Positions 1-64,000 of a DNA stretch of 64,000 nt are shown piece by piece. This DNA comes from Betaproteobacteria bacterium. Lineage in GTDB: Bacteria; Pseudomonadota; Gammaproteobacteria; Burkholderiales; Burkholderiaceae_C. The notes under the pieces were generated by a model, which searched no databases, was not told the origin of the DNA, and was given only the letters and a program-made list of their open reading frames with translations. A program made the translations under genes and the position numbers. Numbering within the stretch: the stretch's first letter is position 1; the number at the start of each line of letters is the position of its first letter. The DNA lies in assembly GCA_009919175.1 (NCBI GenBank), contig RGCL01000006.1:2211-66210 (forward strand), given 5' to 3'.

Positions 1-552
1 GACCTCAACGACGCCTTCGAGCGCGATTTCTGGTCAGGTAAAAGCCTCAACGAGCTCTATACCTCGGCACAGCAAAACGCCAAGCAAGGCGGCCCCATCG
101 AACGCATTTTTGCCAGCGGCATGCGCGAATACAGCAAGCTGCGTGAACGCCGCATCGCCGACCCTGGCCTGCTGATGGACGGCGCCCGCCGCGCCATGCG
201 CGCGAGCTACCAGCGCGAGCTCGAATTCATCGATGCCAACATTTCTTTCCTGGCCTCTGTGGGTTCGGTGTCACCTTACGTGGGGCTCTTTGGCACGGTG
301 TGGGGGATCATGCATGCCTTCACCGGCCTGGCCGAGTTGCAACAAGTCACGCTGGCCAAGGTCGCACCCGGCATTGCCGAGGCCCTGGTGGCCACGGCCA
401 TTGGTCTGTTTGCTGCAATCCCGGCGGTGCTGGCCTACAACCGCTTCAACCGCGAGGTCGATCGCATCGCCAACAAGATGGAGACCTTCATCGAAGAGTT
501 CTCCAACATCTTGCAACGCAACCTGGGCGGCCAGTCGGCCACCGGTCACTGA
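1..552 (+). CDS. tolQ: TolQ (5'-truncated by window edge)
   Basis: Frame open from base 1 (DLNDAFERDFWSG...); MotA/TolQ motifs SPYVGLFGTVWGIM and APGIAEALVATAIGLFAAIPAV. Confidence 0.93.
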   Translation, partial: DLNDAFERDFWSGKSLNELYTSAQQNAKQGGPIERIFASGMREYSKLRERRIADPGLLMDGARRAMRASYQRELEFIDANISFLASVGSVSPYVGLFGTVWGIMHAFTGLAELQQVTLAKVAPGIAEALVATAIGLFAAIPAVLAYNRFNREVDRIANKMETFIEEFSNILQRNLGGQSATGH

Positions 553-563
553 GGGCACCCACC

Positions 564-1007
564 ATGCCCAGCGTGGTTTCATCCCGAGGCCGTTCGCGCC
601 GCGCCATGAGCGACATCAACATGGTGCCGTTCATCGATGTGATGCTGGTGCTGCTCATCATCTTCATGGTGACCGCGCCCCTCATGACCCCCAGCATGAT
701 CGATGTGCCCTCGGTGGGCAAAGCCGCTGCCGCCCCCGAGATGGTGCTCACCATCGAGATCGAGAAAAACGGCAAGATGCAATTGCGGCAAAAGTCATCG
801 GGCAAAACCGGTGTGGACCAAACCCACAGCGTGACCCTGGACAACGTCGCCTTGCAAGCCAAGCTCATGCAAGGCGAGTCGGATCAAATCCCGGTCATCA
901 TCAGCGCAGACAAGGCCTTGCCCTACGAAAAAGTCATGCAGGTGATGGACAAGCTGCAGCGCGCCAACGTCAAGCGAATTGGTCTGTCGGTGCGCACGCT
1001 TGATTAA
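564..1007 (+). CDS. tolR: TolR / ExbD family protein
   Basis: RRAMSDINMVPFIDVMLVLLIIFMVTAP signature; follows tolQ; ATG at 564. Confidence 0.9.
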   Translation: MPSVVSSRGRSRRAMSDINMVPFIDVMLVLLIIFMVTAPLMTPSMIDVPSVGKAAAAPEMVLTIEIEKNGKMQLRQKSSGKTGVDQTHSVTLDNVALQAKLMQGESDQIPVIISADKALPYEKVMQVMDKLQRANVKRIGLSVRTLD

Positions 1008-1013
1008 TGGCTC

Positions 1014-2027
1014 ATGCAAACCAGGGAAGCCTCCAACTTCTTGCCCCCTGCACCCGGCGCGGGTGGGCGCTCCATGTTCTTGTCGATACTGGTGCACGGG
1101 TTGCTGGTGCTGGCCCTCACTTGGGGCTTGAACTGGAACCGCCACGAGGTGGCCGTCCCCATCGCAGCAGAAGTCTGGTCAGCCATCCCTGCGCCCGCTG
1201 CGCCTCAGGCCAACTCCGAGCCCGAACCTCAGCCCGAACCCAAGCCTGAGCCGCCACCAGAACCCCAACCTGAACCCAAGCCCGAGCCCAAGCCGCAACC
1301 CAAGCCCGTGCCGCCTCCACCGCCGCCGCCCAAGGCCAGTGCCAAAGCCGAAGCAGCCAAGGAAGCCGAGATCGCCACTGCCAAGCAGCGCATCAAGGAA
1401 CAGGAAAAGGCGCGCCAAGCTGAGGCTGAGCGGGCTGCCGCCAAGCGCAAGGCCGAGCTCGACCGCAAGGAAGCCGAACATCAGGCCAAAGTGAAAAAAC
1501 TCGAAGAAGAGCGCCAACGCAAAACCGAGCAAGAGACCAAAAAGCGCGAAGAAGCGCAAAAGCGCAAGGACCAGGAAGCCAAAACCAAGCGCGAAGAACA
1601 AGCCAAGCGCGATGCCCAGGCCAAGCGCGAGGCCGAGGAAAGCCGGCGCATGGAAGAACAACGCAAGGCCAACCTGGCGCGTCTCAATCAAATGGCTGGC
1701 AACTCACCCAACCCAGACAGCACCGGCACGCAGGCCAAAGCCTCGGGGCCTTCTGACAGCTGGGGGGGGCGAATTCAAGAAGCCGTCTTGCCGCGCATCA
1801 CCTTCACCGAGGACAAGCCGCCCAACATCGTGGCCACCGTCCGGGTGAAGCTGGCCCCAGATGGCACCATTGTGGGCAAAGATCTCATCAAGACCAGCGG
1901 CAACAAAGCCTGGGACGATGCCGTGTTGCGTGCGCTGGAAAAAACCGGCAAGTTGCCGCGTGACATCGATGGCCGGATTCATACCCCGGTGGACATCGAC
2001 TTCAACCCCCGCTCGCTTCAGCGATGA
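1014..2027 (+). CDS. tolA: TolA cell envelope integrity protein
   Basis: N-terminal TM, PEPKPEP/poly-Pro segment, long A/E/K/R helix, TonB_C-like C-terminus (SGNKAWDDAVLRAL); after tolQR. Confidence 0.88.
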   Translation: MQTREASNFLPPAPGAGGRSMFLSILVHGLLVLALTWGLNWNRHEVAVPIAAEVWSAIPAPAAPQANSEPEPQPEPKPEPPPEPQPEPKPEPKPQPKPVPPPPPPPKASAKAEAAKEAEIATAKQRIKEQEKARQAEAERAAAKRKAELDRKEAEHQAKVKKLEEERQRKTEQETKKREEAQKRKDQEAKTKREEQAKRDAQAKREAEESRRMEEQRKANLARLNQMAGNSPNPDSTGTQAKASGPSDSWGGRIQEAVLPRITFTEDKPPNIVATVRVKLAPDGTIVGKDLIKTSGNKAWDDAVLRALEKTGKLPRDIDGRIHTPVDIDFNPRSLQR

Positions 2028-3909
2028 CAGGCCCCAGGCGAATGCGCACCGTCGTGCCATGACCCAGGCGGCTCTTGAAGATCAGGCTCCAGCCCTGCCT
2101 GTGCGCGATGTGATTCGCGCTGTACAAGCCCAAACCCCAGCCGCCGCGCTCAGTGGATTGCCCCACGTGTTCGCTGGCCTGTTGCGCATGCGCAGGCTTC
2201 ACATGAGACGCCAGCAAGGCCTGGGGCATGCCACTGCCCGTGTCCACGATCCACAGCCAGGCCTGACCGCCCTGTGAGCGCACGGCCATCAGGATGCGCC
2301 CCTTGGCTGGCGTGTGCCGCAAGGCGTTTTGAAACAGATTGCGAACCAAGCGGCGCAACTCGGCCTCATGGACCCTGACCTGAAGGGGCAGGAGGTGGCT
2401 GCGCAGGCTCACCGACAAGAAATTGGCCATGGGTCTATGCTCTTGCACGAGGCGCATCACCAAGGCCTTCAAGTCCCGCACCGGCGGCGGCGAGGCCGCC
2501 TCGTGCTGTGGCGTGCCGCCCTCCTCCGGAGCGTGGATGACTGCAAAGTCATCCAGCGATTCAGTGGCGTACTGCAGGCTCGTCATGACTTCTTCCTTGG
2601 CCACCACCTCGGGCGAGTTGAGCAGGTGAACGGCCATGCGGATGCTCATCAGGGGTTGCCACAAGTCATGCTGCAGCATGGCCCACCACACCTGCCGCTC
2701 ATGCAGACGTTGCAATTGCGTGCGCTCCTCATCGCGCATGGCCATGACCTGCTGCCAGATTGATGCGGCAAACACCACGGCCACCGCCGAGCCCTGGACC
2801 ACGTTCGCCCACAAGGTCACCTGCGCGCTCCAATCCATCCAGCGATGCAGCACATACACCACGGCTGAGAGCAGATAGATGAACCAGATCATGACCATTT
2901 GGCGGGTCTGCAGGGTGGGCTGACGCTTCATGGCCCACAGGGCCACAACCAGCAGTCCCAGGGCTTGCGCACTGCCCAGCCAGACCAGTTGAAAGCGCAA
3001 ACTCCAGGGCGCCCACAGCGCCAGCCCCGGCGCGACCAGCCACCACCAGCCCATGAGCAAAGAAAGGAGCATGCTCACCCAGGCGGGAAGCACCCCTGCC
3101 ACCACCGCCCTGGCATGCCACAAGCCCAATCCAAGCAGCAGCAAGTAGGCGGTCTCGCCCACCCAGCCCCAGGTCCAGCGGTCCCACCAGGGCATGAGCC
3201 ACACGCCAAGGCCACTGACCCACAGCATGCCCACCCATTCCGACACCGCCATGGCCAGCATCAGCACCAAGCCCTGACTCCAGGTTTTGGGCCAATACGC
3301 CAGCGACATCAGGACCAGCGCCAAAGGCAGGGTGATGAGCAGCACCGACATCACCGCCGAGTTTTTTTCCAGTTGCAGGTGTTCCTCAGCTGGCATGAGC
3401 ACCAGGGGAAAGCGAACGCGGTTGTAGCCATTGACCAGGATGAGCCAGTCGTTGGCTTCCTGCGCTTGCCAATGCAAGATCCAGTGCACATGTTGCGCCC
3501 CTTGCAGCCAGCCTGTGCCCGCGTCGGCACGCGACACACGCTGCCATCCCCCTGGCCCATGTCGCCACAGCTGCACATCGTCTTGCGTGGTGGAGGGGTA
3601 GACCAGCACCTTGGTCATGGGGGTGGACTGAGGGTTGACCATGCGCAATCGCGCCCATCGCGCCTGGGGAATCCAGCCACCCACCTGGGCCTGCTCATGC
3701 GCCAAGCCATGCCCACCCTGTTGCTGCCAAGCCTGCATCGCCTCGTCGGGAGAGTCCGACTGCGAGGGCAGGTTCAGCACCGAGAGGTGTGGCCACAGTT
3801 TTTGTGTGCCCGAGGTCAGCACCAAGTCTTGCTGGGGCTGGGCACAAACCCCGAGCGCGAAGGCCCAAAAGACCATCAGCCCCAGTCTCCAGATCCGCGC
3901 TGTGCACAT
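2002..3909 (-). CDS. Membrane sensor histidine kinase with 7TM-DISM-type N-terminus
   Basis: Signal peptide, periplasmic domain, about 7 TM helices, H-box QHDLWQPL, N-box NLFQNALRHT, DTGSGM and GWGLGL G-boxes. Confidence 0.8.
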   Translation of the reverse strand: MCTARIWRLGLMVFWAFALGVCAQPQQDLVLTSGTQKLWPHLSVLNLPSQSDSPDEAMQAWQQQGGHGLAHEQAQVGGWIPQARWARLRMVNPQSTPMTKVLVYPSTTQDDVQLWRHGPGGWQRVSRADAGTGWLQGAQHVHWILHWQAQEANDWLILVNGYNRVRFPLVLMPAEEHLQLEKNSAVMSVLLITLPLALVLMSLAYWPKTWSQGLVLMLAMAVSEWVGMLWVSGLGVWLMPWWDRWTWGWVGETAYLLLLGLGLWHARAVVAGVLPAWVSMLLSLLMGWWWLVAPGLALWAPWSLRFQLVWLGSAQALGLLVVALWAMKRQPTLQTRQMVMIWFIYLLSAVVYVLHRWMDWSAQVTLWANVVQGSAVAVVFAASIWQQVMAMRDEERTQLQRLHERQVWWAMLQHDLWQPLMSIRMAVHLLNSPEVVAKEEVMTSLQYATESLDDFAVIHAPEEGGTPQHEAASPPPVRDLKALVMRLVQEHRPMANFLSVSLRSHLLPLQVRVHEAELRRLVRNLFQNALRHTPAKGRILMAVRSQGGQAWLWIVDTGSGMPQALLASHVKPAHAQQASEHVGQSTERGGWGLGLYSANHIAHRQGWSLIFKSRLGHGTTVRIRLGPVIAEASGG

Positions 3910-3914
3910 GTAGG

Positions 3915-4568
3915 TCAGGTCCCCTTGTGACCGCGCAGGTCCGCCCACTCCAAATAGAGTTGAACGGCCTCGGTCCGGTTGCGTACGCCCAGGAGCCGAT
4001 AGGCGTCGCGCAAATGCGTTCTCACGGTCTCCTCACTCACAGACAAACGATCTGCGATTTCCTGATTGCTCAAACCCCGTGAGAGTTGCATGAGGACTTC
4101 GACTTGACGGGGGGTGAGGCGCATCAAGGGATTGGGGCTGGGCTCGGCAACATGACAGGGCGCCATGTGACCTGCATCCTGCAAGGCCAGCAACTGCTCG
4201 CGCACCATGCGTTGCCAGGTGACGCTGTGCATGGTCTTGGCCACCCAGCGCGCGCCCTGCTGGGCGCAGGTCTGCCGGATGCTGTCATCGTTGAGTGCGG
4301 TGCACACCCACACCAGGCTGGGTGCACAGGCGCGGATGCGCTGGGCCAGCGGGGGCAACAAGGCATCCTGGGATTGGGATCGCGACAAGGCCACATCCAT
4401 GATCACCCAGTCGAACGGGACTTGCAGGCGATGGGACCGCATCACGATCGTGTGGGCACTGGGCCAATCATTCACATGATGGATCTGGCAGTCGGGGGCA
4501 TGGTGCTTGATTTGCATCACCCAGCCCTGCACCACCATGGGGTGATCTTCGATGATGAGCACTTTCAT
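3915..4568 (-). CDS. NarL/LuxR-family response regulator
   Basis: MKVLIIEDH receiver start; C-terminal LTPRQVEVL...GLSNQEIADRLSVSEETVRTHL HTH. Confidence 0.88.
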   Translation of the reverse strand: MKVLIIEDHPMVVQGWVMQIKHHAPDCQIHHVNDWPSAHTIVMRSHRLQVPFDWVIMDVALSRSQSQDALLPPLAQRIRACAPSLVWVCTALNDDSIRQTCAQQGARWVAKTMHSVTWQRMVREQLLALQDAGHMAPCHVAEPSPNPLMRLTPRQVEVLMQLSRGLSNQEIADRLSVSEETVRTHLRDAYRLLGVRNRTEAVQLYLEWADLRGHKGT

Positions 4569-4656
4569 GCGGTGTCCTCCTGGGGCAGGACAACGCTTCA
4601 AGCCCGATGTGCGTGAGTTGGATCAGTGATGTCGAGGTTTCAGTCTAGACCCTGAT

Positions 4657-4676
4657 CCCCAGCGCATGGGCTGGGG
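4657..4676. terminator. GC-rich hairpin downstream of aroC
   Basis: CCCCAGC-GCATGG-GCTGGGG 7-bp stem; no U-tract on the aroC strand. Confidence 0.35.
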
Positions 4677-4702
4677 TTTGCATGGAGGCTTGGCGGCGGT
4701 GC

Positions 4703-5800
4703 TCAGGGACGCTGGGCTGCAATGGGATGCAGACCGGTTTGCACGTCACCGCATTGAGCGCGGTGCTTGAGCACATGGTCCATGACCACCAGGGCCAGCA
4801 AGGCCTCGGCGATGGGGGCGGCGCGGATGCCCACACACGGGTCGTGACGGCCTTTGGTGATCACCGAGGTGGGCTGACCCTGCGCATCGATGGTCTCGCG
4901 GGGGATGAGGATGGAGCTGGTGGGCTTGATGGCCAAGCGCACCTCCAGGTCCTGCCCAGTGCTGATGCCGCCCAGGACGCCCCCTGCATGGTTGGTTGCA
5001 AAGCCCTCGGGTGTGAGGGTGTCGCCGTGCTGGCTGCCCTTGTGCAGCACCGACTCAAAGCCCGAGCCAATCTCCACGCCTTTGACCGCGTTCAGACCCA
5101 TCATCGCCCAGGCGATGTCGGCATCGAGCTTGTCGTAAAGCGGCTGACCCAAGCCCACAGGCATGCCCGTGGCCACCACCCGGATCGCAGCACCACAGGA
5201 GTCGCCCGATTTGCGCAAGGCATCCATGTAGTGCTCCAGGGCAGACACATCGGCCAGCGGCGCAAAAAACGGGTTGTGCTCGACGTGCGCCCAGGATTCA
5301 AAGGCAATGGGCAGCTCGCCCAGTTGCACCATGCAGGCCTTGAAGGCAATGCCCAAATGCTGCTTGAGCCATTTGCGCGCCACAGCCCCAGCGGCCACCG
5401 TGGGCGCGGTCAGGCGTGCCGATGAGCGCCCGCCACCTCGTGGGTCGCGCACGCCGTACTTTTGCCAGTAGGTGTAGTCGGCATGACCAGGGCGAAAGGT
5501 CTGAAGGATGTCGCCATAGTCCTTGCTGCGCTGGTCGGTGTTGTGGATCACCAGGGCAATCGGTGTGCCGGTGGTCACGCCTTGGTAAACCCCCGAGAGG
5601 ATTTGCACGGCATCGGGCTCCTGGCGTTGGGTCACGTAACGGCTGGTGCCAGGGCGGCGGCGGTCGAGTTCGGACTGGATGTCGGCCTCGGCGAGTTCAA
5701 GACCGGGCGGACAGCCATCGATCACGCAGCCAATGGCCGGGCCGTGGGATTCACCAAAGTTGGTGACACAAAACAAATCGCCGAAGGTGTTGCCGCTCAT
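4703..5800 (-). CDS. aroC: Chorismate synthase
   Basis: MSGNTFG...GESHG, RPGHAD, GGRSSAR, RHDPC motifs. Confidence 0.97.
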
Positions 5801-5855
5801 GGAAGGGCATTATTCCAGACGCCACGCCCGACACCGTGGGCAAGCGGCGGCGGGT

Positions 5856-6311
5856 TCAGGCGCGACCCGATTCGGGTTCAGCCGGCCAGTCGCGGATGTA
5901 GGCCTTGAGCATCTTGTTCTCGAAGTTCTGAGCATCCACCACGGCCTTGGCCACGTCGTAAAAGCTGATCACACCCATGAGCATGGCGCCGTCCATCACC
6001 GGCAAATAGCGGGCATGGCACTCGAGCATGAGGCGGCGCACTTCGTCCAGATCGGTCTCGGGCGAGCAGGTCATGGGGTGGGCTTCCATGGCTTGCTGCA
6101 CGGTGGCCTCGCCCAGCTCACCGTGCTGCTGGTGCAGGGCTTTGATGATTTCACGGAAGGTGAGCACGCCAGCGAGTTGGCCCCGGTTCATGATGACCAG
6201 CGAGCCCAGGTCATGCTCGGCCATGATGCGAATGGCCTCGTTGAGCCGGGCACCCGGATCCAGGGTGAACAAGGTATTGCCTTTGACGCGAAGGATGTCG
6301 CTGACTTTCAT
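5856..6311 (-). CDS. CBS domain-containing protein
   Basis: Tandem CBS pair (MAEHDLGSLVIM; ARYLPVMDG...GVISFYDV). Confidence 0.85.
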   Translation of the reverse strand: MKVSDILRVKGNTLFTLDPGARLNEAIRIMAEHDLGSLVIMNRGQLAGVLTFREIIKALHQQHGELGEATVQQAMEAHPMTCSPETDLDEVRRLMLECHARYLPVMDGAMLMGVISFYDVAKAVVDAQNFENKMLKAYIRDWPAEPESGRA

Positions 6312-6385
6312 GATCCGTCTCCAGAGTGCTCCAATCTGAACGGATACTAGCGCATCCCTTTGAACCTGGACCCTGGAGCAAACCC

Positions 6386-7696
6386 ATGCCTGGATACAGC
6401 GACCCGCACTTTGACACCCTCACCCTTCACGCTGGTGCAGCCCCCGACCCCACCACGGGGGCCAGAGCCACGCCCATTCACCTGAGCACATCGTTCGTGT
6501 TCGAGTCCAGTGATCAGGCCGCCGCCCTCTTCAACCTCGAACAATCCGGCCATGTGTACAGTCGCCTGAGCAACCCCACGACCGCGGTGTTCGAGCAGCG
6601 CATGGCCGCCCTCGAAGGCGGTGTGGGCGCGATTGCCACCGCCAGCGGGCAAGCCGCCTTGCACCTGGCCGTGGCCACGCTCATGGGTGCGGGCGGGCAC
6701 ATCGTGGCCAGCACCTCACTGTATGGCGGCTCGCACAACCTCTTGCACGACACCTTGTCGCGCTTTGGCATTGCCACCACCTTTGTTCGCCCCGATGACC
6801 TTGACGGCTGGCGCGCGGCCATCACACCGCAAACCCGGTTGCTTTTTGGCGAAACCGTGGGCAACCCGGGGCTGGATGTGCTGGACATCCCGGCCTTGGC
6901 GCAACTGGGGCGCGATCACGGCATCCCCCTGCTGGTGGACAGCACCCTCACGCCACCCTGCGTGTTGCAACCCTTGTCGCTGGGCGCGAGCCTGGTCTTT
7001 CATTCGGCCACCAAGTTCCTCAGCGGCCACGGCACCGTGATTGGCGGCGTGCTCGTCGATGGCGGTGAATTCGACTGGCTGGGCAGCGGGCGCTTCCCCG
7101 AACTCACCCAACCCTATGCGGGCTTTCATCACATGGTCTTTCAGGACGAGAGCACCACAGGGGCGTTTTTGCTGCGCGCACGCCGCGAGGGCTTGCGCGA
7201 CTTCGGCGCATGCCTGAGTCCGCACAGCGCCTGGCTGATCCTGCAAGGCCTGGAGACCTTGCCCCTGCGCATGCAACGCCATTTGGACAACACCGAAAAG
7301 CTGGTGGGCTTTCTGAGCCAGCAAGCCCTGGTCGAGCGCGTGCATCACCCGCTCATGCCAGGGCATCGCAGCCATGCCCTGGCGCAGCGCCTCTTGCCAG
7401 GCGGCGCCAAGAGTGCCGGCGCCGTCTTCAGCTTTGACCTCAAGGGCGGGCGCGCGCAAGGCCAGGCCTTCATCGAATCGCTCAAGCTATTTAGCCATTT
7501 GGCCAATGTGGGGGACTGCCGCAGTCTGGTGATCCATCCAGCCAGCACCACGCATTTCCGCATGAGCGACGACGCCTTGCGCGCCGCTGGCATTGGCCCC
7601 GGCACGATCCGGCTTTCGGTGGGTCTGGAAAACGCCGATGACCTGATCGACGACCTCAAGCGCGCCCTCAAGCGCGCCGAGAAAGTGGGAGCCTGA
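6386..7696 (+). CDS. metY: O-acetylhomoserine aminocarboxypropyltransferase (Cys/Met metabolism PLP enzyme)
   Basis: YSRLSNPT, HSATKFLSGHG (PLP Lys), HPASTTH, RLSVGLE. Confidence 0.88.
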   Translation: MPGYSDPHFDTLTLHAGAAPDPTTGARATPIHLSTSFVFESSDQAAALFNLEQSGHVYSRLSNPTTAVFEQRMAALEGGVGAIATASGQAALHLAVATLMGAGGHIVASTSLYGGSHNLLHDTLSRFGIATTFVRPDDLDGWRAAITPQTRLLFGETVGNPGLDVLDIPALAQLGRDHGIPLLVDSTLTPPCVLQPLSLGASLVFHSATKFLSGHGTVIGGVLVDGGEFDWLGSGRFPELTQPYAGFHHMVFQDESTTGAFLLRARREGLRDFGACLSPHSAWLILQGLETLPLRMQRHLDNTEKLVGFLSQQALVERVHHPLMPGHRSHALAQRLLPGGAKSAGAVFSFDLKGGRAQGQAFIESLKLFSHLANVGDCRSLVIHPASTTHFRMSDDALRAAGIGPGTIRLSVGLENADDLIDDLKRALKRAEKVGA

Positions 7697-7698
7697 CC

Positions 7699-8529
7699 AT
7701 GGAGCTGCAAGTCAATCAACGCACGGTCTACGCTTACACGGGGGGCAAAGCCTTCAGAGCCGATCAGCCCACCGTGGTGTTTGTGCATGGCGTGCTCAAC
7801 GACCATTCGGTGTGGATCCTGCAAAGCCGCTACCTGGCCAACCACGGCTGGAATGTGCTGGCCGTGGACTTGCCCGGCCACATGCGAAGCCAGGGACCTT
7901 GCCCACGCAGTGTGCAAGAAGCCGCCGACTGGCTGGCTGCTGTGCTCGATGCCGCAGGCCTTGCCCAGGCCGCCGTGGTGGGCCACAGCTGGGGCTCGCT
8001 GATCGGCCTGGAGACGGCCGCACGGCACCCCTTGCGCGTGAGCCACCTGGCGATGGTGGGCACGGCCTATCCCATGAAGGTGTCCGATGTCTTGCTGCGC
8101 GACTCGGTGGACAACCCCGAGGCAGCGATTCACCTCATCAATGTGTTTTCGCGCTCCACCTTGTGCGCGCCGCCATCGGCGCTGGGTCCAGGCACCTGGG
8201 TGTTTGGGGCCAACCGGGCGCTCAACCGCCGAGTGATGCGCGCCAATCCGCACGAGCCGGTGTTCCACCTGGGCTTCAAGGCTTGCAACGATTACGCCAA
8301 CGGCTTGCAGGCCATGGCCAAGGTGACTTGCCCGGTGCTGTTCATCCATGGCGAACAAGACCAGATGACCCCACCGCGCGCGGCCAAGGAGCTGGTGCAG
8401 ACCGCCAAAGCCCATGCCCCTGCCGTGAGCGAAGTGACCGTGCCCTGCGGCCACCACCAGATGAACGAGTCGCCCAGGGAAACCCTGCACGCCCTGTGTG
8501 ACTTTTTGGGCACGCGCCCCAGAAGCTGA
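7699..8529 (+). CDS. Alpha/beta fold hydrolase
   Basis: FVHG, DLPGH, GHSWG nucleophile elbow, C-terminal GHH. Confidence 0.85.
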   Translation: MELQVNQRTVYAYTGGKAFRADQPTVVFVHGVLNDHSVWILQSRYLANHGWNVLAVDLPGHMRSQGPCPRSVQEAADWLAAVLDAAGLAQAAVVGHSWGSLIGLETAARHPLRVSHLAMVGTAYPMKVSDVLLRDSVDNPEAAIHLINVFSRSTLCAPPSALGPGTWVFGANRALNRRVMRANPHEPVFHLGFKACNDYANGLQAMAKVTCPVLFIHGEQDQMTPPRAAKELVQTAKAHAPAVSEVTVPCGHHQMNESPRETLHALCDFLGTRPRS

Positions 8530-8571
8530 CCCTGGGTGACAATCCAGGCCATGCCTTGATGGAGTCCTGGA

Positions 8572-9015
8572 TTGAACACCGAAGTTGAGATTGCCCCGAA
8601 TGTCTTGTGGACGCAGCGCCTTGCCGTGGGCTGTCTGGTGGGTCTGGTGGTGCTGAGCCTGGGTTGGGAATTGTGGTGGGCACCCATCAGACCGGGTGGA
8701 TCCTGGTTGGCCCTCAAGGCCTTGCCCTTGTGCATTCCTCTGGCGGGCTTGCTCAAGCGCCGCCTCTACACCTACCGCTGGGTGAGCCTGCTGGTGTGGC
8801 TCTATTTCACCGAGGGCGTGGTGCGCGCCTGGAGCGACCCCATGCCCAGCCGCATGCTGGCGGGCTTAGAAATTGCCCTCTGCCTGGGTTTGTTTGCTGC
8901 CTGCGCCGCCCATGTTCGGTTTCGCTTTCAACACGCCAGGCAACTGGCACTGGCTCAGGACGGCGATCCGGCCGACCCGACCTCCCCAGCCCCTCAAGGA
9001 GCCCCTCATGTCTGA
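8572..9015 (+). CDS. DUF2069-like inner membrane protein (TTG start uncertain)
   Basis: Four TM segments; LKALPL...YTYRW...LYFTEG pattern. Confidence 0.7.
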   Translation: MNTEVEIAPNVLWTQRLAVGCLVGLVVLSLGWELWWAPIRPGGSWLALKALPLCIPLAGLLKRRLYTYRWVSLLVWLYFTEGVVRAWSDPMPSRMLAGLEIALCLGLFAACAAHVRFRFQHARQLALAQDGDPADPTSPAPQGAPHV

Positions 9016-10420
9016 GGTCTTGAACGCTTTGCGCGACATCGTTGGCGCCAAGCAGGTGCTCATCGATGCCGACTGCCAACCCTTTGAAACCGACTGGCGC
9101 AAGCGCGTGACGGGCAAGGCCTTGTGTGTAGTGAGGCCTGCCAACACCCAGGAAGTGGCCGACATCGTCAAGGCCTGCGTGAGGCATGGCGTGAGCATCG
9201 TGCCCCAGGGCGGCAACACTGGCATGGTGGTGGGCGCCGTGCCCGATGCCAGTGGAGAGCAAGTGGTGCTGAGCCTGCAACGGCTCCACCGCATTCGCCA
9301 CCTCGACCCTGCCAATGCCACGATCACCGCCGAGGCCGGGGTGATCCTGCAACAGTTGCAAGTCGCGGCCAGTGAACAGGGCTTGCTCTATCCCTTGAGC
9401 CTGGGCTCACAGGGCAGCTGCACGCTGGGGGGCAACCTCTCGACCAACGCGGGTGGTACCCAGGTGGTTCGTTATGGCAACACGCGCGAGCTGTGCCTGG
9501 GGCTGGAGGTGGTGACCGCCGATGGCGAGATCTGGCAGGGGCTCAGCGGCTTGCGCAAGGACAACACCGGCTACGACCTGCGCGACCTCTTCATTGGCGC
9601 CGAGGGAACGCTGGGCATCATCACAGCCGCCACCATGAAGCTCTTTCCCAAGCCGCGTTGCCAGCTCACGGCCTGGGCCACGGTGGACTCGGTGCAGCAT
9701 GCCGTGCGCTTGCTGGAGCTCGCTCGCGCCAGGCTCAATGCAGGCCTCACCGGCTTTGAGATGATGAATCAGTTTTCCATGAGCCTGGTGGACAAGCACT
9801 TCCCCGAGCGGCGGGTGCCCTTGTGGCGCGAAGCCCCCTACTGTGTGCTGCTTGAACTCTCGGACATGGAGTCCGAGGACCACGCGCGCCACAGCCTAGA
9901 GGGCTTGCTCGAAGAGGCCATGGGCGAAGGCTGTGTGGGCAATGCCATCGTTGCCGAGAACCTGAGCCAGGCGCAAAACCTGTGGCTGATCCGCGAGAAC
10001 ATCACCATGGCACAGGCCAATGAGGGGCTCAACATCAAGCACGACATTTCCCTGCCAGTGTCGGCCATCGCCGACTTTTGCGCGCACACCGATGCCGCGC
10101 TGGCGCGCGAAATTCCCGGCGTGCGGCTGGTCAACTTTGGCCACTTGGGAGACGGCAACTTGCACTACAACGTGCAGTGCCCGGCCGATGTGCCGCATCA
10201 AGTGTTTTTGGAACGCGAGGAAGCCCGGGTCAATGCACTGGTCAACAACGCGGTCAAGCAGTTCCATGGCTCCATCAGCGCCGAGCATGGCATTGGCAGC
10301 CTCAAGGTCGACACCCTGCCCAAATACAAAGACCCTGTGGCCCTCGCCCTCATGCGGCGCATCAAGCAGGCGCTGGACCCCAAGGGCTTGCTCAATCCAG
10401 GGCGGGTGATCCGGGTCTGA
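9008..10420 (+). CDS. FAD-binding oxidoreductase (D-2-hydroxyacid dehydrogenase/GlcD-like)
   Basis: PQGGNTG, GGNLSTNAGG, GAEGTLGIIT, GHLGDGNLH, SAEHGIG. Confidence 0.9.
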   Translation: MSEVLNALRDIVGAKQVLIDADCQPFETDWRKRVTGKALCVVRPANTQEVADIVKACVRHGVSIVPQGGNTGMVVGAVPDASGEQVVLSLQRLHRIRHLDPANATITAEAGVILQQLQVAASEQGLLYPLSLGSQGSCTLGGNLSTNAGGTQVVRYGNTRELCLGLEVVTADGEIWQGLSGLRKDNTGYDLRDLFIGAEGTLGIITAATMKLFPKPRCQLTAWATVDSVQHAVRLLELARARLNAGLTGFEMMNQFSMSLVDKHFPERRVPLWREAPYCVLLELSDMESEDHARHSLEGLLEEAMGEGCVGNAIVAENLSQAQNLWLIRENITMAQANEGLNIKHDISLPVSAIADFCAHTDAALAREIPGVRLVNFGHLGDGNLHYNVQCPADVPHQVFLEREEARVNALVNNAVKQFHGSISAEHGIGSLKVDTLPKYKDPVALALMRRIKQALDPKGLLNPGRVIRV

Positions 10421-10460
10421 GCTTAAGATTTGGTTTTCTTTGTACGCCTGATTGCCCACC

Positions 10461-10874
10461 ATGAAAATCACCGTCCAAACCCTGGTCCAAGCCCCAATTG
10501 CCCGCGTCTGGCAGGCCTACACCACCCCGCAAGACATCGTGCAGTGGAATGCGGCCTCTGACGACTGGCACACCACCCAGGCCAGCGTGGATTTGCGCGA
10601 GGGCGGCTCGTTTTCCTCGCGCATGGAAGCCAAGGACGGCAGTTTCGGATTTGACTTCGCAGGCACCTACACCCGCGTGGTCCCGCATGAACTCATTGCC
10701 TACAGCTTTGGCGATCGCACCGCCCAGGTCGAATTTGTGCCGGGCGCCGAGGGCCATGCGGGCGTCACGGTGCGGGTGACGTTTGATGCCGAAACCCTGC
10801 ACCCCGTGGAGCAGCAACGCGAGGGCTGGCAAGCCATCCTCAACAACTTTGCCCGGCACGTGCACGCCCATTGA
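10461..10874 (+). CDS. SRPBCC (AHA1/START-like) family protein
   Basis: WNAASDDWH...[19 protein letters not shown]; [13 protein letters not shown]. Confidence 0.82.
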
Positions 10875-10917
10875 AGCCGTGAGGGGCGCACGCTGCCTTG
10901 CCGATAAACTCCGCCTC

Positions 10918-11757
10918 ATGAACACGCCTCAACGCCCCATTCGCCAGCAGTACGAAGATTTCATGCGTCACGTGTTTGAGCATGGTGTGCCCAAGACCGA
11001 CCGCACGGGCACGGGCACGCTCAGCGTGTTTGGCCATCAGATGCGCTTTGACCTGCGCGAAGGCTTTCCCCTGGTGACCACCAAAAAAGTTCACCTCAAA
11101 TCCATCATTTACGAATTGCTGTGGTTTTTGCAGGGCTCGAGCAACAACCAGTGGCTGCGCGAGCGCGGCGTGACGATCTGGGATGAATGGGCTCGCCCCG
11201 ACGGCGACCTCGGACCGGTGTATGGCGTGCAGTGGCGCAGCTGGCCCAAGCCCGATGGCACGCACATCGACCAGATTTCGCAGGTGGTCCAGACCCTCAA
11301 GACCAATCCCGATTCACGCCGCATCATCGTGAGCGCCTGGAATGTGGCTCAGCTCGACCAGATGGCGCTCATGCCCTGCCACGCGTTTTTCCAGTTCTAC
11401 GTCGCTCCCCCGCAAGCCGCAGGTGAGCGCGGCAAGCTCTCTTGCCAGCTCTACCAGCGCAGCGCCGACATTTTCCTGGGGGTGCCTTTCAACATCGCCA
11501 GCTACGCGCTGCTCACCCACATGCTGGCCCAGCAGTGTGACCTTGATGTGGGTGACTTCATCTGGACGGGTGGTGACTGCCACATCTACAACAACCACTT
11601 TGACCAGGTGCGCGAGCAACTCTCCCGCCAGCCCTTTGCCTATCCCACGCTCCACATCCGGCGCCAACCCGCTGACCTCTTCTCGTATGAGTTTGAGGAT
11701 TTCGAGGTGCAGGACTACCAGTGCCATGCGGCCATCAAGGCCCCCGTGGCCGTCTGA
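10918..11757 (+). CDS. thyA: Thymidylate synthase
   Basis: [41 protein letters not shown]. Confidence 0.97.
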
Positions 11758-11796
11758 AGCCCCAGCCCCGTCTGCTGGCTTGCCGCGACCCCCACG

Positions 11797-12309
11797 ATGA
11801 ACATCAACCTGATCTGGGCGCAGTCCACCAACGGCATCATTGGCCAGGACGGAACCATGCCGTGGCACTTGCCCGAGGACTTGGCCCATTTCAGGGCGCT
11901 CACCCTGAGCCACCCCGTGATCATGGGGCGCAAGACCTGGGACTCCCTGCCCGAGCGCTTCAGGCCCTTGCCCAAGCGCACCAACATCGTGGTGACGCGC
12001 CAGGCCGACTGGGCGCCACATCACCCAGCGGTGCGCCGGGCAGACTCGGTCGCAGCGGCCTTGTCACCGCAGCTCGTGGGCGCCGATGTGAACGAGGTCT
12101 GGGTGATCGGCGGCGGACAAATCTATCAACAGTGCCTGCCCTTTGCCACGCGCGCTGAGGTCACCGAAATCCATGGCGACTTTGCGGGCGACACCCGGGC
12201 ACCATCGCTAGACCCCCGCCAATGGCAGGAAGTCAGCCGCGAGGCTCATACCTCTTCAGCGGGCTTGCGTTTTGATTTTGTGAGCCACCGGCGCGTCCAG
12301 GCCGCTTGA
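11797..12309 (+). CDS. folA: Dihydrofolate reductase
   Basis: MPWHLPEDLAHFR, VIMGRKTWDSL, RPLPKRTNIV, VIGGGQIY. Confidence 0.95.
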   Translation: MNINLIWAQSTNGIIGQDGTMPWHLPEDLAHFRALTLSHPVIMGRKTWDSLPERFRPLPKRTNIVVTRQADWAPHHPAVRRADSVAAALSPQLVGADVNEVWVIGGGQIYQQCLPFATRAEVTEIHGDFAGDTRAPSLDPRQWQEVSREAHTSSAGLRFDFVSHRRVQAA

Positions 12310-13205
12310 GTGTGGCGCCAACCCTGCGGCGCCAGATAAGCCACGACGAGCAGACACGCCCCTTGCAGCGCCCAAGGCATGGACGGTGACCATTCGCCCG
12401 CCCAATTGGGCACAAACTGCACAAAGGCCGCGCCCAGCCACAAGCCACTGAGCAGCCCCACACCCGACACCGCCAAACCCACGAGCAGGGTGATGGACAA
12501 GAAGGCCGAATAAGCATCCGGCGACACAAAACCCACCCAGGCTGCGCCCAGGCCACCCGCCAGGCTGGTGAGGGCGCCCGAGATCGCAAAGGCGCACACC
12601 TTCAAAGGCGTGAGGTTCACGCCCAGGGCTTCAAGGGCTTGCGGGTGGTCGCGCAAGGCTTGCAAGGCCAGCCCCCAATGCCGCTGGCGAGCCCATCGCT
12701 CCAATGCCATGCAAGCTGCCAGCAACAGGACCAGCCCCAGGGTGTAGAGGCGTGCACGGTCTGAGGCCGTGTCAAAGGCCAACCAGGTGAGGCCTTGCGA
12801 GCCGCCCGTCCACGCGCCCAGGCCTGGTGCCTTGAGGACCTGTGGCCAGGCCGCCGCCAAGGCAAAGGTCGCCAAGGCCAGCAAATGACCCGACAAGCGC
12901 CCAGCCACCCAGGCCATGAGCGCGCCCAGCGCCGCCCCCATCAACGTGGCGGCCAGCAAGCTCAGCGCCAGCGGCCAATGCAGGTGGACCGCCGTCATGG
13001 CCGCCACATACGCCCCGCATCCCAACCAAGCCCCATGCCCGATGGAGATCATGCCGCCCAGGCCGGTGAGCACATGCAAGCCCAGCAATGCGAGGACCAT
13101 GACCATCCACAGGTTGAACTGAAACAGGTGAAAGTCCCCCAGGGTCCAGGGTGCGATCAGCAGCCCTGCCCAAAAGACTCCGCCAAGCTGGGTGACCCAA
13201 CGCAT
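12246..13205 (-). CDS. livM: Branched-chain amino acid ABC permease, LivM-like
   Basis: LTGLGGMISIGHGA, TGGSQG, KVCAFAISGALTSLAGGL; 3' end overlaps the folA 3' end. Confidence 0.8.
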   Translation of the reverse strand: MRWVTQLGGVFWAGLLIAPWTLGDFHLFQFNLWMVMVLALLGLHVLTGLGGMISIGHGAWLGCGAYVAAMTAVHLHWPLALSLLAATLMGAALGALMAWVAGRLSGHLLALATFALAAAWPQVLKAPGLGAWTGGSQGLTWLAFDTASDRARLYTLGLVLLLAACMALERWARQRHWGLALQALRDHPQALEALGVNLTPLKVCAFAISGALTSLAGGLGAAWVGFVSPDAYSAFLSITLLVGLAVSGVGLLSGLWLGAAFVQFVPNWAGEWSPSMPWALQGACLLVVAYLAPQGWRHTQAAWTRRWLTKSKRKPAEEV

Positions 13206-14083
13206 CAGTGCGCCCTCCCCGGGGCGGTGCCCAGCAACCCTTGAGGCCGCAAGGCCAGCACGAGTACGATGAGCAGCAAGGCCATGGGTTGCTTGAGTTC
13301 ATGGCCCACCACAAAGGCGCCCAACCAGTTGTCCAGCACGCCCACCACCAAGCCCCCCAGCACGGCGCCCGGCGGGCTGTTCAAGCCACCCAGCACGGCC
13401 GCCGCAAAGGCATAGAGCAGCACGTTCATCATCATGTTGGGCTCCAGGTACACCATGGGTGCGATCAACACCCCTGCTACCGCACCCACCATGGCAGCCA
13501 AGCCCCAACCCCAGGCCAGCATCCACGACACTGGCAGGCCCAGCCAGCGCGCAGCCTCGGGGTGCTGCGCCGCTGCACGCAGGGCCAGACCCCAGCGGGT
13601 GAATCTGAAAAACACATAGACCCACGCCATCATGACTAGGGTCACCGCGACCACCCCCAATTGATGGCCCGTCCACCACGGCAGGGCAGCCAGGCCTTGC
13701 TGCGGAAAAGGACTCGCAAAGCCTTTGAGCATGTGCCCCCATTGCCAGGACATGAACGCATGGAAAACCATGAGCAGCCCCACGAACACCATCACCTGCG
13801 TGAGCAAGGGCGCGCGTTCAACCGGGCGCAGGCACAAGCGATGCACCACCACCCCCATGATCAGACTCAACACCAAGGTGAGCGCCAAGGCCAGGACCAG
13901 CGGCAAACCCGCTTGCATCAGGCTCCAGGCCAAGAAGGTGGACAGGGTGGCCATTTCGCCTTGCGCGAAATTGATGTGGTGGGTGGTGCGGTGGATCATC
14001 ACCAGCGCCAAGGCCAGGCTGGCGTAAATGAAGCCGTTGGCCAAGCCCGCCGCAGTTTGAAGCACCCAGGCATCGCTGAACAT
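13205..14083 (-). CDS. livH: Branched-chain amino acid ABC permease, LivH-like
   Basis: GLANGFIYASLALAL, INFAQGE, AFAAAVLGGLNSPPGA, RPQGLLG. Confidence 0.85.
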   Translation of the reverse strand: MFSDAWVLQTAAGLANGFIYASLALALVMIHRTTHHINFAQGEMATLSTFLAWSLMQAGLPLVLALALTLVLSLIMGVVVHRLCLRPVERAPLLTQVMVFVGLLMVFHAFMSWQWGHMLKGFASPFPQQGLAALPWWTGHQLGVVAVTLVMMAWVYVFFRFTRWGLALRAAAQHPEAARWLGLPVSWMLAWGWGLAAMVGAVAGVLIAPMVYLEPNMMMNVLLYAFAAAVLGGLNSPPGAVLGGLVVGVLDNWLGAFVVGHELKQPMALLLIVLVLALRPQGLLGTAPGRAH

Positions 14084-14087
14084 GGCG

Positions 14088-14801
14088 TCAGGCTCCGAGG
14101 TAGGCGCGGCGCAGCGCCGCATCGCGTTGCACGGCTTTGGCCTCGCCCGCGCAGGCCACCCGGCCCATGTGCAAGACCACGGCATCGTGCGCCAGCTCCA
14201 GCGCCAGGGCGGCACTTTGCTCCACCAACAAGATGGTGAGCCCCTGGCTTTCGTTGAGCGTGCGCAGCCATGCATAGACCTCGGCCACGACTTTGGGGGC
14301 AAGCCCCAATGCGGGCTCATCGAGCACCAACAGTTGAGGGCGCATCATCATGGCGCGGGCCAAGGCCAGCATCTGCTGTTCACCGCCCGACAAATCCCCC
14401 GCGCGCTGGGTGTGCCTGAGCGCCAGCTGGGGGAAGCGTTGCAACCACAAGTCCACATCGGCCTGCACTTCGCGCTGGGGAGCACGCCGTGGCCATGCGC
14501 CCAGAATCAGGTTCTCTTCCACCGTGAGGCTGCCCAGCGTGCCACGGCCTTGCGGCACATGGGCCAAGCCCAAGGCGGCAATGGCTTCGGTGGACTGGTG
14601 CATGAGGGATTGACCTTGCCAGTGCACCTCGCCCTGGCACGACACAGCCTGGAAGATGGCGCGCAGCGTGGTGGTCTTGCCCGCCCCATTGGCACCCAGG
14701 AGCGCAAGGATGCGACCCGGCTTGAGCGTGAGATCGATGCCGTGCAGCACGGGGGCATCACCATACTGTGCCTGCAAGCCCCTCACCTCAAGCCCAGCCA
14801 T
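14088..14801 (-). CDS. livF: ABC ATP-binding protein, LivF-like
   Basis: GANGAGKTT, LSGGEQQMLALAR, LVLDEP.LGLAP. Confidence 0.88.
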   Translation of the reverse strand: MAGLEVRGLQAQYGDAPVLHGIDLTLKPGRILALLGANGAGKTTTLRAIFQAVSCQGEVHWQGQSLMHQSTEAIAALGLAHVPQGRGTLGSLTVEENLILGAWPRRAPQREVQADVDLWLQRFPQLALRHTQRAGDLSGGEQQMLALARAMMMRPQLLVLDEPALGLAPKVVAEVYAWLRTLNESQGLTILLVEQSAALALELAHDAVVLHMGRVACAGEAKAVQRDAALRRAYLGA

Positions 14802-15567
14802 GGGTTGCCTCCCCCAAATAGGCCGCGATCACAGCCGGGTGCTGGCGCACGAGCTCGGGACTGCCCTGGGCGATGACGCGGCCCTGATCCAGGACCCAGC
14901 AGGCATCGCTGATGGGCCAGATCCACTGCAAGCGATGCTCGATCAGGAGCACCGAGGCTTTGAGCCTGGTGCGCAGGCTTTGCAGCGCGCCCACCATGCG
15001 TTGCCAATCGGCCTCGGTCTGACCCGCCGCAGGTTCGTCGAGCAACATCACCAGCGGCTGGGCCACCAGACAGCGCGCCAGCTCGACACGGCGCTGAAGG
15101 CTCTGTCCCAATTCACCCGCACGGGTGGACAAAATGCTGGCCAGGTCCAGCTGATCGATGACCTCCTCCATCCAGTCTTGGACGGGCAACCGGGGCTTAC
15201 GTTGGGTGCGCAAAGGGTGGGTGGCCAACTGCAAGTGGTCTTGCACGGTCAAGTGTTGAAACACCGCCGCCTGTTGCGCCATGCGCACCAAGCCCAGGCC
15301 AGCCAAGGTGTGCGGCGGCATCCCCAGCAGGGATTGACCCCGCCAAACGATGCGCCCCGACTGCACGGGCACCGCTGCTGTCAGCGCCTGAAAGAGCGTG
15401 GTCTTGCCCGCGCCATTGGGACCGATGAGGGCGACCACGGTTTCGGGCATCAGCGTCAGACTCACTGAGTCCAAGGCCTGCACACCGCCATAAGCCACAC
15501 ACAGGTCCACCACCGACAGGACGGGCGCGTCGTCAGGCGTGGCCAGGGGCAGGTGGGCGGCAGTCAT
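14788..15567 (-). CDS. livG: ABC ATP-binding protein, LivG-like
   Basis: GPNGAGKTT, QRRVELAR, LLDEPAAG, IEH, VIAAYLG. Confidence 0.83.
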   Translation of the reverse strand: MTAAHLPLATPDDAPVLSVVDLCVAYGGVQALDSVSLTLMPETVVALIGPNGAGKTTLFQALTAAVPVQSGRIVWRGQSLLGMPPHTLAGLGLVRMAQQAAVFQHLTVQDHLQLATHPLRTQRKPRLPVQDWMEEVIDQLDLASILSTRAGELGQSLQRRVELARCLVAQPLVMLLDEPAAGQTEADWQRMVGALQSLRTRLKASVLLIEHRLQWIWPISDACWVLDQGRVIAQGSPELVRQHPAVIAAYLGEATHGWA

Positions 15568-15668
15568 GGCGCTATTTGACCAGCAACTTGACCCGCAAGC
15601 TGCCCCCACACTCACCGCGCTGCCCGGGCTTTCTACAATGCGCCACTGTCAACAAAGCCCCTGAACAC

Positions 15669-16463
15669 ATGAACACCTTGCGCCTGGCCACCTGGAACGT
15701 CAACTCCCTGCGCGTGCGCCTGCCCCAGCTGTGGGACTGGCTGGACCTGACCGAGCCCGAGGGCGGTATTCAGCTCATGGGGCTGCAAGAAACCAAGACC
15801 GAGGATGCGGCCTTTCCCTGGGAGGACTTCGAGTCCTGCGACTGGCATGTGGCGCACCATGGACAAAAAACCTACAACGGCGTGGCGCTGGTGTCGCGCG
15901 AGCCCCTGAGCGATGTGGTGCGCAATCTGCCTGGCTTGGAAGACGAACAGGCCCGCGTCATCACGGCCACCACGTTGGGGCTGCGGGTGATCTGCGCTTA
16001 TTTCCCCAACGGTCAAGCACCCGACTCTGACAAGTTCCAATACAAGCTGCGCTGGCTCGAGGCCCTCAAAGCCCATGTGCGCGATCAACTCGCACAGCAC
16101 CCCAGGCTGGTGTTGATGGGCGACTTCAACATCACGCGCGACGAGAACGATGTGTACGACCCCGTTGAACTCGCAGGCACCATCCACTGCACCGACATCG
16201 AGCGGCAGGCGTTTTCAGACTTGCTGGACTTGGGCTTTCACGATGCCCTGCGGCTCTTTCACTCCGAGCCGCAGCAATTCAGCTGGTGGGACTACCGCGC
16301 GGCTGCATTTCGGCGCAACCGGGGCTTGCGCATTGACCATGTGCTGGTGAGTGAGGCGCTCAAGCCCGAGGCCAGCGACTGCGTCATCGACAAGCGCCCT
16401 CGCACCTTCGAGCGCCCCAGCGATCACACGCCCGTGGTGCTGAGCCTGGTCAAGGCGCCCTGA
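15669..16463 (+). CDS. xth: Exodeoxyribonuclease III
   Basis: ATWNVNS, LQETK, YNGVA, GDFN, FSWWDYR, RIDH, SDH. Confidence 0.95.
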   Translation: MNTLRLATWNVNSLRVRLPQLWDWLDLTEPEGGIQLMGLQETKTEDAAFPWEDFESCDWHVAHHGQKTYNGVALVSREPLSDVVRNLPGLEDEQARVITATTLGLRVICAYFPNGQAPDSDKFQYKLRWLEALKAHVRDQLAQHPRLVLMGDFNITRDENDVYDPVELAGTIHCTDIERQAFSDLLDLGFHDALRLFHSEPQQFSWWDYRAAAFRRNRGLRIDHVLVSEALKPEASDCVIDKRPRTFERPSDHTPVVLSLVKAP

Positions 16464-16473
16464 AGCCTTGGCT

Positions 16474-18093
16474 TCAGACCTGGGCGTCCATGCCCAGCTC
16501 CTGGATTTTCCGGGTGAGCGTATTGCGGCCAATGCCCAGCTTGAGCGAGGCCTCAATGCGACGACCCCGCGTGGTGGACAAAGCCGCTTCGATGAGCGTG
16601 CGCTCAAAGCGTTGCGTCAAGGTGTCCCACACATCGGTGCGCCCCGTCCTGAGCAAGGCCAGGGCATGGGTGCGCAAGTCCGTTTGCCAGGCGGCATCGT
16701 CACTGAGCTCGCTGCCGTCGCTCAGGGTGCTGGCGGGGGTGCCCGCTGCGATCTCTGCGCCGCCAGGCCACGGCGTTGACCCGGCCATGGGCGCGGTGTG
16801 AATCACTTCACCGCCCCCGTGCAAGCCGTCAAGGACGACGCCCGCCTGAAGAGCCGGGGCCACTGCTGCAGCAGGCACAGCCAATACCGGGCTGCTTGCG
16901 CTCAGCGAAGCAACGTCCTGCGCAGCTGGCGAAGGCTGCAGCACCTCGGGGGGTAAATCCTTGACATCGATTTGCTGCATGGGTGCCATGACGGTGAGCC
17001 AGTGGCAGATGTTTTCGAGTTGGCGCACATTGCCCGGAAAGCCAAATCGCAACAGGTGCTGCAAGGCGGGATCGGACAAGCGCTTGGGCTCCACACCCAA
17101 TTGCTGGGCGCTGCGGGCCAAAAAGTGGCGGGTGAGCAAGGGGATGTCCTCTTGCCGTTCACGCAGGGCGGGCAAGCGGATGCGAATGACATTGAGACGG
17201 TGAAACAAGTCTTCGCGGAACAGGCCTTCTCGCACACGCTTTTCCAGGTCCTGGTGGGTGGCTGCAATCACGCGCACATTGGCCTTGATGGCCTGGTGGC
17301 CGCCCACGCGGTAGAAGTGCCCGTCACTGAGCACCCGCAACAAACGGGTTTGCAGGTCAAAGGGCATGTCACCGATTTCGTCGAGAAAGAGTGTGCCGCC
17401 ATCGGCTTGCTCAAAGCGGCCACGGCGCATGGTCTGCGCGCCAGTGAAGGCACCACGCTCATGGCCAAAGAGTTCGCTCTCGAGCAGGTCTTTGGGGATG
17501 GCCGCGGTGTTGATGGCGACAAACGCGCCATCGGAGCGTGGGGAATGCTGGTGCAAGGCCCGCGCGACCAACTCCTTGCCACTGCCCGACTCGCCCGTGA
17601 TGAGGACGGTGACGTGGCTGGAGCTCAAACGCCCAATGGCGCGAAACACATCTTGCATGACCGGCGCCTGACCCAGCATTTCGGTGGCTGAATCCAGGGA
17701 CTCGGTGCTGCCGCTGTGTCGCTCGCTCTCGGACAAGGCGCGCTGAATCAGCTCCACGGCCTTGGTCAGATCAAAGGGCTTGGGCAGGTACTCGAATGCA
17801 CCGCCTTGGAAGGCCGACACCGCGCTGTCCAGATCCGAATAGGCGGTCATGATGATGATGGGCAGCTTGGGCATGCGCTGCTTGAGGGTTTGCAGCAAGG
17901 CCAGCCCCGTGGTGCCGGGCATGCGGATGTCGCTGATCACGACGCTGGGCACTTCTCCCTCGTCCGCGTCGAGCGCCGCAATGACCTCGTGCGGATTGGT
18001 GAAGCTGCGCGTGGGCAACGATGCCTTGAGCAACGCCTTTTCAAGGACAAAACGAATGGACTGATCATCGTCCACGATCCAGATGGGTCTCAT
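16474..18093 (-). CDS. ntrC: Nitrogen regulation protein NR(I), sigma54 activator
   Basis: Receiver WIVDDD, GESGSGKE, GAFTGA, C-terminal LGIGRNTLTRK Fis-type HTH. Confidence 0.95.
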   Translation of the reverse strand: MRPIWIVDDDQSIRFVLEKALLKASLPTRSFTNPHEVIAALDADEGEVPSVVISDIRMPGTTGLALLQTLKQRMPKLPIIIMTAYSDLDSAVSAFQGGAFEYLPKPFDLTKAVELIQRALSESERHSGSTESLDSATEMLGQAPVMQDVFRAIGRLSSSHVTVLITGESGSGKELVARALHQHSPRSDGAFVAINTAAIPKDLLESELFGHERGAFTGAQTMRRGRFEQADGGTLFLDEIGDMPFDLQTRLLRVLSDGHFYRVGGHQAIKANVRVIAATHQDLEKRVREGLFREDLFHRLNVIRIRLPALRERQEDIPLLTRHFLARSAQQLGVEPKRLSDPALQHLLRFGFPGNVRQLENICHWLTVMAPMQQIDVKDLPPEVLQPSPAAQDVASLSASSPVLAVPAAAVAPALQAGVVLDGLHGGGEVIHTAPMAGSTPWPGGAEIAAGTPASTLSDGSELSDDAAWQTDLRTHALALLRTGRTDVWDTLTQRFERTLIEAALSTTRGRRIEASLKLGIGRNTLTRKIQELGMDAQV

Positions 18094-18130
18094 GCGCATG
18101 GCCTTTTGAAATGGGGTCGAGTCCAACTGC

Positions 18131-19207
18131 TCAACCGATGGGAATCAACAATTTGAAATCGGTACATCCTGGTGCACTCTCGAACTCGATGAGCCCCTGA
18201 TGCTGTTGGACGAAGGTTTGAGCCAGGTGCAACCCCAGACCCGAACCTCCGTCTCGTCCAGAAACGAGGGGGTAAAACAGGCGGTCCCGAAGTTCCACAG
18301 GAATACCAGGGCCGTTGTCGATGACATGCAATTCCAGTGCCAGTCGGTGGCGTTGAGCGCCAATGTTGATCTGGCGGCTCACCCGCGTGACAAAGCGGAT
18401 CACCGCGCGGTGGTGCTCGCGCTCCTGTGCCAGGGCCAAGGCTGCGTTGTGGGCGATGTTGAGCACAGCCTGAATCAGTTGCTCCAGGTCGCCCTGGAAC
18501 TCGGGGATGGAGGTGTCGTAGTCGCGAACAATGCGCAAGCCCGTGGGGAATTCGGCCAGGATCAGGGAGCGAACCCGCTCGCACACCTCGTGGATGTTGA
18601 CCTGGCTGAGTTGTCTGGCTCGTCGATGGGGAGCGAGCAGGCGATCGACCAGGGTTTGCAGCCGGTCGGCCTCACGCACGATGACCTGGGTGTATTCCAT
18701 CAGGTCTTTGGAGGGCAGCTCCATTTCCAGCAATTGCGCTGCACCCCGGATGCCGCCCAGCGGATTTTTGATTTCATGCGCCAGATTGCGGATCAGCTCC
18801 TTGTTGGCGGCAGCCTGGTTGCGCAGCCTGGCCTCTTTTTCCTGCCGCAGCTGGATGTCCAGCGGCACACATTCGGCGATGAATTCACCGCTGTGGTGCA
18901 CCCAGGTGAGCACCACGTGCACCGCCATGGGCTCGATGTCCACGCCATGCAAATGGGCGTCAAAGCGCATGGCGCTGGCTTGCTCGGCCATCAAGGCCTG
19001 ACGGGCACGTTCGAGGTCGTCCTGTTCGAGCAGCAGCTGCGACCAGGCCTTGCCCAGCAAGGCCTTGCGGGCATAGCCCAACTGGTCTTCCATGGACGTG
19101 TTGACATAGGAGATGAGGCCCTGGGCATTGGTCACCACCACCAGGGTGGCTAAGGCATCGAAGGCCTGCCAACGTGGTGGGATGTCATCTGCCAAAGCCG
19201 TGCCCAT
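18131..19207 (-). CDS. ntrB: Nitrogen regulation histidine kinase NR(II)
   Basis: PAS domain, LAHEIKNPLGGIRGAAQLL, DNGPG, GSGLGL. Confidence 0.95.
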   Translation of the reverse strand: MGTALADDIPPRWQAFDALATLVVVTNAQGLISYVNTSMEDQLGYARKALLGKAWSQLLLEQDDLERARQALMAEQASAMRFDAHLHGVDIEPMAVHVVLTWVHHSGEFIAECVPLDIQLRQEKEARLRNQAAANKELIRNLAHEIKNPLGGIRGAAQLLEMELPSKDLMEYTQVIVREADRLQTLVDRLLAPHRRARQLSQVNIHEVCERVRSLILAEFPTGLRIVRDYDTSIPEFQGDLEQLIQAVLNIAHNAALALAQEREHHRAVIRFVTRVSRQINIGAQRHRLALELHVIDNGPGIPVELRDRLFYPLVSGRDGGSGLGLHLAQTFVQQHQGLIEFESAPGCTDFKLLIPIG

Positions 19208-19221
19208 GTTCAGTTCTCCAG

Positions 19222-19248
19222 AAAAAAAGGACGGCCTGGGCCGTCCTT
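19222..19248 (-). terminator. Intrinsic terminator between glnA and ntrB
   Basis: Minus strand AAGGACGGCC-CA-GGCCGTCC followed by T7. Confidence 0.8.
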
Positions 19249-19273
19249 GGGTGTGTACCGCTTGGCCCCGGAA

Positions 19274-20689
19274 TCAGAGCGAGTAGTACATGTCGTATTC
19301 CACCGGATGGGTGGCCATGCGAAAACGCGTGACTTCCTGCATCTTGAGGTCGATGTAGGCGTCGAGCATGCTGTCGGTGAAGACGCCGCCCTTGGTGAGG
19401 AAGCCACGGTCCTTGTCCAGATAGTCCAAAGCCTGATCCAGGCTGTGGCACACGGTGGGCACCAATGCATCTTCCTCGGGGGGCAGATGGTAGAGATCCT
19501 TGGTGGCGGCTTCGCCGGGATGGATTTTGTTTTCCACACCGTCCAGACCCGCCATCATCAGTGCAGCAAAGCACAGGTAAGGGTTGGCCATGGGATCGGG
19601 GAAACGCGCCTCGATGCGGCGGGCCTTGTCAGAGGCCACATGGGGGATGCGGATGGAGGCCGAACGGTTGCGGCTGGAGTAGGCCAGCTTGACAGGAGCC
19701 TCAAAGCCAGGGACCAGGCGCTTGTAGCTGTTGGTCGTGGGGTTGGTGATGGCGTTGAGGGCACGTGCGTGCTTGATGATGCCGCCGATGTAGTACAGGG
19801 CGAAGTCGCTCAAACCGGCATAGCCGCTGCCTGCGAACAGGTTCTTGCCTTCTTTCCAGATGGACTGGTGAACGTGCATGCCAGAGCCGTTGTCGCCCAC
19901 CAGGGGCTTGGGCATGAAGGTGGCGGTTTTGCCGTAGGTGTTGGCCACGTTCCAAACGACGTACTTGAGTTTTTGGGTCCAGTCGGCACGCTCAACCAGG
20001 GTGGAGAACTTGGTGCCGATCTCGTTTTGACCTGCGCCAGCCACTTCGTGGTGGAACACCTCAACGGGGATGCCAATCTCTTCGAGGATGGTGACCATGT
20101 CAGCGCGCATGTCTTGCGTGCTGTCAACCGGTGGCACGGGGAAATAGCCGCCCTTGACGGTGGGGCGGTGACCCCGGTTGCCGCCTTCGAGCTTGGCACC
20201 GGTGTTCCAGGGGGCTTCGTATTCGTCGATCTTGAAGAATGCGCCGGACATCTCATTGCCCCAGGTCACGTTGTCGAACACGAAGAACTCGGGCTCGGGA
20301 CCAAAGTAAGCGGTGTCACCAATGCCAGAGGCCTTGAGGTAGGCCTCAGCGCGCTTGGCAATCGAGCGGGGATCGCGGTCGTAGGCCTTGCCATCGCCGG
20401 GCTCGAGCACATCGCAGGTCAGCACCAGGGTGGGGTCCTGGAAGAAAGGGTCGACAAATGCTGTGCCGGCATCGGGCATGAGCAACATGTCAGAGGCTTC
20501 AATGCCTTTCCAACCCGCGATGGAAGAACCGTCGAAGGCATGACCGTCGGAAAACTTGTCCTCGTTGAAGGCGGAAATGGGCACGGAGACGTGTTGCTCT
20601 TTGCCACGGGTATCGGTGAAGCGGAAATCAACAAATTTGATTTCGTTGTCCTTGACGAGTTTCATCACGTCTGCGACGGTCTTGGCCAT
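19274..20689 (-). CDS. glnA: Glutamine synthetase type I
   Basis: [46 protein letters not shown]. Confidence 0.97.
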
Positions 20690-20740
20690 CTGGGATCTCC
20701 TAGAGAAGAAAGAAAAGTTACGTTGGAATGGATTCGATTG

Positions 20741-20756
20741 AGCAGAAACTGTGCCA
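20741..20756 (-). promoter_or_regulatory. Sigma54 (-24/-12) promoter of glnA
   Basis: Minus strand TGGCAC-AGTTT-CTGCT with GG-N10-GC spacing, about 50 bp upstream of the glnA ATG. Confidence 0.85.
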
Positions 20757-20884
20757 CATGGCGCCAACCCACCTGCCTTGAAACCAGAGGGCATTGTGCC
20801 TTGATCCGCCTGGGTTTTTCCCCGGCTTGCCAAATCATGCCTTGAGCCCAGGCCTCGCACCCCAGGCTCCGCGCACCTTAAAAA

Positions 20885-20901
20885 TGCACTGATTCAGTGC
20901 A
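20885..20901. promoter_or_regulatory. NtrC-binding enhancer palindrome
   Basis: TGCACTG-ATT-CAGTGCA, a 17-bp inverted repeat resembling TGCACCA-N3-TGGTGCA, about 130 bp upstream of the sigma54 site. Confidence 0.8.
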
Positions 20902-20908
20902 AAATGAA

Positions 20909-21739
20909 TCAACGCACCAATTCAGGGCCTAATTCTGCACCAAATTCGATCAGGCCATTCCTGAGGGTTTGAAATGCCTCGTCCACGTCGTTGGGGTGGC
21001 CCTTGACCCCCAACTCGATGTGTCGGCCATGGACCGGGTGATCCACGCTGGGCAGACTGAAGACCTTCACCTTGGGGTGCACGCTTTCACAGCGCTCCAT
21101 GAGCGGCGTGAGGCTGGCCTCCATGGCGCCAAACACCACCACCGAGCGTTCTTGCCAACTGCCTTTCTGGAACAAATGGGCGTGGTAGTGGTCCAAGGCC
21201 CAGGCCATCATGGGCCAAGCCATGACGGGAAAGCCCGGCACGAAATGCACCAGACCTTGCGAGCCCTTGCAGGTGAAGCCCGGAATCTTGTTGTAGGGGT
21301 TGGGAATGAGGGTCGCGCCTTGAGGAAACACCCCCATGTTGAGTCGGTGAACGTTGTCGGGATGATCGGGCTCGTAGGTTTTGCCTTGCTCGCGCGCCAA
21401 GTCGCGCATGCGCTCGCGGATGAGTGCCTCGGCCTGCGGGTGCAAGGCCAGCGGCAGCCCCAGAGCGCGGGCGGCACATTGGCGGGTGTGGTCATCGGGC
21501 GTGGCCCCAATGCCGCCAGTGGAGAAGGTGATGCCCGGGCGGGCGAATGCACGCCCCAGCGCATCGGTGATGTGATCGGGCGAATCGCCCACGTATTCGG
21601 CGCTCGCCAATGACAAGCCACGTTCAGTCAAGAGCTCGATGCAGCGGCTCATGTGCTTGTCTTGACGCTTGCCAGAGAGGATTTCATCGCCCACGATGAT
21701 GAGGTGAAAGTGGGTGGGCTGGTTTTCGGAATGACTCAT
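20909..21739 (-). CDS. CinA-like molybdopterin-binding-domain protein
   Basis: IIVGDEILSGKRQD, GGIGATPDD.T, PGFPVMAWPM. Confidence 0.85.
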   Translation of the reverse strand: MSHSENQPTHFHLIIVGDEILSGKRQDKHMSRCIELLTERGLSLASAEYVGDSPDHITDALGRAFARPGITFSTGGIGATPDDHTRQCAARALGLPLALHPQAEALIRERMRDLAREQGKTYEPDHPDNVHRLNMGVFPQGATLIPNPYNKIPGFTCKGSQGLVHFVPGFPVMAWPMMAWALDHYHAHLFQKGSWQERSVVVFGAMEASLTPLMERCESVHPKVKVFSLPSVDHPVHGRHIELGVKGHPNDVDEAFQTLRNGLIEFGAELGPELVR

Positions 21740-22572
21740 GGCATTGTGGGGGGCAAAACCCCGGTCGGTTGAGAAATGGCCTGCGAGCGCAAGTCCTGCA
21801 AGGCTTGCAAGCCGTGATGTGCAAACCACAAGGTGGTGAGCAAAAACACCCAGGTGTAGACCCACATGGCCAAGGGAGCCAACACCACAAAGAGGGCGGC
21901 AAACCACAGCATGGAGGACCACACGAGGCTGGGCAATGCGCCCATCATGCCGCTGGCCACACCCATGGCCAGCCATTGCCAGCGATGCGCTTGCAACACC
22001 TCTTGCAGCTCTTGCTGCGTGGCCCACTCGGACAAGACATCCAGCAGCATCACCCGCTGCGTCAACCAGCCCAGGATCAGGGCCGGGCACAGCAAGCCCA
22101 ACGGAGGAATCAGCCACAGCGGCAAGCTCAAGACCAGCAGGCACACCGCCACCAGCGTCACGCGCAAACTGGACCAGGAGACTCGCCACCATGACCACTC
22201 GGAACGTTGCTCCAGCTGTGGAAAGCGGCGCTGAGCGACCCAGCGCGTGAGGGGGCCGGCGGCCAACAAAGACACCATGACCAGCGAGAGCACGATGAGC
22301 AGGGGCGACACCAGCGCAATCACCACCACGGGTGCCATCACTGCGTTCAACAAATGCTGGCCACTGGCGGGTATCCAGGCTTGCAGGCTTTGAGCCCAGG
22401 GGTTCATGGCCCAGAGGTCTCGGATCAAGGCCTGAGCAGGTTCCCAAAACCAATACCCCCACACCCACACCAGCACCGTGAGGATGACCATGGGCAGCAC
22501 GGCCAAGGCCAGGGCTCGGGGCATGAGGCTGTAGCCCAAGGCCCGAAAGAAATTGCTGCTGATGCGAATCAT
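21736..22572 (-). CDS. EI24/CysZ-like membrane protein
   Basis: Multi-TM protein; LWLIPPL..GWLT.R...D.L pattern; overlaps the cinA-like start. Confidence 0.65.
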   Translation of the reverse strand: MIRISSNFFRALGYSLMPRALALAVLPMVILTVLVWVWGYWFWEPAQALIRDLWAMNPWAQSLQAWIPASGQHLLNAVMAPVVVIALVSPLLIVLSLVMVSLLAAGPLTRWVAQRRFPQLEQRSEWSWWRVSWSSLRVTLVAVCLLVLSLPLWLIPPLGLLCPALILGWLTQRVMLLDVLSEWATQQELQEVLQAHRWQWLAMGVASGMMGALPSLVWSSMLWFAALFVVLAPLAMWVYTWVFLLTTLWFAHHGLQALQDLRSQAISQPTGVLPPTMP

Positions 22573-23873
22573 GTGCTGCCCACCCGATCACGTTCGGCCT
22601 GTTCAACCGCTTCGTCCCAATCGATGCGGGACAGGATCCACAAGCCCAGGAGGAACAACAATGAGGTCACGGCAATGGCCAAGCGCTGCTGTCCGCCACT
22701 GCCCCAGGTCACCAGTCCATACAGCAAGGGACCCACGATGGCCGCCATGCGCATGGCCACTGACCAGAGTGCAAACATTTGTGCGGTGCGTTCGGGCGGG
22801 GTGAGGCGAGCGACCATGGCGCGTCCAATCGATTGACTCGCCCCCATGCAAAAGCCTGCAATGGCGCAGGCCACCCAGAACCACGACACGTTCGGACTCA
22901 AGGCTGCCAGCAAGCACACCGTCACCCAGCCCCACAAGGTCCAGCGCAGGGTGCGCACATGACCCAGGTGGTCCTGCAGCCAGCCCAGGCCCCATGCCCC
23001 TGCCAGCGCAGCGATGTTGAGCAGGAAGATGAGCATCATGGTGTCTTGCTTGCTCATGCCCATTTCACCCTCGGCATAAATCGCGGCCACCGCAATGGCC
23101 ACAGCCACGCCAGCCTGGTAAGCAACGATGCATTGCAACAAGCGCCACACGGGGCGCCGTGCATGAGCCCAGCGTGCGGCGTCACGCAGGGTGTGCCAAC
23201 TGCGCGAGAGAGCGGCACGCCCTGAGGCATCACGCTGGGGCTGTGCGCGCTCGGGCAATCGCAAAAAGGTGTAGCTGCCTGCCGTGAGAAAAATCACTGC
23301 GGTGATCCACAGGGTGGGGGGCACCACCTCGGCCGCGGAGCCGCCCTGCCCCATGCCGCGAATCACCCAGAACAAACACAGGGCCAGAGTGAGCATGCCG
23401 CCCACATAGCCCCAAGCCCAACCCCAGCCACTGACCTTGCCCATGGCTTCGGGTTTGGCCAGCTCAGGCAAGAAAGCGGCGATGAGGGCTTCGCCGGCGC
23501 TGTAGGCCACGTTGGACACCACCACCCACAACACCGCCCAGGCCAGATCGCCCGGACCTGCCCAGCCCAGCGCAAAGGTGCCCAGCACACACACCAGGGT
23601 ACTGAGCCACAGTGCACTTTTCTTTTTGGCATGACGGTCACACCACGCGCCAACGACAGGCATGGTCAGCATGACGATGGCATGCGACAGGCTCAAGCTG
23701 GCGGTCCACAACAAGGTTGCCCATGGAGCACCGCCGGCCACCACCCCAACGAAGTAGGTAGCAAACACCGCCGTGAGCACCACCGTGGTGTAGCCAGAGT
23801 TGGCGAAGTCGTACATGGCCCAGGCAAACACCTCGCTGCGCTTGACGCCGGGTAAGAGGGCAGATGGCTTCAT
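22569..23873 (-). CDS. MFS transporter (UMF1/ATG22-like)
   Basis: AWAMYDFANSGYTTVV signature; about 12 TM. Confidence 0.85.
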   Translation of the reverse strand: MKPSALLPGVKRSEVFAWAMYDFANSGYTTVVLTAVFATYFVGVVAGGAPWATLLWTASLSLSHAIVMLTMPVVGAWCDRHAKKKSALWLSTLVCVLGTFALGWAGPGDLAWAVLWVVVSNVAYSAGEALIAAFLPELAKPEAMGKVSGWGWAWGYVGGMLTLALCLFWVIRGMGQGGSAAEVVPPTLWITAVIFLTAGSYTFLRLPERAQPQRDASGRAALSRSWHTLRDAARWAHARRPVWRLLQCIVAYQAGVAVAIAVAAIYAEGEMGMSKQDTMMLIFLLNIAALAGAWGLGWLQDHLGHVRTLRWTLWGWVTVCLLAALSPNVSWFWVACAIAGFCMGASQSIGRAMVARLTPPERTAQMFALWSVAMRMAAIVGPLLYGLVTWGSGGQQRLAIAVTSLLFLLGLWILSRIDWDEAVEQAERDRVGST

Positions 23874-23951
23874 GTCGTGTGCGTGAAAGTGAATGCGGAT
23901 TGTCCGTGAAAAGGAATGCACCGGCCTGCCAAGTGAGTTGCGCTGAGTGAC

Positions 23952-25145
23952 TCAGGATGCGTCTGCACGCCGCTGAGGCAAGCCATGAAACACCGCAGCC
24001 GCACTCAGGCTCAAGGCCACCGTGAGCCCCAGGGCAGCCAAACCCCAGCGGTCCAGGCACACGCCAAACAGCCAGGGTGCAGCCGCTTGTGCGATGCGCG
24101 CAGGCACCATGAGCCAGCCTTGACGGTGGCCATAGGCACTCGGTCCCATCAGCACCAGGGGCAAGGTGCCTTTGGCGATGGTGAGCACGCCATTGCCCGC
24201 GCCATGCAAGACGGCAAACACCGCTGCCCAGGGGGCACCCAAGGTCACCATGAGGACCACGCCCAACGGATGTGCCAGCGCCGCAAGCCGCGCACTCACC
24301 AGCGGGTGGGACTTGCGAATCAGACTGAACTCGAGCCAACGCGCGCCCACCTGGGCGGGGCCAATCAAGGCTCCCATGGCCACCGCCGCCACCAAGCCCA
24401 GGCCTGCGAGCTGCAGCACGCGGGGAAAGTGAGCGGCCATGGCGGTACTGACAAACCAGGCCACGCCAAACGAATAGGCCAAGCCCCACCAGATGCGCCA
24501 ATCCACAGGAGGGGGCTCAGGGTCATCGGTAGAACTGACCGCTGGGGCAGTCGCAGAGTGCGCCACGGCGGGCAACGGCTTGGCGCCAGACACCCAGGCA
24601 TTCAAGGGCAAGGCCACCAGCAAGTGCAAAGCCACCCAGCCCCAGCACGCACCGCGCCAGCCCCAATGCACCTCCATCCATGCGGTGAGCGGCCAGCCGA
24701 CGGTGCTGGCAAAGCCGGCAATCAGGGTGATGCCGGTGATGGGCGCGCGGGACTGATCACGAAACAGCTTCACCAGCGTGGCAAACGCCGCCTCGTAAAG
24801 ACCTGACCCCATGGCCACACCCAGGACGCACCAGGCCAGGAGCAACTGCGAATAGGTTTGCGCAAGCGCCAGACCCGCCAAGCCCAGAGCAAAGACGAAG
24901 TTCACCAGCATCAAGACGGGGCGACCGCCCCAGCGATCGATGGCGCGCCCTGCGACGGGACCCACGACGGCACTGACCAGCATGGCCAGGGAAAAAGCCA
25001 GAAAGATGTCTGGGATGTCCACGCCCAAACCCTTGGCCATGGGCTCGGCGAGGACCGCAGGCAGGTAATAACTCGAACCCCAGGCCAGGGTCTGGGCCAC
25101 GCCCAGCACCAGCACATTGCGAAGCGTGGGTGGGCTCACGGGCAA
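23952..25145 (-). CDS. MFS transporter (resembles ArsK-type efflux family)
   Basis: LGVAQTLAWGSSYYLPA, ITLIAGFASTVGWP, LIGPAQVGAR, HGAGNGVLTI. Confidence 0.75.
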   Translation of the reverse strand: MPVSPPTLRNVLVLGVAQTLAWGSSYYLPAVLAEPMAKGLGVDIPDIFLAFSLAMLVSAVVGPVAGRAIDRWGGRPVLMLVNFVFALGLAGLALAQTYSQLLLAWCVLGVAMGSGLYEAAFATLVKLFRDQSRAPITGITLIAGFASTVGWPLTAWMEVHWGWRGACWGWVALHLLVALPLNAWVSGAKPLPAVAHSATAPAVSSTDDPEPPPVDWRIWWGLAYSFGVAWFVSTAMAAHFPRVLQLAGLGLVAAVAMGALIGPAQVGARWLEFSLIRKSHPLVSARLAALAHPLGVVLMVTLGAPWAAVFAVLHGAGNGVLTIAKGTLPLVLMGPSAYGHRQGWLMVPARIAQAAAPWLFGVCLDRWGLAALGLTVALSLSAAAVFHGLPQRRADAS

Positions 25146-25163
25146 TTGCCCCAGGTAAGGAGG

Positions 25164-26900
25164 TCAGTGGTTGTCTTTGGGCACCGCAGCACCACGCTGA
25201 CCCCGCAAGAAGTCGAGGTCCGCACCCTCATCGGCTTGCAGCACGTGATCGATGTAGAGCTTCCAGTAGCCGCTTTGCATGGCGGGCTCTGGGGGTTTCC
25301 AGGCGGCACGACGGCGAGCCAGTTCTTGATCATCGACATGCAGGTGCAGCTTTCTCTGGGGCACATCCAGGGTGATGGTGTCGCCATTTTGAACCAGCGC
25401 CAAAGGGCCACCGGCTGCAGCTTCTGGGGCGGTGTGCAACACCACCGTGCCATAGGCCGTACCACTCATGCGCGCATCGGAGATGCGCACCATGTCGGTC
25501 ACCCCTTTGCGCAGCACCTTCGGGGGCAAGGGCATGTTGCCCACTTCAGCCATGCCGGGGTAGCCCTTGGGACCGCAGTTCTTGAGCACCAGGATGCAGG
25601 TTTCGTCCACATCGAGTTGTTCGTCATCAATGCGGCGATGAAAGTCATCGCTGTCTTCAAACACCACGGCACGCCCCGTGTGAACCATGAGCGAGGGCGT
25701 GGCGGCGCTGGGCTTGATCACGGCGCCACGAGGCGCCAGGTTGCCGCGAAGAATGGCAATGCCTGCCTTTTCCTTGAAGGGCTTGGCCAGAGAACGGATC
25801 ACCTTGGGGTTGTAGTTCTCGGCGGGGGCAATGTTCTCGCCAACCGTTTGACCACTCACGGTCAGGGCTTGGGTGTGCAGGTGCTGGGCGATTTCCTTCA
25901 TCACCACCGGCAAGCCGCCGGCATAGCAAAAGTCTTCCATCAGGTATTGGCCTGAGGGCTGCAAATCCACCAGACAGGGCATCTCGCTGCCCAGCTTTTC
26001 AAAGTCGTCGATGTTCAAGGGCACGCCCAGTCGGCCAGCAATGGCAATCAGGTGAATGACCGCGTTGGTGCTGCCGCCAATGGCCGCCAAGGTGCGGATG
26101 GCGTTTTCAAAAGCCTCGCGGGTGAGGATTTGCGAGATGCGCACATCGTCCTTGACCATTTGCACGATGCGCCGGCCCGCTTCACGGGCGAGCACGTTGC
26201 GCCGACCATCCACGGCGGGGTAAGCCGCATTGCCTGGCAAACCAATGCCCAGGGCTTCGACCATGCTGGCCATGGTGGAGGCTGTGCCCATGGTCATGCA
26301 GTGGCCGTGGCTGCGGTGCATGCAGCTCTCGGCCTCGAAAAAGTCCTGAAGCTTGAGCGTGCCCGCACGCACTTGCTCACTCATGCTCCACACGCCCGTG
26401 CCCGAGCCCAGTTCCTGGCCGCGCCATTTGCCGTTGAGCATGGGTCCGCCGCTCACCCCAATGGTGGGCAGGTTGACGCTGGAGGCTCCCATGAGCAGGC
26501 TGGGTGTGGTCTTGTCACAGCCCATGAGCAACACCACACCATCGATGGGATTGCCGCGAATGCTCTCTTCCACATCCATGCTGGCGAGGTTGCGATACAG
26601 CATGGCCGTGGGGCGCAACAAGGTTTCACCCAGGGACATGACTGGGAATTCCAGTGGGAAGCCGCCAGCCTCATAGACACCAATCTTGACCTGCTCGGCG
26701 AGGGTGCGAAAGTGTGAGTTGCACGGGGTCAGCTCGCTGAAGGTGTTGCAAATGCCAATGACCGGGCGGCCATCGAACTGGTCGTGCGGCACCCCTTTGC
26801 CTTTGACCCAGCTGCGGTAGGCAAAACCGTCACGGTCCTGACGACCAAACCAGGCTTGTGAACGAAGGGGTTTTTTGGAAGAGGAATCCGATTGGCTCAT
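25164..26900 (-). CDS. IlvD/Edd-family sugar-acid dehydratase
   Basis: SELTPCN, GCDKTTP, HCMTMGTASTM, GGSTN, DARMSGT; L-arabinonate-dehydratase-like clade. Confidence 0.88.
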   Translation of the reverse strand: MSQSDSSSKKPLRSQAWFGRQDRDGFAYRSWVKGKGVPHDQFDGRPVIGICNTFSELTPCNSHFRTLAEQVKIGVYEAGGFPLEFPVMSLGETLLRPTAMLYRNLASMDVEESIRGNPIDGVVLLMGCDKTTPSLLMGASSVNLPTIGVSGGPMLNGKWRGQELGSGTGVWSMSEQVRAGTLKLQDFFEAESCMHRSHGHCMTMGTASTMASMVEALGIGLPGNAAYPAVDGRRNVLAREAGRRIVQMVKDDVRISQILTREAFENAIRTLAAIGGSTNAVIHLIAIAGRLGVPLNIDDFEKLGSEMPCLVDLQPSGQYLMEDFCYAGGLPVVMKEIAQHLHTQALTVSGQTVGENIAPAENYNPKVIRSLAKPFKEKAGIAILRGNLAPRGAVIKPSAATPSLMVHTGRAVVFEDSDDFHRRIDDEQLDVDETCILVLKNCGPKGYPGMAEVGNMPLPPKVLRKGVTDMVRISDARMSGTAYGTVVLHTAPEAAAGGPLALVQNGDTITLDVPQRKLHLHVDDQELARRRAAWKPPEPAMQSGYWKLYIDHVLQADEGADLDFLRGQRGAAVPKDNH

Positions 26901-26935
26901 GGCAGATGTGACTCGATGGAGGGTTGTTTTCAATC

Positions 26936-26945
26936 ATCATACGAT
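26936..26945. promoter_or_regulatory. Candidate operator of the FadR-family regulator
   Basis: ATCATACGAT, one mismatch from the palindrome ATCATATGAT, in the short divergent spacer. Confidence 0.4.
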
Positions 26946-26957
26946 AAGATGACCGCC

Positions 26958-27524
26958 ATGAAAGCCATCCCTGTCACTCGAGAACAGCCCTCACCCGCTC
27001 CTTTGCGGGTGGTGGTGATGGGCGTGAGCGGTTGCGGCAAGTCCACCATTGCCGAAGGGCTTTCCAAGGCCTTGAATTGGGCCTACATCGAGGGTGATCA
27101 GCACCATCCCCAGCCCAACATCGCCAAGATGTCGGCGGGCATCGCCCTCGACGATGACGACCGCGCCGGCTGGCTGGATGTCCTGGCTGGTTTCATCCAC
27201 ACCAGCGCCCAACGCCAAGAAGGTCTGGTGCTCACCTGCTCTGCGCTCAAGCGCAAATACCGAGACCGCTTTCGCCAGGCCGACCCCGAGGTACATTTCA
27301 TTCACCTCACCGGTACCAAAGACGACATCGGTCCTCGCCTGGCCTTGCGCCAAGGCCACTACATGCCACCGAGCTTGCTCGACAGTCAATTTCGTGACCT
27401 TGAACCCCCGGCAGCGGACGAGCGGGCACTGGGCATTTCGGTGCTCAACGACCCGCAACACATCGTCGAGCAGGCCATGCTGCACCTCGCCCCCTCCATC
27501 CCCACAGCGCCCAACCCAACATGA
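26958..27524 (+). CDS. gntK: Gluconokinase (alternative start 26949)
   Basis: MGVSGCGKST, EGDQHH, CSALKRKYR, HYMPPSLLDSQF. Confidence 0.9.
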   Translation: MKAIPVTREQPSPAPLRVVVMGVSGCGKSTIAEGLSKALNWAYIEGDQHHPQPNIAKMSAGIALDDDDRAGWLDVLAGFIHTSAQRQEGLVLTCSALKRKYRDRFRQADPEVHFIHLTGTKDDIGPRLALRQGHYMPPSLLDSQFRDLEPPAADERALGISVLNDPQHIVEQAMLHLAPSIPTAPNPT

Positions 27525-28291
27525 TCAACGCCCAAACTTTCAGCCTCAGCGGCCGCTTGGCCCTTGTCACCGGCTCCTCCACTGGCATCGGCTTTGCCCT
27601 GGCTCGCGGCCTAGCGCAAGCGGGAGCTGAAGTGATCATCAATGCGCGATCGGCTGATCGCGTGGCGCAAGCGGTTGAAACGCTGCGCAGCGAAGGTCAC
27701 AAGGTGCATGCCCAGGTGTTTGATGTGACCCACGAGGGGCAGGTCCAGCATGCCATTGCCCGCATTGAACAAGACATTGGGCCTTTGCACATCCTGGTCA
27801 ATAACGCGGGCATGACCCGCCGTGCCCCACTGCATGAATTCACCTTTGAGGCCTGGCAGCAAATCATGCAAACCAACCTCGATAGCGTGTTCCTGGTGAG
27901 CCGCTCGGTGGTGCAGCACATGCTGCCACGCAAAAGCGGGCGCATCATCAACATTTGCTCCGTGCAGTCTGAGCTGGGTCGCCCAGGCATTTCGCCCTAC
28001 ATGGCCACCAAGGGGGGCTTGAAGATGCTCACCAAAGGCATGGCCATCGATTGGGGGCCACACGGCATCAACGTCAATGGCTTGGGACCCGGCTATTTCA
28101 AAACCGAATTGACGCAGGCCCTGGTCAACGACGAGACCTTCAGCAACTGGCTGACCCAGCGCACGCCTTCTCGCCGCTGGGGCAACGTCGAGGAGCTGGC
28201 ACCCGCCGTCGTGTTCCTGGCCAGTGACGCAGGCGCGTTTGTGAACGGCCATGTGCTGTATGTCGATGGCGGCGTCACCGCCCAACTCTGA
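27521..28291 (+). CDS. idnO: Gluconate 5-dehydrogenase (SDR)
   Basis: TGSSTGIG, NNAG, CSVQSELGRPGISPYMATKGG, RTPSRRWG. Confidence 0.88.
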   Translation: MINAQTFSLSGRLALVTGSSTGIGFALARGLAQAGAEVIINARSADRVAQAVETLRSEGHKVHAQVFDVTHEGQVQHAIARIEQDIGPLHILVNNAGMTRRAPLHEFTFEAWQQIMQTNLDSVFLVSRSVVQHMLPRKSGRIINICSVQSELGRPGISPYMATKGGLKMLTKGMAIDWGPHGINVNGLGPGYFKTELTQALVNDETFSNWLTQRTPSRRWGNVEELAPAVVFLASDAGAFVNGHVLYVDGGVTAQL

Positions 28292-28314
28292 ACCCCATTT
28301 GTGAAGGACTTCTC

Positions 28315-29367
28315 ATGAAAGCATTGGTTTGCCACGCTCCCCACGACTTGCGACTGCAAGATTGGCCCAGCGACGCCCTTGCCCCCCACCAATTGCGGGT
28401 GAAGGTGGCCTTTGGCGGGATTTGCGGATCGGATTTGCACTACTTCCACCAAGGTGGGTTTGGCACTGTGCGCATCCAGCACCCCATGGTGCTGGGGCAC
28501 GAGGTGTCAGGGGTGATTGCTGAAGTGGGTGAGGCCGTTGCGCGCGCCGATCTCAAAGTGGGTGATCGCATTGCCATTTCACCCTCACGCCCCTGCGGCC
28601 ATTGCGAATACTGCTTGCAAGGCATGCCCAACCATTGCCTGGACATGCGCTTTTACGGTAGCGCCATGCGCAACCCCCACATCCATGGTGCATTTGCCGA
28701 AGAGGTGGTGATCGATGCCCACCAGGCTCATGTGCTGGCACCCAGCGTGAGCTTGTCCATGGCGGCTTGTGCCGAGCCCATCTCGGTGGGTCTGCATGCA
28801 ATCAGGCGCGCGGGGTCTGTGTTTGGCAAAACGGTGATGGTCACGGGTTGTGGCCCCATTGGCAACTTGCTCATCGGTGGCCTTCGCCGTGCTGGTGCGG
28901 CACGCATCGTGGCGGTGGATGTGAGCGACTTTCCCCTGAGCGTGGCGCGCGCCATGGGGGCTGATGACACCATCAACCTCACGACCCAGGCTGACTTGCT
29001 CGAACCGCTCAAGCGTGACAAAGGTCGCATCGATGTGATGTTTGAGGCATCGGGTCACCCCAGTGCATTGCAAGCCAACCTCGAACTGGTCAAACCCCGT
29101 GGGGTGGTGGTGTGCGTGGGGGTTGGCAACGACATCACCCTGCCCATCAGTCGCGTGGTGGCCAAAGAACTCGAGTTGCGCGGCACGTTCCGCTTCCACG
29201 AAGAGTTCGCCACCGCCGTTGGCTTCCTCAATGAAGGTCTGATCGACCCTCGCCCCGTGATTTCACACACCGTGCCCAGCCTCAAAGCACAAGACGGTTT
29301 CCTCTTGGCCGGCGACAAATCCCAGGCCATGAAGGTTCAGATCGACTTTGGCGCAGTGCCTGCCTGA
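28315..29367 (+). CDS. idnD: L-idonate 5-dehydrogenase (Zn-MDR)
   Basis: GICGSDLHYF, LGHE, CGHCEYC...C, KELELRGTFRFHEEF. Confidence 0.87.
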   Translation: MKALVCHAPHDLRLQDWPSDALAPHQLRVKVAFGGICGSDLHYFHQGGFGTVRIQHPMVLGHEVSGVIAEVGEAVARADLKVGDRIAISPSRPCGHCEYCLQGMPNHCLDMRFYGSAMRNPHIHGAFAEEVVIDAHQAHVLAPSVSLSMAACAEPISVGLHAIRRAGSVFGKTVMVTGCGPIGNLLIGGLRRAGAARIVAVDVSDFPLSVARAMGADDTINLTTQADLLEPLKRDKGRIDVMFEASGHPSALQANLELVKPRGVVVCVGVGNDITLPISRVVAKELELRGTFRFHEEFATAVGFLNEGLIDPRPVISHTVPSLKAQDGFLLAGDKSQAMKVQIDFGAVPA

Positions 29368-29376
29368 CCTACCCAC

Positions 29377-30168
29377 ATGGCGATTGCTTCACCTGCCCCT
29401 GCCCGCATGGCCATGCGCAACCTCCAGGCTCAGGTACTCGAGAGCCTAGGGGCAGCGATTGCCAGTGGTCAGCATCCACCAGGCTCGGCCTTGCCTGTGG
29501 AGGGTGAACTATGCACGCAATTTGGGGTGAGCCGAACGGTGATCCGTGAGGTCATCAAATCGCTGGTGGCCAAGGGCATGCTCACCACAGGTCCCAAGGT
29601 GGGCACACGCGTGTGCGATGCCTCCGAATGGAATTGGTTTGATCCCCAGGTGGTCGCCTGGCAGGCTCAATCGGGTTTGTCCAAGGACGTGTTGCGCGAC
29701 TTGCAGGAATTGAGGCGCCTGATCGAACCTGCAGCAGCCAGCCTGGCCGCCCAGCGCGCCACGCCCAGCGATCTGAATGAACTCCTGCAAGCCTATGAAG
29801 GCATGCGCGACGCCGTGGCCAACGATGGCGACTATGTGAGCCATGACCTGCGGTTTCATCAAGGATTGCTCAAAGCCAGCCACAACCAAATGATCCGGCA
29901 AATGAGCCGTGCCATGGGGGCATTGCTGCTGACCAGCTTTGAGCTGTCTTCACGCAAACCGGGGGGACCTGCGCAATCCTTGCCCCTTCACTTTGCTGTG
30001 CTGCAAGCCATTCAAAATCATGATCCCCAGGCCGCACTTGAAGCCTCATTGCAGCAAATCGATGTGGCCAAGAACGACCTGGATCTGATCTTGTTGTCCA
30101 GGCGAAAGCCACCGGATTTGTCCTCGTTTTCCAACCGCCTCATGGCTGCCGAATCCAGGCGCGCCTGA
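29377..30168 (+). CDS. FadR-subfamily GntR transcriptional regulator
   Basis: LPVEGELCTQFGVSRTVIRE...GPKVGT HTH; FCD domain DLRFH. Confidence 0.88.
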   Translation: MAIASPAPARMAMRNLQAQVLESLGAAIASGQHPPGSALPVEGELCTQFGVSRTVIREVIKSLVAKGMLTTGPKVGTRVCDASEWNWFDPQVVAWQAQSGLSKDVLRDLQELRRLIEPAAASLAAQRATPSDLNELLQAYEGMRDAVANDGDYVSHDLRFHQGLLKASHNQMIRQMSRAMGALLLTSFELSSRKPGGPAQSLPLHFAVLQAIQNHDPQAALEASLQQIDVAKNDLDLILLSRRKPPDLSSFSNRLMAAESRRA

Positions 30169-30196
30169 GCTTTTCATTCCCCTCAGAAAGTCAACC

Positions 30197-30949
30197 ATGA
30201 ACCAACTCGATCTGAATCAGAAACACGCTGTCATCACCGGAGGCGCGCAGGGCATCGGCTTTGCCGTTGCAACGCGCATGCTCAAGTCTGGGGCCTCGGT
30301 GGCCTTGTGGGACATGGATGCCAAGCGCCTGGACCAAACGCGCGCGGAGTTGTCGGCGTTGGGCAAAGTCACCACGCATGTGCTCAATCTGACGCAATTG
30401 GATCAAGTGGAACAAGCCACCGCGCAGACCCTAGCCCAGCACGGCCAGATTGACATCCTGGTGAACAACGCTGGCATCACTGGCGGCAATGCAGCGACCT
30501 GGGAGCTGGACCCCAAAGTCTGGCGCGAGGTGATTGATGTCAACCTGATGGCGCCCTATTACGTATGCCGTTGCGTGGTGCCTCACATGATCTCGCGCAA
30601 CTATGGTCGCATCGTCAATGTGGCCTCTGTGGCAGGCAAGGAAGGCAACCCCAATGCCAGTCACTACAGTGCCTCCAAAGCGGGTGTGATTGCACTGACC
30701 AAGTCTTTGGGCAAGGAATTGGCCACCAAGGGCATCATGGTCAATGCTGTGGCGCCAGCTGCGGCCAAAACCGCCATGTTTGCCACCATGACCGAGCAAC
30801 ACATTCAGTTCATGCTGAGCAAAATCCCCATGAACCGTTTTGTAGAAGTGGAAGAAATCGCAGCCATGATCGGCTGGCTCAGCAGCGATGACTGTTCTTT
30901 CACCACCGGCTCGGTGTTTGACATCACCGGTGGCCGCTCGACTTACTGA
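30197..30949 (+). CDS. SDR oxidoreductase, LRA5-like 2-keto-3-deoxy-sugar-acid dehydrogenase
   Basis: TGGAQGIG; ASVAGKEGNPNASHYSASKAG; CSFTTGSVFDITGGRSTY. Confidence 0.75.
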   Translation: MNQLDLNQKHAVITGGAQGIGFAVATRMLKSGASVALWDMDAKRLDQTRAELSALGKVTTHVLNLTQLDQVEQATAQTLAQHGQIDILVNNAGITGGNAATWELDPKVWREVIDVNLMAPYYVCRCVVPHMISRNYGRIVNVASVAGKEGNPNASHYSASKAGVIALTKSLGKELATKGIMVNAVAPAAAKTAMFATMTEQHIQFMLSKIPMNRFVEVEEIAAMIGWLSSDDCSFTTGSVFDITGGRSTY

Positions 30950-31509
30950 GTCACGCGCCGAAAGCCTTCAAAGCGCTTGGACCAGTAGGCCTGGTCCAGG
31001 CGACTGGCGCGTATGCCTGTTCGCTCGTTTTCGGCGTGCACAAATCGGCCTTCACCCACATAAATCCCCACATGGGAATTGGCAGCTCCCGTGGTGTTGA
31101 AAAACACCAAGTCACCAGGGCGTTCCTGACCGCTTGGCAGGGCCAGAGTTTGACGGGCCTGGTCTGCCGAGTTGCCCTCTAGCCTTTTCTTGACCGACTC
31201 CTGGTAGACAAAGCTCACAAAACCAGAGCAATCGAAGCCGACATTCAGTTTCTTGCCCCCATAGGTGTAATTGCGGTCCATCATGGCCATGGCCATGAGG
31301 ACCACATCATGGTGATGGTCCGGCGAAGCGGTGGAGGGGGTGAAAGCCGTTGGCATGGCCGCGGGCGCTGATGGCGGGGGCGATGGGCGAGCCGACTCCT
31401 GGACACTGGTGACGCGAGCGTTGCTGACCTCGGCCAATTCACGCTGGGAGTTGGCGCAACCCGTCAACACAATCAACACCACACTGGAAAAGTACAGCCA
31501 GGCTTTCAT
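30943..31509 (-). CDS. NlpC/P60 (C40) lipoprotein
   Basis: Lipobox LTGC; YTYGG, GFDCSGFV, PGDLVFF, SHVGIY, FVHA. Confidence 0.9.
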   Translation of the reverse strand: MKAWLYFSSVVLIVLTGCANSQRELAEVSNARVTSVQESARPSPPPSAPAAMPTAFTPSTASPDHHHDVVLMAMAMMDRNYTYGGKKLNVGFDCSGFVSFVYQESVKKRLEGNSADQARQTLALPSGQERPGDLVFFNTTGAANSHVGIYVGEGRFVHAENERTGIRASRLDQAYWSKRFEGFRRVTQ

Positions 31510-31606
31510 GACAAATCATTCTGCCATGAGCCCACGGGCCAAGACCACTTGGTTTTTTGCGAATCTGTAGAACAATGAGGCTTCGCCCTACCCTTGGAGT
31601 CCAACC

Positions 31607-31933
31607 ATGCCCCGTTTCCATGCACGCCTTTTGACCCTGGCGCTTGGATGGTGTGCGTTCACTGCCGCCTCGGAGCCTCTGATCTTCAAGGGCGCTGATG
31701 TGGTGCGCGGCCAGCAACTGATGGCCGAAGCCCGATGTGAGGCTTGTCACGCGAGGAACGTGGGCGGAGATGGCACGGACATCTACAACCCGGCGGGCAA
31801 AATCAAAACCGCAGGCCTCTTGCGCGGCATGGTGGAGTACTGCAGCACCCAGCTAAACCTGGGGTTTTTCCCGGAAGACAGCACCGATGTGGCTGCTGCA
31901 CTCAACCGCCTGCACTACCGCTTCAAGGACTGA
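31607..31933 (+). CDS. Small periplasmic c-type cytochrome, green-heme-protein-like
   Basis: Signal peptide, single CEACH heme motif, extra Cys in VEYC. Confidence 0.7.
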   Translation: MPRFHARLLTLALGWCAFTAASEPLIFKGADVVRGQQLMAEARCEACHARNVGGDGTDIYNPAGKIKTAGLLRGMVEYCSTQLNLGFFPEDSTDVAAALNRLHYRFKD

Positions 31934-31936
31934 GCC

Positions 31937-33103
31937 TTATTTCATGACCTTGCGGATGCGTTCAATGGCGCGCTCGATGTTCTGGGCACTGTTGGCATAC
32001 GAAAACCGCACATAGCCCTCACCCCAGGCGCCAAAGCTGGTGCCAGAAATGGTGGCCACATTGGCTTCATTGAGAAAGAGGTCCTGTGCCTGACGGGAGG
32101 TCATGCCCGTCGCCTTGATGTTGGGGAATGCATAAAAGGCGCCTGAGGCATCCACACAGGACACACCGGGCAGGCTGTTGAGGGCCTGAACAATGAGTTG
32201 GCGGCGCTGGTCAAAAGCCACCATCATCTCGGCCACGGCATCTTGAGGCCCCGTGAGGGCAGCCAGACCTGCATATTGGGCGGCAGCATTCACACAGGAG
32301 TGATCGTTGATGCAAAGCCGGGTCACATCGGCCACCAGCGCCTTGGGCCATACGGCATAACCCAGGCGCCAACCGGTCATGGCGTAGGTCTTGCTCCAGC
32401 CGTCGAGCATGATGAGGCGATCGCGAATTTCAGGGTAGGTCAACAGTGAGGTGTGGGTGCGCCCCCCATAAAGCATCTGGCTGTAAATCTCGTCAGACAG
32501 CAGGGCCACATGAGGGTGCTTGGCCAAACCCGCCACCAGTTTGTCGATTTCAGTCTTGGGCGTCACGCCGCCCGTGGGGTTGGCGGGGCTGTTGATGATG
32601 ATGAGGCGTGTGGCTGGCGTGATCTTGGCCAGCACCTGGTCGGCATCGAACGCAAAGTCATTGTCCTCTTGCAGGGCGTAGGGGATGGGTGTTGCGCCAC
32701 TGAACTTGATCACGGATTCGTAAATCGGAAAGCCAGGGTTGGGGTAGAGGATCTCTGCGCCAGGCTCACCAAACATGAGTACGGCAAAAAACATGGTGGG
32801 CTTGCCACCGGGCACCACGACCACGCAGTCCGGATCCACCGGCGCGCCGTGCCTGCGCTCCAGATCCTGGGCCACTGCTTGTCGCAACGGGGCAATGCCA
32901 TTGGCTGGGGTGTAACCATGATGGCCATCTTGCAAGGCCTTGATGCCTGCTTGAACAATGTGATCCGGGGTTTTGAAATCAGGCTGGCCAATGCCCAGAT
33001 TGATGATGTCCTTGCCTTGTGCCATGAGGGCTTGCGCTCTGGCAAGGACTTCAAATGCGGATTCTGTGCCTAGACGGGATAGAGATGCAGCCGTTTTCAA
33101 CAT
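31937..33103 (-). CDS. Class I/II PLP aminotransferase (aspartate aminotransferase-like)
   Basis: NLGIGQPDF, NSPANPTG, SDEIY, SKTYAMTGWRLG. Confidence 0.92.
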   Translation of the reverse strand: MLKTAASLSRLGTESAFEVLARAQALMAQGKDIINLGIGQPDFKTPDHIVQAGIKALQDGHHGYTPANGIAPLRQAVAQDLERRHGAPVDPDCVVVVPGGKPTMFFAVLMFGEPGAEILYPNPGFPIYESVIKFSGATPIPYALQEDNDFAFDADQVLAKITPATRLIIINSPANPTGGVTPKTEIDKLVAGLAKHPHVALLSDEIYSQMLYGGRTHTSLLTYPEIRDRLIMLDGWSKTYAMTGWRLGYAVWPKALVADVTRLCINDHSCVNAAAQYAGLAALTGPQDAVAEMMVAFDQRRQLIVQALNSLPGVSCVDASGAFYAFPNIKATGMTSRQAQDLFLNEANVATISGTSFGAWGEGYVRFSYANSAQNIERAIERIRKVMK

Positions 33104-33228
33104 GATGGTGAGTATGTAAATTATGAACAATTCGCAGGTTATACAACGACCCTGCAATCCTTTTGACTTCAGGACTTTAGCGATGAACTGGGCCAAAATA
33201 CGCCCTGGCCTTTCACCCGAATAGACGG

Positions 33229-35208
33229 ATGGGCTGGACTTCTTGGGCTTTTGTTGTGACCTCCTTATTTCACCCACTGCATTCATCTTTCAGGCATTGG
33301 CTTCGCATGGCCCGTGTGGAATGGATGTTGGTCACTTCATCCCTTCGCTGGACGCTCACGCTGTTGCTGGTGGCTCTGATTCCTTCGATTTACCTGCTCA
33401 TTTATCTGAGCAGCATTTGGGACCCTGCGGCCCACTCCCAATCCTTGCAAGTGGGACTGGTGAATTTGGACAAAGGCCATGCGTATCGCAATCAAACGGT
33501 GAACATTGGCACCGAGCTCACGAATAGGTTGTTCCAGAAAAAAACTTTTGGGTTCATTCATCTGCCAGATGCCGAGATGGCCAGAACTGCAGTTCGTAAA
33601 GGTGATTTGGCATTTGCAGTGGTGATCCCCAGCGATTTTTCTGCTTTGGCTTTACCCGGAATCATGGCCAACGAAGGCCATCTGGAGGTGTACACCTCGG
33701 CTGGCAATAACTATCAAACTCACTTGATGGCTAAAAAATTTGCCGAGGAATTGGACTCCGAACTTAACGAAACACTGAATCAGCAACGCTGGAAATTCGT
33801 TTTGTATTCCCCCAGCATGAATGAGGATTGGAGGCAGCTGCGCTCAGCCTTGGAGCAAATCCACAAGGGATCTAAGGAGCTGAGTGCTGGCTTAACGGAT
33901 GCTTATCGAGCCAGCAATCGCATGCAAACCGGTAGCCAGCGCTTGAGCGAAGAGGTCGTCAAATTCTCCGCAAGCTCCCAGCAGATCGCAAGTGTTTTGA
34001 GAACCATGGAGTCCTCTTTGCCTGTCGCTGACGATTTGCGACGTCTGCGGATTGGCTCCGAAGACCTGGCCAACGGACAAGCGGAACTCGATAAGGGTTT
34101 GAACAATCTCAATGCGGGCAGCCAAAAACTTTTAACAGGGCTCAAGGATTTCCGGCAGAACCAAGAGAACCTCTTTTGGGGCATGGCCAGACTCTCAGAA
34201 TGGATTGATCCGCTGGAGTCTGGTCTGATCGATCTCAACACCGGTTTGCAACGCGTGCAAATGGGACAAGCCCCACTCAAGGCGGGATCTGAGCAAGTGC
34301 GTGATGGCGTGCGTGCATTGGTTTTTGGGGTGAGGGACCTGCGCATGGGCTTGCGTCAGACCATTGAAAAATTCCCCGACAACCAGCAATTGGGTCTATT
34401 GGGCGTCCATTCACAGGAGTTGGCCAGTGCTCAAAAGCAACTCGATGTAGGCCTCAAGCAACTCCAGGAGGGTGGTGTTTATTTGAACTCCTCCTTGGAT
34501 TGGATGATCAAAAAGTTGCCCAATGAAATCCGGTTCATCGAGGGTAGCCCCGAGGGTTTGGCACATTCCGTGAGCAGCGACATCCATGTGGCCGCGCCAG
34601 TCAGTCGTCTGGGTGTGGCCATGATTCCCAACGTCTTGCCCTTGGCCATCTGGCTTGGGGCTGGAATTGCCATCTTCTTGATTCGCAGCCGTCACCTGCC
34701 CCGCTTTGCTGAGCGCTATTCGAATTTTTCAAAGCTCCTGGCCAAAGCCACCATCCCCATGATGGTGGTGTCGGCTCAGGCCATCGCGATGATGATGTTG
34801 CTGCAGTTCTGGTTCAATGCAGAGGTGGCTCATGTGTTGCCCATGATGATGATGATGGTGGTGACAGCCAATGCATTTGTGTTTGTTTTCATGCTCTTTG
34901 TTCAAATTGGTGGCGATCTGGGCAAGGCCGTGGCCATGCTGTTTTTGGCTCTGCAAATGTCTGCATCGGGGGGCGTTTTGCCAGTGGAATTGAGTGGCAG
35001 CTTTTACGCCAGCCTCAGCCCTTTTTTGCCCATGACCTGGGTGGTCCAAGGTTTGAAGGCGGCCCAATTTGGCGCCTTTGATGGCAATTGGCACCACCCC
35101 TTTTTGCTGATGGTCTTGATGGGCTTGACCAGTGCAGGACTTGGTATGTTGTTGAGCCGTTGGCACTATGCTCCCATCCACCAACTCAGACCTCAGCTGG
35201 ACCTCTGA
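33229..35208 (+). CDS. YhgE/Pip-family membrane protein (start may be 33307)
   Basis: N-terminal TM then WDP...VGLVNLDKG; long extracytoplasmic helical region with G-S-x-x-L-x-x-G repeats; C-terminal 5-TM block (LQMSASGGVLPVELSG, PFLPMTW). Confidence 0.8.
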   Translation: MGWTSWAFVVTSLFHPLHSSFRHWLRMARVEWMLVTSSLRWTLTLLLVALIPSIYLLIYLSSIWDPAAHSQSLQVGLVNLDKGHAYRNQTVNIGTELTNRLFQKKTFGFIHLPDAEMARTAVRKGDLAFAVVIPSDFSALALPGIMANEGHLEVYTSAGNNYQTHLMAKKFAEELDSELNETLNQQRWKFVLYSPSMNEDWRQLRSALEQIHKGSKELSAGLTDAYRASNRMQTGSQRLSEEVVKFSASSQQIASVLRTMESSLPVADDLRRLRIGSEDLANGQAELDKGLNNLNAGSQKLLTGLKDFRQNQENLFWGMARLSEWIDPLESGLIDLNTGLQRVQMGQAPLKAGSEQVRDGVRALVFGVRDLRMGLRQTIEKFPDNQQLGLLGVHSQELASAQKQLDVGLKQLQEGGVYLNSSLDWMIKKLPNEIRFIEGSPEGLAHSVSSDIHVAAPVSRLGVAMIPNVLPLAIWLGAGIAIFLIRSRHLPRFAERYSNFSKLLAKATIPMMVVSAQAIAMMMLLQFWFNAEVAHVLPMMMMMVVTANAFVFVFMLFVQIGGDLGKAVAMLFLALQMSASGGVLPVELSGSFYASLSPFLPMTWVVQGLKAAQFGAFDGNWHHPFLLMVLMGLTSAGLGMLLSRWHYAPIHQLRPQLDL

Positions 35209-35246
35209 ATTGCAAATGTCGTATACCTCTTTCAAGGAGAACCCTC

Positions 35247-36218
35247 ATGCTCAAGCGTCGTGAAATGATGACTTGGATGCTTGCCGCTGGAGTCGGCACC
35301 GCTGTCCAGGCACAAAGCAACTATCCCAGTAAACCTATTCGGATCATGGTTCCCTTTGGCGCTGGAGGCATTGCCGATCTCACCGCTCGAGCTGTAGGTG
35401 AGCGTCTAGCCGTTCGTCTGGGGCAGTCTGTGGTGATCGAAAACCGCCCCAGTGCGGGCGGGATTGTGGCAGGAGAGGCCGTGGCCAAGGCCGAACCAGA
35501 CGGCCACACCTTATTGTTGATGTCCAATGGCACGGCGGTCAGTGCTGGGTTGTTCAAGTCATTGCCTTTTAATCCCCGAACTGACTTCGCGCCCATTTCA
35601 TTGTTGGGATTGTTCGACATGGCGGTGGTGGTGCCTGAGAACTCCCCGCACAAGTCCATGGTTGAACTCATGGCCTATGCCAAGTCCAACCCCGGCAAGC
35701 TCAACATTGGCACCATCAACATTGGCTCCACGCAGAACCTCGCGGCTGAATTGATGCGAAGTCAAGCCAACATGGATGCTCAAATTGTCCCCTTCAACGG
35801 GACGCCCGCTCTTTTGAATGCATTGCGCGGGGGGCAGATCGACCTGGCCGTTGAAATCCTTGGCCCCCTCAAGCCACAAATTTCGGCCAAAGCCGTACGG
35901 CTATTGGCGGTCATGGGAGAGCAGCGTCCGGCTGACTTGCCCGACACCCCGACCTTGAAGGAATTGCCTCAAATGGGCGGTTTGGTGGTCTCGTCCTGGA
36001 ATGCCTTAGCTGCGCCTGCCAAGACACCCAAACCCATCATTGATCGATTGGCCTCAGAAGTGAGTCAAGTCCTGGCAGACCCAGAATTGATCAAACGACT
36101 GGCTGGCCTACAGGTCATGGCCAAATCAAGCTCGCCCGCTCAGCTTGGTCAGCTGCTCGATCGTGACATCGTTCGCTGGAGTGAGGTGATCAAGAAGGCG
36201 GGGATCCCTTTGCAATGA
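35247..36218 (+). CDS. Bug/TctC tripartite tricarboxylate transporter substrate-binding protein
   Basis: YPSKPIRIMVPFGAGG..D, VVIENRPSAGG, A.PDGHTLL. Confidence 0.92.
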   Translation: MLKRREMMTWMLAAGVGTAVQAQSNYPSKPIRIMVPFGAGGIADLTARAVGERLAVRLGQSVVIENRPSAGGIVAGEAVAKAEPDGHTLLLMSNGTAVSAGLFKSLPFNPRTDFAPISLLGLFDMAVVVPENSPHKSMVELMAYAKSNPGKLNIGTINIGSTQNLAAELMRSQANMDAQIVPFNGTPALLNALRGGQIDLAVEILGPLKPQISAKAVRLLAVMGEQRPADLPDTPTLKELPQMGGLVVSSWNALAAPAKTPKPIIDRLASEVSQVLADPELIKRLAGLQVMAKSSSPAQLGQLLDRDIVRWSEVIKKAGIPLQ

Positions 36219-36327
36219 CGGGGGCATGACCGCGCTTTGGAGCATGGACCTTTCCTGCTCTGAAGCCTGCCGATTGAATGGCAACCGGTGCTCTTAGAAT
36301 CACCTCAGCTTGGAGCGGTATACCCCG

Positions 36328-37143
36328 ATGGATTACGCAGTCACTTTTGCAACGCTTAACTGCCTGGACTACACTAAAAAATGCGTAGACAGCCTGTTGA
36401 AATCCGGGGTTTCTCTGGATCGACTCGTGATCGTCGACAACCATTCAAGCGATGGCACACAGGACTACTTGCGAACGCTCAATCCTGGTCATTTGATACT
36501 GAACCGAGACAATCTTTCCTGTGGTGCGGCATGGAACCAGGGCATCTTGGCCATGCAAAAAGAATGGACCATCGTCATGAACAACGACATCGTTGTTGCG
36601 CCCGGATTTGCAGAACGCCTCATTCAATTCGCCGTTCAAAATGATCTGAAGTTGGTTTCTCCAGCCCGAATTGATGGGCAATTGGATTACGACTTTGCGG
36701 ACTTTGCGAGCCAATCGCAAATCAACATGGCCAATGCCACTCGCTGGGGATCATCCAATGCGGTTTGCATGTGCATGCACTGGTCCTTGTTTCATCAAGT
36801 TGGATTTTTTCGCATGGCGCCCCAGCTATTGGGCTTTGAGGATGGTCTTTTCTATAACGAAATTCGCAAGCACCATATTCCTCACGCGACGACCGGTTCG
36901 GTTTGGATCCACCATTTTGGTCAAGTCACCCAAGATCACATGAAGATGGTATTGGGAATGAACACCAAAGATGTCCTGGTCAAAGTCAATGACAGAAAGC
37001 TGTATCAGCAAAGCTGGATAGAGAGAAAACTGCATCGACATCAGTTGAAGCGCTCACTGCGCCAGTGGAGAACCCAGGAATTGGCGCAATTTGGTCAGAC
37101 TTTGCATGGGTACCGGGCCAACCAGGAATTCATATGGCTTTGA
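36328..37143 (+). CDS. Glycosyltransferase family 2
   Basis: VIVDNHSSDGT, AWNQG, VMNND, GFEDG. Confidence 0.85.
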   Translation: MDYAVTFATLNCLDYTKKCVDSLLKSGVSLDRLVIVDNHSSDGTQDYLRTLNPGHLILNRDNLSCGAAWNQGILAMQKEWTIVMNNDIVVAPGFAERLIQFAVQNDLKLVSPARIDGQLDYDFADFASQSQINMANATRWGSSNAVCMCMHWSLFHQVGFFRMAPQLLGFEDGLFYNEIRKHHIPHATTGSVWIHHFGQVTQDHMKMVLGMNTKDVLVKVNDRKLYQQSWIERKLHRHQLKRSLRQWRTQELAQFGQTLHGYRANQEFIWL

Positions 37144-38417
37144 ATGGGCTGCGCCACATCAATCTGCGCAATCTGTTGATCATTTCGCCCTTGGGCTTCA
37201 TGACCTACAGGCATTGGACCAACGGCATTGTTTTTTTATTCTTTGTCCTCTCTCTGATTTACCTCTGGAGAAATCGCAGCCATCAGACTGGATCTCCAAA
37301 AACAACATCCTCAATGGGTAGCGATTTATGGGTAGTCGCTTGCCTTGCTGGCTTGGTGACTGCGGTGGGAATTGGGCAGCTGCTCAGACAGCATTTCTAT
37401 GCCCCCAATTTTGATGCCCCACTCCGGCTGGCCATGTGCATTCCGATCTACTTGGCGCTCAGAAAAGGGTGGCTCACAAATGAACAAAACCATAAACCCA
37501 TCACCGTGTGGTGGATGACGGTTATTTTTCCCCTGACTTTGATTTGGACCTTGGTCTGCTTTCTTTTGACAGCTCCGAATGAATGGGGGGTTCATCGAGG
37601 GACCTATTTTGTAGACCCATTATCTTTTTCAAGTTATTGCTTGCTATTTTCATTATTGAGCATCGGCGGACTGACCTTTCATTACAGGCAGCTGGGGCGG
37701 TTTGAAGTCCTCTTAAGCGTGCTGGGGATATTGAGTGGTTTTTACATGGCCATCATCGTCAACAGTCGGACTGGTTGGTTGAATGTGCCCTTTTTCCTTG
37801 CGCTATGGTCTTATTTCTATCTTTGGCCTCAATGGGGAACCAAGCGCACACTCATGGTCATTGCTTTGATATTGGCCTGTTTGGTTGGCATGCTCATCCA
37901 ACATCCTGGTCTCGCAGAAAAATTTCTACTGGGATTGCACGAAATCAAAGCATACAAATGGGATGAAATGAACCCAGACCAATCGGTGATCATGCGCATT
38001 TCCTTTTATCGATTGGCCTTTTTTTATTTCATTCATAACCCCTTGGCTGGATGGGGAGACCTGGGTTGGCAAACCTTGATGAATCACCCTGAAATTACCC
38101 GATTTGCCTCTCAATACACACGTGAGTCCACTTCACATGGATTTCATAATGAAATCATCACCAACTCGATCCGCTCGGGCGTGTGGGGATTGATCGCAAG
38201 TCTGATGTTTTTTGGTGTGGTTCTACAAAGGGCTGTGAATGGACTTCGTCAAGACCATGCGAAAGTCAAGTTCATATCCTTTTGCCTGATGGCATTCATT
38301 TCCCATCTTCTCCTGGCGGGGATCGGCACAGAGATCACCAACCTGGTATTTCTTTGCTCATTCATTGGATTGAGTCTCAGCGTCATGCTGGCAGAGCAAG
38401 TGAACATGGATACCTAA
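37134..38417 (+). CDS. O-antigen ligase (WaaL/Wzy_C-like) membrane protein
   Basis: About 12 TM, SRTGW, S..MR, HNPLAGWG, HGFHNEI. Confidence 0.82.
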   Translation: MALNGLRHINLRNLLIISPLGFMTYRHWTNGIVFLFFVLSLIYLWRNRSHQTGSPKTTSSMGSDLWVVACLAGLVTAVGIGQLLRQHFYAPNFDAPLRLAMCIPIYLALRKGWLTNEQNHKPITVWWMTVIFPLTLIWTLVCFLLTAPNEWGVHRGTYFVDPLSFSSYCLLFSLLSIGGLTFHYRQLGRFEVLLSVLGILSGFYMAIIVNSRTGWLNVPFFLALWSYFYLWPQWGTKRTLMVIALILACLVGMLIQHPGLAEKFLLGLHEIKAYKWDEMNPDQSVIMRISFYRLAFFYFIHNPLAGWGDLGWQTLMNHPEITRFASQYTRESTSHGFHNEIITNSIRSGVWGLIASLMFFGVVLQRAVNGLRQDHAKVKFISFCLMAFISHLLLAGIGTEITNLVFLCSFIGLSLSVMLAEQVNMDT

Positions 38418-39271
38418 TTAATGATCTGCGGCATCTCAATGATTTCAGAGAAATTTTGCGCCACAAAATCAAATGAGATTTGACATTCAATCCCACAAGA
38501 AACAATGTCCTTGTACCATGACTCGTTGAAGTCAATGATTTTTGGATGCCTCATATTACGCAAGAGTGCAGAGGTCCAATACAACTTGTCGACACGTAAT
38601 TGATATCCCTCATCCACCTTGGCGCTGATGTACTCAGCCATTTGATCTTTTTGGGCCTGGTACCTTGCCTGAATCATGGAGGTTCCAAACTCATTGAGTA
38701 TGTTTTTTTTCAGATCAGGATGCCTGCGAATCATCAACATGGCTTGATTTCTCTCGATTTCAGAAATCCAGCCAGCGAGATGATTGGTGCTGAATTCAAT
38801 CTTGTCATCAACGTAGAGGAGATAGTCGTAATTCCCCAGTTGACCGAATAAATGCGGCATCGCTTTGGCGATTTTCGATTGCTGTGCAGAGAGTATTCGA
38901 TTGCTTGAAACAGGTAAATTCAATTCAATACCCATCCACCCCATATCCTTGGCAGCAGAAAGGACGTCCTGATTGTTGGATATGAAGTAGTGATCAATGG
39001 ATCGATCCACCGGACTTCGTCTGAAAGTCTTGGCGTTACTTGCACCCATATAGGTTGAATAAACAGCAATCCTTGAAGATGGATGTACTTTTTGGCCTTT
39101 TTGGCCTTGGGTAAGAATCTTTAATTGATCTATTGAAAGAATTTCTCTATCAAAATCATTGCTCAAAGAACTTTGGAATTTTGAGTTTCTTCGGTCCTGG
39201 ACCCTCTTGCGATTAAAGGCTTTGATTCGCTGTATGAGATTGAGCATTGGATATCGAACCTTGTGAGTCAA
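38414..39271 (-). CDS. DUF616-like putative glycosyltransferase
   Basis: VYST.MG, K.AK.MPH, YDYLLYVDDK, RRHP, CQISFDFV. Confidence 0.6.
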   Translation of the reverse strand: MTHKVRYPMLNLIQRIKAFNRKRVQDRRNSKFQSSLSNDFDREILSIDQLKILTQGQKGQKVHPSSRIAVYSTYMGASNAKTFRRSPVDRSIDHYFISNNQDVLSAAKDMGWMGIELNLPVSSNRILSAQQSKIAKAMPHLFGQLGNYDYLLYVDDKIEFSTNHLAGWISEIERNQAMLMIRRHPDLKKNILNEFGTSMIQARYQAQKDQMAEYISAKVDEGYQLRVDKLYWTSALLRNMRHPKIIDFNESWYKDIVSCGIECQISFDFVAQNFSEIIEMPQIIN

Positions 39272-39322
39272 TCACCAACATCTGGATGCCCAGTTGTACT
39301 GACCTGAGGGCATCAGTAGGTT

Positions 39323-39396
39323 TGGAGGCGCGAGCCGGAGTCGAACCGACCTACACGGATTTGCAATCCGGTGCATAACCGCTTTGCTATCGCGCC
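39323..39396 (-). tRNA. tRNA-Cys(GCA)
   Basis: GGCGCGATAGCAAAGCGGTT...GGATT-GCA-AATCC...GTTCGACTCC...CCA. Confidence 0.96.
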
Positions 39397-39406
39397 GTGT
39401 CTGACG

Positions 39407-39434
39407 AAAAAGGGAAGCAGGTGCTTCCCTTTTT
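39407..39434. terminator. Terminator-like hairpin between tRNA-Gly and tRNA-Cys
   Basis: AAAAAGGGAAGCA-GG-TGCTTCCCTTTTT perfect inverted repeat. Confidence 0.65.
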
Positions 39435-39439
39435 GAATT

Positions 39440-39515
39440 TGGAGCGGGAAACGAGTCTCGAACTCGCGACCTCAACCTTGGCAAGGTTGCGCTCTACCAA
39501 CTGAGCTATTCCCGC
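39440..39515 (-). tRNA. tRNA-Gly(GCC)
   Basis: GCGGGAATAGCTCAGTTGGTAGAGCG-CAACCTT-GCC-AAGGTTG...GTTCGAG...CCA. Confidence 0.97.
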
Positions 39516-39525
39516 AATGGTCAAC

Positions 39526-39531
39526 ATTATA
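39526..39531 (-). promoter_or_regulatory. Sigma70 -10 box of the tRNA-Gly/Cys unit
   Basis: TATAAT ending about 10 nt before the tRNA-Gly 5' end; no clear -35. Confidence 0.5.
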
Positions 39532-39547
39532 GCCAATAAATTGGCCC

Positions 39548-41965
39548 TCAATGCTTGATGGCTGTCGGATCCACCGCAGCCTGTGTGGCTGAGCTTGGGA
39601 CCTCGATGGGCTTTTCCGGCAAAGGTTGGGGCATGCGCTCAAGGGCTACCTCCAGCACCTTGTCGATCCATTTGACAGGAATGATCTCGAGACCATTTTT
39701 GACGTTAACCGGGATTTCTTGCAAATCCTTCACGTTCTCTTCGGGGATCATGACCGTCTTGATGCCACCTCGCAGTGCTGCAAGCAACTTTTCCTTGAGT
39801 CCACCAATGGCCGTGACCTCGCCCCGAAGTGTGATCTCGCCTGTCATGGCCACATCACTGCGAACCGGAATGCCCGTCATGGCTGAAACCATGGCAGTGG
39901 TCATGGCGGCTCCTGCACTGGGGCCATCCTTGGGGGTTGCACCGTCGGGCACGTGGATGTGAATGTCTTTTTTCTCAAAGAATTCATCGGTGATACCGAG
40001 TCGACTTGCACGGCTTCTGACCACCGTACGCGCTGCCTCAACAGATTCCTTCATCACATCGCCCAAAGAGCCCGTGCGCGTGATGTTGCCTTTGCCGGGC
40101 ATGAGGGCCGCTTCGATGGTCAGCAAGTCGCCGCCCACCTCGGTCCAAGCCAAGCCCACAACTTGGCCCACTTGGTTTTGCTGCTCGGCACGACCATAGT
40201 TGTATTTGCGAACACCAAGGTAGTCATGCAGATTTTCAGCATTGACTTTAACCAGGGGTGTGAGCTGCTTGAGCTGCAGGCCCTTGACCACCTTGCGGCA
40301 GATCTTGGACATCTCACGCTCCAAAGATCGCACTCCTGCCTCACGCGTGTAGTAGCGAACCACATCGCGCACAGCTGACTCCTCAATCAGGAGTTCGGAC
40401 TCCTTGACCCCATTGTTTTCAAACTGCTTGGGGATGAGGTACTTGAGCGCAATGTTGATCTTTTCCTCCTCGGTGTAGCCAGAAAGTCGAATGACCTCCA
40501 TGCGATCGAGCAAGGCAGGTGGAATGTTCATGGAGTTCGAAGTTGCCACAAACATCACATCGCTCAAATCAAAATCCACCTCCACATAGTGATCGTTGAA
40601 GGTATGGTTTTGCTCCGGGTCCAACACTTCGAGCAAGGCGCTAGATGGATCACCACGGAAATCCGCACCCAGCTTGTCGATCTCGTCGAGCAAAAAGAGG
40701 GGATTGCGGGTTTTGACCTTGGTGAGGTTTTGAAGCAGCTTTCCAGGCAATGCACCAATGTAAGTGCGGCGGTGGCCACGGATTTCCGCTTCGTCACGCA
40801 TACCGCCCAGCGCCATGCGAACGTACTTGCGCCCGGTTGCCTTGGCAACGGACTGACCCAACGAGGTTTTGCCCACGCCCGGAGGCCCAACCAAGCACAA
40901 GATGGGGGCCTTCACTTTGTCGACGCGCTGCTGAACCGCCAAGTACTCAAGGATGCGGTCCTTGACCTTCTCAAGCCCATAGTGGTCCTCATTCAGAACG
41001 CCCTCCGCAAAAGGCAGATCGTGCTTGATTTTTGTTTTCTTGCTCCAGGGCAAGTTGACCAGAACATCGATGTAATTCCTAACCACACTCGCTTCAGCCG
41101 ACATGGGTGACATGAGCTTGAGCTTTTTGAGTTCCGACTCGGCCTTTTTGCGTGCATCCGTGGGCATGCGAGCAGCCTTGATCTTCTTCTCAATCTCTTC
41201 GATGTCAGCCCCTTCTTCGCCTTCGCCCAATTCTTTTTGAATGGCTTTGACTTGTTCATTGAGGTAGAAGTCGCGCTGATTTTTCTCCATTTGGCGCTTG
41301 ACACGCCCACGGATGCGTTTATCGACATTGAGAATTTCGACTTCTCGCTCAAGTTGGGAAAAGAGGTTTTCCAAACGCTCCTTCACATCGGGCAGATCCA
41401 GCACCATTTGCTTGTTCTCAAGCTTGAGCGGCAAATGCGCTGCGATGGTGTCAGCCAAACGGCCGGCCTCATCAATGCTGGCAATGGAGGTGAGGATTTC
41501 CGGCGGGATCTTCTTGTTGAGTTTGACGTATTGATCAAACTGCTGCATGACCGCTCTGCGCAAAGCCTCAACCTCTGCATCGGCTTCCTTGCCAACTTCA
41601 GGCAGCATGGGGGTCAGGTTGGCCGAGAAGTGAAGCTCGCCATCTTCAATGCGATTGACCTTGGCACGCTGTTGACCCTCGACCAATACTTTGACTGTGC
41701 CATCGGGGAGCTTGAGCATTTGAAGAATGGATGCAATGCATCCGACCTCAAACATGTCGGCAATTGCTGGCTCATCTTTGGCAGCCGCCTTTTGGGCAAC
41801 CAGCATCACTGAACGGTTGGCCGCCATGGAGGTCTCCAAGGCTTTGATGCTTTTGGGGCGCCCCACAAACAAGGGAATCACCATGTGGGGGAATACCACC
41901 ACATCGCGCAGAGGCAGCAGGGGCAGATCAATGGGTTCTGCCGGCAACAAAGGATTTCCGGACAT
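39548..41965 (-). CDS. lon: Lon protease
   Basis: PLLPLRDVVVFP, GPPGVGKTS, DGPSAG (catalytic Ser), GGLKEK. Confidence 0.97.
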   Translation of the reverse strand: MSGNPLLPAEPIDLPLLPLRDVVVFPHMVIPLFVGRPKSIKALETSMAANRSVMLVAQKAAAKDEPAIADMFEVGCIASILQMLKLPDGTVKVLVEGQQRAKVNRIEDGELHFSANLTPMLPEVGKEADAEVEALRRAVMQQFDQYVKLNKKIPPEILTSIASIDEAGRLADTIAAHLPLKLENKQMVLDLPDVKERLENLFSQLEREVEILNVDKRIRGRVKRQMEKNQRDFYLNEQVKAIQKELGEGEEGADIEEIEKKIKAARMPTDARKKAESELKKLKLMSPMSAEASVVRNYIDVLVNLPWSKKTKIKHDLPFAEGVLNEDHYGLEKVKDRILEYLAVQQRVDKVKAPILCLVGPPGVGKTSLGQSVAKATGRKYVRMALGGMRDEAEIRGHRRTYIGALPGKLLQNLTKVKTRNPLFLLDEIDKLGADFRGDPSSALLEVLDPEQNHTFNDHYVEVDFDLSDVMFVATSNSMNIPPALLDRMEVIRLSGYTEEEKINIALKYLIPKQFENNGVKESELLIEESAVRDVVRYYTREAGVRSLEREMSKICRKVVKGLQLKQLTPLVKVNAENLHDYLGVRKYNYGRAEQQNQVGQVVGLAWTEVGGDLLTIEAALMPGKGNITRTGSLGDVMKESVEAARTVVRSRASRLGITDEFFEKKDIHIHVPDGATPKDGPSAGAAMTTAMVSAMTGIPVRSDVAMTGEITLRGEVTAIGGLKEKLLAALRGGIKTVMIPEENVKDLQEIPVNVKNGLEIIPVKWIDKVLEVALERMPQPLPEKPIEVPSSATQAAVDPTAIKH

Positions 41966-41978
41966 GATGTCCTCCATC

Positions 41979-42008
41979 AAAAAAGGGACCGAGCCATCCC
42001 GAGTCCCT
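41979..42008 (-). terminator. Intrinsic terminator between clpX and lon
   Basis: Minus strand AGGGAC-TCGGG-ATGG-CTCG-GTCCC followed by T6. Confidence 0.7.
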
Positions 42009-42015
42009 AAAGAAT

Positions 42016-43284
42016 TTAGGCCTTTTTGGCTTCCTCTCGGTAAACCAGCAAAGGTGGCTTGTGGTCAACGACAGTGGCCTCTTCAACCACCACCTTCTCC
42101 ACATTGTTTTGGTTGGGCAGGTCGAACATGGTGTCGATCAACGAATGTTCAAGTATCGACCTCAATCCACGAGCGCCTGTTTTTCTGTCCAGGGCCTTGC
42201 GTGCAATGGCTTCGAGTGCAGGTGCGCGGAATTCGAGATCAACCCCTTCCATGGCAAAGAGCTGGGCGTATTGCTTAACCAGTGCATTGCGGGGCTCAGT
42301 GAGGATGCGTACCAACGCCTCAGAGGTCAGTTCGTCCAACGTGGCAACCACGGGCAAACGACCCACCAATTCGGGGATCAGACCAAACTTGATGAGATCT
42401 TCTGGCTCGACCTCGGCAAAGACATCGGTCAGAGATCTTTCCTTCTTGGACTTGACCAGGGCACCAAACCCAATGCCTGAGGCTTCGGTGCGCTGTTCGA
42501 TGACCTTTTCAAGGCCAGCAAAGGCGCCACCGCAAATGAACAGGATGTTGGTGGTGTCCACCTGCAAAAAATCCTGATTGGGGTGCTTGCGTCCGCCTTG
42601 GGGCGGTACGCTGGCCATGGTTCCCTCAATGAGTTTGAGCAAAGCTTGCTGGACACCCTCTCCTGACACATCGCGGGTGATGGAAGGGTTATCAGACTTG
42701 CGGGAAATCTTGTCGATCTCGTCGATGTAAACAATGCCACGCTGGGCCTTTTCGACGTCGTAATTGCAGTTCTGAAGCAGCTTTTGAATGATGTTTTCAA
42801 CGTCCTCGCCTACATAGCCAGCCTCGGTGAGCGTGGTGGCATCGGCCATCACAAAGGGGACATTGAGCATTTTTGCCATGGTCTGGGCCAACAAGGTCTT
42901 GCCAGATCCTGTTGGGCCAATCAGCAAAATGTTGCTCTTGGTGAGTTCAACATCGTCCTTGCCCGCCTTGTCTTTGTGCAACAAGCGCTTGTAGTGGTTG
43001 TAGACCGCGACCGCCAAGGCCCGCTTGGCCTTGTCCTGACCAATGATGTAGTGGTCCAGATTGTGTTTGATGTCCTGGGGCGTGGGCAAGTCGCCCTTGG
43101 CAGTGGATGCAGAAATGTCTGCATCGGGTAATTCGTCACGAATGATGTCGTTGCAAAGGTCTATGCATTCATCGCAAATGAAAACAGAGGGACCTGCAAT
43201 GAGTTTTTTGACCTCGTGCTGGCTTTTTCCACAAAACGAACAGTACAGGGTTTTGTCACTGGAACTGCCTTTTTTCTCTGCCAT
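42016..43284 (-). CDS. clpX: ClpX ATPase
   Basis: CSFCGK Zn-binding domain, [16 protein letters not shown] loop. Confidence 0.97.
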
Positions 43285-43374
43285 GCCGATGTCACCTTCC
43301 TAAGCTGAAACGAACCGATGATAACCAGTTAAAACATCGGCCTGAAATGCAATTCCCTGAGCGAAAAACGGCCC

Positions 43375-43983
43375 TTAGCTGCGCTTTGCGATGACTTGAT
43401 CAACGAGACCATAGGCCTGGGCTTCTTCTGCGCTCAGGAAATAGTCACGCTCAGTGTCTTTTTCGATGCGCTCAAGAGGCTGCCCCGTTCTCTCTGCAAG
43501 AATTTTGTTGAGTTGCTCACGCGTCTTGAGGATTTCTCGGGCATGAATCTCTATCTCGGTGGCTTGACCCTGAGTACCGCCCAGAGGCTGGTGAATCATC
43601 ACCTTGGCATTGGGTAATGCAAAACGTTTGCCTTTTTCACCTGCCGCGAGCAAAAAGGCACCCATGCTGGCCGCCATGCCCACGCAAAGGGTGGAAACCG
43701 CTGGCTTGATGAAGTTCATGGTGTCGAAAATGGCCATGCCAGCCGAGACCGAACCCCCAGGTGAGTTGATGTAGAGGGAGATGTCCTTGTCAGGATTCTC
43801 TGACTCCAGAAAGAGAAGCTGAGCCACCACCAGGTTGGCGGTTTGGTCATTCACAGGCCCCACCAAGAAGATGACCCGCTCACGCAAGAGACGCGAATAA
43901 ATGTCGTAGGAACGCTCACCCCGCCCCGATTGCTCAATGACGATGGGAACCATTCCCAATGCCGATGTATCCAATGCGCTCAT
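43375..43983 (-). CDS. clpP: ClpP protease
   Basis: [30 protein letters not shown]. Confidence 0.97.
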
Positions 43984-44009
43984 GCTTGTTCTCCAGTTTG
44001 AGATCAACA

Positions 44010-45320
44010 TCATCCCTGACCCATGAGTTCTTCGAAGGAAACGGTCTTTTCGGTGACCTTCGCTTGACTCAACACGAAATCCGTGACGTTGGCCTCGATG
44101 ACCAAGCCTTCAATCTCAGCCAGGCGGGATGAGTCGCTGAAATACCATTTGATGACCTCTTCGGGCTTTTCGTAGCTCGCAGCCATGGATTCCACACGCT
44201 CGCGCAGCTGCTCTGGCGTGGCATGCAAGCCATTGGCTTTGACCACTTCGGCCACCACCAATCCCATGCGAACACGTTGCTCAGCCTGGGGCTTGAAGAT
44301 GTCCTCGGGGATGGGGGCTGTCTCGGCATCCTTGATGCCCCTTTGCTTGAGATCAGCCCTCGCCTGATCCACCAATCGGAGGGTTTCAGACTTGACCATG
44401 GATTGGGGTAAATCCAGCTCTGCATGAGCCACCAAGGCCTGCAACGTGGCCTGGCGGCGGCGCAACAGCAAACGCGATTCCAATTCGCGATCCAGGTTCT
44501 CGCGAATGTCAGCCTTGAGGCCTTGGACGGTGCCATCCTTCACGCCCAGGGACTTGGCAAACTCATCGTTCACCTCGGGCAAATGAGCTGCCTCGAGTTT
44601 GTTGAGGGTCACCAAAAAGTCAGCGGTCTTGCCAGCCACATCTTTGCCGTGGTAGTCCTCAGGGAAGGGCAACGGGAAGGTCTTGCTCTCACCGGGCTTC
44701 ATGCCGTTCACGGCTTCTTCAAAGGCCGGGAGCATCTGGCCTTCGGCCAGGATGAACTGGAAATTCTCTGCGCGGCCACCTTCAAAAGGCTCACCGTCGA
44801 TCTTGCCCTCGAAATGGATGGTGACACGATCCCCGGCTTGCGCCTGGGCATCCATGCTGCGCTGCGCAAAGGTGCGGCGCTGCTTGCGCAACAAATCGAT
44901 GGTCTTGTCGATGGCTTCTTCGTTGACACTGGACACCACCTTTTCGACGGTGATGCCGCTCAGATCAGCCACTTTGACTTCGGGATAAATTTCAAACACA
45001 GCGTCAAAAGCCATTTGGCCTTCGGGTGCATTTTCGGCTTGGGAAATGCTGGGCTGACCAGCCACCCGCAACTGGGCTTCATTGGCAGCCTTCTGAAAGG
45101 CCTCGCCCACTTTGTCGTTCATGACTTCATAGTGAACCGAATAGCCGTATCGCTGGGAAACGATGCTCAGCGGCACTTTGCCCGGCCTGAAGCCATCCAC
45201 CTTGACGCGGCGCGCCAGGCTCTGGAGGCGGGTTTTGACTTCCTGATTGATGACATCCACGGGCAAGGTGAGTGTCATTTTGCGCTCGAGTTTTTCGAGA
45301 GTTTGAACTTCAATGGCCAC
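44010..45320 (-). CDS. tig: Trigger factor (GTG start)
   Basis: GFRPGKVP signature, FKBP domain (GEPFEGG, FPEDYH..DVAGK). Confidence 0.95.
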
Positions 45321-45366
45321 GAAAGCTGCTCCTAAAAGTGACAGGTTGTGCCGGGTGGCGCCAGCC

Positions 45367-45453
45367 TGGTGCGCGGGGGGGGACTCGAACCCCCACACCA
45401 TTGCTGGCGTCAGGACCTAAACCTGGTGCGTCTACCAATTTCGCCACCCGCGC
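45367..45453 (-). tRNA. tRNA-Leu(TAG)
   Basis: GCGCGGGTGGCGAAATTGGTAGACGC-ACCAGGTT-TAG-GTCCTG, long variable arm, GTTCGAG, CCA. Confidence 0.95.
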
Positions 45454-45558
45454 GAAGTTTGAAAAAGGCGACGGGTGGTTTGCGATCACAAACCACCCAT
45501 CTGAAATCGGTTTCAAGATTTTAACTGCACCACTGCAAGCTCTTGAGAGAATGCCCCC

Positions 45559-46329
45559 ATGGCCGTTGATCATTACGAAAATTTTCCTGTTGCATCCTGG
45601 CTTTGTCCGCCATCCATACGGCCAGCGGTCAAAAGCCTTTACCGCTTTGCGCGTCATGCCGACGACTTGGCCGATGAAGGTCAAGCGCACTGGACGCAAC
45701 GCATGAGCGCTCTAGAAGCGCTCGATCAAGCCCTGATCCACCTTCAAATGGGTCAGGATCTTCAACAGGTCCCACCCACTGTTGGTGAGTTGTGGCCCCA
45801 TGTTGTTGAACACCAGCTGGATGTGCAGCTCCTTCGGGATTTGTTGAGTGCCTTTCAGCAGGACGTCCGCATGACCGCACAAGGCTTGGTCATGCAAGAC
45901 CTTGATCAGGTCCTGGACTATTGCAGCCGGTCCGCCAACCCGGTGGGTCGCTTGATTTTGCAGCTGATCCATCAAAACGAGCCCGCCCACCTCGCCATGA
46001 GCGATGACATCTGCACAGCCCTTCAGTTGATCAATTTTTGGCAAGACTTGAGTGTGGATCGCCAACGCGGCCGGCACTATTTGCCGGCCGGGCTTTCTTT
46101 GTCGGATGCGATTGAACTGACGCGGTTGCGCATGTTGCGGGGCGCACCATTGGCATGGCTGATCCGGGGCCGCATGGGCTGGGAGCTGCGCGCAGTGGTC
46201 CACGGCGGACTTCGGACATTGGAGCGCGTTGCCCACACCGACGTGCAGCACATTCGCCCCACGCTGGGTGCTGTGGATTGGCTACAGGTGGCCTGGCGTT
46301 GCCTGAGCACCCGGCCGCCTAGCCTTTGA
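45559..46329 (+). CDS. hpnC: Hydroxysqualene synthase HpnC
   Basis: HYENFPVASWL, ARHADDLAD, YC.RSANPVGR, LQLINFWQD. Confidence 0.9.
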   Translation: MAVDHYENFPVASWLCPPSIRPAVKSLYRFARHADDLADEGQAHWTQRMSALEALDQALIHLQMGQDLQQVPPTVGELWPHVVEHQLDVQLLRDLLSAFQQDVRMTAQGLVMQDLDQVLDYCSRSANPVGRLILQLIHQNEPAHLAMSDDICTALQLINFWQDLSVDRQRGRHYLPAGLSLSDAIELTRLRMLRGAPLAWLIRGRMGWELRAVVHGGLRTLERVAHTDVQHIRPTLGAVDWLQVAWRCLSTRPPSL

Positions 46330-46341
46330 CACAATCCACAC

Positions 46342-47181
46342 ATGACACCCGAGCAATACGTTCAAGACAAGGCCGCCTCTTCGGGGAGCAGCTTTTATTA
46401 CGCTTTTCTGTTTTTGCCCAAACCCCGCCGGGCAGCCATCACGGCCTTTTACGCGTTTTGCCGTGAAGTGGACGATGTCGTGGATGACATGCAAGAACCC
46501 GATGTCGCCAGCGCCAAGCTGGCTTGGTGGCATCAGCAGGTGATCGAAGCCTACCAAGGTCAAGCCCAGCATCCCGTGATGAAAGCCTTGATGCCCTGGG
46601 CAGATGTGTATGGCATCCATGCCCAGCATTTGCAGGACATCATTGCAGGATGCCAAATGGACTTGCGTCAGAACCGATACCTGGATTTTGTTGGGCTACA
46701 GCACTATTGCCATTTGGTGGCGGGGGTGGTGGGCGAAGTCTCTGCCCGAATCTTTGGTCAGACCCATGAGCAGACCACGGCCTATGCCCATGAACTGGGA
46801 TTGGCCCTTCAACTCACCAACATCATTCGCGATGTGGGCGAGGACGCCAGGCGGGGGCGCATCTATTTGCCCCTGGATGACCTGCGCACCCACGGCGTGA
46901 GCGTTCAGTCGATCCTGAACCAGCAGGACGGACCTGCCTTCAAATCCTTGATGCAGTTTCAAGCGGACAGGGCGTTGGGGCACTATCAAAAGGCCCTGGA
47001 CTTGCTGCCCCAGGTGGATCGCCACACCCAAAAACCTGGCCTCATGATGGCCAGCATCTACCGCACCTTGCTGGCAGAGATTCAGTCGGCTCAGTTTCCC
47101 GTACTCAATCAACGGGTCAAGCTGACGCCTTTGCGCAAATTTTGGCTGGCCTGGAAGGTCCAAGCCTTGGGCATGCTGTGA
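46342..47181 (+). CDS. hpnD: Presqualene diphosphate synthase HpnD
   Basis: SGSSFYYAF, CREVDDVVD, VAGVVG, LQLTNIIRDVGED. Confidence 0.92.
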   Translation: MTPEQYVQDKAASSGSSFYYAFLFLPKPRRAAITAFYAFCREVDDVVDDMQEPDVASAKLAWWHQQVIEAYQGQAQHPVMKALMPWADVYGIHAQHLQDIIAGCQMDLRQNRYLDFVGLQHYCHLVAGVVGEVSARIFGQTHEQTTAYAHELGLALQLTNIIRDVGEDARRGRIYLPLDDLRTHGVSVQSILNQQDGPAFKSLMQFQADRALGHYQKALDLLPQVDRHTQKPGLMMASIYRTLLAEIQSAQFPVLNQRVKLTPLRKFWLAWKVQALGML

Positions 47182-48413
47182 CCCGTCTACATATTGTGGG
47201 AGGGGGCTGGGCAGGTCTGTCGGCGGCTGTGCACGGCGTCTTGGCAGGACATGAGGTGTGCTTGTACGACATGGCCCCTCAACTGGGCGGGCGTGCTCGC
47301 CAGGTGAATTGGGGGCACTTGGAGCTCGACAACGGACAGCACATTCTCACGGGCGCATGCACCCACACCCTGTCCTTGATGTCACTTGTTGGCGCAGATC
47401 CTGAAACGGTTCTATACAGAACCCCCTTGCAGTTCACGACACCCTCTGGGCGCATGGCACCCTGGCTGGCTCATCCCGGACGCTGGCAAAGGCTCATGGG
47501 CTTACTCAGCTGCTCCATGCTGAACTGGCGTGAACGGTGGGCTTGGCTGCAGTGCATCGTGCAACTGCAATGGAGTCGGCCCGCGTCTTGGCACGGGAAA
47601 ACCGCCGCCGATTGGCTGGCGATGAATGCTCATTGGACGGTTCAACCCTGGCTGGAGGCCTTGTGCGTGTCAGCCATGAATTTGCCAGCCAGCCAGGCCG
47701 ACGCCACGGTTTTTTTGAACCTGATGCAGACCTCTTTTGAATCACCTCAAGCCAGCGACTTGCTCTTGCCCAAGGTCAGCCTGAGCGAATTGCTGCCCCA
47801 TCGAGCCGCCGACTGGCTTCGCGCACGAGGCGCTCAGGTCCAGCTGGGACAGCGCATCACGGACCTGAACCCGTTGCTCGACACTGGTAGGGTGGTGCTG
47901 GCGTGTTCAGCTCAGGAAGCCGCACGGCTGAGCAGCGGGTTGTCACCTGAATGGTCGGACATGGCTCAGCACATCGAGCATGGCCCCATTGCAACGGTCT
48001 ACACCCGCTGGAGCGGATCTGCCCCTCAACTGATGGACCCCTTGGTCATCATGCCTCCAGGCTTAGATTCACCCGCTCAGGTGGTGATGGACTTGGGATG
48101 CCTGAGGGCAAGCCCTCAATACGGGGGCATCTGGTCATGGGTGATCAGTTTTGCCCAAGTGGATCGCGAAGAAGCCGCCAGACTGGTCTTGCAACAAGCC
48201 CAATCGGTTTGGGGCAGGCAACCCGAGGTGGTCGCTTGCTTTCTAGACCCTCGCGCCACCATCCTCTGCCGCCCTGGGTTGAAGAGGCCAGGACACCATG
48301 TTGGCCCCGGCGTCTGGGCTTGCGGTGACTACGTCGAATCAGACCTGCCCTCCACCCTAGAAGGAGCCATTCGTTCGGGCTTACAGGTCATTGAGGCGAT
48401 TCAATCTCATTAA
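47178..48413 (+). CDS. hpnE: Hydroxysqualene dehydroxylase HpnE
   Basis: GGGWAG FAD site, DNGQHIL, CGDY...PSTLEGAIRSG; GTG overlaps the hpnD stop. Confidence 0.85.
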   Translation: MTRLHIVGGGWAGLSAAVHGVLAGHEVCLYDMAPQLGGRARQVNWGHLELDNGQHILTGACTHTLSLMSLVGADPETVLYRTPLQFTTPSGRMAPWLAHPGRWQRLMGLLSCSMLNWRERWAWLQCIVQLQWSRPASWHGKTAADWLAMNAHWTVQPWLEALCVSAMNLPASQADATVFLNLMQTSFESPQASDLLLPKVSLSELLPHRAADWLRARGAQVQLGQRITDLNPLLDTGRVVLACSAQEAARLSSGLSPEWSDMAQHIEHGPIATVYTRWSGSAPQLMDPLVIMPPGLDSPAQVVMDLGCLRASPQYGGIWSWVISFAQVDREEAARLVLQQAQSVWGRQPEVVACFLDPRATILCRPGLKRPGHHVGPGVWACGDYVESDLPSTLEGAIRSGLQVIEAIQSH

Positions 48414-48485
48414 AGGCAAATGCCCATTTCCAAGCTTTTGGCTGGTCTGTCTTGCTGACAGACAATGTGGGAAAGGGAATTTGAA

Positions 48486-49577
48486 ATGTCTGACCGCTTC
48501 GCGCAAGAACCGTCTTACCGCCATGGCCAATCCAACAAGATTGGTATCGTTTGGTGCAACCTGGGCACGCCAGATGCACCCACCGCATCGGCGCTGAGGC
48601 GCTATTTGGCGCAGTTTCTAGGGGATCCTCGTGTGGTGGAGATTCCCCGTCTGGTTTGGCTGCCCATTCTTCACGGCATCATCCTTCGCCTTCGGCCTGC
48701 GAAATCTGCAGCCAAGTACGCCAGCATCTGGACCGAGCAGGGATCTCCCCTGCTTCATGGCACCTTGTCTCAAGCCCAAGCTCTTCAAACGCGTTTCGAT
48801 CCTGAGCGGGTGATGGTCAGACCTGCCATGCGTTACGGCTCTCCAGCTTTACCCACTGTGCTTGATGAAATGCGATCAGCCGGCGTGAATCAGTTGCTTG
48901 TGCTGAGCGCCTATCCGCAATACTCAGCCACCACCACGGCCAGTGTTTGGGACGATGTGTGTCAATGGATGAAACGGCATCGCAATCTGCCTGAGATGCG
49001 TTGGGTCAAGCACTATCACGATCACCCCAAATACATTGAAGCGCTGGCTGCGCAAGTTCGCCGGCATTGGCAAACCACGGGGCGACAAGCCCATTTGGTG
49101 ATGAGTTTTCATGGCGTGCCACAGCGCACCCTGGAGTTGGGCGATCCCTATCACTGCGAGTGTCACAAAACTGGTCGACTGCTGGCTCAGGCCCTGTCAC
49201 TCAAGTCTGACCAATACACCCTGACTTTCCAGTCAAGGTTTGGCAAAGCCAAATGGCTGGAACCCTACACAGAACCCACTGTCAAACGACTTGCGCAAGA
49301 GGGTCACCAAGCGTTGGATGTCATCTGCCCAGGTTTTGTCACAGACTGTCTGGAAACCTTGGAAGAAATTGCCATGGAGGTTCAGGCGGCGTTTCTTGAA
49401 TCCGGTGGCAGCGACTTTGGCTATATCCCTTGTTTGAATTCCGACCCCAGTTGGATAGACGCCTTGGTCGACATTGCAAGCACACACCTTCATGGCTGGA
49501 ACACATCCACTGTGAGCAATGTCAAGGAATTGGATGAGCAACGTGTCAGAGCCTTGGCCCTGGGTGCCAAGAACTGA
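48486..49577 (+). CDS. hemH: Ferrochelatase
   Basis: NLGTP, AMRYG.P, YPQYS, SFHG, FQSRFG..WLEP, DCLETLEEI. Confidence 0.95.
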   Translation: MSDRFAQEPSYRHGQSNKIGIVWCNLGTPDAPTASALRRYLAQFLGDPRVVEIPRLVWLPILHGIILRLRPAKSAAKYASIWTEQGSPLLHGTLSQAQALQTRFDPERVMVRPAMRYGSPALPTVLDEMRSAGVNQLLVLSAYPQYSATTTASVWDDVCQWMKRHRNLPEMRWVKHYHDHPKYIEALAAQVRRHWQTTGRQAHLVMSFHGVPQRTLELGDPYHCECHKTGRLLAQALSLKSDQYTLTFQSRFGKAKWLEPYTEPTVKRLAQEGHQALDVICPGFVTDCLETLEEIAMEVQAAFLESGGSDFGYIPCLNSDPSWIDALVDIASTHLHGWNTSTVSNVKELDEQRVRALALGAKN

Positions 49578-49593
49578 ACGCGTTCATGGGTCA

Positions 49594-50088
49594 TCAGACG
49601 TGATTCAAAAAGCCCAACCCATAGACCACAAGAAGTAAGGTCACAACGATGCTGACCCACAGCATGACCCGAGCACCACGCTGAGATCCAGGGCTGTCAC
49701 TTTCTGCCATGGCTTCGGTTGGTGGTGCCATCACTTGGTCTACTTGAGTGTCCCTTCTTTCACTCACTTCATCGGCCAAGTTTGGGTCCAATGGTGGGTT
49801 GGCAAGCGGGTGTAAAGGTTCGGCACGAACACTCACAGCAACCGTAGCCTCAGGTGAAGCAGTTGCAACCTCAGTTTGGTGTTTGTGAGCATCCAGCAAA
49901 ACAGCCAATCTCATTGTGGCCTTGCGTTTGATGTCGTCATTGTAAAAAGAGGAGGTGCCACCCTCCTCGATTTGCTTGACTTGCTTGACCGATAAACAAG
50001 CCCAAGCGGCTAATTCTTGTTGACTCAGGCCCCTGCTTTCCCGCAAGGATTTGATCAATGTCCCATCTACAGCAATGAGGGATGACAT
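49594..50088 (-). CDS. XRE-HTH protein with C-terminal TM (RodZ-like N-terminus)
   Basis: IKSLRESRGLSQQELA...QIEEG..SFY; Pro/Ala linker; hydrophobic VMLWVSIVVTLLLVVYGLGFL at the C-terminus. Confidence 0.7.
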   Translation of the reverse strand: MSSLIAVDGTLIKSLRESRGLSQQELAAWACLSVKQVKQIEEGGTSSFYNDDIKRKATMRLAVLLDAHKHQTEVATASPEATVAVSVRAEPLHPLANPPLDPNLADEVSERRDTQVDQVMAPPTEAMAESDSPGSQRGARVMLWVSIVVTLLLVVYGLGFLNHV

Positions 50089-50109
50089 GAGTCAATCAGT
50101 GAAAAATCG

Positions 50110-50568
50110 TCATTTGACGAGCAGAAGTTCGCCCTTGATCGACGCGCCCTTTTGGACGGACAACGTTTGGTAAACCACATGGCCATCGACAGAGGCAGAT
50201 GAGGTGACGATCAGTTCCTGACAAGTGGCTGTGCCGGAGAACTTACCTTTGATGTGCAAGCTAGAGCAGGTCACCACGCCTTCAACCTGACCTTTTGAAC
50301 CGATGGTCAACTCGTCAACTTGAATTTGTCCGTTCAAAGAGCCTTCCACATGGATGGCGCCTTTGGCTGCAATCTCACCTCGGAAGGAAAATCCCTCACT
50401 GAGGATAGAGGGCTTGGAAGCGGTGGTAGACAAAGCATCCATGACTGAAGGTTTTGAAAGGGTTGAAGGGGGAGTATCCGACTCACGGCCAATTTCGCCC
50501 ATCGTCTCCGATGAGGGAGATGAAGTCGCAATGCCACTGTTACCGGGCGGTTTTGATTTGTTGAACAT
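50110..50568 (-). CDS. Bactofilin (polymer-forming cytoskeletal protein) B
   Basis: SILSEG..FRGEI...HVEG..NGQI..DELTIG..G.V.G, V.G.V.Y..LSVQKGA.IKG beta-helix repeats; N-terminal MFNK. Confidence 0.85.
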   Translation of the reverse strand: MFNKSKPPGNSGIATSSPSSETMGEIGRESDTPPSTLSKPSVMDALSTTASKPSILSEGFSFRGEIAAKGAIHVEGSLNGQIQVDELTIGSKGQVEGVVTCSSLHIKGKFSGTATCQELIVTSSASVDGHVVYQTLSVQKGASIKGELLLVK

Positions 50569-51550
50569 ATTGAGCCGTTCGAATCACATTTTGCGGGTTG
50601 ACTGGATAGCCTCCAATGAGGATTTCCAGGTGGAGATGCTTGCCAGTGGACACACCAGAGTTGCCAATATATCCCAAGACGGTATCGACACCAACCGTGT
50701 CGCCTTGTTTCACCAACACTTTTGATAAATGTCCATAGACGGATTCAATGCCATTGGAATGGCGGACCATCACCATGTTGCCGTAGCTTGGATGCTCCTG
50801 AGCGCCCATCACAACGCCTGATTTGACGGGATAAATGCGCTCGTCCGGGTCATCAGTGATCAAGTCGATGCCACTGTGAAAGTGGGCACGACCTGAAATG
50901 GGGTGCTTGCGAATGCCAAAGCCAGAGGTGATTTCAAAAGACTTAATGGGCATGGCGCTGGGCAATGCATACAACACATCGCGCAGGGAACGATTGGTTT
51001 CCAAATCTTCTGCCACCTTGCCGCGCAACAAGGGGTTGGACTTGAGATCATCATTGACGGTGAATCCACCCTTGGCAGAGTTGTCCTGGATGATGCGAAC
51101 AATCTTTTCAGTCAAGCCTGCTGTCTGTAGCTGAGTCTTGATGGTTTCGTTTTCCTTGGATACCGCCACCATGGACATGTCCACGAAACGACGAATGCTC
51201 GTATCGCGGTCACGAATGGCTTGTGCGAGTGTGAGCATCTGGGATTCATCAATGGATTCACCCGCTACGTCTTGTTCGTTGCTCGATAGCAAAGCGCGAT
51301 AAACCGCCTCGTGAGAGCGCTCAAGCTTCATGCGGCTGATCAAGAGATCCACATTGACCACCACCATCAGCGTGAGCAACAAAGTCAAACCGCCAACTGT
51401 GACGATGGCGCTGCGCACCAACCACTTTTGAACTGAGGCCGTGATACTTAAATAATGCAAATCACCTTGTTGTTCAAGGATGATGCGCGCATCTTTGAAT
51501 GGATGATTCCAACCCTTGACCACCAAAGCAGGGATCTGTTTGATCAACAT
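50540..51550 (-). CDS. M23 metallo-endopeptidase with N-terminal TM (start may be 51574)
   Basis: SGFGIRKHP, HSGID (HxxxD), YGNMV, YGHL, STGKHLH (HxH); TM near the N-terminus followed by a helical stalk. Confidence 0.9.
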   Translation of the reverse strand: MLIKQIPALVVKGWNHPFKDARIILEQQGDLHYLSITASVQKWLVRSAIVTVGGLTLLLTLMVVVNVDLLISRMKLERSHEAVYRALLSSNEQDVAGESIDESQMLTLAQAIRDRDTSIRRFVDMSMVAVSKENETIKTQLQTAGLTEKIVRIIQDNSAKGGFTVNDDLKSNPLLRGKVAEDLETNRSLRDVLYALPSAMPIKSFEITSGFGIRKHPISGRAHFHSGIDLITDDPDERIYPVKSGVVMGAQEHPSYGNMVMVRHSNGIESVYGHLSKVLVKQGDTVGVDTVLGYIGNSGVSTGKHLHLEILIGGYPVNPQNVIRTAQYVQQIKTAR

Positions 51551-51583
51551 CCATGGAAAACGAAAACGCCGCATGAGAAACCT

Positions 51584-52069
51584 TTACGCCTTATCGGCTC
51601 CCTCGGGCTTGGCTGGCTCAGAGGCAGGCGCAGGAGAAGGTGCAGCAGCAGGCGTTAGAGGAGGTACAACCGCGGTCGGTGCAACAAACGTGGGTGCAGA
51701 AACAGGCGCCTGCACGGACATGCGAACCGGGGGGCTATCCAGACCCTGATTCAACACCCCCTCGATCTCACCGCCTTTTTCGATTTCGATTTCGGAATAG
51801 TGAACCTTGCCCGCAAGTTTGCCGCTGCTGCGCACAATCAAGCTCTTTTCACTGATGATGTCGTTATGCAGTTCGCCACGAACATCAATCACCTTGGCCT
51901 TGATTCGGCCGGTGATTTTCCCAGTGGGACCAATCAACAATTCATCCGCAGTCAGGTCACCCTCGATGACACCATTGATGATGGCTTTGGAGGGGACGGT
52001 GAAGGTGCCTTTGACCATGACACCGTCGCCAATGACAATGCTGTCTAAAGAATCAGATTGATTTGACAT
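51584..52069 (-). CDS. Bactofilin (polymer-forming cytoskeletal protein) A
   Basis: IVIGDGVMVKG, INGVIEGD, LLIGPTGKITG, GKVHYSEIEIEKGGEIEG; Pro/Ala-rich tail. Confidence 0.85.
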   Translation of the reverse strand: MSNQSDSLDSIVIGDGVMVKGTFTVPSKAIINGVIEGDLTADELLIGPTGKITGRIKAKVIDVRGELHNDIISEKSLIVRSSGKLAGKVHYSEIEIEKGGEIEGVLNQGLDSPPVRMSVQAPVSAPTFVAPTAVVPPLTPAAAPSPAPASEPAKPEGADKA

Positions 52070-52109
52070 GTTGATTCACGCTCCTTGAGCGGATGTTAAC
52101 AAACCAGAC

Positions 52110-52201
52110 CTGAATCAAATTGAATTCAGAACGTATTGATTTCATTGAATTTTCTATTGTTAGAAACTCAAAGGATCGAAACTTTCTGAATCAACTTGAA
52201 T
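52110..52201. repeat. 16-bp direct repeat pair CTGAATCAA(A/C)TTGAAT
   Basis: Copies at 52110-52125 and 52186-52201, 15/16 identical. Confidence 0.8.
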
Positions 52202-52280
52202 AAGCGTAAAAAGCTTGACATCCGGGATGGTGAATGAATTCATTTGTATAAATTATCCCAATGAAGTTCAAAGGATTGAA
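52168..52280. repeat. 13-bp direct repeat pair TCAAAGGAT(C/T)GAA
   Basis: Copies at 52168-52180 and 52268-52280, 12/13 identical, 100 bp apart. Confidence 0.75.
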
Positions 52281-52360
52281 TGTCATATCAACACTGGGAA
52301 GATTTCACAACATTGAGTCTGAAATGAGACAAATTTTTGTAACCTCATTCCTTAAAGGCT

Positions 52361-53917
52361 TTAGATTGGGGGGCGTCCAGCTCCTGATTTGCCCTGACCA
52401 GTCGCCGGTCGGCTCTTGTGGGTGCGATGACCCGCATGCGCATGGTGGGCCTCGTCGCGTCCCGTTCTTGAGCCTGGTGAGGCATGTGAAGTTGACTTGG
52501 GCGCACCGTCAGCACGCGCAAAGCGATCGCCTGAACGTGGCTTGGCTGTCGATGTCCCACCGTTTCTCGAACGCTGTCCACGGTGACCCGAACCGGGTTT
52601 GGTGGCGGCATGTTTTGGCTTGGACAAACGCTGCCTTGGCTCCAGACCCTCGACAACGTGAACTGCCATGGGGCGGCCCAAATACTGCTCAATGGCGTTG
52701 ACTTTTCTGGACTCGCGCATCAAGGCAAATGTGACCGCCAAGCCCTTGCGCCCTGCTCTGCCCGTACGGCCAATGCGGTGCACATGGTCTTCTTCTTTCA
52801 TGGGTAAGCCGTGGTTGAAGACGTGGCTGATACCTGGCACGTCAATGCCACGTGCAGCCACATCGGTGGCCACGAGAAATTTCAGACGACCGCTGCGCAA
52901 CTGGGTCAGTCGGCGATTGCGCACCGCCTGACTCAGCGCACCATGCAAAGCCATGGCGGAAAAGCCTTCATCTTGGAGGTACTGTGCCAATGCCTCACAA
53001 CCCACCTGTGTGCTCGTGAAGATGATGGCCTGCTCAATGTTGACGTCCCTGAGCCAATGCTCCAGTAGTCTGGAACGATGAGCTTCGTCATCAGCCCAGT
53101 AAAGACGTTGCTCAATGCTTTCGTGGGCTTTGCGGTTGTCATGCAATTGCAAGCGAGTTGCGCCAGGTGCCAAGGCCTTAGCCAGCCTCTCGATGGGGGG
53201 GTCAAAGGTGGCGCTGAACATCATGGTGCAGGCTCGCTGGGCTGTCATTTCATCCACCCGCGCAAGGTCAGGGGCAAAGCCCAGGTCCAGCATGCGGTCG
53301 GCTTCATCCAGCACCAACCACTGCACCGCACTCAAATCGAGGCTACCCGAGTCGGCCAAATCCAACAATCGGCCAGGGGTGGCAATCACCATGTCCACAT
53401 TTTGAAGACGTGACATTTGCACGGCATAGGGCATGCCGCCCACCAGGCAAGCCACACGCGGGCCTTTGCCTGCACGCACCAAATTGATCGCATCGTTGGC
53501 CACTTGCTGCGCCAGTTCACGCGTGGGGCACAAGATCAAGGCACTGGGCTTGGGGGTGACAAAGTGCCTGGGGTTATAGGGGTTGCGACGTTTGGTCGCC
53601 GCCTTGCGCTTGCCAAAAGCATCGGCAGGCGCCTCAGCATTGGGACTCTTTTGCGCCATCTGCCCCGTGCGTTGAAGTTCGATGGATTGCAGCACTGGCA
53701 GCAAAAAGGCCAAGGTCTTGCCGCTGCCGGTCTGGCTGGAAACCAAGAGGTTGGGGGCTTGATCAGCGGCCTTGACCCAGTGGTCCCAAACCGTGGATTG
53801 GACTGAGGTGGGGGATTCAAATCCCAAACTCGCTACCGCATCTTTGAGGAAAGGGGCAAGGTCAAAAGGGCAAAAGGCAGGCGCAACAGCGGTCTGCTCG
53901 GTGTGAGTAGAGTTCAT
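52361..53917 (-). CDS. DEAD-box RNA helicase (RhlE-like)
   Basis: SQTGSGKT, PTRELA, TPGRLLD, DEAD, SAT, ARGID, HRIGRTGRAG; basic disordered tail. Confidence 0.93.
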   Translation of the reverse strand: MNSTHTEQTAVAPAFCPFDLAPFLKDAVASLGFESPTSVQSTVWDHWVKAADQAPNLLVSSQTGSGKTLAFLLPVLQSIELQRTGQMAQKSPNAEAPADAFGKRKAATKRRNPYNPRHFVTPKPSALILCPTRELAQQVANDAINLVRAGKGPRVACLVGGMPYAVQMSRLQNVDMVIATPGRLLDLADSGSLDLSAVQWLVLDEADRMLDLGFAPDLARVDEMTAQRACTMMFSATFDPPIERLAKALAPGATRLQLHDNRKAHESIEQRLYWADDEAHRSRLLEHWLRDVNIEQAIIFTSTQVGCEALAQYLQDEGFSAMALHGALSQAVRNRRLTQLRSGRLKFLVATDVAARGIDVPGISHVFNHGLPMKEEDHVHRIGRTGRAGRKGLAVTFALMRESRKVNAIEQYLGRPMAVHVVEGLEPRQRLSKPKHAATKPGSGHRGQRSRNGGTSTAKPRSGDRFARADGAPKSTSHASPGSRTGRDEAHHAHAGHRTHKSRPATGQGKSGAGRPPI

Positions 53918-54055
53918 CTCGCGAGGTATCCATGAAGGTTGAAAGGCATCAACCATCAAAAATCCGTATTGGACGGATCAGACCATGTGTCTGAGAGCTG
54001 GCGGATGTGGGGGTTGGTGTAAGACCAACTGGTGCATTCTCTCACGACTTGGGCA

Positions 54056-54631
54056 TCAGCACCGCAAAAAATGTGTTTTGTAGTGGATTAGCTCGTCAAT
54101 GGACTCGTGAACATCGGCCAATGCTGTGTGCAATTGGCGCTTTTTGAAGGCGGAATGCACCTCAGGCTTCCAACGCTTGGCCAATTCCTTCAGGGTGCTG
54201 ACATCCAGATTGCGATAGTGAAACCATGCCTCGAGCTTAGGCATGTACTTGACGAGAAAACGCCTGTCCTGGCCAATGGTGTTGCCACACATGGGAGAAG
54301 ACTGCTTGGGTACATATTGCTGGATGAAAGCCAGCAGTTGCTCCTGAGCCTGATCTTCGGTGCACATCGAAGCTTTGACGCGGTCGATGAGGCCACTGCG
54401 ACCATGAGTTCCCTTGTTCCAGGCATCCATGCTGTTGAGCACCTCATCCTTTTGGTGAATGACCAGCACTGGGCCTTCCACGCGCTGCTGCAGGTCAGGA
54501 CCAGTGATCACCACGGCGATTTCAAGTAAACGCTCGCGCTCAGGGTCAAGACCGGACATTTCACAATCAATCCAGACCAGGTTGAGGTCTGACTTGGCCA
54601 ATGCAACAGAAGGGGTCACGGATTCGCTCAT
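54056..54631 (-). CDS. orn: Oligoribonuclease
   Basis: [46 protein letters not shown]. Confidence 0.96.
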
Positions 54632-54690
54632 CTGTGCATTGTCCACCATGGGGTAAACAAGGCTTTTTCAGGAATGAATAAACTCCACGC

Positions 54691-55947
54691 ATGACACATG
54701 ATATTTGGCTTGCTTGGGTGGTGATTGCAATCTTTGCCTTGCATTGGGCGACTGTGCTGTGGTTGGAGGCTCGCCAGCGTGCGCATGTGCTTCGCAACCA
54801 AAGTCAGGTCCCTACGGCCTTTCAGAACGAAGTGAGCCTGGCCGAACATCAGGCCGCCGCCCGCTATGCCCTGTCCAAATCTGTGTTCACCAGTTGGACA
54901 ACCACCGCCAGCCTGATCGAGGCCGTGTGCTGGACGTTCGGCGGTGGTTTGTCCTGGCTCCAATCCACGGTGAGTCATGGTCTTGGCGATGGCTTGACCG
55001 CCCAACTCACTTTCGTGGCGGCCTTCATCCTGATCCATTCCCTGATCCAGCTCCCCTTCTCTCTCTACAGCATCTTTGTGGTGGAAGCCGAGCATGGTTT
55101 CAATCGAAGCAGCTTGAGCCTGTGGTTCATTGACCAAATCAAAGGCCTGGTACTTGGTCTGATCCTCGGGCTTGCACTTTTGGCTGGGGTGCTTCAACTC
55201 ATGTCCCAAGGTGGCACCCACTGGTGGATTTGGGTCTGGTTGCTGTGGATGAGTTTCCAAATCGTGCTGATGATCGTGGCTCCCCGATGGCTGATGCCCC
55301 TTTTCAACACCTTCAAGCCTTTTGAGGATGAGCACATTCGCCCGCGCGCCGAGGCCTTGATGCAAGCCGTGGGCTTCAAAGCCAAAGACTTTCAGGTCAT
55401 GGATGCGAGCCGGCGCAGCTCCCATGCGAATGCGTTTTTCACTGGACTGGGCACCGAAAAGCGCGTCGTGTTTTTTGATACCTTGCTCGACAAACTCAAT
55501 GCCGGCGAAGTGATCGCAGTGCTCGCTCATGAGCTCGGTCATTTCAAACTCCGCCATGTCACCTGGATGTTCATCACCCAAGCTCTGGTGAGTGCCGTTT
55601 TCCTCTTTGGTCTGGATGCCCTCCAATCCAGGATGGAAGTGCTGAGCGTCTTGGGGCTTGAAGCCGCATCTGGCCAAGGCCGACATGCCCTGCTGCTTTT
55701 GTCTCTTTACTGGTTGCTGCCACCCGCCTTGTTTTTTCTCAAGCCGCTGGGCAGCGCACTGTCTCGCCGCAGAGAATTCCAAGCCGATGCCTTTGCTGTG
55801 CAGCATGCCCAGGCACCCGATTTACGCAACGCCCTCATCAAGCTCTACAAAGGCAACTCCTCCACCCTCACGCCAGACCCGCTGTACGTGTGGTTCCATC
55901 ACAGCCACCCGCCTGCTCTGGATCGACTGAGACAGTTGCATGTCTGA
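54691..55947 (+). CDS. M48 (Ste24-like) membrane metallopeptidase
   Basis: NAFFTG, FDTLL, AHELGH (HExxH), EFQAD, HSHP. Confidence 0.92.
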   Translation: MTHDIWLAWVVIAIFALHWATVLWLEARQRAHVLRNQSQVPTAFQNEVSLAEHQAAARYALSKSVFTSWTTTASLIEAVCWTFGGGLSWLQSTVSHGLGDGLTAQLTFVAAFILIHSLIQLPFSLYSIFVVEAEHGFNRSSLSLWFIDQIKGLVLGLILGLALLAGVLQLMSQGGTHWWIWVWLLWMSFQIVLMIVAPRWLMPLFNTFKPFEDEHIRPRAEALMQAVGFKAKDFQVMDASRRSSHANAFFTGLGTEKRVVFFDTLLDKLNAGEVIAVLAHELGHFKLRHVTWMFITQALVSAVFLFGLDALQSRMEVLSVLGLEAASGQGRHALLLLSLYWLLPPALFFLKPLGSALSRRREFQADAFAVQHAQAPDLRNALIKLYKGNSSTLTPDPLYVWFHHSHPPALDRLRQLHV

Positions 55948-56824
55948 ACCCACGCATCGGGTGGTCGAGTCGTATGGCCGACAGCTTCAAGTTGAAGACG
56001 CACAAGGGCAGCGTCATCTGGCGCTGATCAAAAGCAAGAAAACAACAGCTCTCGTTGGCGACTGGGTGTGCTGCCACCGCGAATCTGACAGCCTGGTCAT
56101 CGATTCAGTGGCTGCCCGGCACAACGAATTTTTTCGCCAGGATCAGATCCGCACCAAGTCCTTTGCCGCCAACATCGATCAGGTTCTGATCCTCATTGCC
56201 GCGGAGCCCCATTTTTCAGACATGCAATTGATGCGCTCCCTGATCGCCGCAGCGTCCCAGGATATCCCCGCAGCCATTGCACTGAACAAATCCGACTTGA
56301 CCGAATCTTTTGCGCTGGCTCGGCATCGACTGGCCAATCATGCCCGGTGGGAGGTGCCCCTCTTCCCCATGCAAATCAAACCCACCCCTCGCGGTTTGCC
56401 AGAACTCCTGGCCTGGATGGAAGGCAAGTCCACCCTGGTGGTTGGGCCGTCCGGGTCGGGAAAAAGCTCACTCATCAACACCCTGGTGCCCCACGCCCAA
56501 TCGCGCACACAAGACCTCTCTAAAGCTTTGCATTCGGGCAAGCACACGACCACCCGGACCACCTGGTATTGGCTGGATGCGGCGCATCACAGCGCGCTGA
56601 TCGATTCACCAGGGTTTCAGGAGTTTGGCTTGCACCATGTGGGGGCACAGCAACTCCCTTGGCTCATGCCTGACCTTCGAGCTCACATGGGGCATTGCCG
56701 TTTCAGCAACTGCAGCCATTTGAATGAACCCCAGTGCAGCGTACGCAATGCAGTCGAACAAGGCCTGATCGACGCCACACGCTACCGGATCTATTGCCAA
56801 CTGCACGACGAGTTGAGTCAATGA
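55940..56824 (+). CDS. rsgA: Ribosome small subunit-dependent GTPase A
   Basis: NKSD, GPSGSGKSSLIN, GKHTTT, DSPG, CRFSNCSH..EP.C. Confidence 0.94.
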   Translation: MSEPTHRVVESYGRQLQVEDAQGQRHLALIKSKKTTALVGDWVCCHRESDSLVIDSVAARHNEFFRQDQIRTKSFAANIDQVLILIAAEPHFSDMQLMRSLIAAASQDIPAAIALNKSDLTESFALARHRLANHARWEVPLFPMQIKPTPRGLPELLAWMEGKSTLVVGPSGSGKSSLINTLVPHAQSRTQDLSKALHSGKHTTTRTTWYWLDAAHHSALIDSPGFQEFGLHHVGAQQLPWLMPDLRAHMGHCRFSNCSHLNEPQCSVRNAVEQGLIDATRYRIYCQLHDELSQ

Positions 56825-56838
56825 GGCAAGCCCGGGCA

Positions 56839-57789
56839 TCAACCCAATAAGCGCGCCAAGGTCATCAAGCCCAAGAGCGCAACCCAGGCCACCACGGTTC
56901 GCCACACCAAGCCAACCAGGCTGCGCAGATGATGCGATTGAGGTTTCATGGAGGCCGTGGTGGTGTCAGAGGCCATCGAGTTGGTGGCTTCAGACTGAAA
57001 TGCCGCGCCCAACTGAACGCCAATGGCGCCAGACGTGGCACAAATCAGGACTTCCTCGTTGCTCAGACTTTGTCGCGAAGCCTGGGTACGCCAGGCATCT
57101 ACCGCATCCTCAAAATTGCCCGCAATGGCGAACATCAAGGCGGTGACCCGAACGCATAGCCAATCAACCACATGCCAAGCTTGCGCACTGACCTGGGCAT
57201 CGACCTGTCCCGATACCGGGAAATCGTCCGAGCGGTTAGACCAGGCTCTGGCCACAAATTCATTCAATCGGTAAAAAACAGCTCCTGTTGGCCCCAAGCC
57301 CAACGCCGCCAGCATGGAAAACCAGAACACCACGCCAAACACATGTCGATGACTCTCGAGCGAAGCATGTTCAATGAGTTGTCGGGTCAGTTCGGTGGGC
57401 TCAGAAGTCACACGATCCACCCCACGCCATTGCGCCAAGGCTTGCGCTGCCTCGTCGTACTGCCCCATGGAAATGGCATCGCGGATGCTGGAGAAATGGT
57501 GGCTGAACTGTCGGAATCCCAAACAGGCATACAAGACCAAACAGGCCCACACAATGGCCAAAAACCAGCCCAGCACATACAAAAGCAACCAGTGGATGAG
57601 CAAGACCAGCACCGTGGGAAGCACAACGGCCAATGACCAGGCCGTCCAAGCGCTTCGCTGGTCATCGGGATGGATGAAATGGCGTACCCACTGGTGCCAT
57701 TGCGCAACACCTTGGTGCAAGAGGTTGCCATCGGGCAAGGGGCGAACCTGCTCGATCAATAAGGCCAGGACCAATGCAATGAAACTCAT
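56839..57789 (-). CDS. CobD/CbiB (AmpE-like) family membrane protein
   Basis: LIEQVRP, HRHVFGVVFWF, GAVFYR, FAIAGNFEDA. Confidence 0.75.
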   Translation of the reverse strand: MSFIALVLALLIEQVRPLPDGNLLHQGVAQWHQWVRHFIHPDDQRSAWTAWSLAVVLPTVLVLLIHWLLLYVLGWFLAIVWACLVLYACLGFRQFSHHFSSIRDAISMGQYDEAAQALAQWRGVDRVTSEPTELTRQLIEHASLESHRHVFGVVFWFSMLAALGLGPTGAVFYRLNEFVARAWSNRSDDFPVSGQVDAQVSAQAWHVVDWLCVRVTALMFAIAGNFEDAVDAWRTQASRQSLSNEEVLICATSGAIGVQLGAAFQSEATNSMASDTTTASMKPQSHHLRSLVGLVWRTVVAWVALLGLMTLARLLG

Positions 57790-57831
57790 ATCAAAAGATG
57801 ATAGCGACCTTCAAACCCCAGTGACGCAGAC

Positions 57832-58533
57832 TCAAGCGAGCAGGAATCGGTAGAGGTTGCGCAGCATCCCCGCCGTGGCTCCCCAGATGAATCGATGGTG
57901 ATCGCCCTGGTAATAGGGCATGGAATACCAGTTCCTCACATCGCCCTCCCATTCAAATTGATGCCAGCGGTGATTGGCAGGATCCATCAAAAAAGGCAGG
58001 GGCACCTCGAACACCTCGGCCACTTCGTTGGGGTTGGGTACAAAGCGCGCATGTTCCGAAATCAAGGCCACCACAGGGGTCACCACAAACGCCGTGCCGG
58101 TGATGTAGACGGGCAAAGTTCCCAAGACTTCGACATGACTTGGGTCCAGACCCACTTCTTCCTGGGATTCACGCAAAGCGGCCGCGATGGCATCGGCATC
58201 CTCGGGGTCAAGCTTGCCGCCTGGCAAGGCCACTTGGCCGGAATGGGTCTTGAGGTGGGCGGTTCTTTGGGTCAACACCAAGCTTGGCACCGGGCGCTGA
58301 ACAATGCCCATCAGCACCGAGGCCTGGGTGGGGACGCGGTCGCCAAACTTCTTTTCTGAAACGGTCTCGGGACGCCAATCGGGGGGATTCAAAAACCGCT
58401 GCCGCAATGCATCGGCATGCATGCTCGCCAGGGGCACAGCGGGCAGGGTTTCAGGCAAAGAAAGGGCCGGAACCCGTAAGGGATCCAGCCCAGGTATTTT
58501 GGCCAGCGGTACGGTCGTGCCGTCGCGGCTCAA
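57832..58533 (-). CDS. Nudix CoA pyrophosphatase
   Basis: HSGQVALPGG, AALRESQEEVGL Nudix box, IWGATAGML; start uncertain. Confidence 0.88.
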   Translation of the reverse strand: MSRDGTTVPLAKIPGLDPLRVPALSLPETLPAVPLASMHADALRQRFLNPPDWRPETVSEKKFGDRVPTQASVLMGIVQRPVPSLVLTQRTAHLKTHSGQVALPGGKLDPEDADAIAAALRESQEEVGLDPSHVEVLGTLPVYITGTAFVVTPVVALISEHARFVPNPNEVAEVFEVPLPFLMDPANHRWHQFEWEGDVRNWYSMPYYQGDHHRFIWGATAGMLRNLYRFLLA

Positions 58534-58537
58534 TCGC

Positions 58538-58918
58538 TCACTCCGCAGCGCTGGCTGTGGACTTGTGAGTCAGCTTTTCCTTGATGCGGGCAGACTTGCC
58601 GCTGCGGTCACGCAGGAAGTACAGCTTGGCGCGACGCACATCGCCACGACGCTTGACTTCGATCTTGGCGATCAGGGGGCTATAGGTTTGGAAAGTACGC
58701 TCAACGCCTTCACCGCTGGAAATTTTGCGAACGGTGAAACCACTGTTGAGGCCGCGATTGCGCTTGGCAATCACCACACCTTCATAGGCCTGCAAGCGCT
58801 TGCGGTTGCCTTCAACCACATTGACGCTCACCACCACGGTGTCTCCAGGGGCAAACTCGGGAATGGTTTTGCCAAGGCGAGCAATTTCTTCTTGCTCAAG
58901 GGTTTGGATCAAGTTCAT
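58538..58918 (-). CDS. rplS: 50S ribosomal protein L19
   Basis: [28 protein letters not shown]. Confidence 0.97.
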
Positions 58919-59066
58919 GATGTCCTCAGGCGATCGTGATTGCGCTGCACTAGGGGCCTAGATTCACAACCATGGTGTCTGGGCGGCCAATCAGAGGATC
59001 GAGCCAAAGATTATATGCAATCCCGTAACCGGCTCTTTTGAAGCCTTTTTGCAGCATTTTCGGCGC

Positions 59067-59825
59067 CTAGTCCTGTTGTCCCCTGATCCACGCCAGCTCT
59101 GCCGGGCTGAGTCCGCCCTCCTGCACAGCCTGATCCATCAAATCGGGGCGCTGCCTGAGCGTGATCTGCAAGCGCTGCTGTCGGCGCCATTTGTCAATTT
59201 CGGCGTGGTTGCCGCTCAGCAGTACAGGCGGGACAGATGCATCACCCCACACCTCTGGGCGGGTGTAATGCGGACAATCGAGCAAGCCATTCAAATGCGG
59301 ATGGAAGCTGTCCTCAAGGGCGCTCGCTTCATCGCTCAAGACGCCAGGTTGCAGTCTGGCCACTGCGTCGAGCAAGGCCATGGCGGCAATTTCGCCCCCT
59401 GACACCACAAAGTCGCCCAGACTGATCTGATGATCGACCTCGGCATCGATGAACCGCTGGTCGATGCCCTCGTAGCGTCCACACAACAAAATACCCCCAG
59501 CACTGGCCGACCAGGTCTCGACCATGGCGTGGTTGAGCCGTTGGCCAGCGGGAGAAAAAAGCACCAGGGGTGCCTGCGTTCGGTCTTGGCCACGATCCTG
59601 TCGAATGGCAGCTAGGCAATCGGCCAAAGGCTGGGCCAACATCACCATGCCAGGTCCGCCACCAAACGGGCGATCATCGACTCGGCGATATGGTCCTGCC
59701 GCATGGTCACGGGGATTCCAGCATCGCAAGTCCACTTGCCCGGACTCAAAGGCGCGACGAATCACACCGCTGACCTTGAAGGCCTCAAAGAGCTCAGGGA
59801 AAAGGGTGATGACATCGAATCGCAT
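59067..59825 (-). CDS. trmD: tRNA (guanine-N1)-methyltransferase
   Basis: VDDRPFGGGPGMV, CGRYEGID.R, GDFVVSGGE, LLSGNH. Confidence 0.96.
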   Translation of the reverse strand: MRFDVITLFPELFEAFKVSGVIRRAFESGQVDLRCWNPRDHAAGPYRRVDDRPFGGGPGMVMLAQPLADCLAAIRQDRGQDRTQAPLVLFSPAGQRLNHAMVETWSASAGGILLCGRYEGIDQRFIDAEVDHQISLGDFVVSGGEIAAMALLDAVARLQPGVLSDEASALEDSFHPHLNGLLDCPHYTRPEVWGDASVPPVLLSGNHAEIDKWRRQQRLQITLRQRPDLMDQAVQEGGLSPAELAWIRGQQD

Positions 59826-59838
59826 GCGCATGGCCAGT

Positions 59839-60435
59839 TCAGTAGTCCGGTTGCCAGTCCACAGTGATGCGCCCCAGGGAGCGATCCACATCGTCGATGT
59901 AGGCTTTGACAAAGGGGATGAGTCGCTCCAATGGGTGATCTGCCCCCGCAACTGGCGCATGCAGCACCAGCACATCATGGGGGCCTGTGGAGAGCAACTC
60001 CACCACCTTGCCCAAAGCCACCCCTTCTCGATTGACCACCTCGAGTCCGATCAAATCCACCCAGTAATAGGCATTGTCTTCAGGGGTGGGGAAGCTGGAT
60101 CGGGGCACATGAATGCGCCACCCCTTGAGCTGCTCGGCCGCTGTTCGATCGGGCGTCACCTCGGCCTTGGCGACCGGACCAGAGCTGTGCACCTTGGCTT
60201 GAATGATGCGCAACAGCCCCACAACGGGCTGCGAAGTGGCCATCACCCGCTTGACCCCTTGGGGCTCGGGCGGGCAGATGTACCAGCGCTTGCAAGAAAA
60301 AAGCGCCTCTGCGGAGGCGCTGTATGCATGGACCTTGAACCAGCCCTGAATGCCCCAAGCCTCTGCAATTCGACCCACCTCGACGGCGTCGTCGGGCAAG
60401 GTGTCGGGCTCGAGACCCAGGGGGAGCTGACTCAC
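59839..60435 (-). CDS. rimM: 16S rRNA processing protein RimM
   Basis: GRIAEAWGIQGWFKV, YYWVDLIGL, RLIPFV, VDWQPDY. Confidence 0.93.
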   Translation of the reverse strand: MSQLPLGLEPDTLPDDAVEVGRIAEAWGIQGWFKVHAYSASAEALFSCKRWYICPPEPQGVKRVMATSQPVVGLLRIIQAKVHSSGPVAKAEVTPDRTAAEQLKGWRIHVPRSSFPTPEDNAYYWVDLIGLEVVNREGVALGKVVELLSTGPHDVLVLHAPVAGADHPLERLIPFVKAYIDDVDRSLGRITVDWQPDY

Positions 60436-60441
60436 GCCCGA

Positions 60442-60690
60442 TCAGGCGGCCGTCTTGGCCTGACGCATCAAACGGGTCACGGTTTCAGAAGGCTTTGCAC
60501 CCACACCGATCCAGTGGGAGAGGCGGTCTTGTGCAATGCGCAAACCCTCTTCGCCTTCTTTGGCTAGGGGGTTGTAAAAACCGATGCGCTCGATGAAACG
60601 TCCATCGCGACGGTTGCGCTTGTCAGCCACAACGATCTGGAAGAAGGGGCGAGCTTTCGCGCCGCCGCGAGTGAGTCGAATGACGACCAT
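60442..60690 (-). CDS. rpsP: 30S ribosomal protein S16
   Basis: [27 protein letters not shown]. Confidence 0.97.
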
Positions 60691-60889
60691 GGTTGAATTC
60701 CTTGGGTGGTGAATGAATCAGCGTTTGAGACACGCTAGTGGCCACCCGGCCCTAGACACGCTGAAAAGCCTCGCATTATATGCGTGCAGGACATTTGACC
60801 CTGAATCGCTGCGGCCACGCCCCTCATGCGCTGCACGCCTGATGGGCTTGCAGGTATGCTTCGCAGCCCATGAAACAAGAGTCATCCCA

Positions 60890-61336
60890 ATGAAAAACAA
60901 AACCCTGGCAACCTGGATTTCGCTGGTCGGGGGGCCATTTGGCCTTCACCGCGTGTACTTGTACGGCTGGAAAGATGGTTTTGCCTGGGCGCACTTTTTC
61001 CTCACTTTGCTGGGGCTTTTGGGTCTGCAAAGGTTGATGGACTTTGGCGTTGATGACCCCTTGAGTTGGTGGTTGCTGCCGCTGCTGGGCTTTAGTCTGG
61101 CGTGGAATTGCTTGGAAGCCTTGATCCTTGGCCTCATGAGCCCTGAACAATGGAACCAGCGATTCAATCCAAGCGCTGAAGCACTTCACCCTCAAGGTTT
61201 GAGCAACTGGATCACCGTGGTGGCCATTGTGTTGGCCCTCATGGTGGGCGCCACCGCCTTGATTTCGGGCCTGGCCATGAGCTTTCAGCATTACTTCGAA
61301 GCGCAAATCCAGGAAGGCCTCAAGCTGGCGGAATGA
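60890..61336 (+). CDS. TM2/NINE-domain membrane protein
   Basis: MKNKTLATWI..VGG.FGLHRVYL motif; 3-4 TM. Confidence 0.75.
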   Translation: MKNKTLATWISLVGGPFGLHRVYLYGWKDGFAWAHFFLTLLGLLGLQRLMDFGVDDPLSWWLLPLLGFSLAWNCLEALILGLMSPEQWNQRFNPSAEALHPQGLSNWITVVAIVLALMVGATALISGLAMSFQHYFEAQIQEGLKLAE

Positions 61337-61373
61337 GAGCGCATGCACGCGCCGACATTCATGGCCCGCTTGT

Positions 61374-61862
61374 CTAGGCAGACTGACTCCAGGTCTGCCA
61401 ATCCCCCAACCTCACCAGGCTGGGGTCGTGCGCCTGTTGCCTCATGGCCGCTGTGACCTTGTGCGGCCGCAGTTCGGCCAAGGGCTCGATGACAAAAGCC
61501 CTGAGCGACCAGCGCGGATGAGGCACCACCAGATGGGGTCCTTGCATCTGGGCTGAACCGTAAAAAATCAGATCAAGGTCCAGCGTGCGCGGCGCGTTCA
61601 CATGCGGGCGCTCGCGCCCTGCCAGCGTCTCCAAATGCTGCAAGGCCTGCAAGAGGTCGGGCGCGCATCGGTCCGTTTGGATCACGCACACCGTATTGAG
61701 ATAGTCTGGCCCCTGCGCCTGCCACGGCGCAGAGCGATAAACCCCGGCGACTTCCACCGACCGCAACGAGAGTTCAGCCAGGGCTTTGACGGCGCGAACG
61801 AAGGTCGACCTCACCTCACCCAAGTTGGCCCCTAAGGCCACCACCGCTTCCACCTCACGCAT
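61374..61862 (-). CDS. folK: 2-amino-4-hydroxy-6-hydroxymethyldihydropteridine diphosphokinase
   Basis: ALGANLG, YLN.V, PRTLDLDL, PHPR...RAFV..PL. Confidence 0.92.
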   Translation of the reverse strand: MREVEAVVALGANLGEVRSTFVRAVKALAELSLRSVEVAGVYRSAPWQAQGPDYLNTVCVIQTDRCAPDLLQALQHLETLAGRERPHVNAPRTLDLDLIFYGSAQMQGPHLVVPHPRWSLRAFVIEPLAELRPHKVTAAMRQQAHDPSLVRLGDWQTWSQSA

Positions 61863-63363
61863 GCGAGTCATCACCGCCCGGAGAGCCACCCTCAGGATGG
61901 GGCCGCGTGCTTTTACGCCGACGGCGACGGCGCGCCGAGGGGGAGGCCCCCTGGGTGGACGCGGCGTCTCCTGCCTCAGACTTGGGGGCGTCATGACGAA
62001 CACGTTGCGCGCTGGCACGACGCATCTCCTGGATCATGTCTTGCTGATCCTCGGGGGTCGCCAGACTGAAGCGCTCCCACCAATCGGCCAATTCCATGGG
62101 CAACTCGCCAGCCTGAGCGCGCAATCGCATGAAATCGAAGCCGGCACGAAAACGCGGCTGGGCGACCAAGCTCATGCAAGTGGCCGCAGTTCGCTTTTCA
62201 AATCTCGGTTGCATGGACCAGATGTCGCGCATGTCGGCGGCGAGCTTGCCCCGTCCTGAGACATCCCCCACACGCCACTCAAAGACTTCATCCATGGCCG
62301 ACATGAGCGCGGGCTGTGGTGCCAGTTTGGCCCGGTGGGCTTGCCAGCGGTTGTCGACGTCAGACCACAGCACGCAGGCCAGCAGGAAACTCGGAGCCAC
62401 CGGTTTGCCCTCGCCCACTCGCCGGTCGGTGTCGGCCAATGCGGCAGCCACCAACGGGAGCTGCGCCCTGTCGACGACCACATCCAGCAAGGGATAGATG
62501 CCCTTGGACAAGCCCAATTGCTGTAGGGTGGCCACGCTGTCGATGGCATGACCGGTCTGCAAGAGCTTGAGCATCTCGTCGAACATGCGGCTTTGCGGCA
62601 CTTGCTCGAGCAAAGGCAAGAGCTTGAGCATGGGCTTGGCTGTGGCCGGGTCGAGCTTGAACTTCAAGCCCTTGAGCTTGGCGCAAAAGCGCACCGCGCG
62701 CACGATGCGCACCGGGTCTTCACGATAACGGTGAGCCGGATCGCCAATCATGCGCAGGACACGCTTTTTGGCATCGTTGTAGCCACCGTGGTAGTCGATG
62801 AGCACCTCAGACACCGGGTCGTAATACATGGCGTTGACGGTGAAGTCGCGACGCGCCGCATCCTCATGCTGGCTGCCCCAGACGTTGTCCCTGAGCAGTC
62901 GCCCCGAGGCATCCACCGCGTGGCTGAGGTTCATGAGGTCTTTTTTGCTGGTGCGCTCGTTGCCCGCCACCTGGTGCGCCTGGTCCGAAGACAGGTTGGC
63001 CCTGAAGGTGGTGACCTCAATCACCTCATGCTCGCGGCCGCGGCCAAACACCACATGAACAATTCGAAACCGCTTGCCAATGATGAACGCACGACGAAAC
63101 GCCGACTTGACCTGCTCGGGCGTGGCGTTGGTGGCCACATCAAAGTCCTTGGGCTTGAGTCCCAGCAACAGATCGCGCACCGCACCGCCAACGATGAAGG
63201 CTTCGAAGCCCCGCTCTTGCAAGGTTTTCACCACATCCAGAGCGCGGCGGTCCACCCAATCCACATGAATGCCGTGCTTGGACACCGGGATGCGGTTGGC
63301 CACCGTGGTGTCCGCCGCTGCGGCACGCTTGTTCAGGATGCGCGAGATGAAGGTTTTGATCAT
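61855..63363 (-). CDS. pcnB: Poly(A) polymerase I
   Basis: VGGAVRDLL, KDFDVAT, IIGKRFRIVHV, RRDFTVNAM, EDPVRIVRA. Confidence 0.95.
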   Translation of the reverse strand: MIKTFISRILNKRAAAADTTVANRIPVSKHGIHVDWVDRRALDVVKTLQERGFEAFIVGGAVRDLLLGLKPKDFDVATNATPEQVKSAFRRAFIIGKRFRIVHVVFGRGREHEVIEVTTFRANLSSDQAHQVAGNERTSKKDLMNLSHAVDASGRLLRDNVWGSQHEDAARRDFTVNAMYYDPVSEVLIDYHGGYNDAKKRVLRMIGDPAHRYREDPVRIVRAVRFCAKLKGLKFKLDPATAKPMLKLLPLLEQVPQSRMFDEMLKLLQTGHAIDSVATLQQLGLSKGIYPLLDVVVDRAQLPLVAAALADTDRRVGEGKPVAPSFLLACVLWSDVDNRWQAHRAKLAPQPALMSAMDEVFEWRVGDVSGRGKLAADMRDIWSMQPRFEKRTAATCMSLVAQPRFRAGFDFMRLRAQAGELPMELADWWERFSLATPEDQQDMIQEMRRASAQRVRHDAPKSEAGDAASTQGASPSARRRRRRKSTRPHPEGGSPGGDDSHA

Positions 63364-64000
63364 GTGGGTTCAAACAATTGAAGAAGAGGCCACCCCCTGT
63401 CCAAGGCCACAGCCTTGAGGCGAGGATCGGGGTTGGTAACCACCGGATGATTCACGCATTCGAGCAAGGGCAAATCATTCATGGAGTCGCTGTAAAAAAT
63501 GGTCTGCACCTCAGACCAGCTCAGGCCTTGAGCCGCCAGCCACGCATTCACACGCGTGACCTTGCCCTCACGCAGCGCTGGCACGCCCTTGATGTTGCCG
63601 TTGTACCAACCCGTGGGATCTTGTTCCAATTCGGTGGAGATCAACACTTCCATGCCAAAACGCTCGGCAATGGGTTGGGTCACAAATTCATGCGTGGCAC
63701 TCACCATGACGAGCCGATGCCCCTGGCGACGATGCGAATCCACCAGGTTCAAGGCACTGGCCTTAATGGCAGGTTCGATGACCTCATTCATGTAACGCTG
63801 CCTGGCTTGCAAGCTGTCTTGCCTGCCTTTGCGACGAATGGCTTCAGTCGCAAACAACACATATTCATGGATATCCAGTGTGCCGGCCACGTACTGCCGA
63901 TAGAAGTCCTCATTGCGCTCATGAAAGTCCGAGGACGAGACCCATCCCAACGACACCGTGAAGCGCCCCCAGGACTGGTCTGAGTCTATGGGTAAAAGCG
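63360..64000 (-). CDS. HAD-IB family hydrolase (5'-truncated by window edge)
   Basis: LLPIDSDQSWG, VSAT..F, FYSDSMNDLPLL, NPD. Confidence 0.88.
   Translation of the reverse strand, partial: LLPIDSDQSWGRFTVSLGWVSSSDFHERNEDFYRQYVAGTLDIHEYVLFATEAIRRKGRQDSLQARQRYMNEVIEPAIKASALNLVDSHRRQGHRLVMVSATHEFVTQPIAERFGMEVLISTELEQDPTGWYNGNIKGVPALREGKVTRVNAWLAAQGLSWSEVQTIFYSDSMNDLPLLECVNHPVVTNPDPRLKAVALDRGWPLLQLFEPT

Follow-up and report, generated by a model that had tools for sequence, protein, structure and literature searches.

An operon of four genes in an uncultured freshwater betaproteobacterium (MAG) probably encodes a peptidoglycan endopeptidase that is guided by bactofilin, as a variant of the morphogenetic module BacA-LmdC; we give this reading of the core module a probability of about 0.72. 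The core consists of an M23 metallopeptidase whose gene lies between those of two unlike bactofilins, which we call bacN and bacC. The fourth gene encodes a tail-anchored helix-turn-helix protein (HTH-TM), and each specific role that we propose for this protein falls well short of even odds.

Organization and transcription of the operon

In the window, by which we mean the whole 64,000-nucleotide stretch of DNA that was analyzed, the genes are arranged in the order bacN, M23, bacC, and HTH-TM, all on the minus strand (Table 1). Their coordinates, spacing, and Pfam matches agree with the original prediction of four co-oriented, tightly packed genes: 9 nt separate bacN from M23, or 33 nt should translation of M23 begin at Met9; the end of M23 runs 29 nt into bacC, and the gap between bacC and HTH-TM is 21 nt. 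An AAGGAG ribosome-binding site is located 8 nt ahead of the bacN ATG, and no start codon is available in the bacN frame further upstream than the MSNQSDS start. The operon is convergent with hemH, whose stop (49577) lies 16 nt from that of HTH-TM.

Table 1. Positions in the window of the four genes and the flanking noncoding regions.
Feature	Position	Strand	Length	Support
bacN, upstream bactofilin	51584-52069	-	161 aa	PF04519
M23 metallopeptidase, LmdC-type, bitopic (predicted)	50540-51574	-	344 aa	PF01551
bacC, downstream BacA-type bactofilin	50110-50568	-	152 aa	PF04519
HTH-TM, tail-anchored XRE-type helix-turn-helix protein (predicted)	49594-50088	-	164 aa	HTH_31, HTH_3
Intergenic region upstream of bacN, AT-rich; probable promoter and 5' leader	52070-52360	-		sequence, RNA contig end
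Probable 3' untranslated end of operon transcript	49270-49593	-		RNA contig ends

All four genes appear to share one transcript. Among metatranscriptome contigs, which are unstranded and may include DNA, one (X25; 2834 nt) covers all four genes (49410-52243) at a depth of 19.8, three to six times that of its flanks (3-6), and a second, independent RNA run yielded a single contig over M23, bacC, and HTH-TM. The 5' limit of X25, at 52243, is 174 nt before the bacN ATG, and depth falls there from 19.8 to 5.8; we take the AT-rich region upstream of bacN as the operon's probable promoter and 5' leader. Within this leader is a conserved element (52129-52148; TCAATGAAATCAATACGTTC) that is kept in the window and in five related loci (L001-L005). 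At the other end, contigs stop at 49269 (X4) and 49410 (X25), with a depth of 3-6 beyond, and the region following HTH-TM is probably the 3' end of the minus-strand operon transcript, running antisense into the 3' end of hemH; we infer its strand, because the RNA contigs are unstranded. Scans of 49300-52500 for consensus promoters and for terminators gave counts at the shuffled background, the candidate "terminators" being inside coding sequence, and Rfam returned no match over 49200-52500. A functional link to the neighboring hopanoid-type genes, hemH, DEAD-box helicase gene, and orn was considered and rejected: these neighbors are kept in close relatives only and are different in all other loci.

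Conservation of the bactofilin-M23-bactofilin triad

A scan of genome contigs with the single M23 protein recovered five close relatives. One of metagenome contigs with the diverse alignment, based on a generic M23 catalytic-motif pattern, returned 80 loci, mostly of unrelated M23 proteins, which were reused as a background set. In all 17 assessable loci of the M23 clade a bacN-type bactofilin gene is found upstream of M23, and the conserved unit is bactofilin-M23-bactofilin, in neighborhoods that are otherwise unrelated. The clade spans M23 identities down to 25% and locus GC contents of 37-71%, and the overlap between the M23 stop and the bacC start ranges from 11 to 32 nt across orthologous loci. 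Because related loci in unrelated neighborhoods repeat the same gene order, the arrangement is not due to chance. No upstream bacN-type bactofilin was found in the canonical M23-bactofilin loci sampled.

The original prediction had expected linkage of all four genes to be conserved, and this is true of the triad but not of the fourth gene: HTH-TM is present in seven loci (the window, L001, L003-L005, L011, and L013) and, being absent from the other 10 of the 17, is not integral to the module. One triad-carrying locus bears the name Hydrogenophaga sp., and the named M23 relatives come from Limnohabitans.

Bactofilin-M23 pairs of betaproteobacteria (Rubrivivax, Thiomonas, Ottowia) have already been catalogued (Pöhl et al. 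2024, PMC10945521), so that the suggestion of an arrangement undescribed in this group must be narrowed to the sandwich: the table of that study contains no case of one M23 flanked by two bactofilins, and in the literature on bactofilins with betaproteobacterial taxa or flanking paralogs we found no account of one. While the pairing of enzyme and bactofilin is a known cell-shaping module, neither a second bactofilin nor the fourth protein seems to have been described as part of it.

The M23 peptidase has a predicted LmdC-type architecture

The peptidase matches PF01551 (E 2e-25, 89.4 bits), and its best partial NCBIfam matches are ShyA, Pgp3, and MepM. Across 51 close and 35 distant relatives, residues H233-x3-D237, H282, and H313-x-H315 do not vary, in keeping with the intact HxxxD and HxH ligands read earlier from the sequence; we assign H233, D237, and H315 to zinc binding and H282 and H313 to catalysis. 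Hydropathy indicates one transmembrane (TM) helix at ~53-80. In an AF2 model of low overall confidence (pLDDT 61), the presumably bitopic protein comprises a cytoplasmic helix (5-22), a beta-hairpin with strands 29-35 and 38-44 (hairpin pLDDT ~80), a long helix (46-100) that includes the hydrophobic segment 53-80, further helices (110-168), and the M23 domain (~214-327). The best Foldseek matches of this model were the DD-endopeptidase ShyA, Pgp3, and Csd1/Csd2, and LytM was also matched. With a predicted hairpin, one TM helix, a helical stalk reaching to ~168, and an intact active site, the modeled protein is of LmdC-type architecture.

The hairpin peptide is the most conserved stretch of the cytoplasmic tail across the family, which favors the earlier assignment of the genes to a bactofilin-M23 module of the BacA-LmdC kind. 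Its motif, W22..F/Y.D28.R.I32.E34Q35.G.L39.Y41, is kept down to 25% identity and in 35 diverse relatives, with no variation among close relatives at D28, I32, E34, Q35, L39, or Y41. The N-terminus had also been likened to DUF5930 (PF19353), a Pfam profile for the N-terminal part of LmdC-like proteins from Alphaproteobacteria, and here the outcome was mixed. That profile did not match the whole protein at E ≤ 0.1 or residues 1-220 at E ≤ 10, but it was passed by two distant relatives, P0185 (27.5 bits) and P0207 (34.3 bits), which retain the hairpin motif and align with the window protein over its full length. The P0207 locus is a canonical pair of M23 and overlapping bactofilin genes, and the bactofilin of this pair scores as bacC-type. 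Judged from these alignments, the relation of the peptidase to DUF5930 is only transitive, by way of P0185 and P0207.

Two differentiated bactofilins

That two unlike bactofilins flank the peptidase was borne out by PF04519 matches well above the cut-off of 27.9 bits for both bacN (E 7e-20, 71.5 bits) and bacC (E 1e-22, 80.2 bits), which are 26% identical to each other. The downstream protein matches C. crescentus BacA in the PDB (2n3d, 1e-12) as well as 6ria. It begins MFNKSKPP, with a BacA-like putative membrane-targeting peptide (MFNKSK); ~45 aa of disordered linker lead from there to the core, and a C-terminal tail is lacking. All 14 bacC orthologs read start with MF[NGSK]. The experimentally defined bactofilin membrane-targeting peptide (MTS) is MFSKQAKS, with the consensus MFSKKKK; peptides of this type have Met1, Phe2, and Lys near positions 4 and 7, ahead of a disordered linker; MTSs of the MFSK type bind the membrane, and membrane clients can stand in for an absent MTS (PMC12448750). 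By sequence, bacC corresponds to the canonical BacA partner.

The upstream protein matches PDB bactofilins 6ria (7e-7) and 2n3d (1e-5). Its beta-helical core begins near the N-terminus, its C-terminal tail (~107-161) is Pro/Ala-rich, and no MF.K membrane-targeting peptide was found in bacN or any of its orthologs. Neither bactofilin has a TM helix by hydropathy. To judge from the predicted membrane-targeting peptide, present in bacC and absent from bacN, the two are functionally differentiated.

The HTH-TM protein

The HTH-TM protein evolves fast and is patchily distributed, and a database search returned only five matches. Its AF2 model places the HTH helices at 9-41 and another, long helix at 51-75; the disordered linker beyond carries a motif invariant in the ortholog alignment, R88-A-E-x-L-H-x-L-A-x-P-P99. 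Hydropathy places a TM helix at about 139-161, the extreme C-terminus, with ~3 residues beyond it; Arg137 and Arg139 precede the hydrophobic helix and there is no signal peptide, suggesting an N-in topology. In L003-L005 the TM helix is followed by ~85 Pro/Ala/Thr-rich residues with no Pfam match. We regard the protein as a probable lineage-restricted accessory, and rank first the possibility that, itself tail-anchored, it serves as client or anchor to the bactofilin scaffold, which it would bind through the HTH domain, the invariant linker motif, or both.

Alternatively, HTH-TM could be a membrane-tethered transcription factor of the XRE family that regulates the operon, for instance through the element upstream of bacN, and that perhaps responds to the state of the membrane or envelope. 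We consider this a minority possibility, although the likeliest of the alternatives to our preferred readings. The best Pfam matches of the protein are the DNA-binding families HTH_31 (8e-7) and HTH_3 (8e-6), both above threshold, and DNA-binding regulators (HipB, C-proteins, ClgR, SinR) account for all of its top matches by fold and by PDB sequence. Regulators are often optional add-ons to modules, as HTH-TM is to this one, and among the close relatives compared the AT-rich element coincides with HTH-TM-carrying loci, although in relatives so close its conservation may reflect shared ancestry only. On our reading, however, the element is an IHF-like direct repeat and not an inverted repeat, whereas XRE dimers typically bind inverted repeats. 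The end of helix 3 ("IEEGG"), with two acidic residues, is closer to RodZ than to typical repressors, and an invariant linker motif combined with a C-terminal membrane anchor would be unusual for a simple repressor.

A model for the module

For the preferred reading, a bactofilin-guided endopeptidase, we propose that bacC polymerizes at the inner face of the cytoplasmic membrane, where it would be held by its N-terminal MFNKSK peptide. The peptidase would dock on this polymer by means of its conserved cytoplasmic beta-hairpin, and its periplasmic stalk would offer an active DD-endopeptidase domain to the wall, so that cross-link cleavage would be confined to the bactofilin-marked zone, locally altering wall growth and, with it, cell shape. 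Candidate outcomes are curvature, constriction, or the boundary of a growth zone; a curvature-specific role is not implied, since some carriers may be plain rods (as the Hydrogenophaga sp. name of one locus suggests). For bacN, the bactofilin that lacks a membrane peptide, co-assembly with bacC or tethering via a membrane client is most likely, and the Pro/Ala-rich tail of bacN may serve as an extra docking surface. From homology and from published work on BacA-LmdC and BacA-PbpC we infer that the bactofilin polymerizes, that the hairpin binds it, that the enzyme is specifically a DD-endopeptidase, and that cell shape is affected.

The module might instead organize some other localized wall remodeling, such as zones of peptidoglycan insertion, maturation of the division site or pole, or an envelope-spanning structure, and not body shape at all. 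A 2025 preprint reports that bactofilins organize peptidoglycan insertion in Borrelia burgdorferi (10.1101/2025.04.09.647816), and M. xanthus BacP is cited as binding PadC (in PMC12448750). Further, translation of a MotB_plug/OmpA gene in L091 is coupled to that of bacN, and the spread of the module over loci of 37% to 71% GC probably takes in many morphologies. Against this, every studied LmdC- or Csd1-type M23 with an adjoining bactofilin affects cell shape (PMC10945521), and no flagellar or secretion genes were consistently linked to the module in the loci examined. On balance, we judge a function other than shape unlikely, somewhat more so than a regulatory HTH-TM.

Still less probable is a role for HTH-TM as a miniature RodZ-like adaptor, with an HTH that binds MreB or bactofilin and couples the scaffold to the elongasome. 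As in RodZ, an HTH, a linker, and a single TM helix are combined with N-in topology. Comparison with E. coli RodZ by hhalign (probability 94.5%) gave 41% identity over RodZ residues 14-52 (39 columns), including the CL..V..IEE signature. A profile of HTH-TM orthologs ranked E. coli RodZ (22.1 bits) above PDB XRE HTHs (≤18 bits) and three control repressors (8-13 bits). When E. coli RodZ was searched against the window by tblastn, the HTH-TM gene was its best match, and no canonical rodZ was found within the 64 kb. One source labels an HTH-TM homolog RodZ. However, HTH_25 remained below its cut-off of 24.6 in all three orthologs scored (19.3 bits in the window, 17.0, and 23.8), though it was the top Pfam match for the L005 ortholog and only 0.8 bits short for that of L001, and the window protein matches HTH_31 and HTH_3 better; the NCBIfam profile PRK10856 gave 21.3 bits against a threshold of 208. 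Pfam detected neither DUF4115 nor any other folded periplasmic domain in HTH-TM, although in E. coli this part of RodZ is largely dispensable (PMC6946637). No solved RodZ was recovered in the PDB profile search (E ≤ 10) or the Foldseek top 50, which returned generic XRE DNA-binders instead.

The automatic alignments with RodZ end at its residue 49-52, before helix 4, whose aromatics F60 and Y64 contact MreB in E. coli (PMC6946637). In a hand alignment F48 of HTH-TM, which like Y49 does not vary among orthologs, falls opposite F60, but Asp52 stands opposite Y64, leaving the latter without a counterpart. Moreover, the gene is missing from most loci and is not found in the rlmN-rodZ-ispG context of E. 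coli. What survives of the RodZ-like label originally given to this protein is its apparent topology and a weak similarity to HTH helices 1-3 only, and a link to MreB or the elongasome is speculation.

It is similarly doubtful that bacN and HTH-TM form a second layer, in which HTH-TM, acting by its RodZ-like HTH and/or its R-A-E-x-L-H-x-L-A-x-P-P linker motif, would anchor bacN polymers to the membrane and couple them to another cytoskeletal system, for example MreB; if so, a two-bactofilin scaffold would position one endopeptidase relative to the elongasome, and bactofilins would have an equivalent of MreB-RodZ.

Among the ways in which bacteria depart from the plain rod, bactofilin-M23 modules are at present understood best, and to our knowledge only those with a single bactofilin have been studied so far. 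The M23 clade described here is delimited yet diverse in sequence and GC, with the enzyme always between two differentiated bactofilins, and it raises the question of how MTS-less bactofilins reach the membrane and what a hetero-bactofilin scaffold adds. HTH-TM may in turn prove to be a bactofilin client, anchor, or regulator of a new kind. Members of Limnohabitans range from cocci and rods to curved rods and solenoids (PMC3591437); as this morphologically diverse genus holds named M23 relatives, the module could be compared with morphology in cultured strains.

Comparison with known systems

RodZ (E. coli b2516 and other proteins with HTH_25 and DUF4115) shares with HTH-TM a cytoplasmic XRE-type HTH, a linker, and a single TM helix. 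In place of DUF4115, HTH-TM has 3 to ~85 apparently unstructured residues outside; a helix-4 MreB-contact motif is not recognizable in it, HTH_25 is sub-threshold, and the genomic context differs.

In Helicobacter pylori, the gene for the bactofilin CcmA is likewise clustered and overlapping with M23 genes (csd1 and csd2), and the M23 domains are structurally similar by Foldseek. There, and in the Meiothermus-type M23-bactofilin-M23 loci of the Pöhl et al. table, a single bactofilin gene comes with two M23 genes, on either side of it or ahead of it. The operon described here is the reverse, with two bactofilins flanking one M23. Neither Csd1 nor Csd2 is known to have a hairpin and stalk of the LmdC type.

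Caulobacter crescentus also has two bactofilin paralogs, BacA and BacB. These two are closely related, unlike bacN and bacC with their 26% identity, and bacB is not known to lie next to bacA. Their client PbpC is a bitopic cell-wall enzyme recruited by a short conserved cytoplasmic peptide, as we propose for the M23 enzyme, and a membrane client that can replace an absent MTS is relevant to the MTS-less bacN; PbpC, however, is a class A PBP synthase, whereas the enzyme here would be a hydrolase (PMC12448750).

The closest parallel is BacA-LmdC of Hyphomonas neptunium and Rhodospirillum rubrum, in which the cytoplasmic hairpin of LmdC, a DD-endopeptidase, binds BacA (Pöhl et al., eLife 2024, PMC10945521). 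Both systems have a bitopic M23 with a cytoplasmic hairpin, TM helix, and helical stalk, as predicted for the window protein, and a directly downstream, overlapping bactofilin gene whose product has an MFxK-type N-terminus; the lmdC-bacA overlap is 17-20 nt in H. neptunium, R. rubrum, and C. crescentus. The present system differs in an M23 N-terminal region that does not match DUF5930, in the divergent, MTS-less second bactofilin encoded directly upstream in every clade member, and in the addition, in a subset of loci, of the HTH-TM gene.

Organization and conservation of the module

The four genes are co-oriented and tightly packed, as the original prediction described, and the identities it gave to three of them were confirmed by Pfam: both bactofilins (E = 7e-20 for the upstream bacN and 1e-22 for the downstream bacC) and the peptidase (Peptidase_M23, 2e-25). 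bacN and the M23 gene are separated by 9 nt (33 nt with Met9 as the M23 start), the M23 gene and bacC overlap by 29 nt, and 21 nt lie between bacC and the gene encoding a helix-turn-helix membrane protein (HTH-TM). Hydropathy places one transmembrane (TM) segment in M23 (residues ~53-80), one at the extreme C-terminus of HTH-TM (~139-161), and none in bacN or bacC. Upstream of bacN are co-oriented genes for a DEAD-box helicase and for an exonuclease of the RNase T family, the latter read as oligoribonuclease (orn). Downstream, hemH is convergent, its stop codon 16 nt from that of HTH-TM; beyond it lie genes of hopanoid type, assigned from a reading of the sequence, and an amine-oxidase-type gene. 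The region is near-identical across many freshwater and riverine metagenomes.

Features of the window and RNA contigs matching it
Feature	Coordinates	Strand	Length	Description
bacN	51584-52069	minus	161 aa	upstream bactofilin
M23	50540-51574	minus	344 aa	M23 peptidase
bacC	50110-50568	minus	152 aa	downstream bactofilin
HTH-TM	49594-50088	minus	164 aa	helix-turn-helix membrane protein
hemH	48465-49577			convergent downstream gene
Conserved element	52129-52148	minus		TCAATGAAATCAATACGTTC
X25 contig	49410-52243		2834 nt	depth 19.8
X4 contig	49269-51610			depth 22
X4 further contig	51624-52206			depth 35
RNA reaching into hemH 3' end	49270-49593		184-325 nt	operon RNA contigs
Low-GC stretch	~36300-39300			47-49% GC
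Strong AT skew	1-2000, 12000-14000, 22000-26000			+0.18 to +0.29

The neighborhood from orn to hpnE, including the four genes, is kept in five close genomic relatives, in one of which (L002) the contig stops just past bacC. Distant relatives have wholly different neighborhoods, yet a bactofilin-M23-bactofilin triad was found in all of them (loci L006, L007, L008, L009, L012, L091, L092, L093, L096, and that of P0330), with M23 identities down to 25% and locus GC contents of 37-71%; for the M23 protein of L006, P0351, NCBI/UniRef gives the name Hydrogenophaga sp. At two other related loci, an upstream bactofilin was seen before the contig end (L095) and a downstream one was seen (L013). The background set was made up of a further 77 M23 loci, taken from a metagenome scan: ~19 have a bactofilin on the downstream side alone, an upstream one occurs in none, and the remainder lack both. 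The predicted four-gene linkage does not hold as one unit: HTH-TM is absent from 10 loci, and it is the triad that occurs throughout (17/17 loci assessable on both sides, the window counted).

In the low-GC (41%) relative L092 (1815-4241), the module has a third bactofilin (order bactofilin-M23-bactofilin-bactofilin), which carries a 50-residue N-terminal extension, and lies between tpiA-secG and nuoA-B-C. In L091 (2637-3994), the last 4 nt of a MotB_plug/OmpA-domain gene overlap the start of the upstream bactofilin, which suggests that in this lineage the bactofilin is translationally coupled to a stator-like protein that binds peptidoglycan. In two low-GC relatives (L008, 1-3230, and the P0330 locus), the module adjoins a bacteriorhodopsin-family gene and carotenoid/polyprenyl genes.

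The M23 peptidase resembles LmdC

More than 500 relatives of M23 were found; identity among the best 120 listed is 57-100%, mostly ~60%, and those that are named belong to Limnohabitans sp. or to Burkholderiales or Betaproteobacteria MAGs. The host is accordingly an uncultured betaproteobacterium of fresh water, probably from the Burkholderiales and near Limnohabitans. The zinc ligands, previously noted as intact, and the catalytic histidines (H233, D237, H282, H313, and H315) show no variation across 51 close relatives and 35 diverse ones. Conservation is also strong at a motif in the cytoplasmic tail, W22...[FY].D28.R.I32.E34-Q35.G.L39.Y41....Q49, which is retained among the 35 diverse relatives at overall identities as low as 25-27%. 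An AlphaFold2 model, of low overall confidence (pLDDT 61), predicts a helix (5-22), a beta-hairpin (29-35/38-44, pLDDT ~80), a long helix (46-100) containing the TM segment, stalk helices (110-168), and an M23 fold, the last of which was matched by Foldseek to ShyA, C. jejuni Pgp3, Csd1/Csd2, and LytM. This predicted architecture is that published for LmdC, a DD-endopeptidase whose hairpin is the BacA-binding determinant (PMC10945521).

The DUF5930 link that had been proposed was not borne out directly, as the DUF5930 model does not match the window M23 even at E<=10. Two full-length relatives of 27-29% identity, P0185 and P0207, do pass this model, and the P0207 locus is a canonical pair, in which M23 is followed by an overlapping bactofilin. 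We therefore treat the window M23 as a putative divergent sister clade of the DUF5930/LmdC proteins that would act as LmdC does, a placement based on architecture and on transitive homology via P0185 and P0207, not on an HMM match.

Two unlike bactofilins

bacN and bacC are only 26% identical, and bacC is the closer of the two to C. crescentus BacA (2n3d; 1e-12, vs. 1e-5 for bacN). The bacA genes of H. neptunium, R. rubrum, and C. crescentus overlap the M23 stop by 17-20 nt, and bacC overlaps likewise. Further, the N-terminus of bacC reads MFNKSK; BacA's membrane-targeting sequence (MTS), as defined by experiment, is MFSKQAKS and the global consensus MFSKKKK, with Phe2 and the lysines critical (PMC12448750). 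bacN, in contrast, begins MSNQSDS, has a core starting at about residue 12 and a Pro/Ala-rich C-terminal tail of ~55 residues, and offers no alternative start codon upstream in its ORF. Two HMMs, one built for each bactofilin class, split the bacN type from the bacC type cleanly at every locus and place the canonical DUF5930-type pair's bactofilin in the bacC class (84.8 vs. 50.5 bits). On this basis, bacC is the ancestral BacA-type partner and bacN an addition.

Transcription and upstream region

Two metatranscriptomes have contigs matching the module. In X25, a single contig spans all four genes, extending 174 nt beyond them upstream and 184 nt downstream, and is flanked by contigs of much lower depth (3.2 for hemH and 5.8 for the helicase 3' end). 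In X4, an independent study, one contig covers M23, bacC, and HTH-TM, and a further one covers bacN and its leader, while hemH has a depth of 4-6; all of these RNA contigs are unstranded and may contain DNA. Such depth steps at the cluster borders argue for one transcript carrying the four genes, in agreement with the co-transcription originally expected. The RNA contigs also run into the hemH 3' end (table), implying that the hemH and operon transcripts are convergent and overlapping.

The region upstream of bacN is AT-rich (291 nt) and contains, ~60-80 nt from the ATG, an element that is conserved in the window and L001-L005, within intergenic flanks that are not. Two ATCAAT direct repeats can be read in it, and by our own reading it is close to the IHF consensus WATCAANNNNTTR. 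As it lies within the region covered by the RNA contigs, the element may be part of the 5' leader. Scans for consensus promoters and terminators, and Rfam, gave nothing useful for the operon region.

HTH-TM is a rapidly evolving accessory

HTH-TM has an XRE-type HTH (HTH_31, 8e-7; HTH_3, 8e-6) and evolves much faster than its neighbors, being 41% identical to its L001 ortholog and 33% to that of L005, against 80-87% and 56-74%, respectively, for the other three genes; a database of 5.8 billion proteins yielded only five matches. The orthologs (159-292 aa) all retain the HTH, the TM helix, and an invariant segment, (Q/E)(I/L)EEGG..FY..(I/V)K; the longer ones extend outside the membrane by another ~85 residues, which are Pro/Ala/Thr-rich and unstructured, with no folded domain among them. 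In the cytoplasmic linker, which is disordered and elsewhere unconserved, residues 88-99 (R-A/S-E-x-x-H-x-L-A-x-P-P) are invariant in 9/9 aligned orthologs, and this motif looks like a candidate docking peptide for some partner. The gene is present in the window, L001, L003-L005, L011, and L013 and absent from L006-L009, L012, L091-L093, L096, and the P0330 locus. Of the carriers, L013 belongs to a lineage of 66% GC, and its M23 shows just 42% identity. Because of this patchy presence, HTH-TM is an accessory of some lineages, outside the conserved core.

We ranked three readings of its role. In the first, HTH-TM would be a bactofilin client or membrane anchor, which is plausible because bacN is without an MTS and membrane clients can stand in for one. 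In the second, it may be a membrane-tethered regulator of the operon. The third, a RodZ-like MreB adaptor as originally predicted, is possible but unsupported. HTH-TM shares the topology of RodZ, whose periplasmic domain is largely dispensable (PMC6946637); hhalign relates it to E. coli RodZ (94.5% probability, 41% identity, RodZ residues 14-52), which as a query returns HTH-TM as its top match within the window; and against the ortholog profile E. coli RodZ reaches 22.1 bits, compared with 18 for the best PDB XRE domain and 8-13 for three control repressors. However, HTH_25 is sub-threshold in 3/3 orthologs tested (19.3 bits for that of the window; cut-off 24.6), DUF4115 was not found in the orthologs tested, and solved RodZ is absent from both the sequence search (E<=10) and the Foldseek top 50, where the matches are DNA-binding regulators. 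Moreover, the alignments stop short of helix 4, the site of MreB contacts F60 and Y64; aligned by hand, F48 pairs with F60 and Asp52 with Y64. Membership in RodZ is thus not established.

Other features of the window

The low-GC stretch (55-65% GC elsewhere in the window), probably a surface-polysaccharide islet, has genes for a family-2 glycosyltransferase and a Wzy_C O-antigen-ligase-type protein, along with an ORF of 285 aa without a Pfam match. The blocks of unusually strong positive AT skew fall in the high-GC (62-65%) first half.

Comparison with known systems

The best-supported reading of the module is that it would be a DD-endopeptidase positioned by a bactofilin, of the BacA-LmdC kind, on a two-bactofilin scaffold and with HTH-TM as an optional accessory. 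Since Limnohabitans strains range from cocci through to large solenoids (PMC3591437), a possible role of the module in curved or helical shape is testable. Bactofilin-M23 pairs have been catalogued in ~226 species, including three Burkholderiales (Rubrivivax gelatinosus, Thiomonas intermedia, and Ottowia sp.), so that pairs in this order were already on record; one M23 flanked by two bactofilins, however, is absent from all row pairs of that catalogue, whose only sandwich, in Meiothermus, is of the reverse type, with one bactofilin between two M23 genes (PMC10945521). Nor was a bactofilin-M23-bactofilin arrangement described in the literature searched. The core of the module is a known kind of system, BacA-LmdC; what is new is (i) the delimitation of a clade in which the peptidase gene has, without exception, a second, MTS-less bactofilin gene upstream, and (ii) the identification of the HTH-TM accessory with its invariant linker motif.
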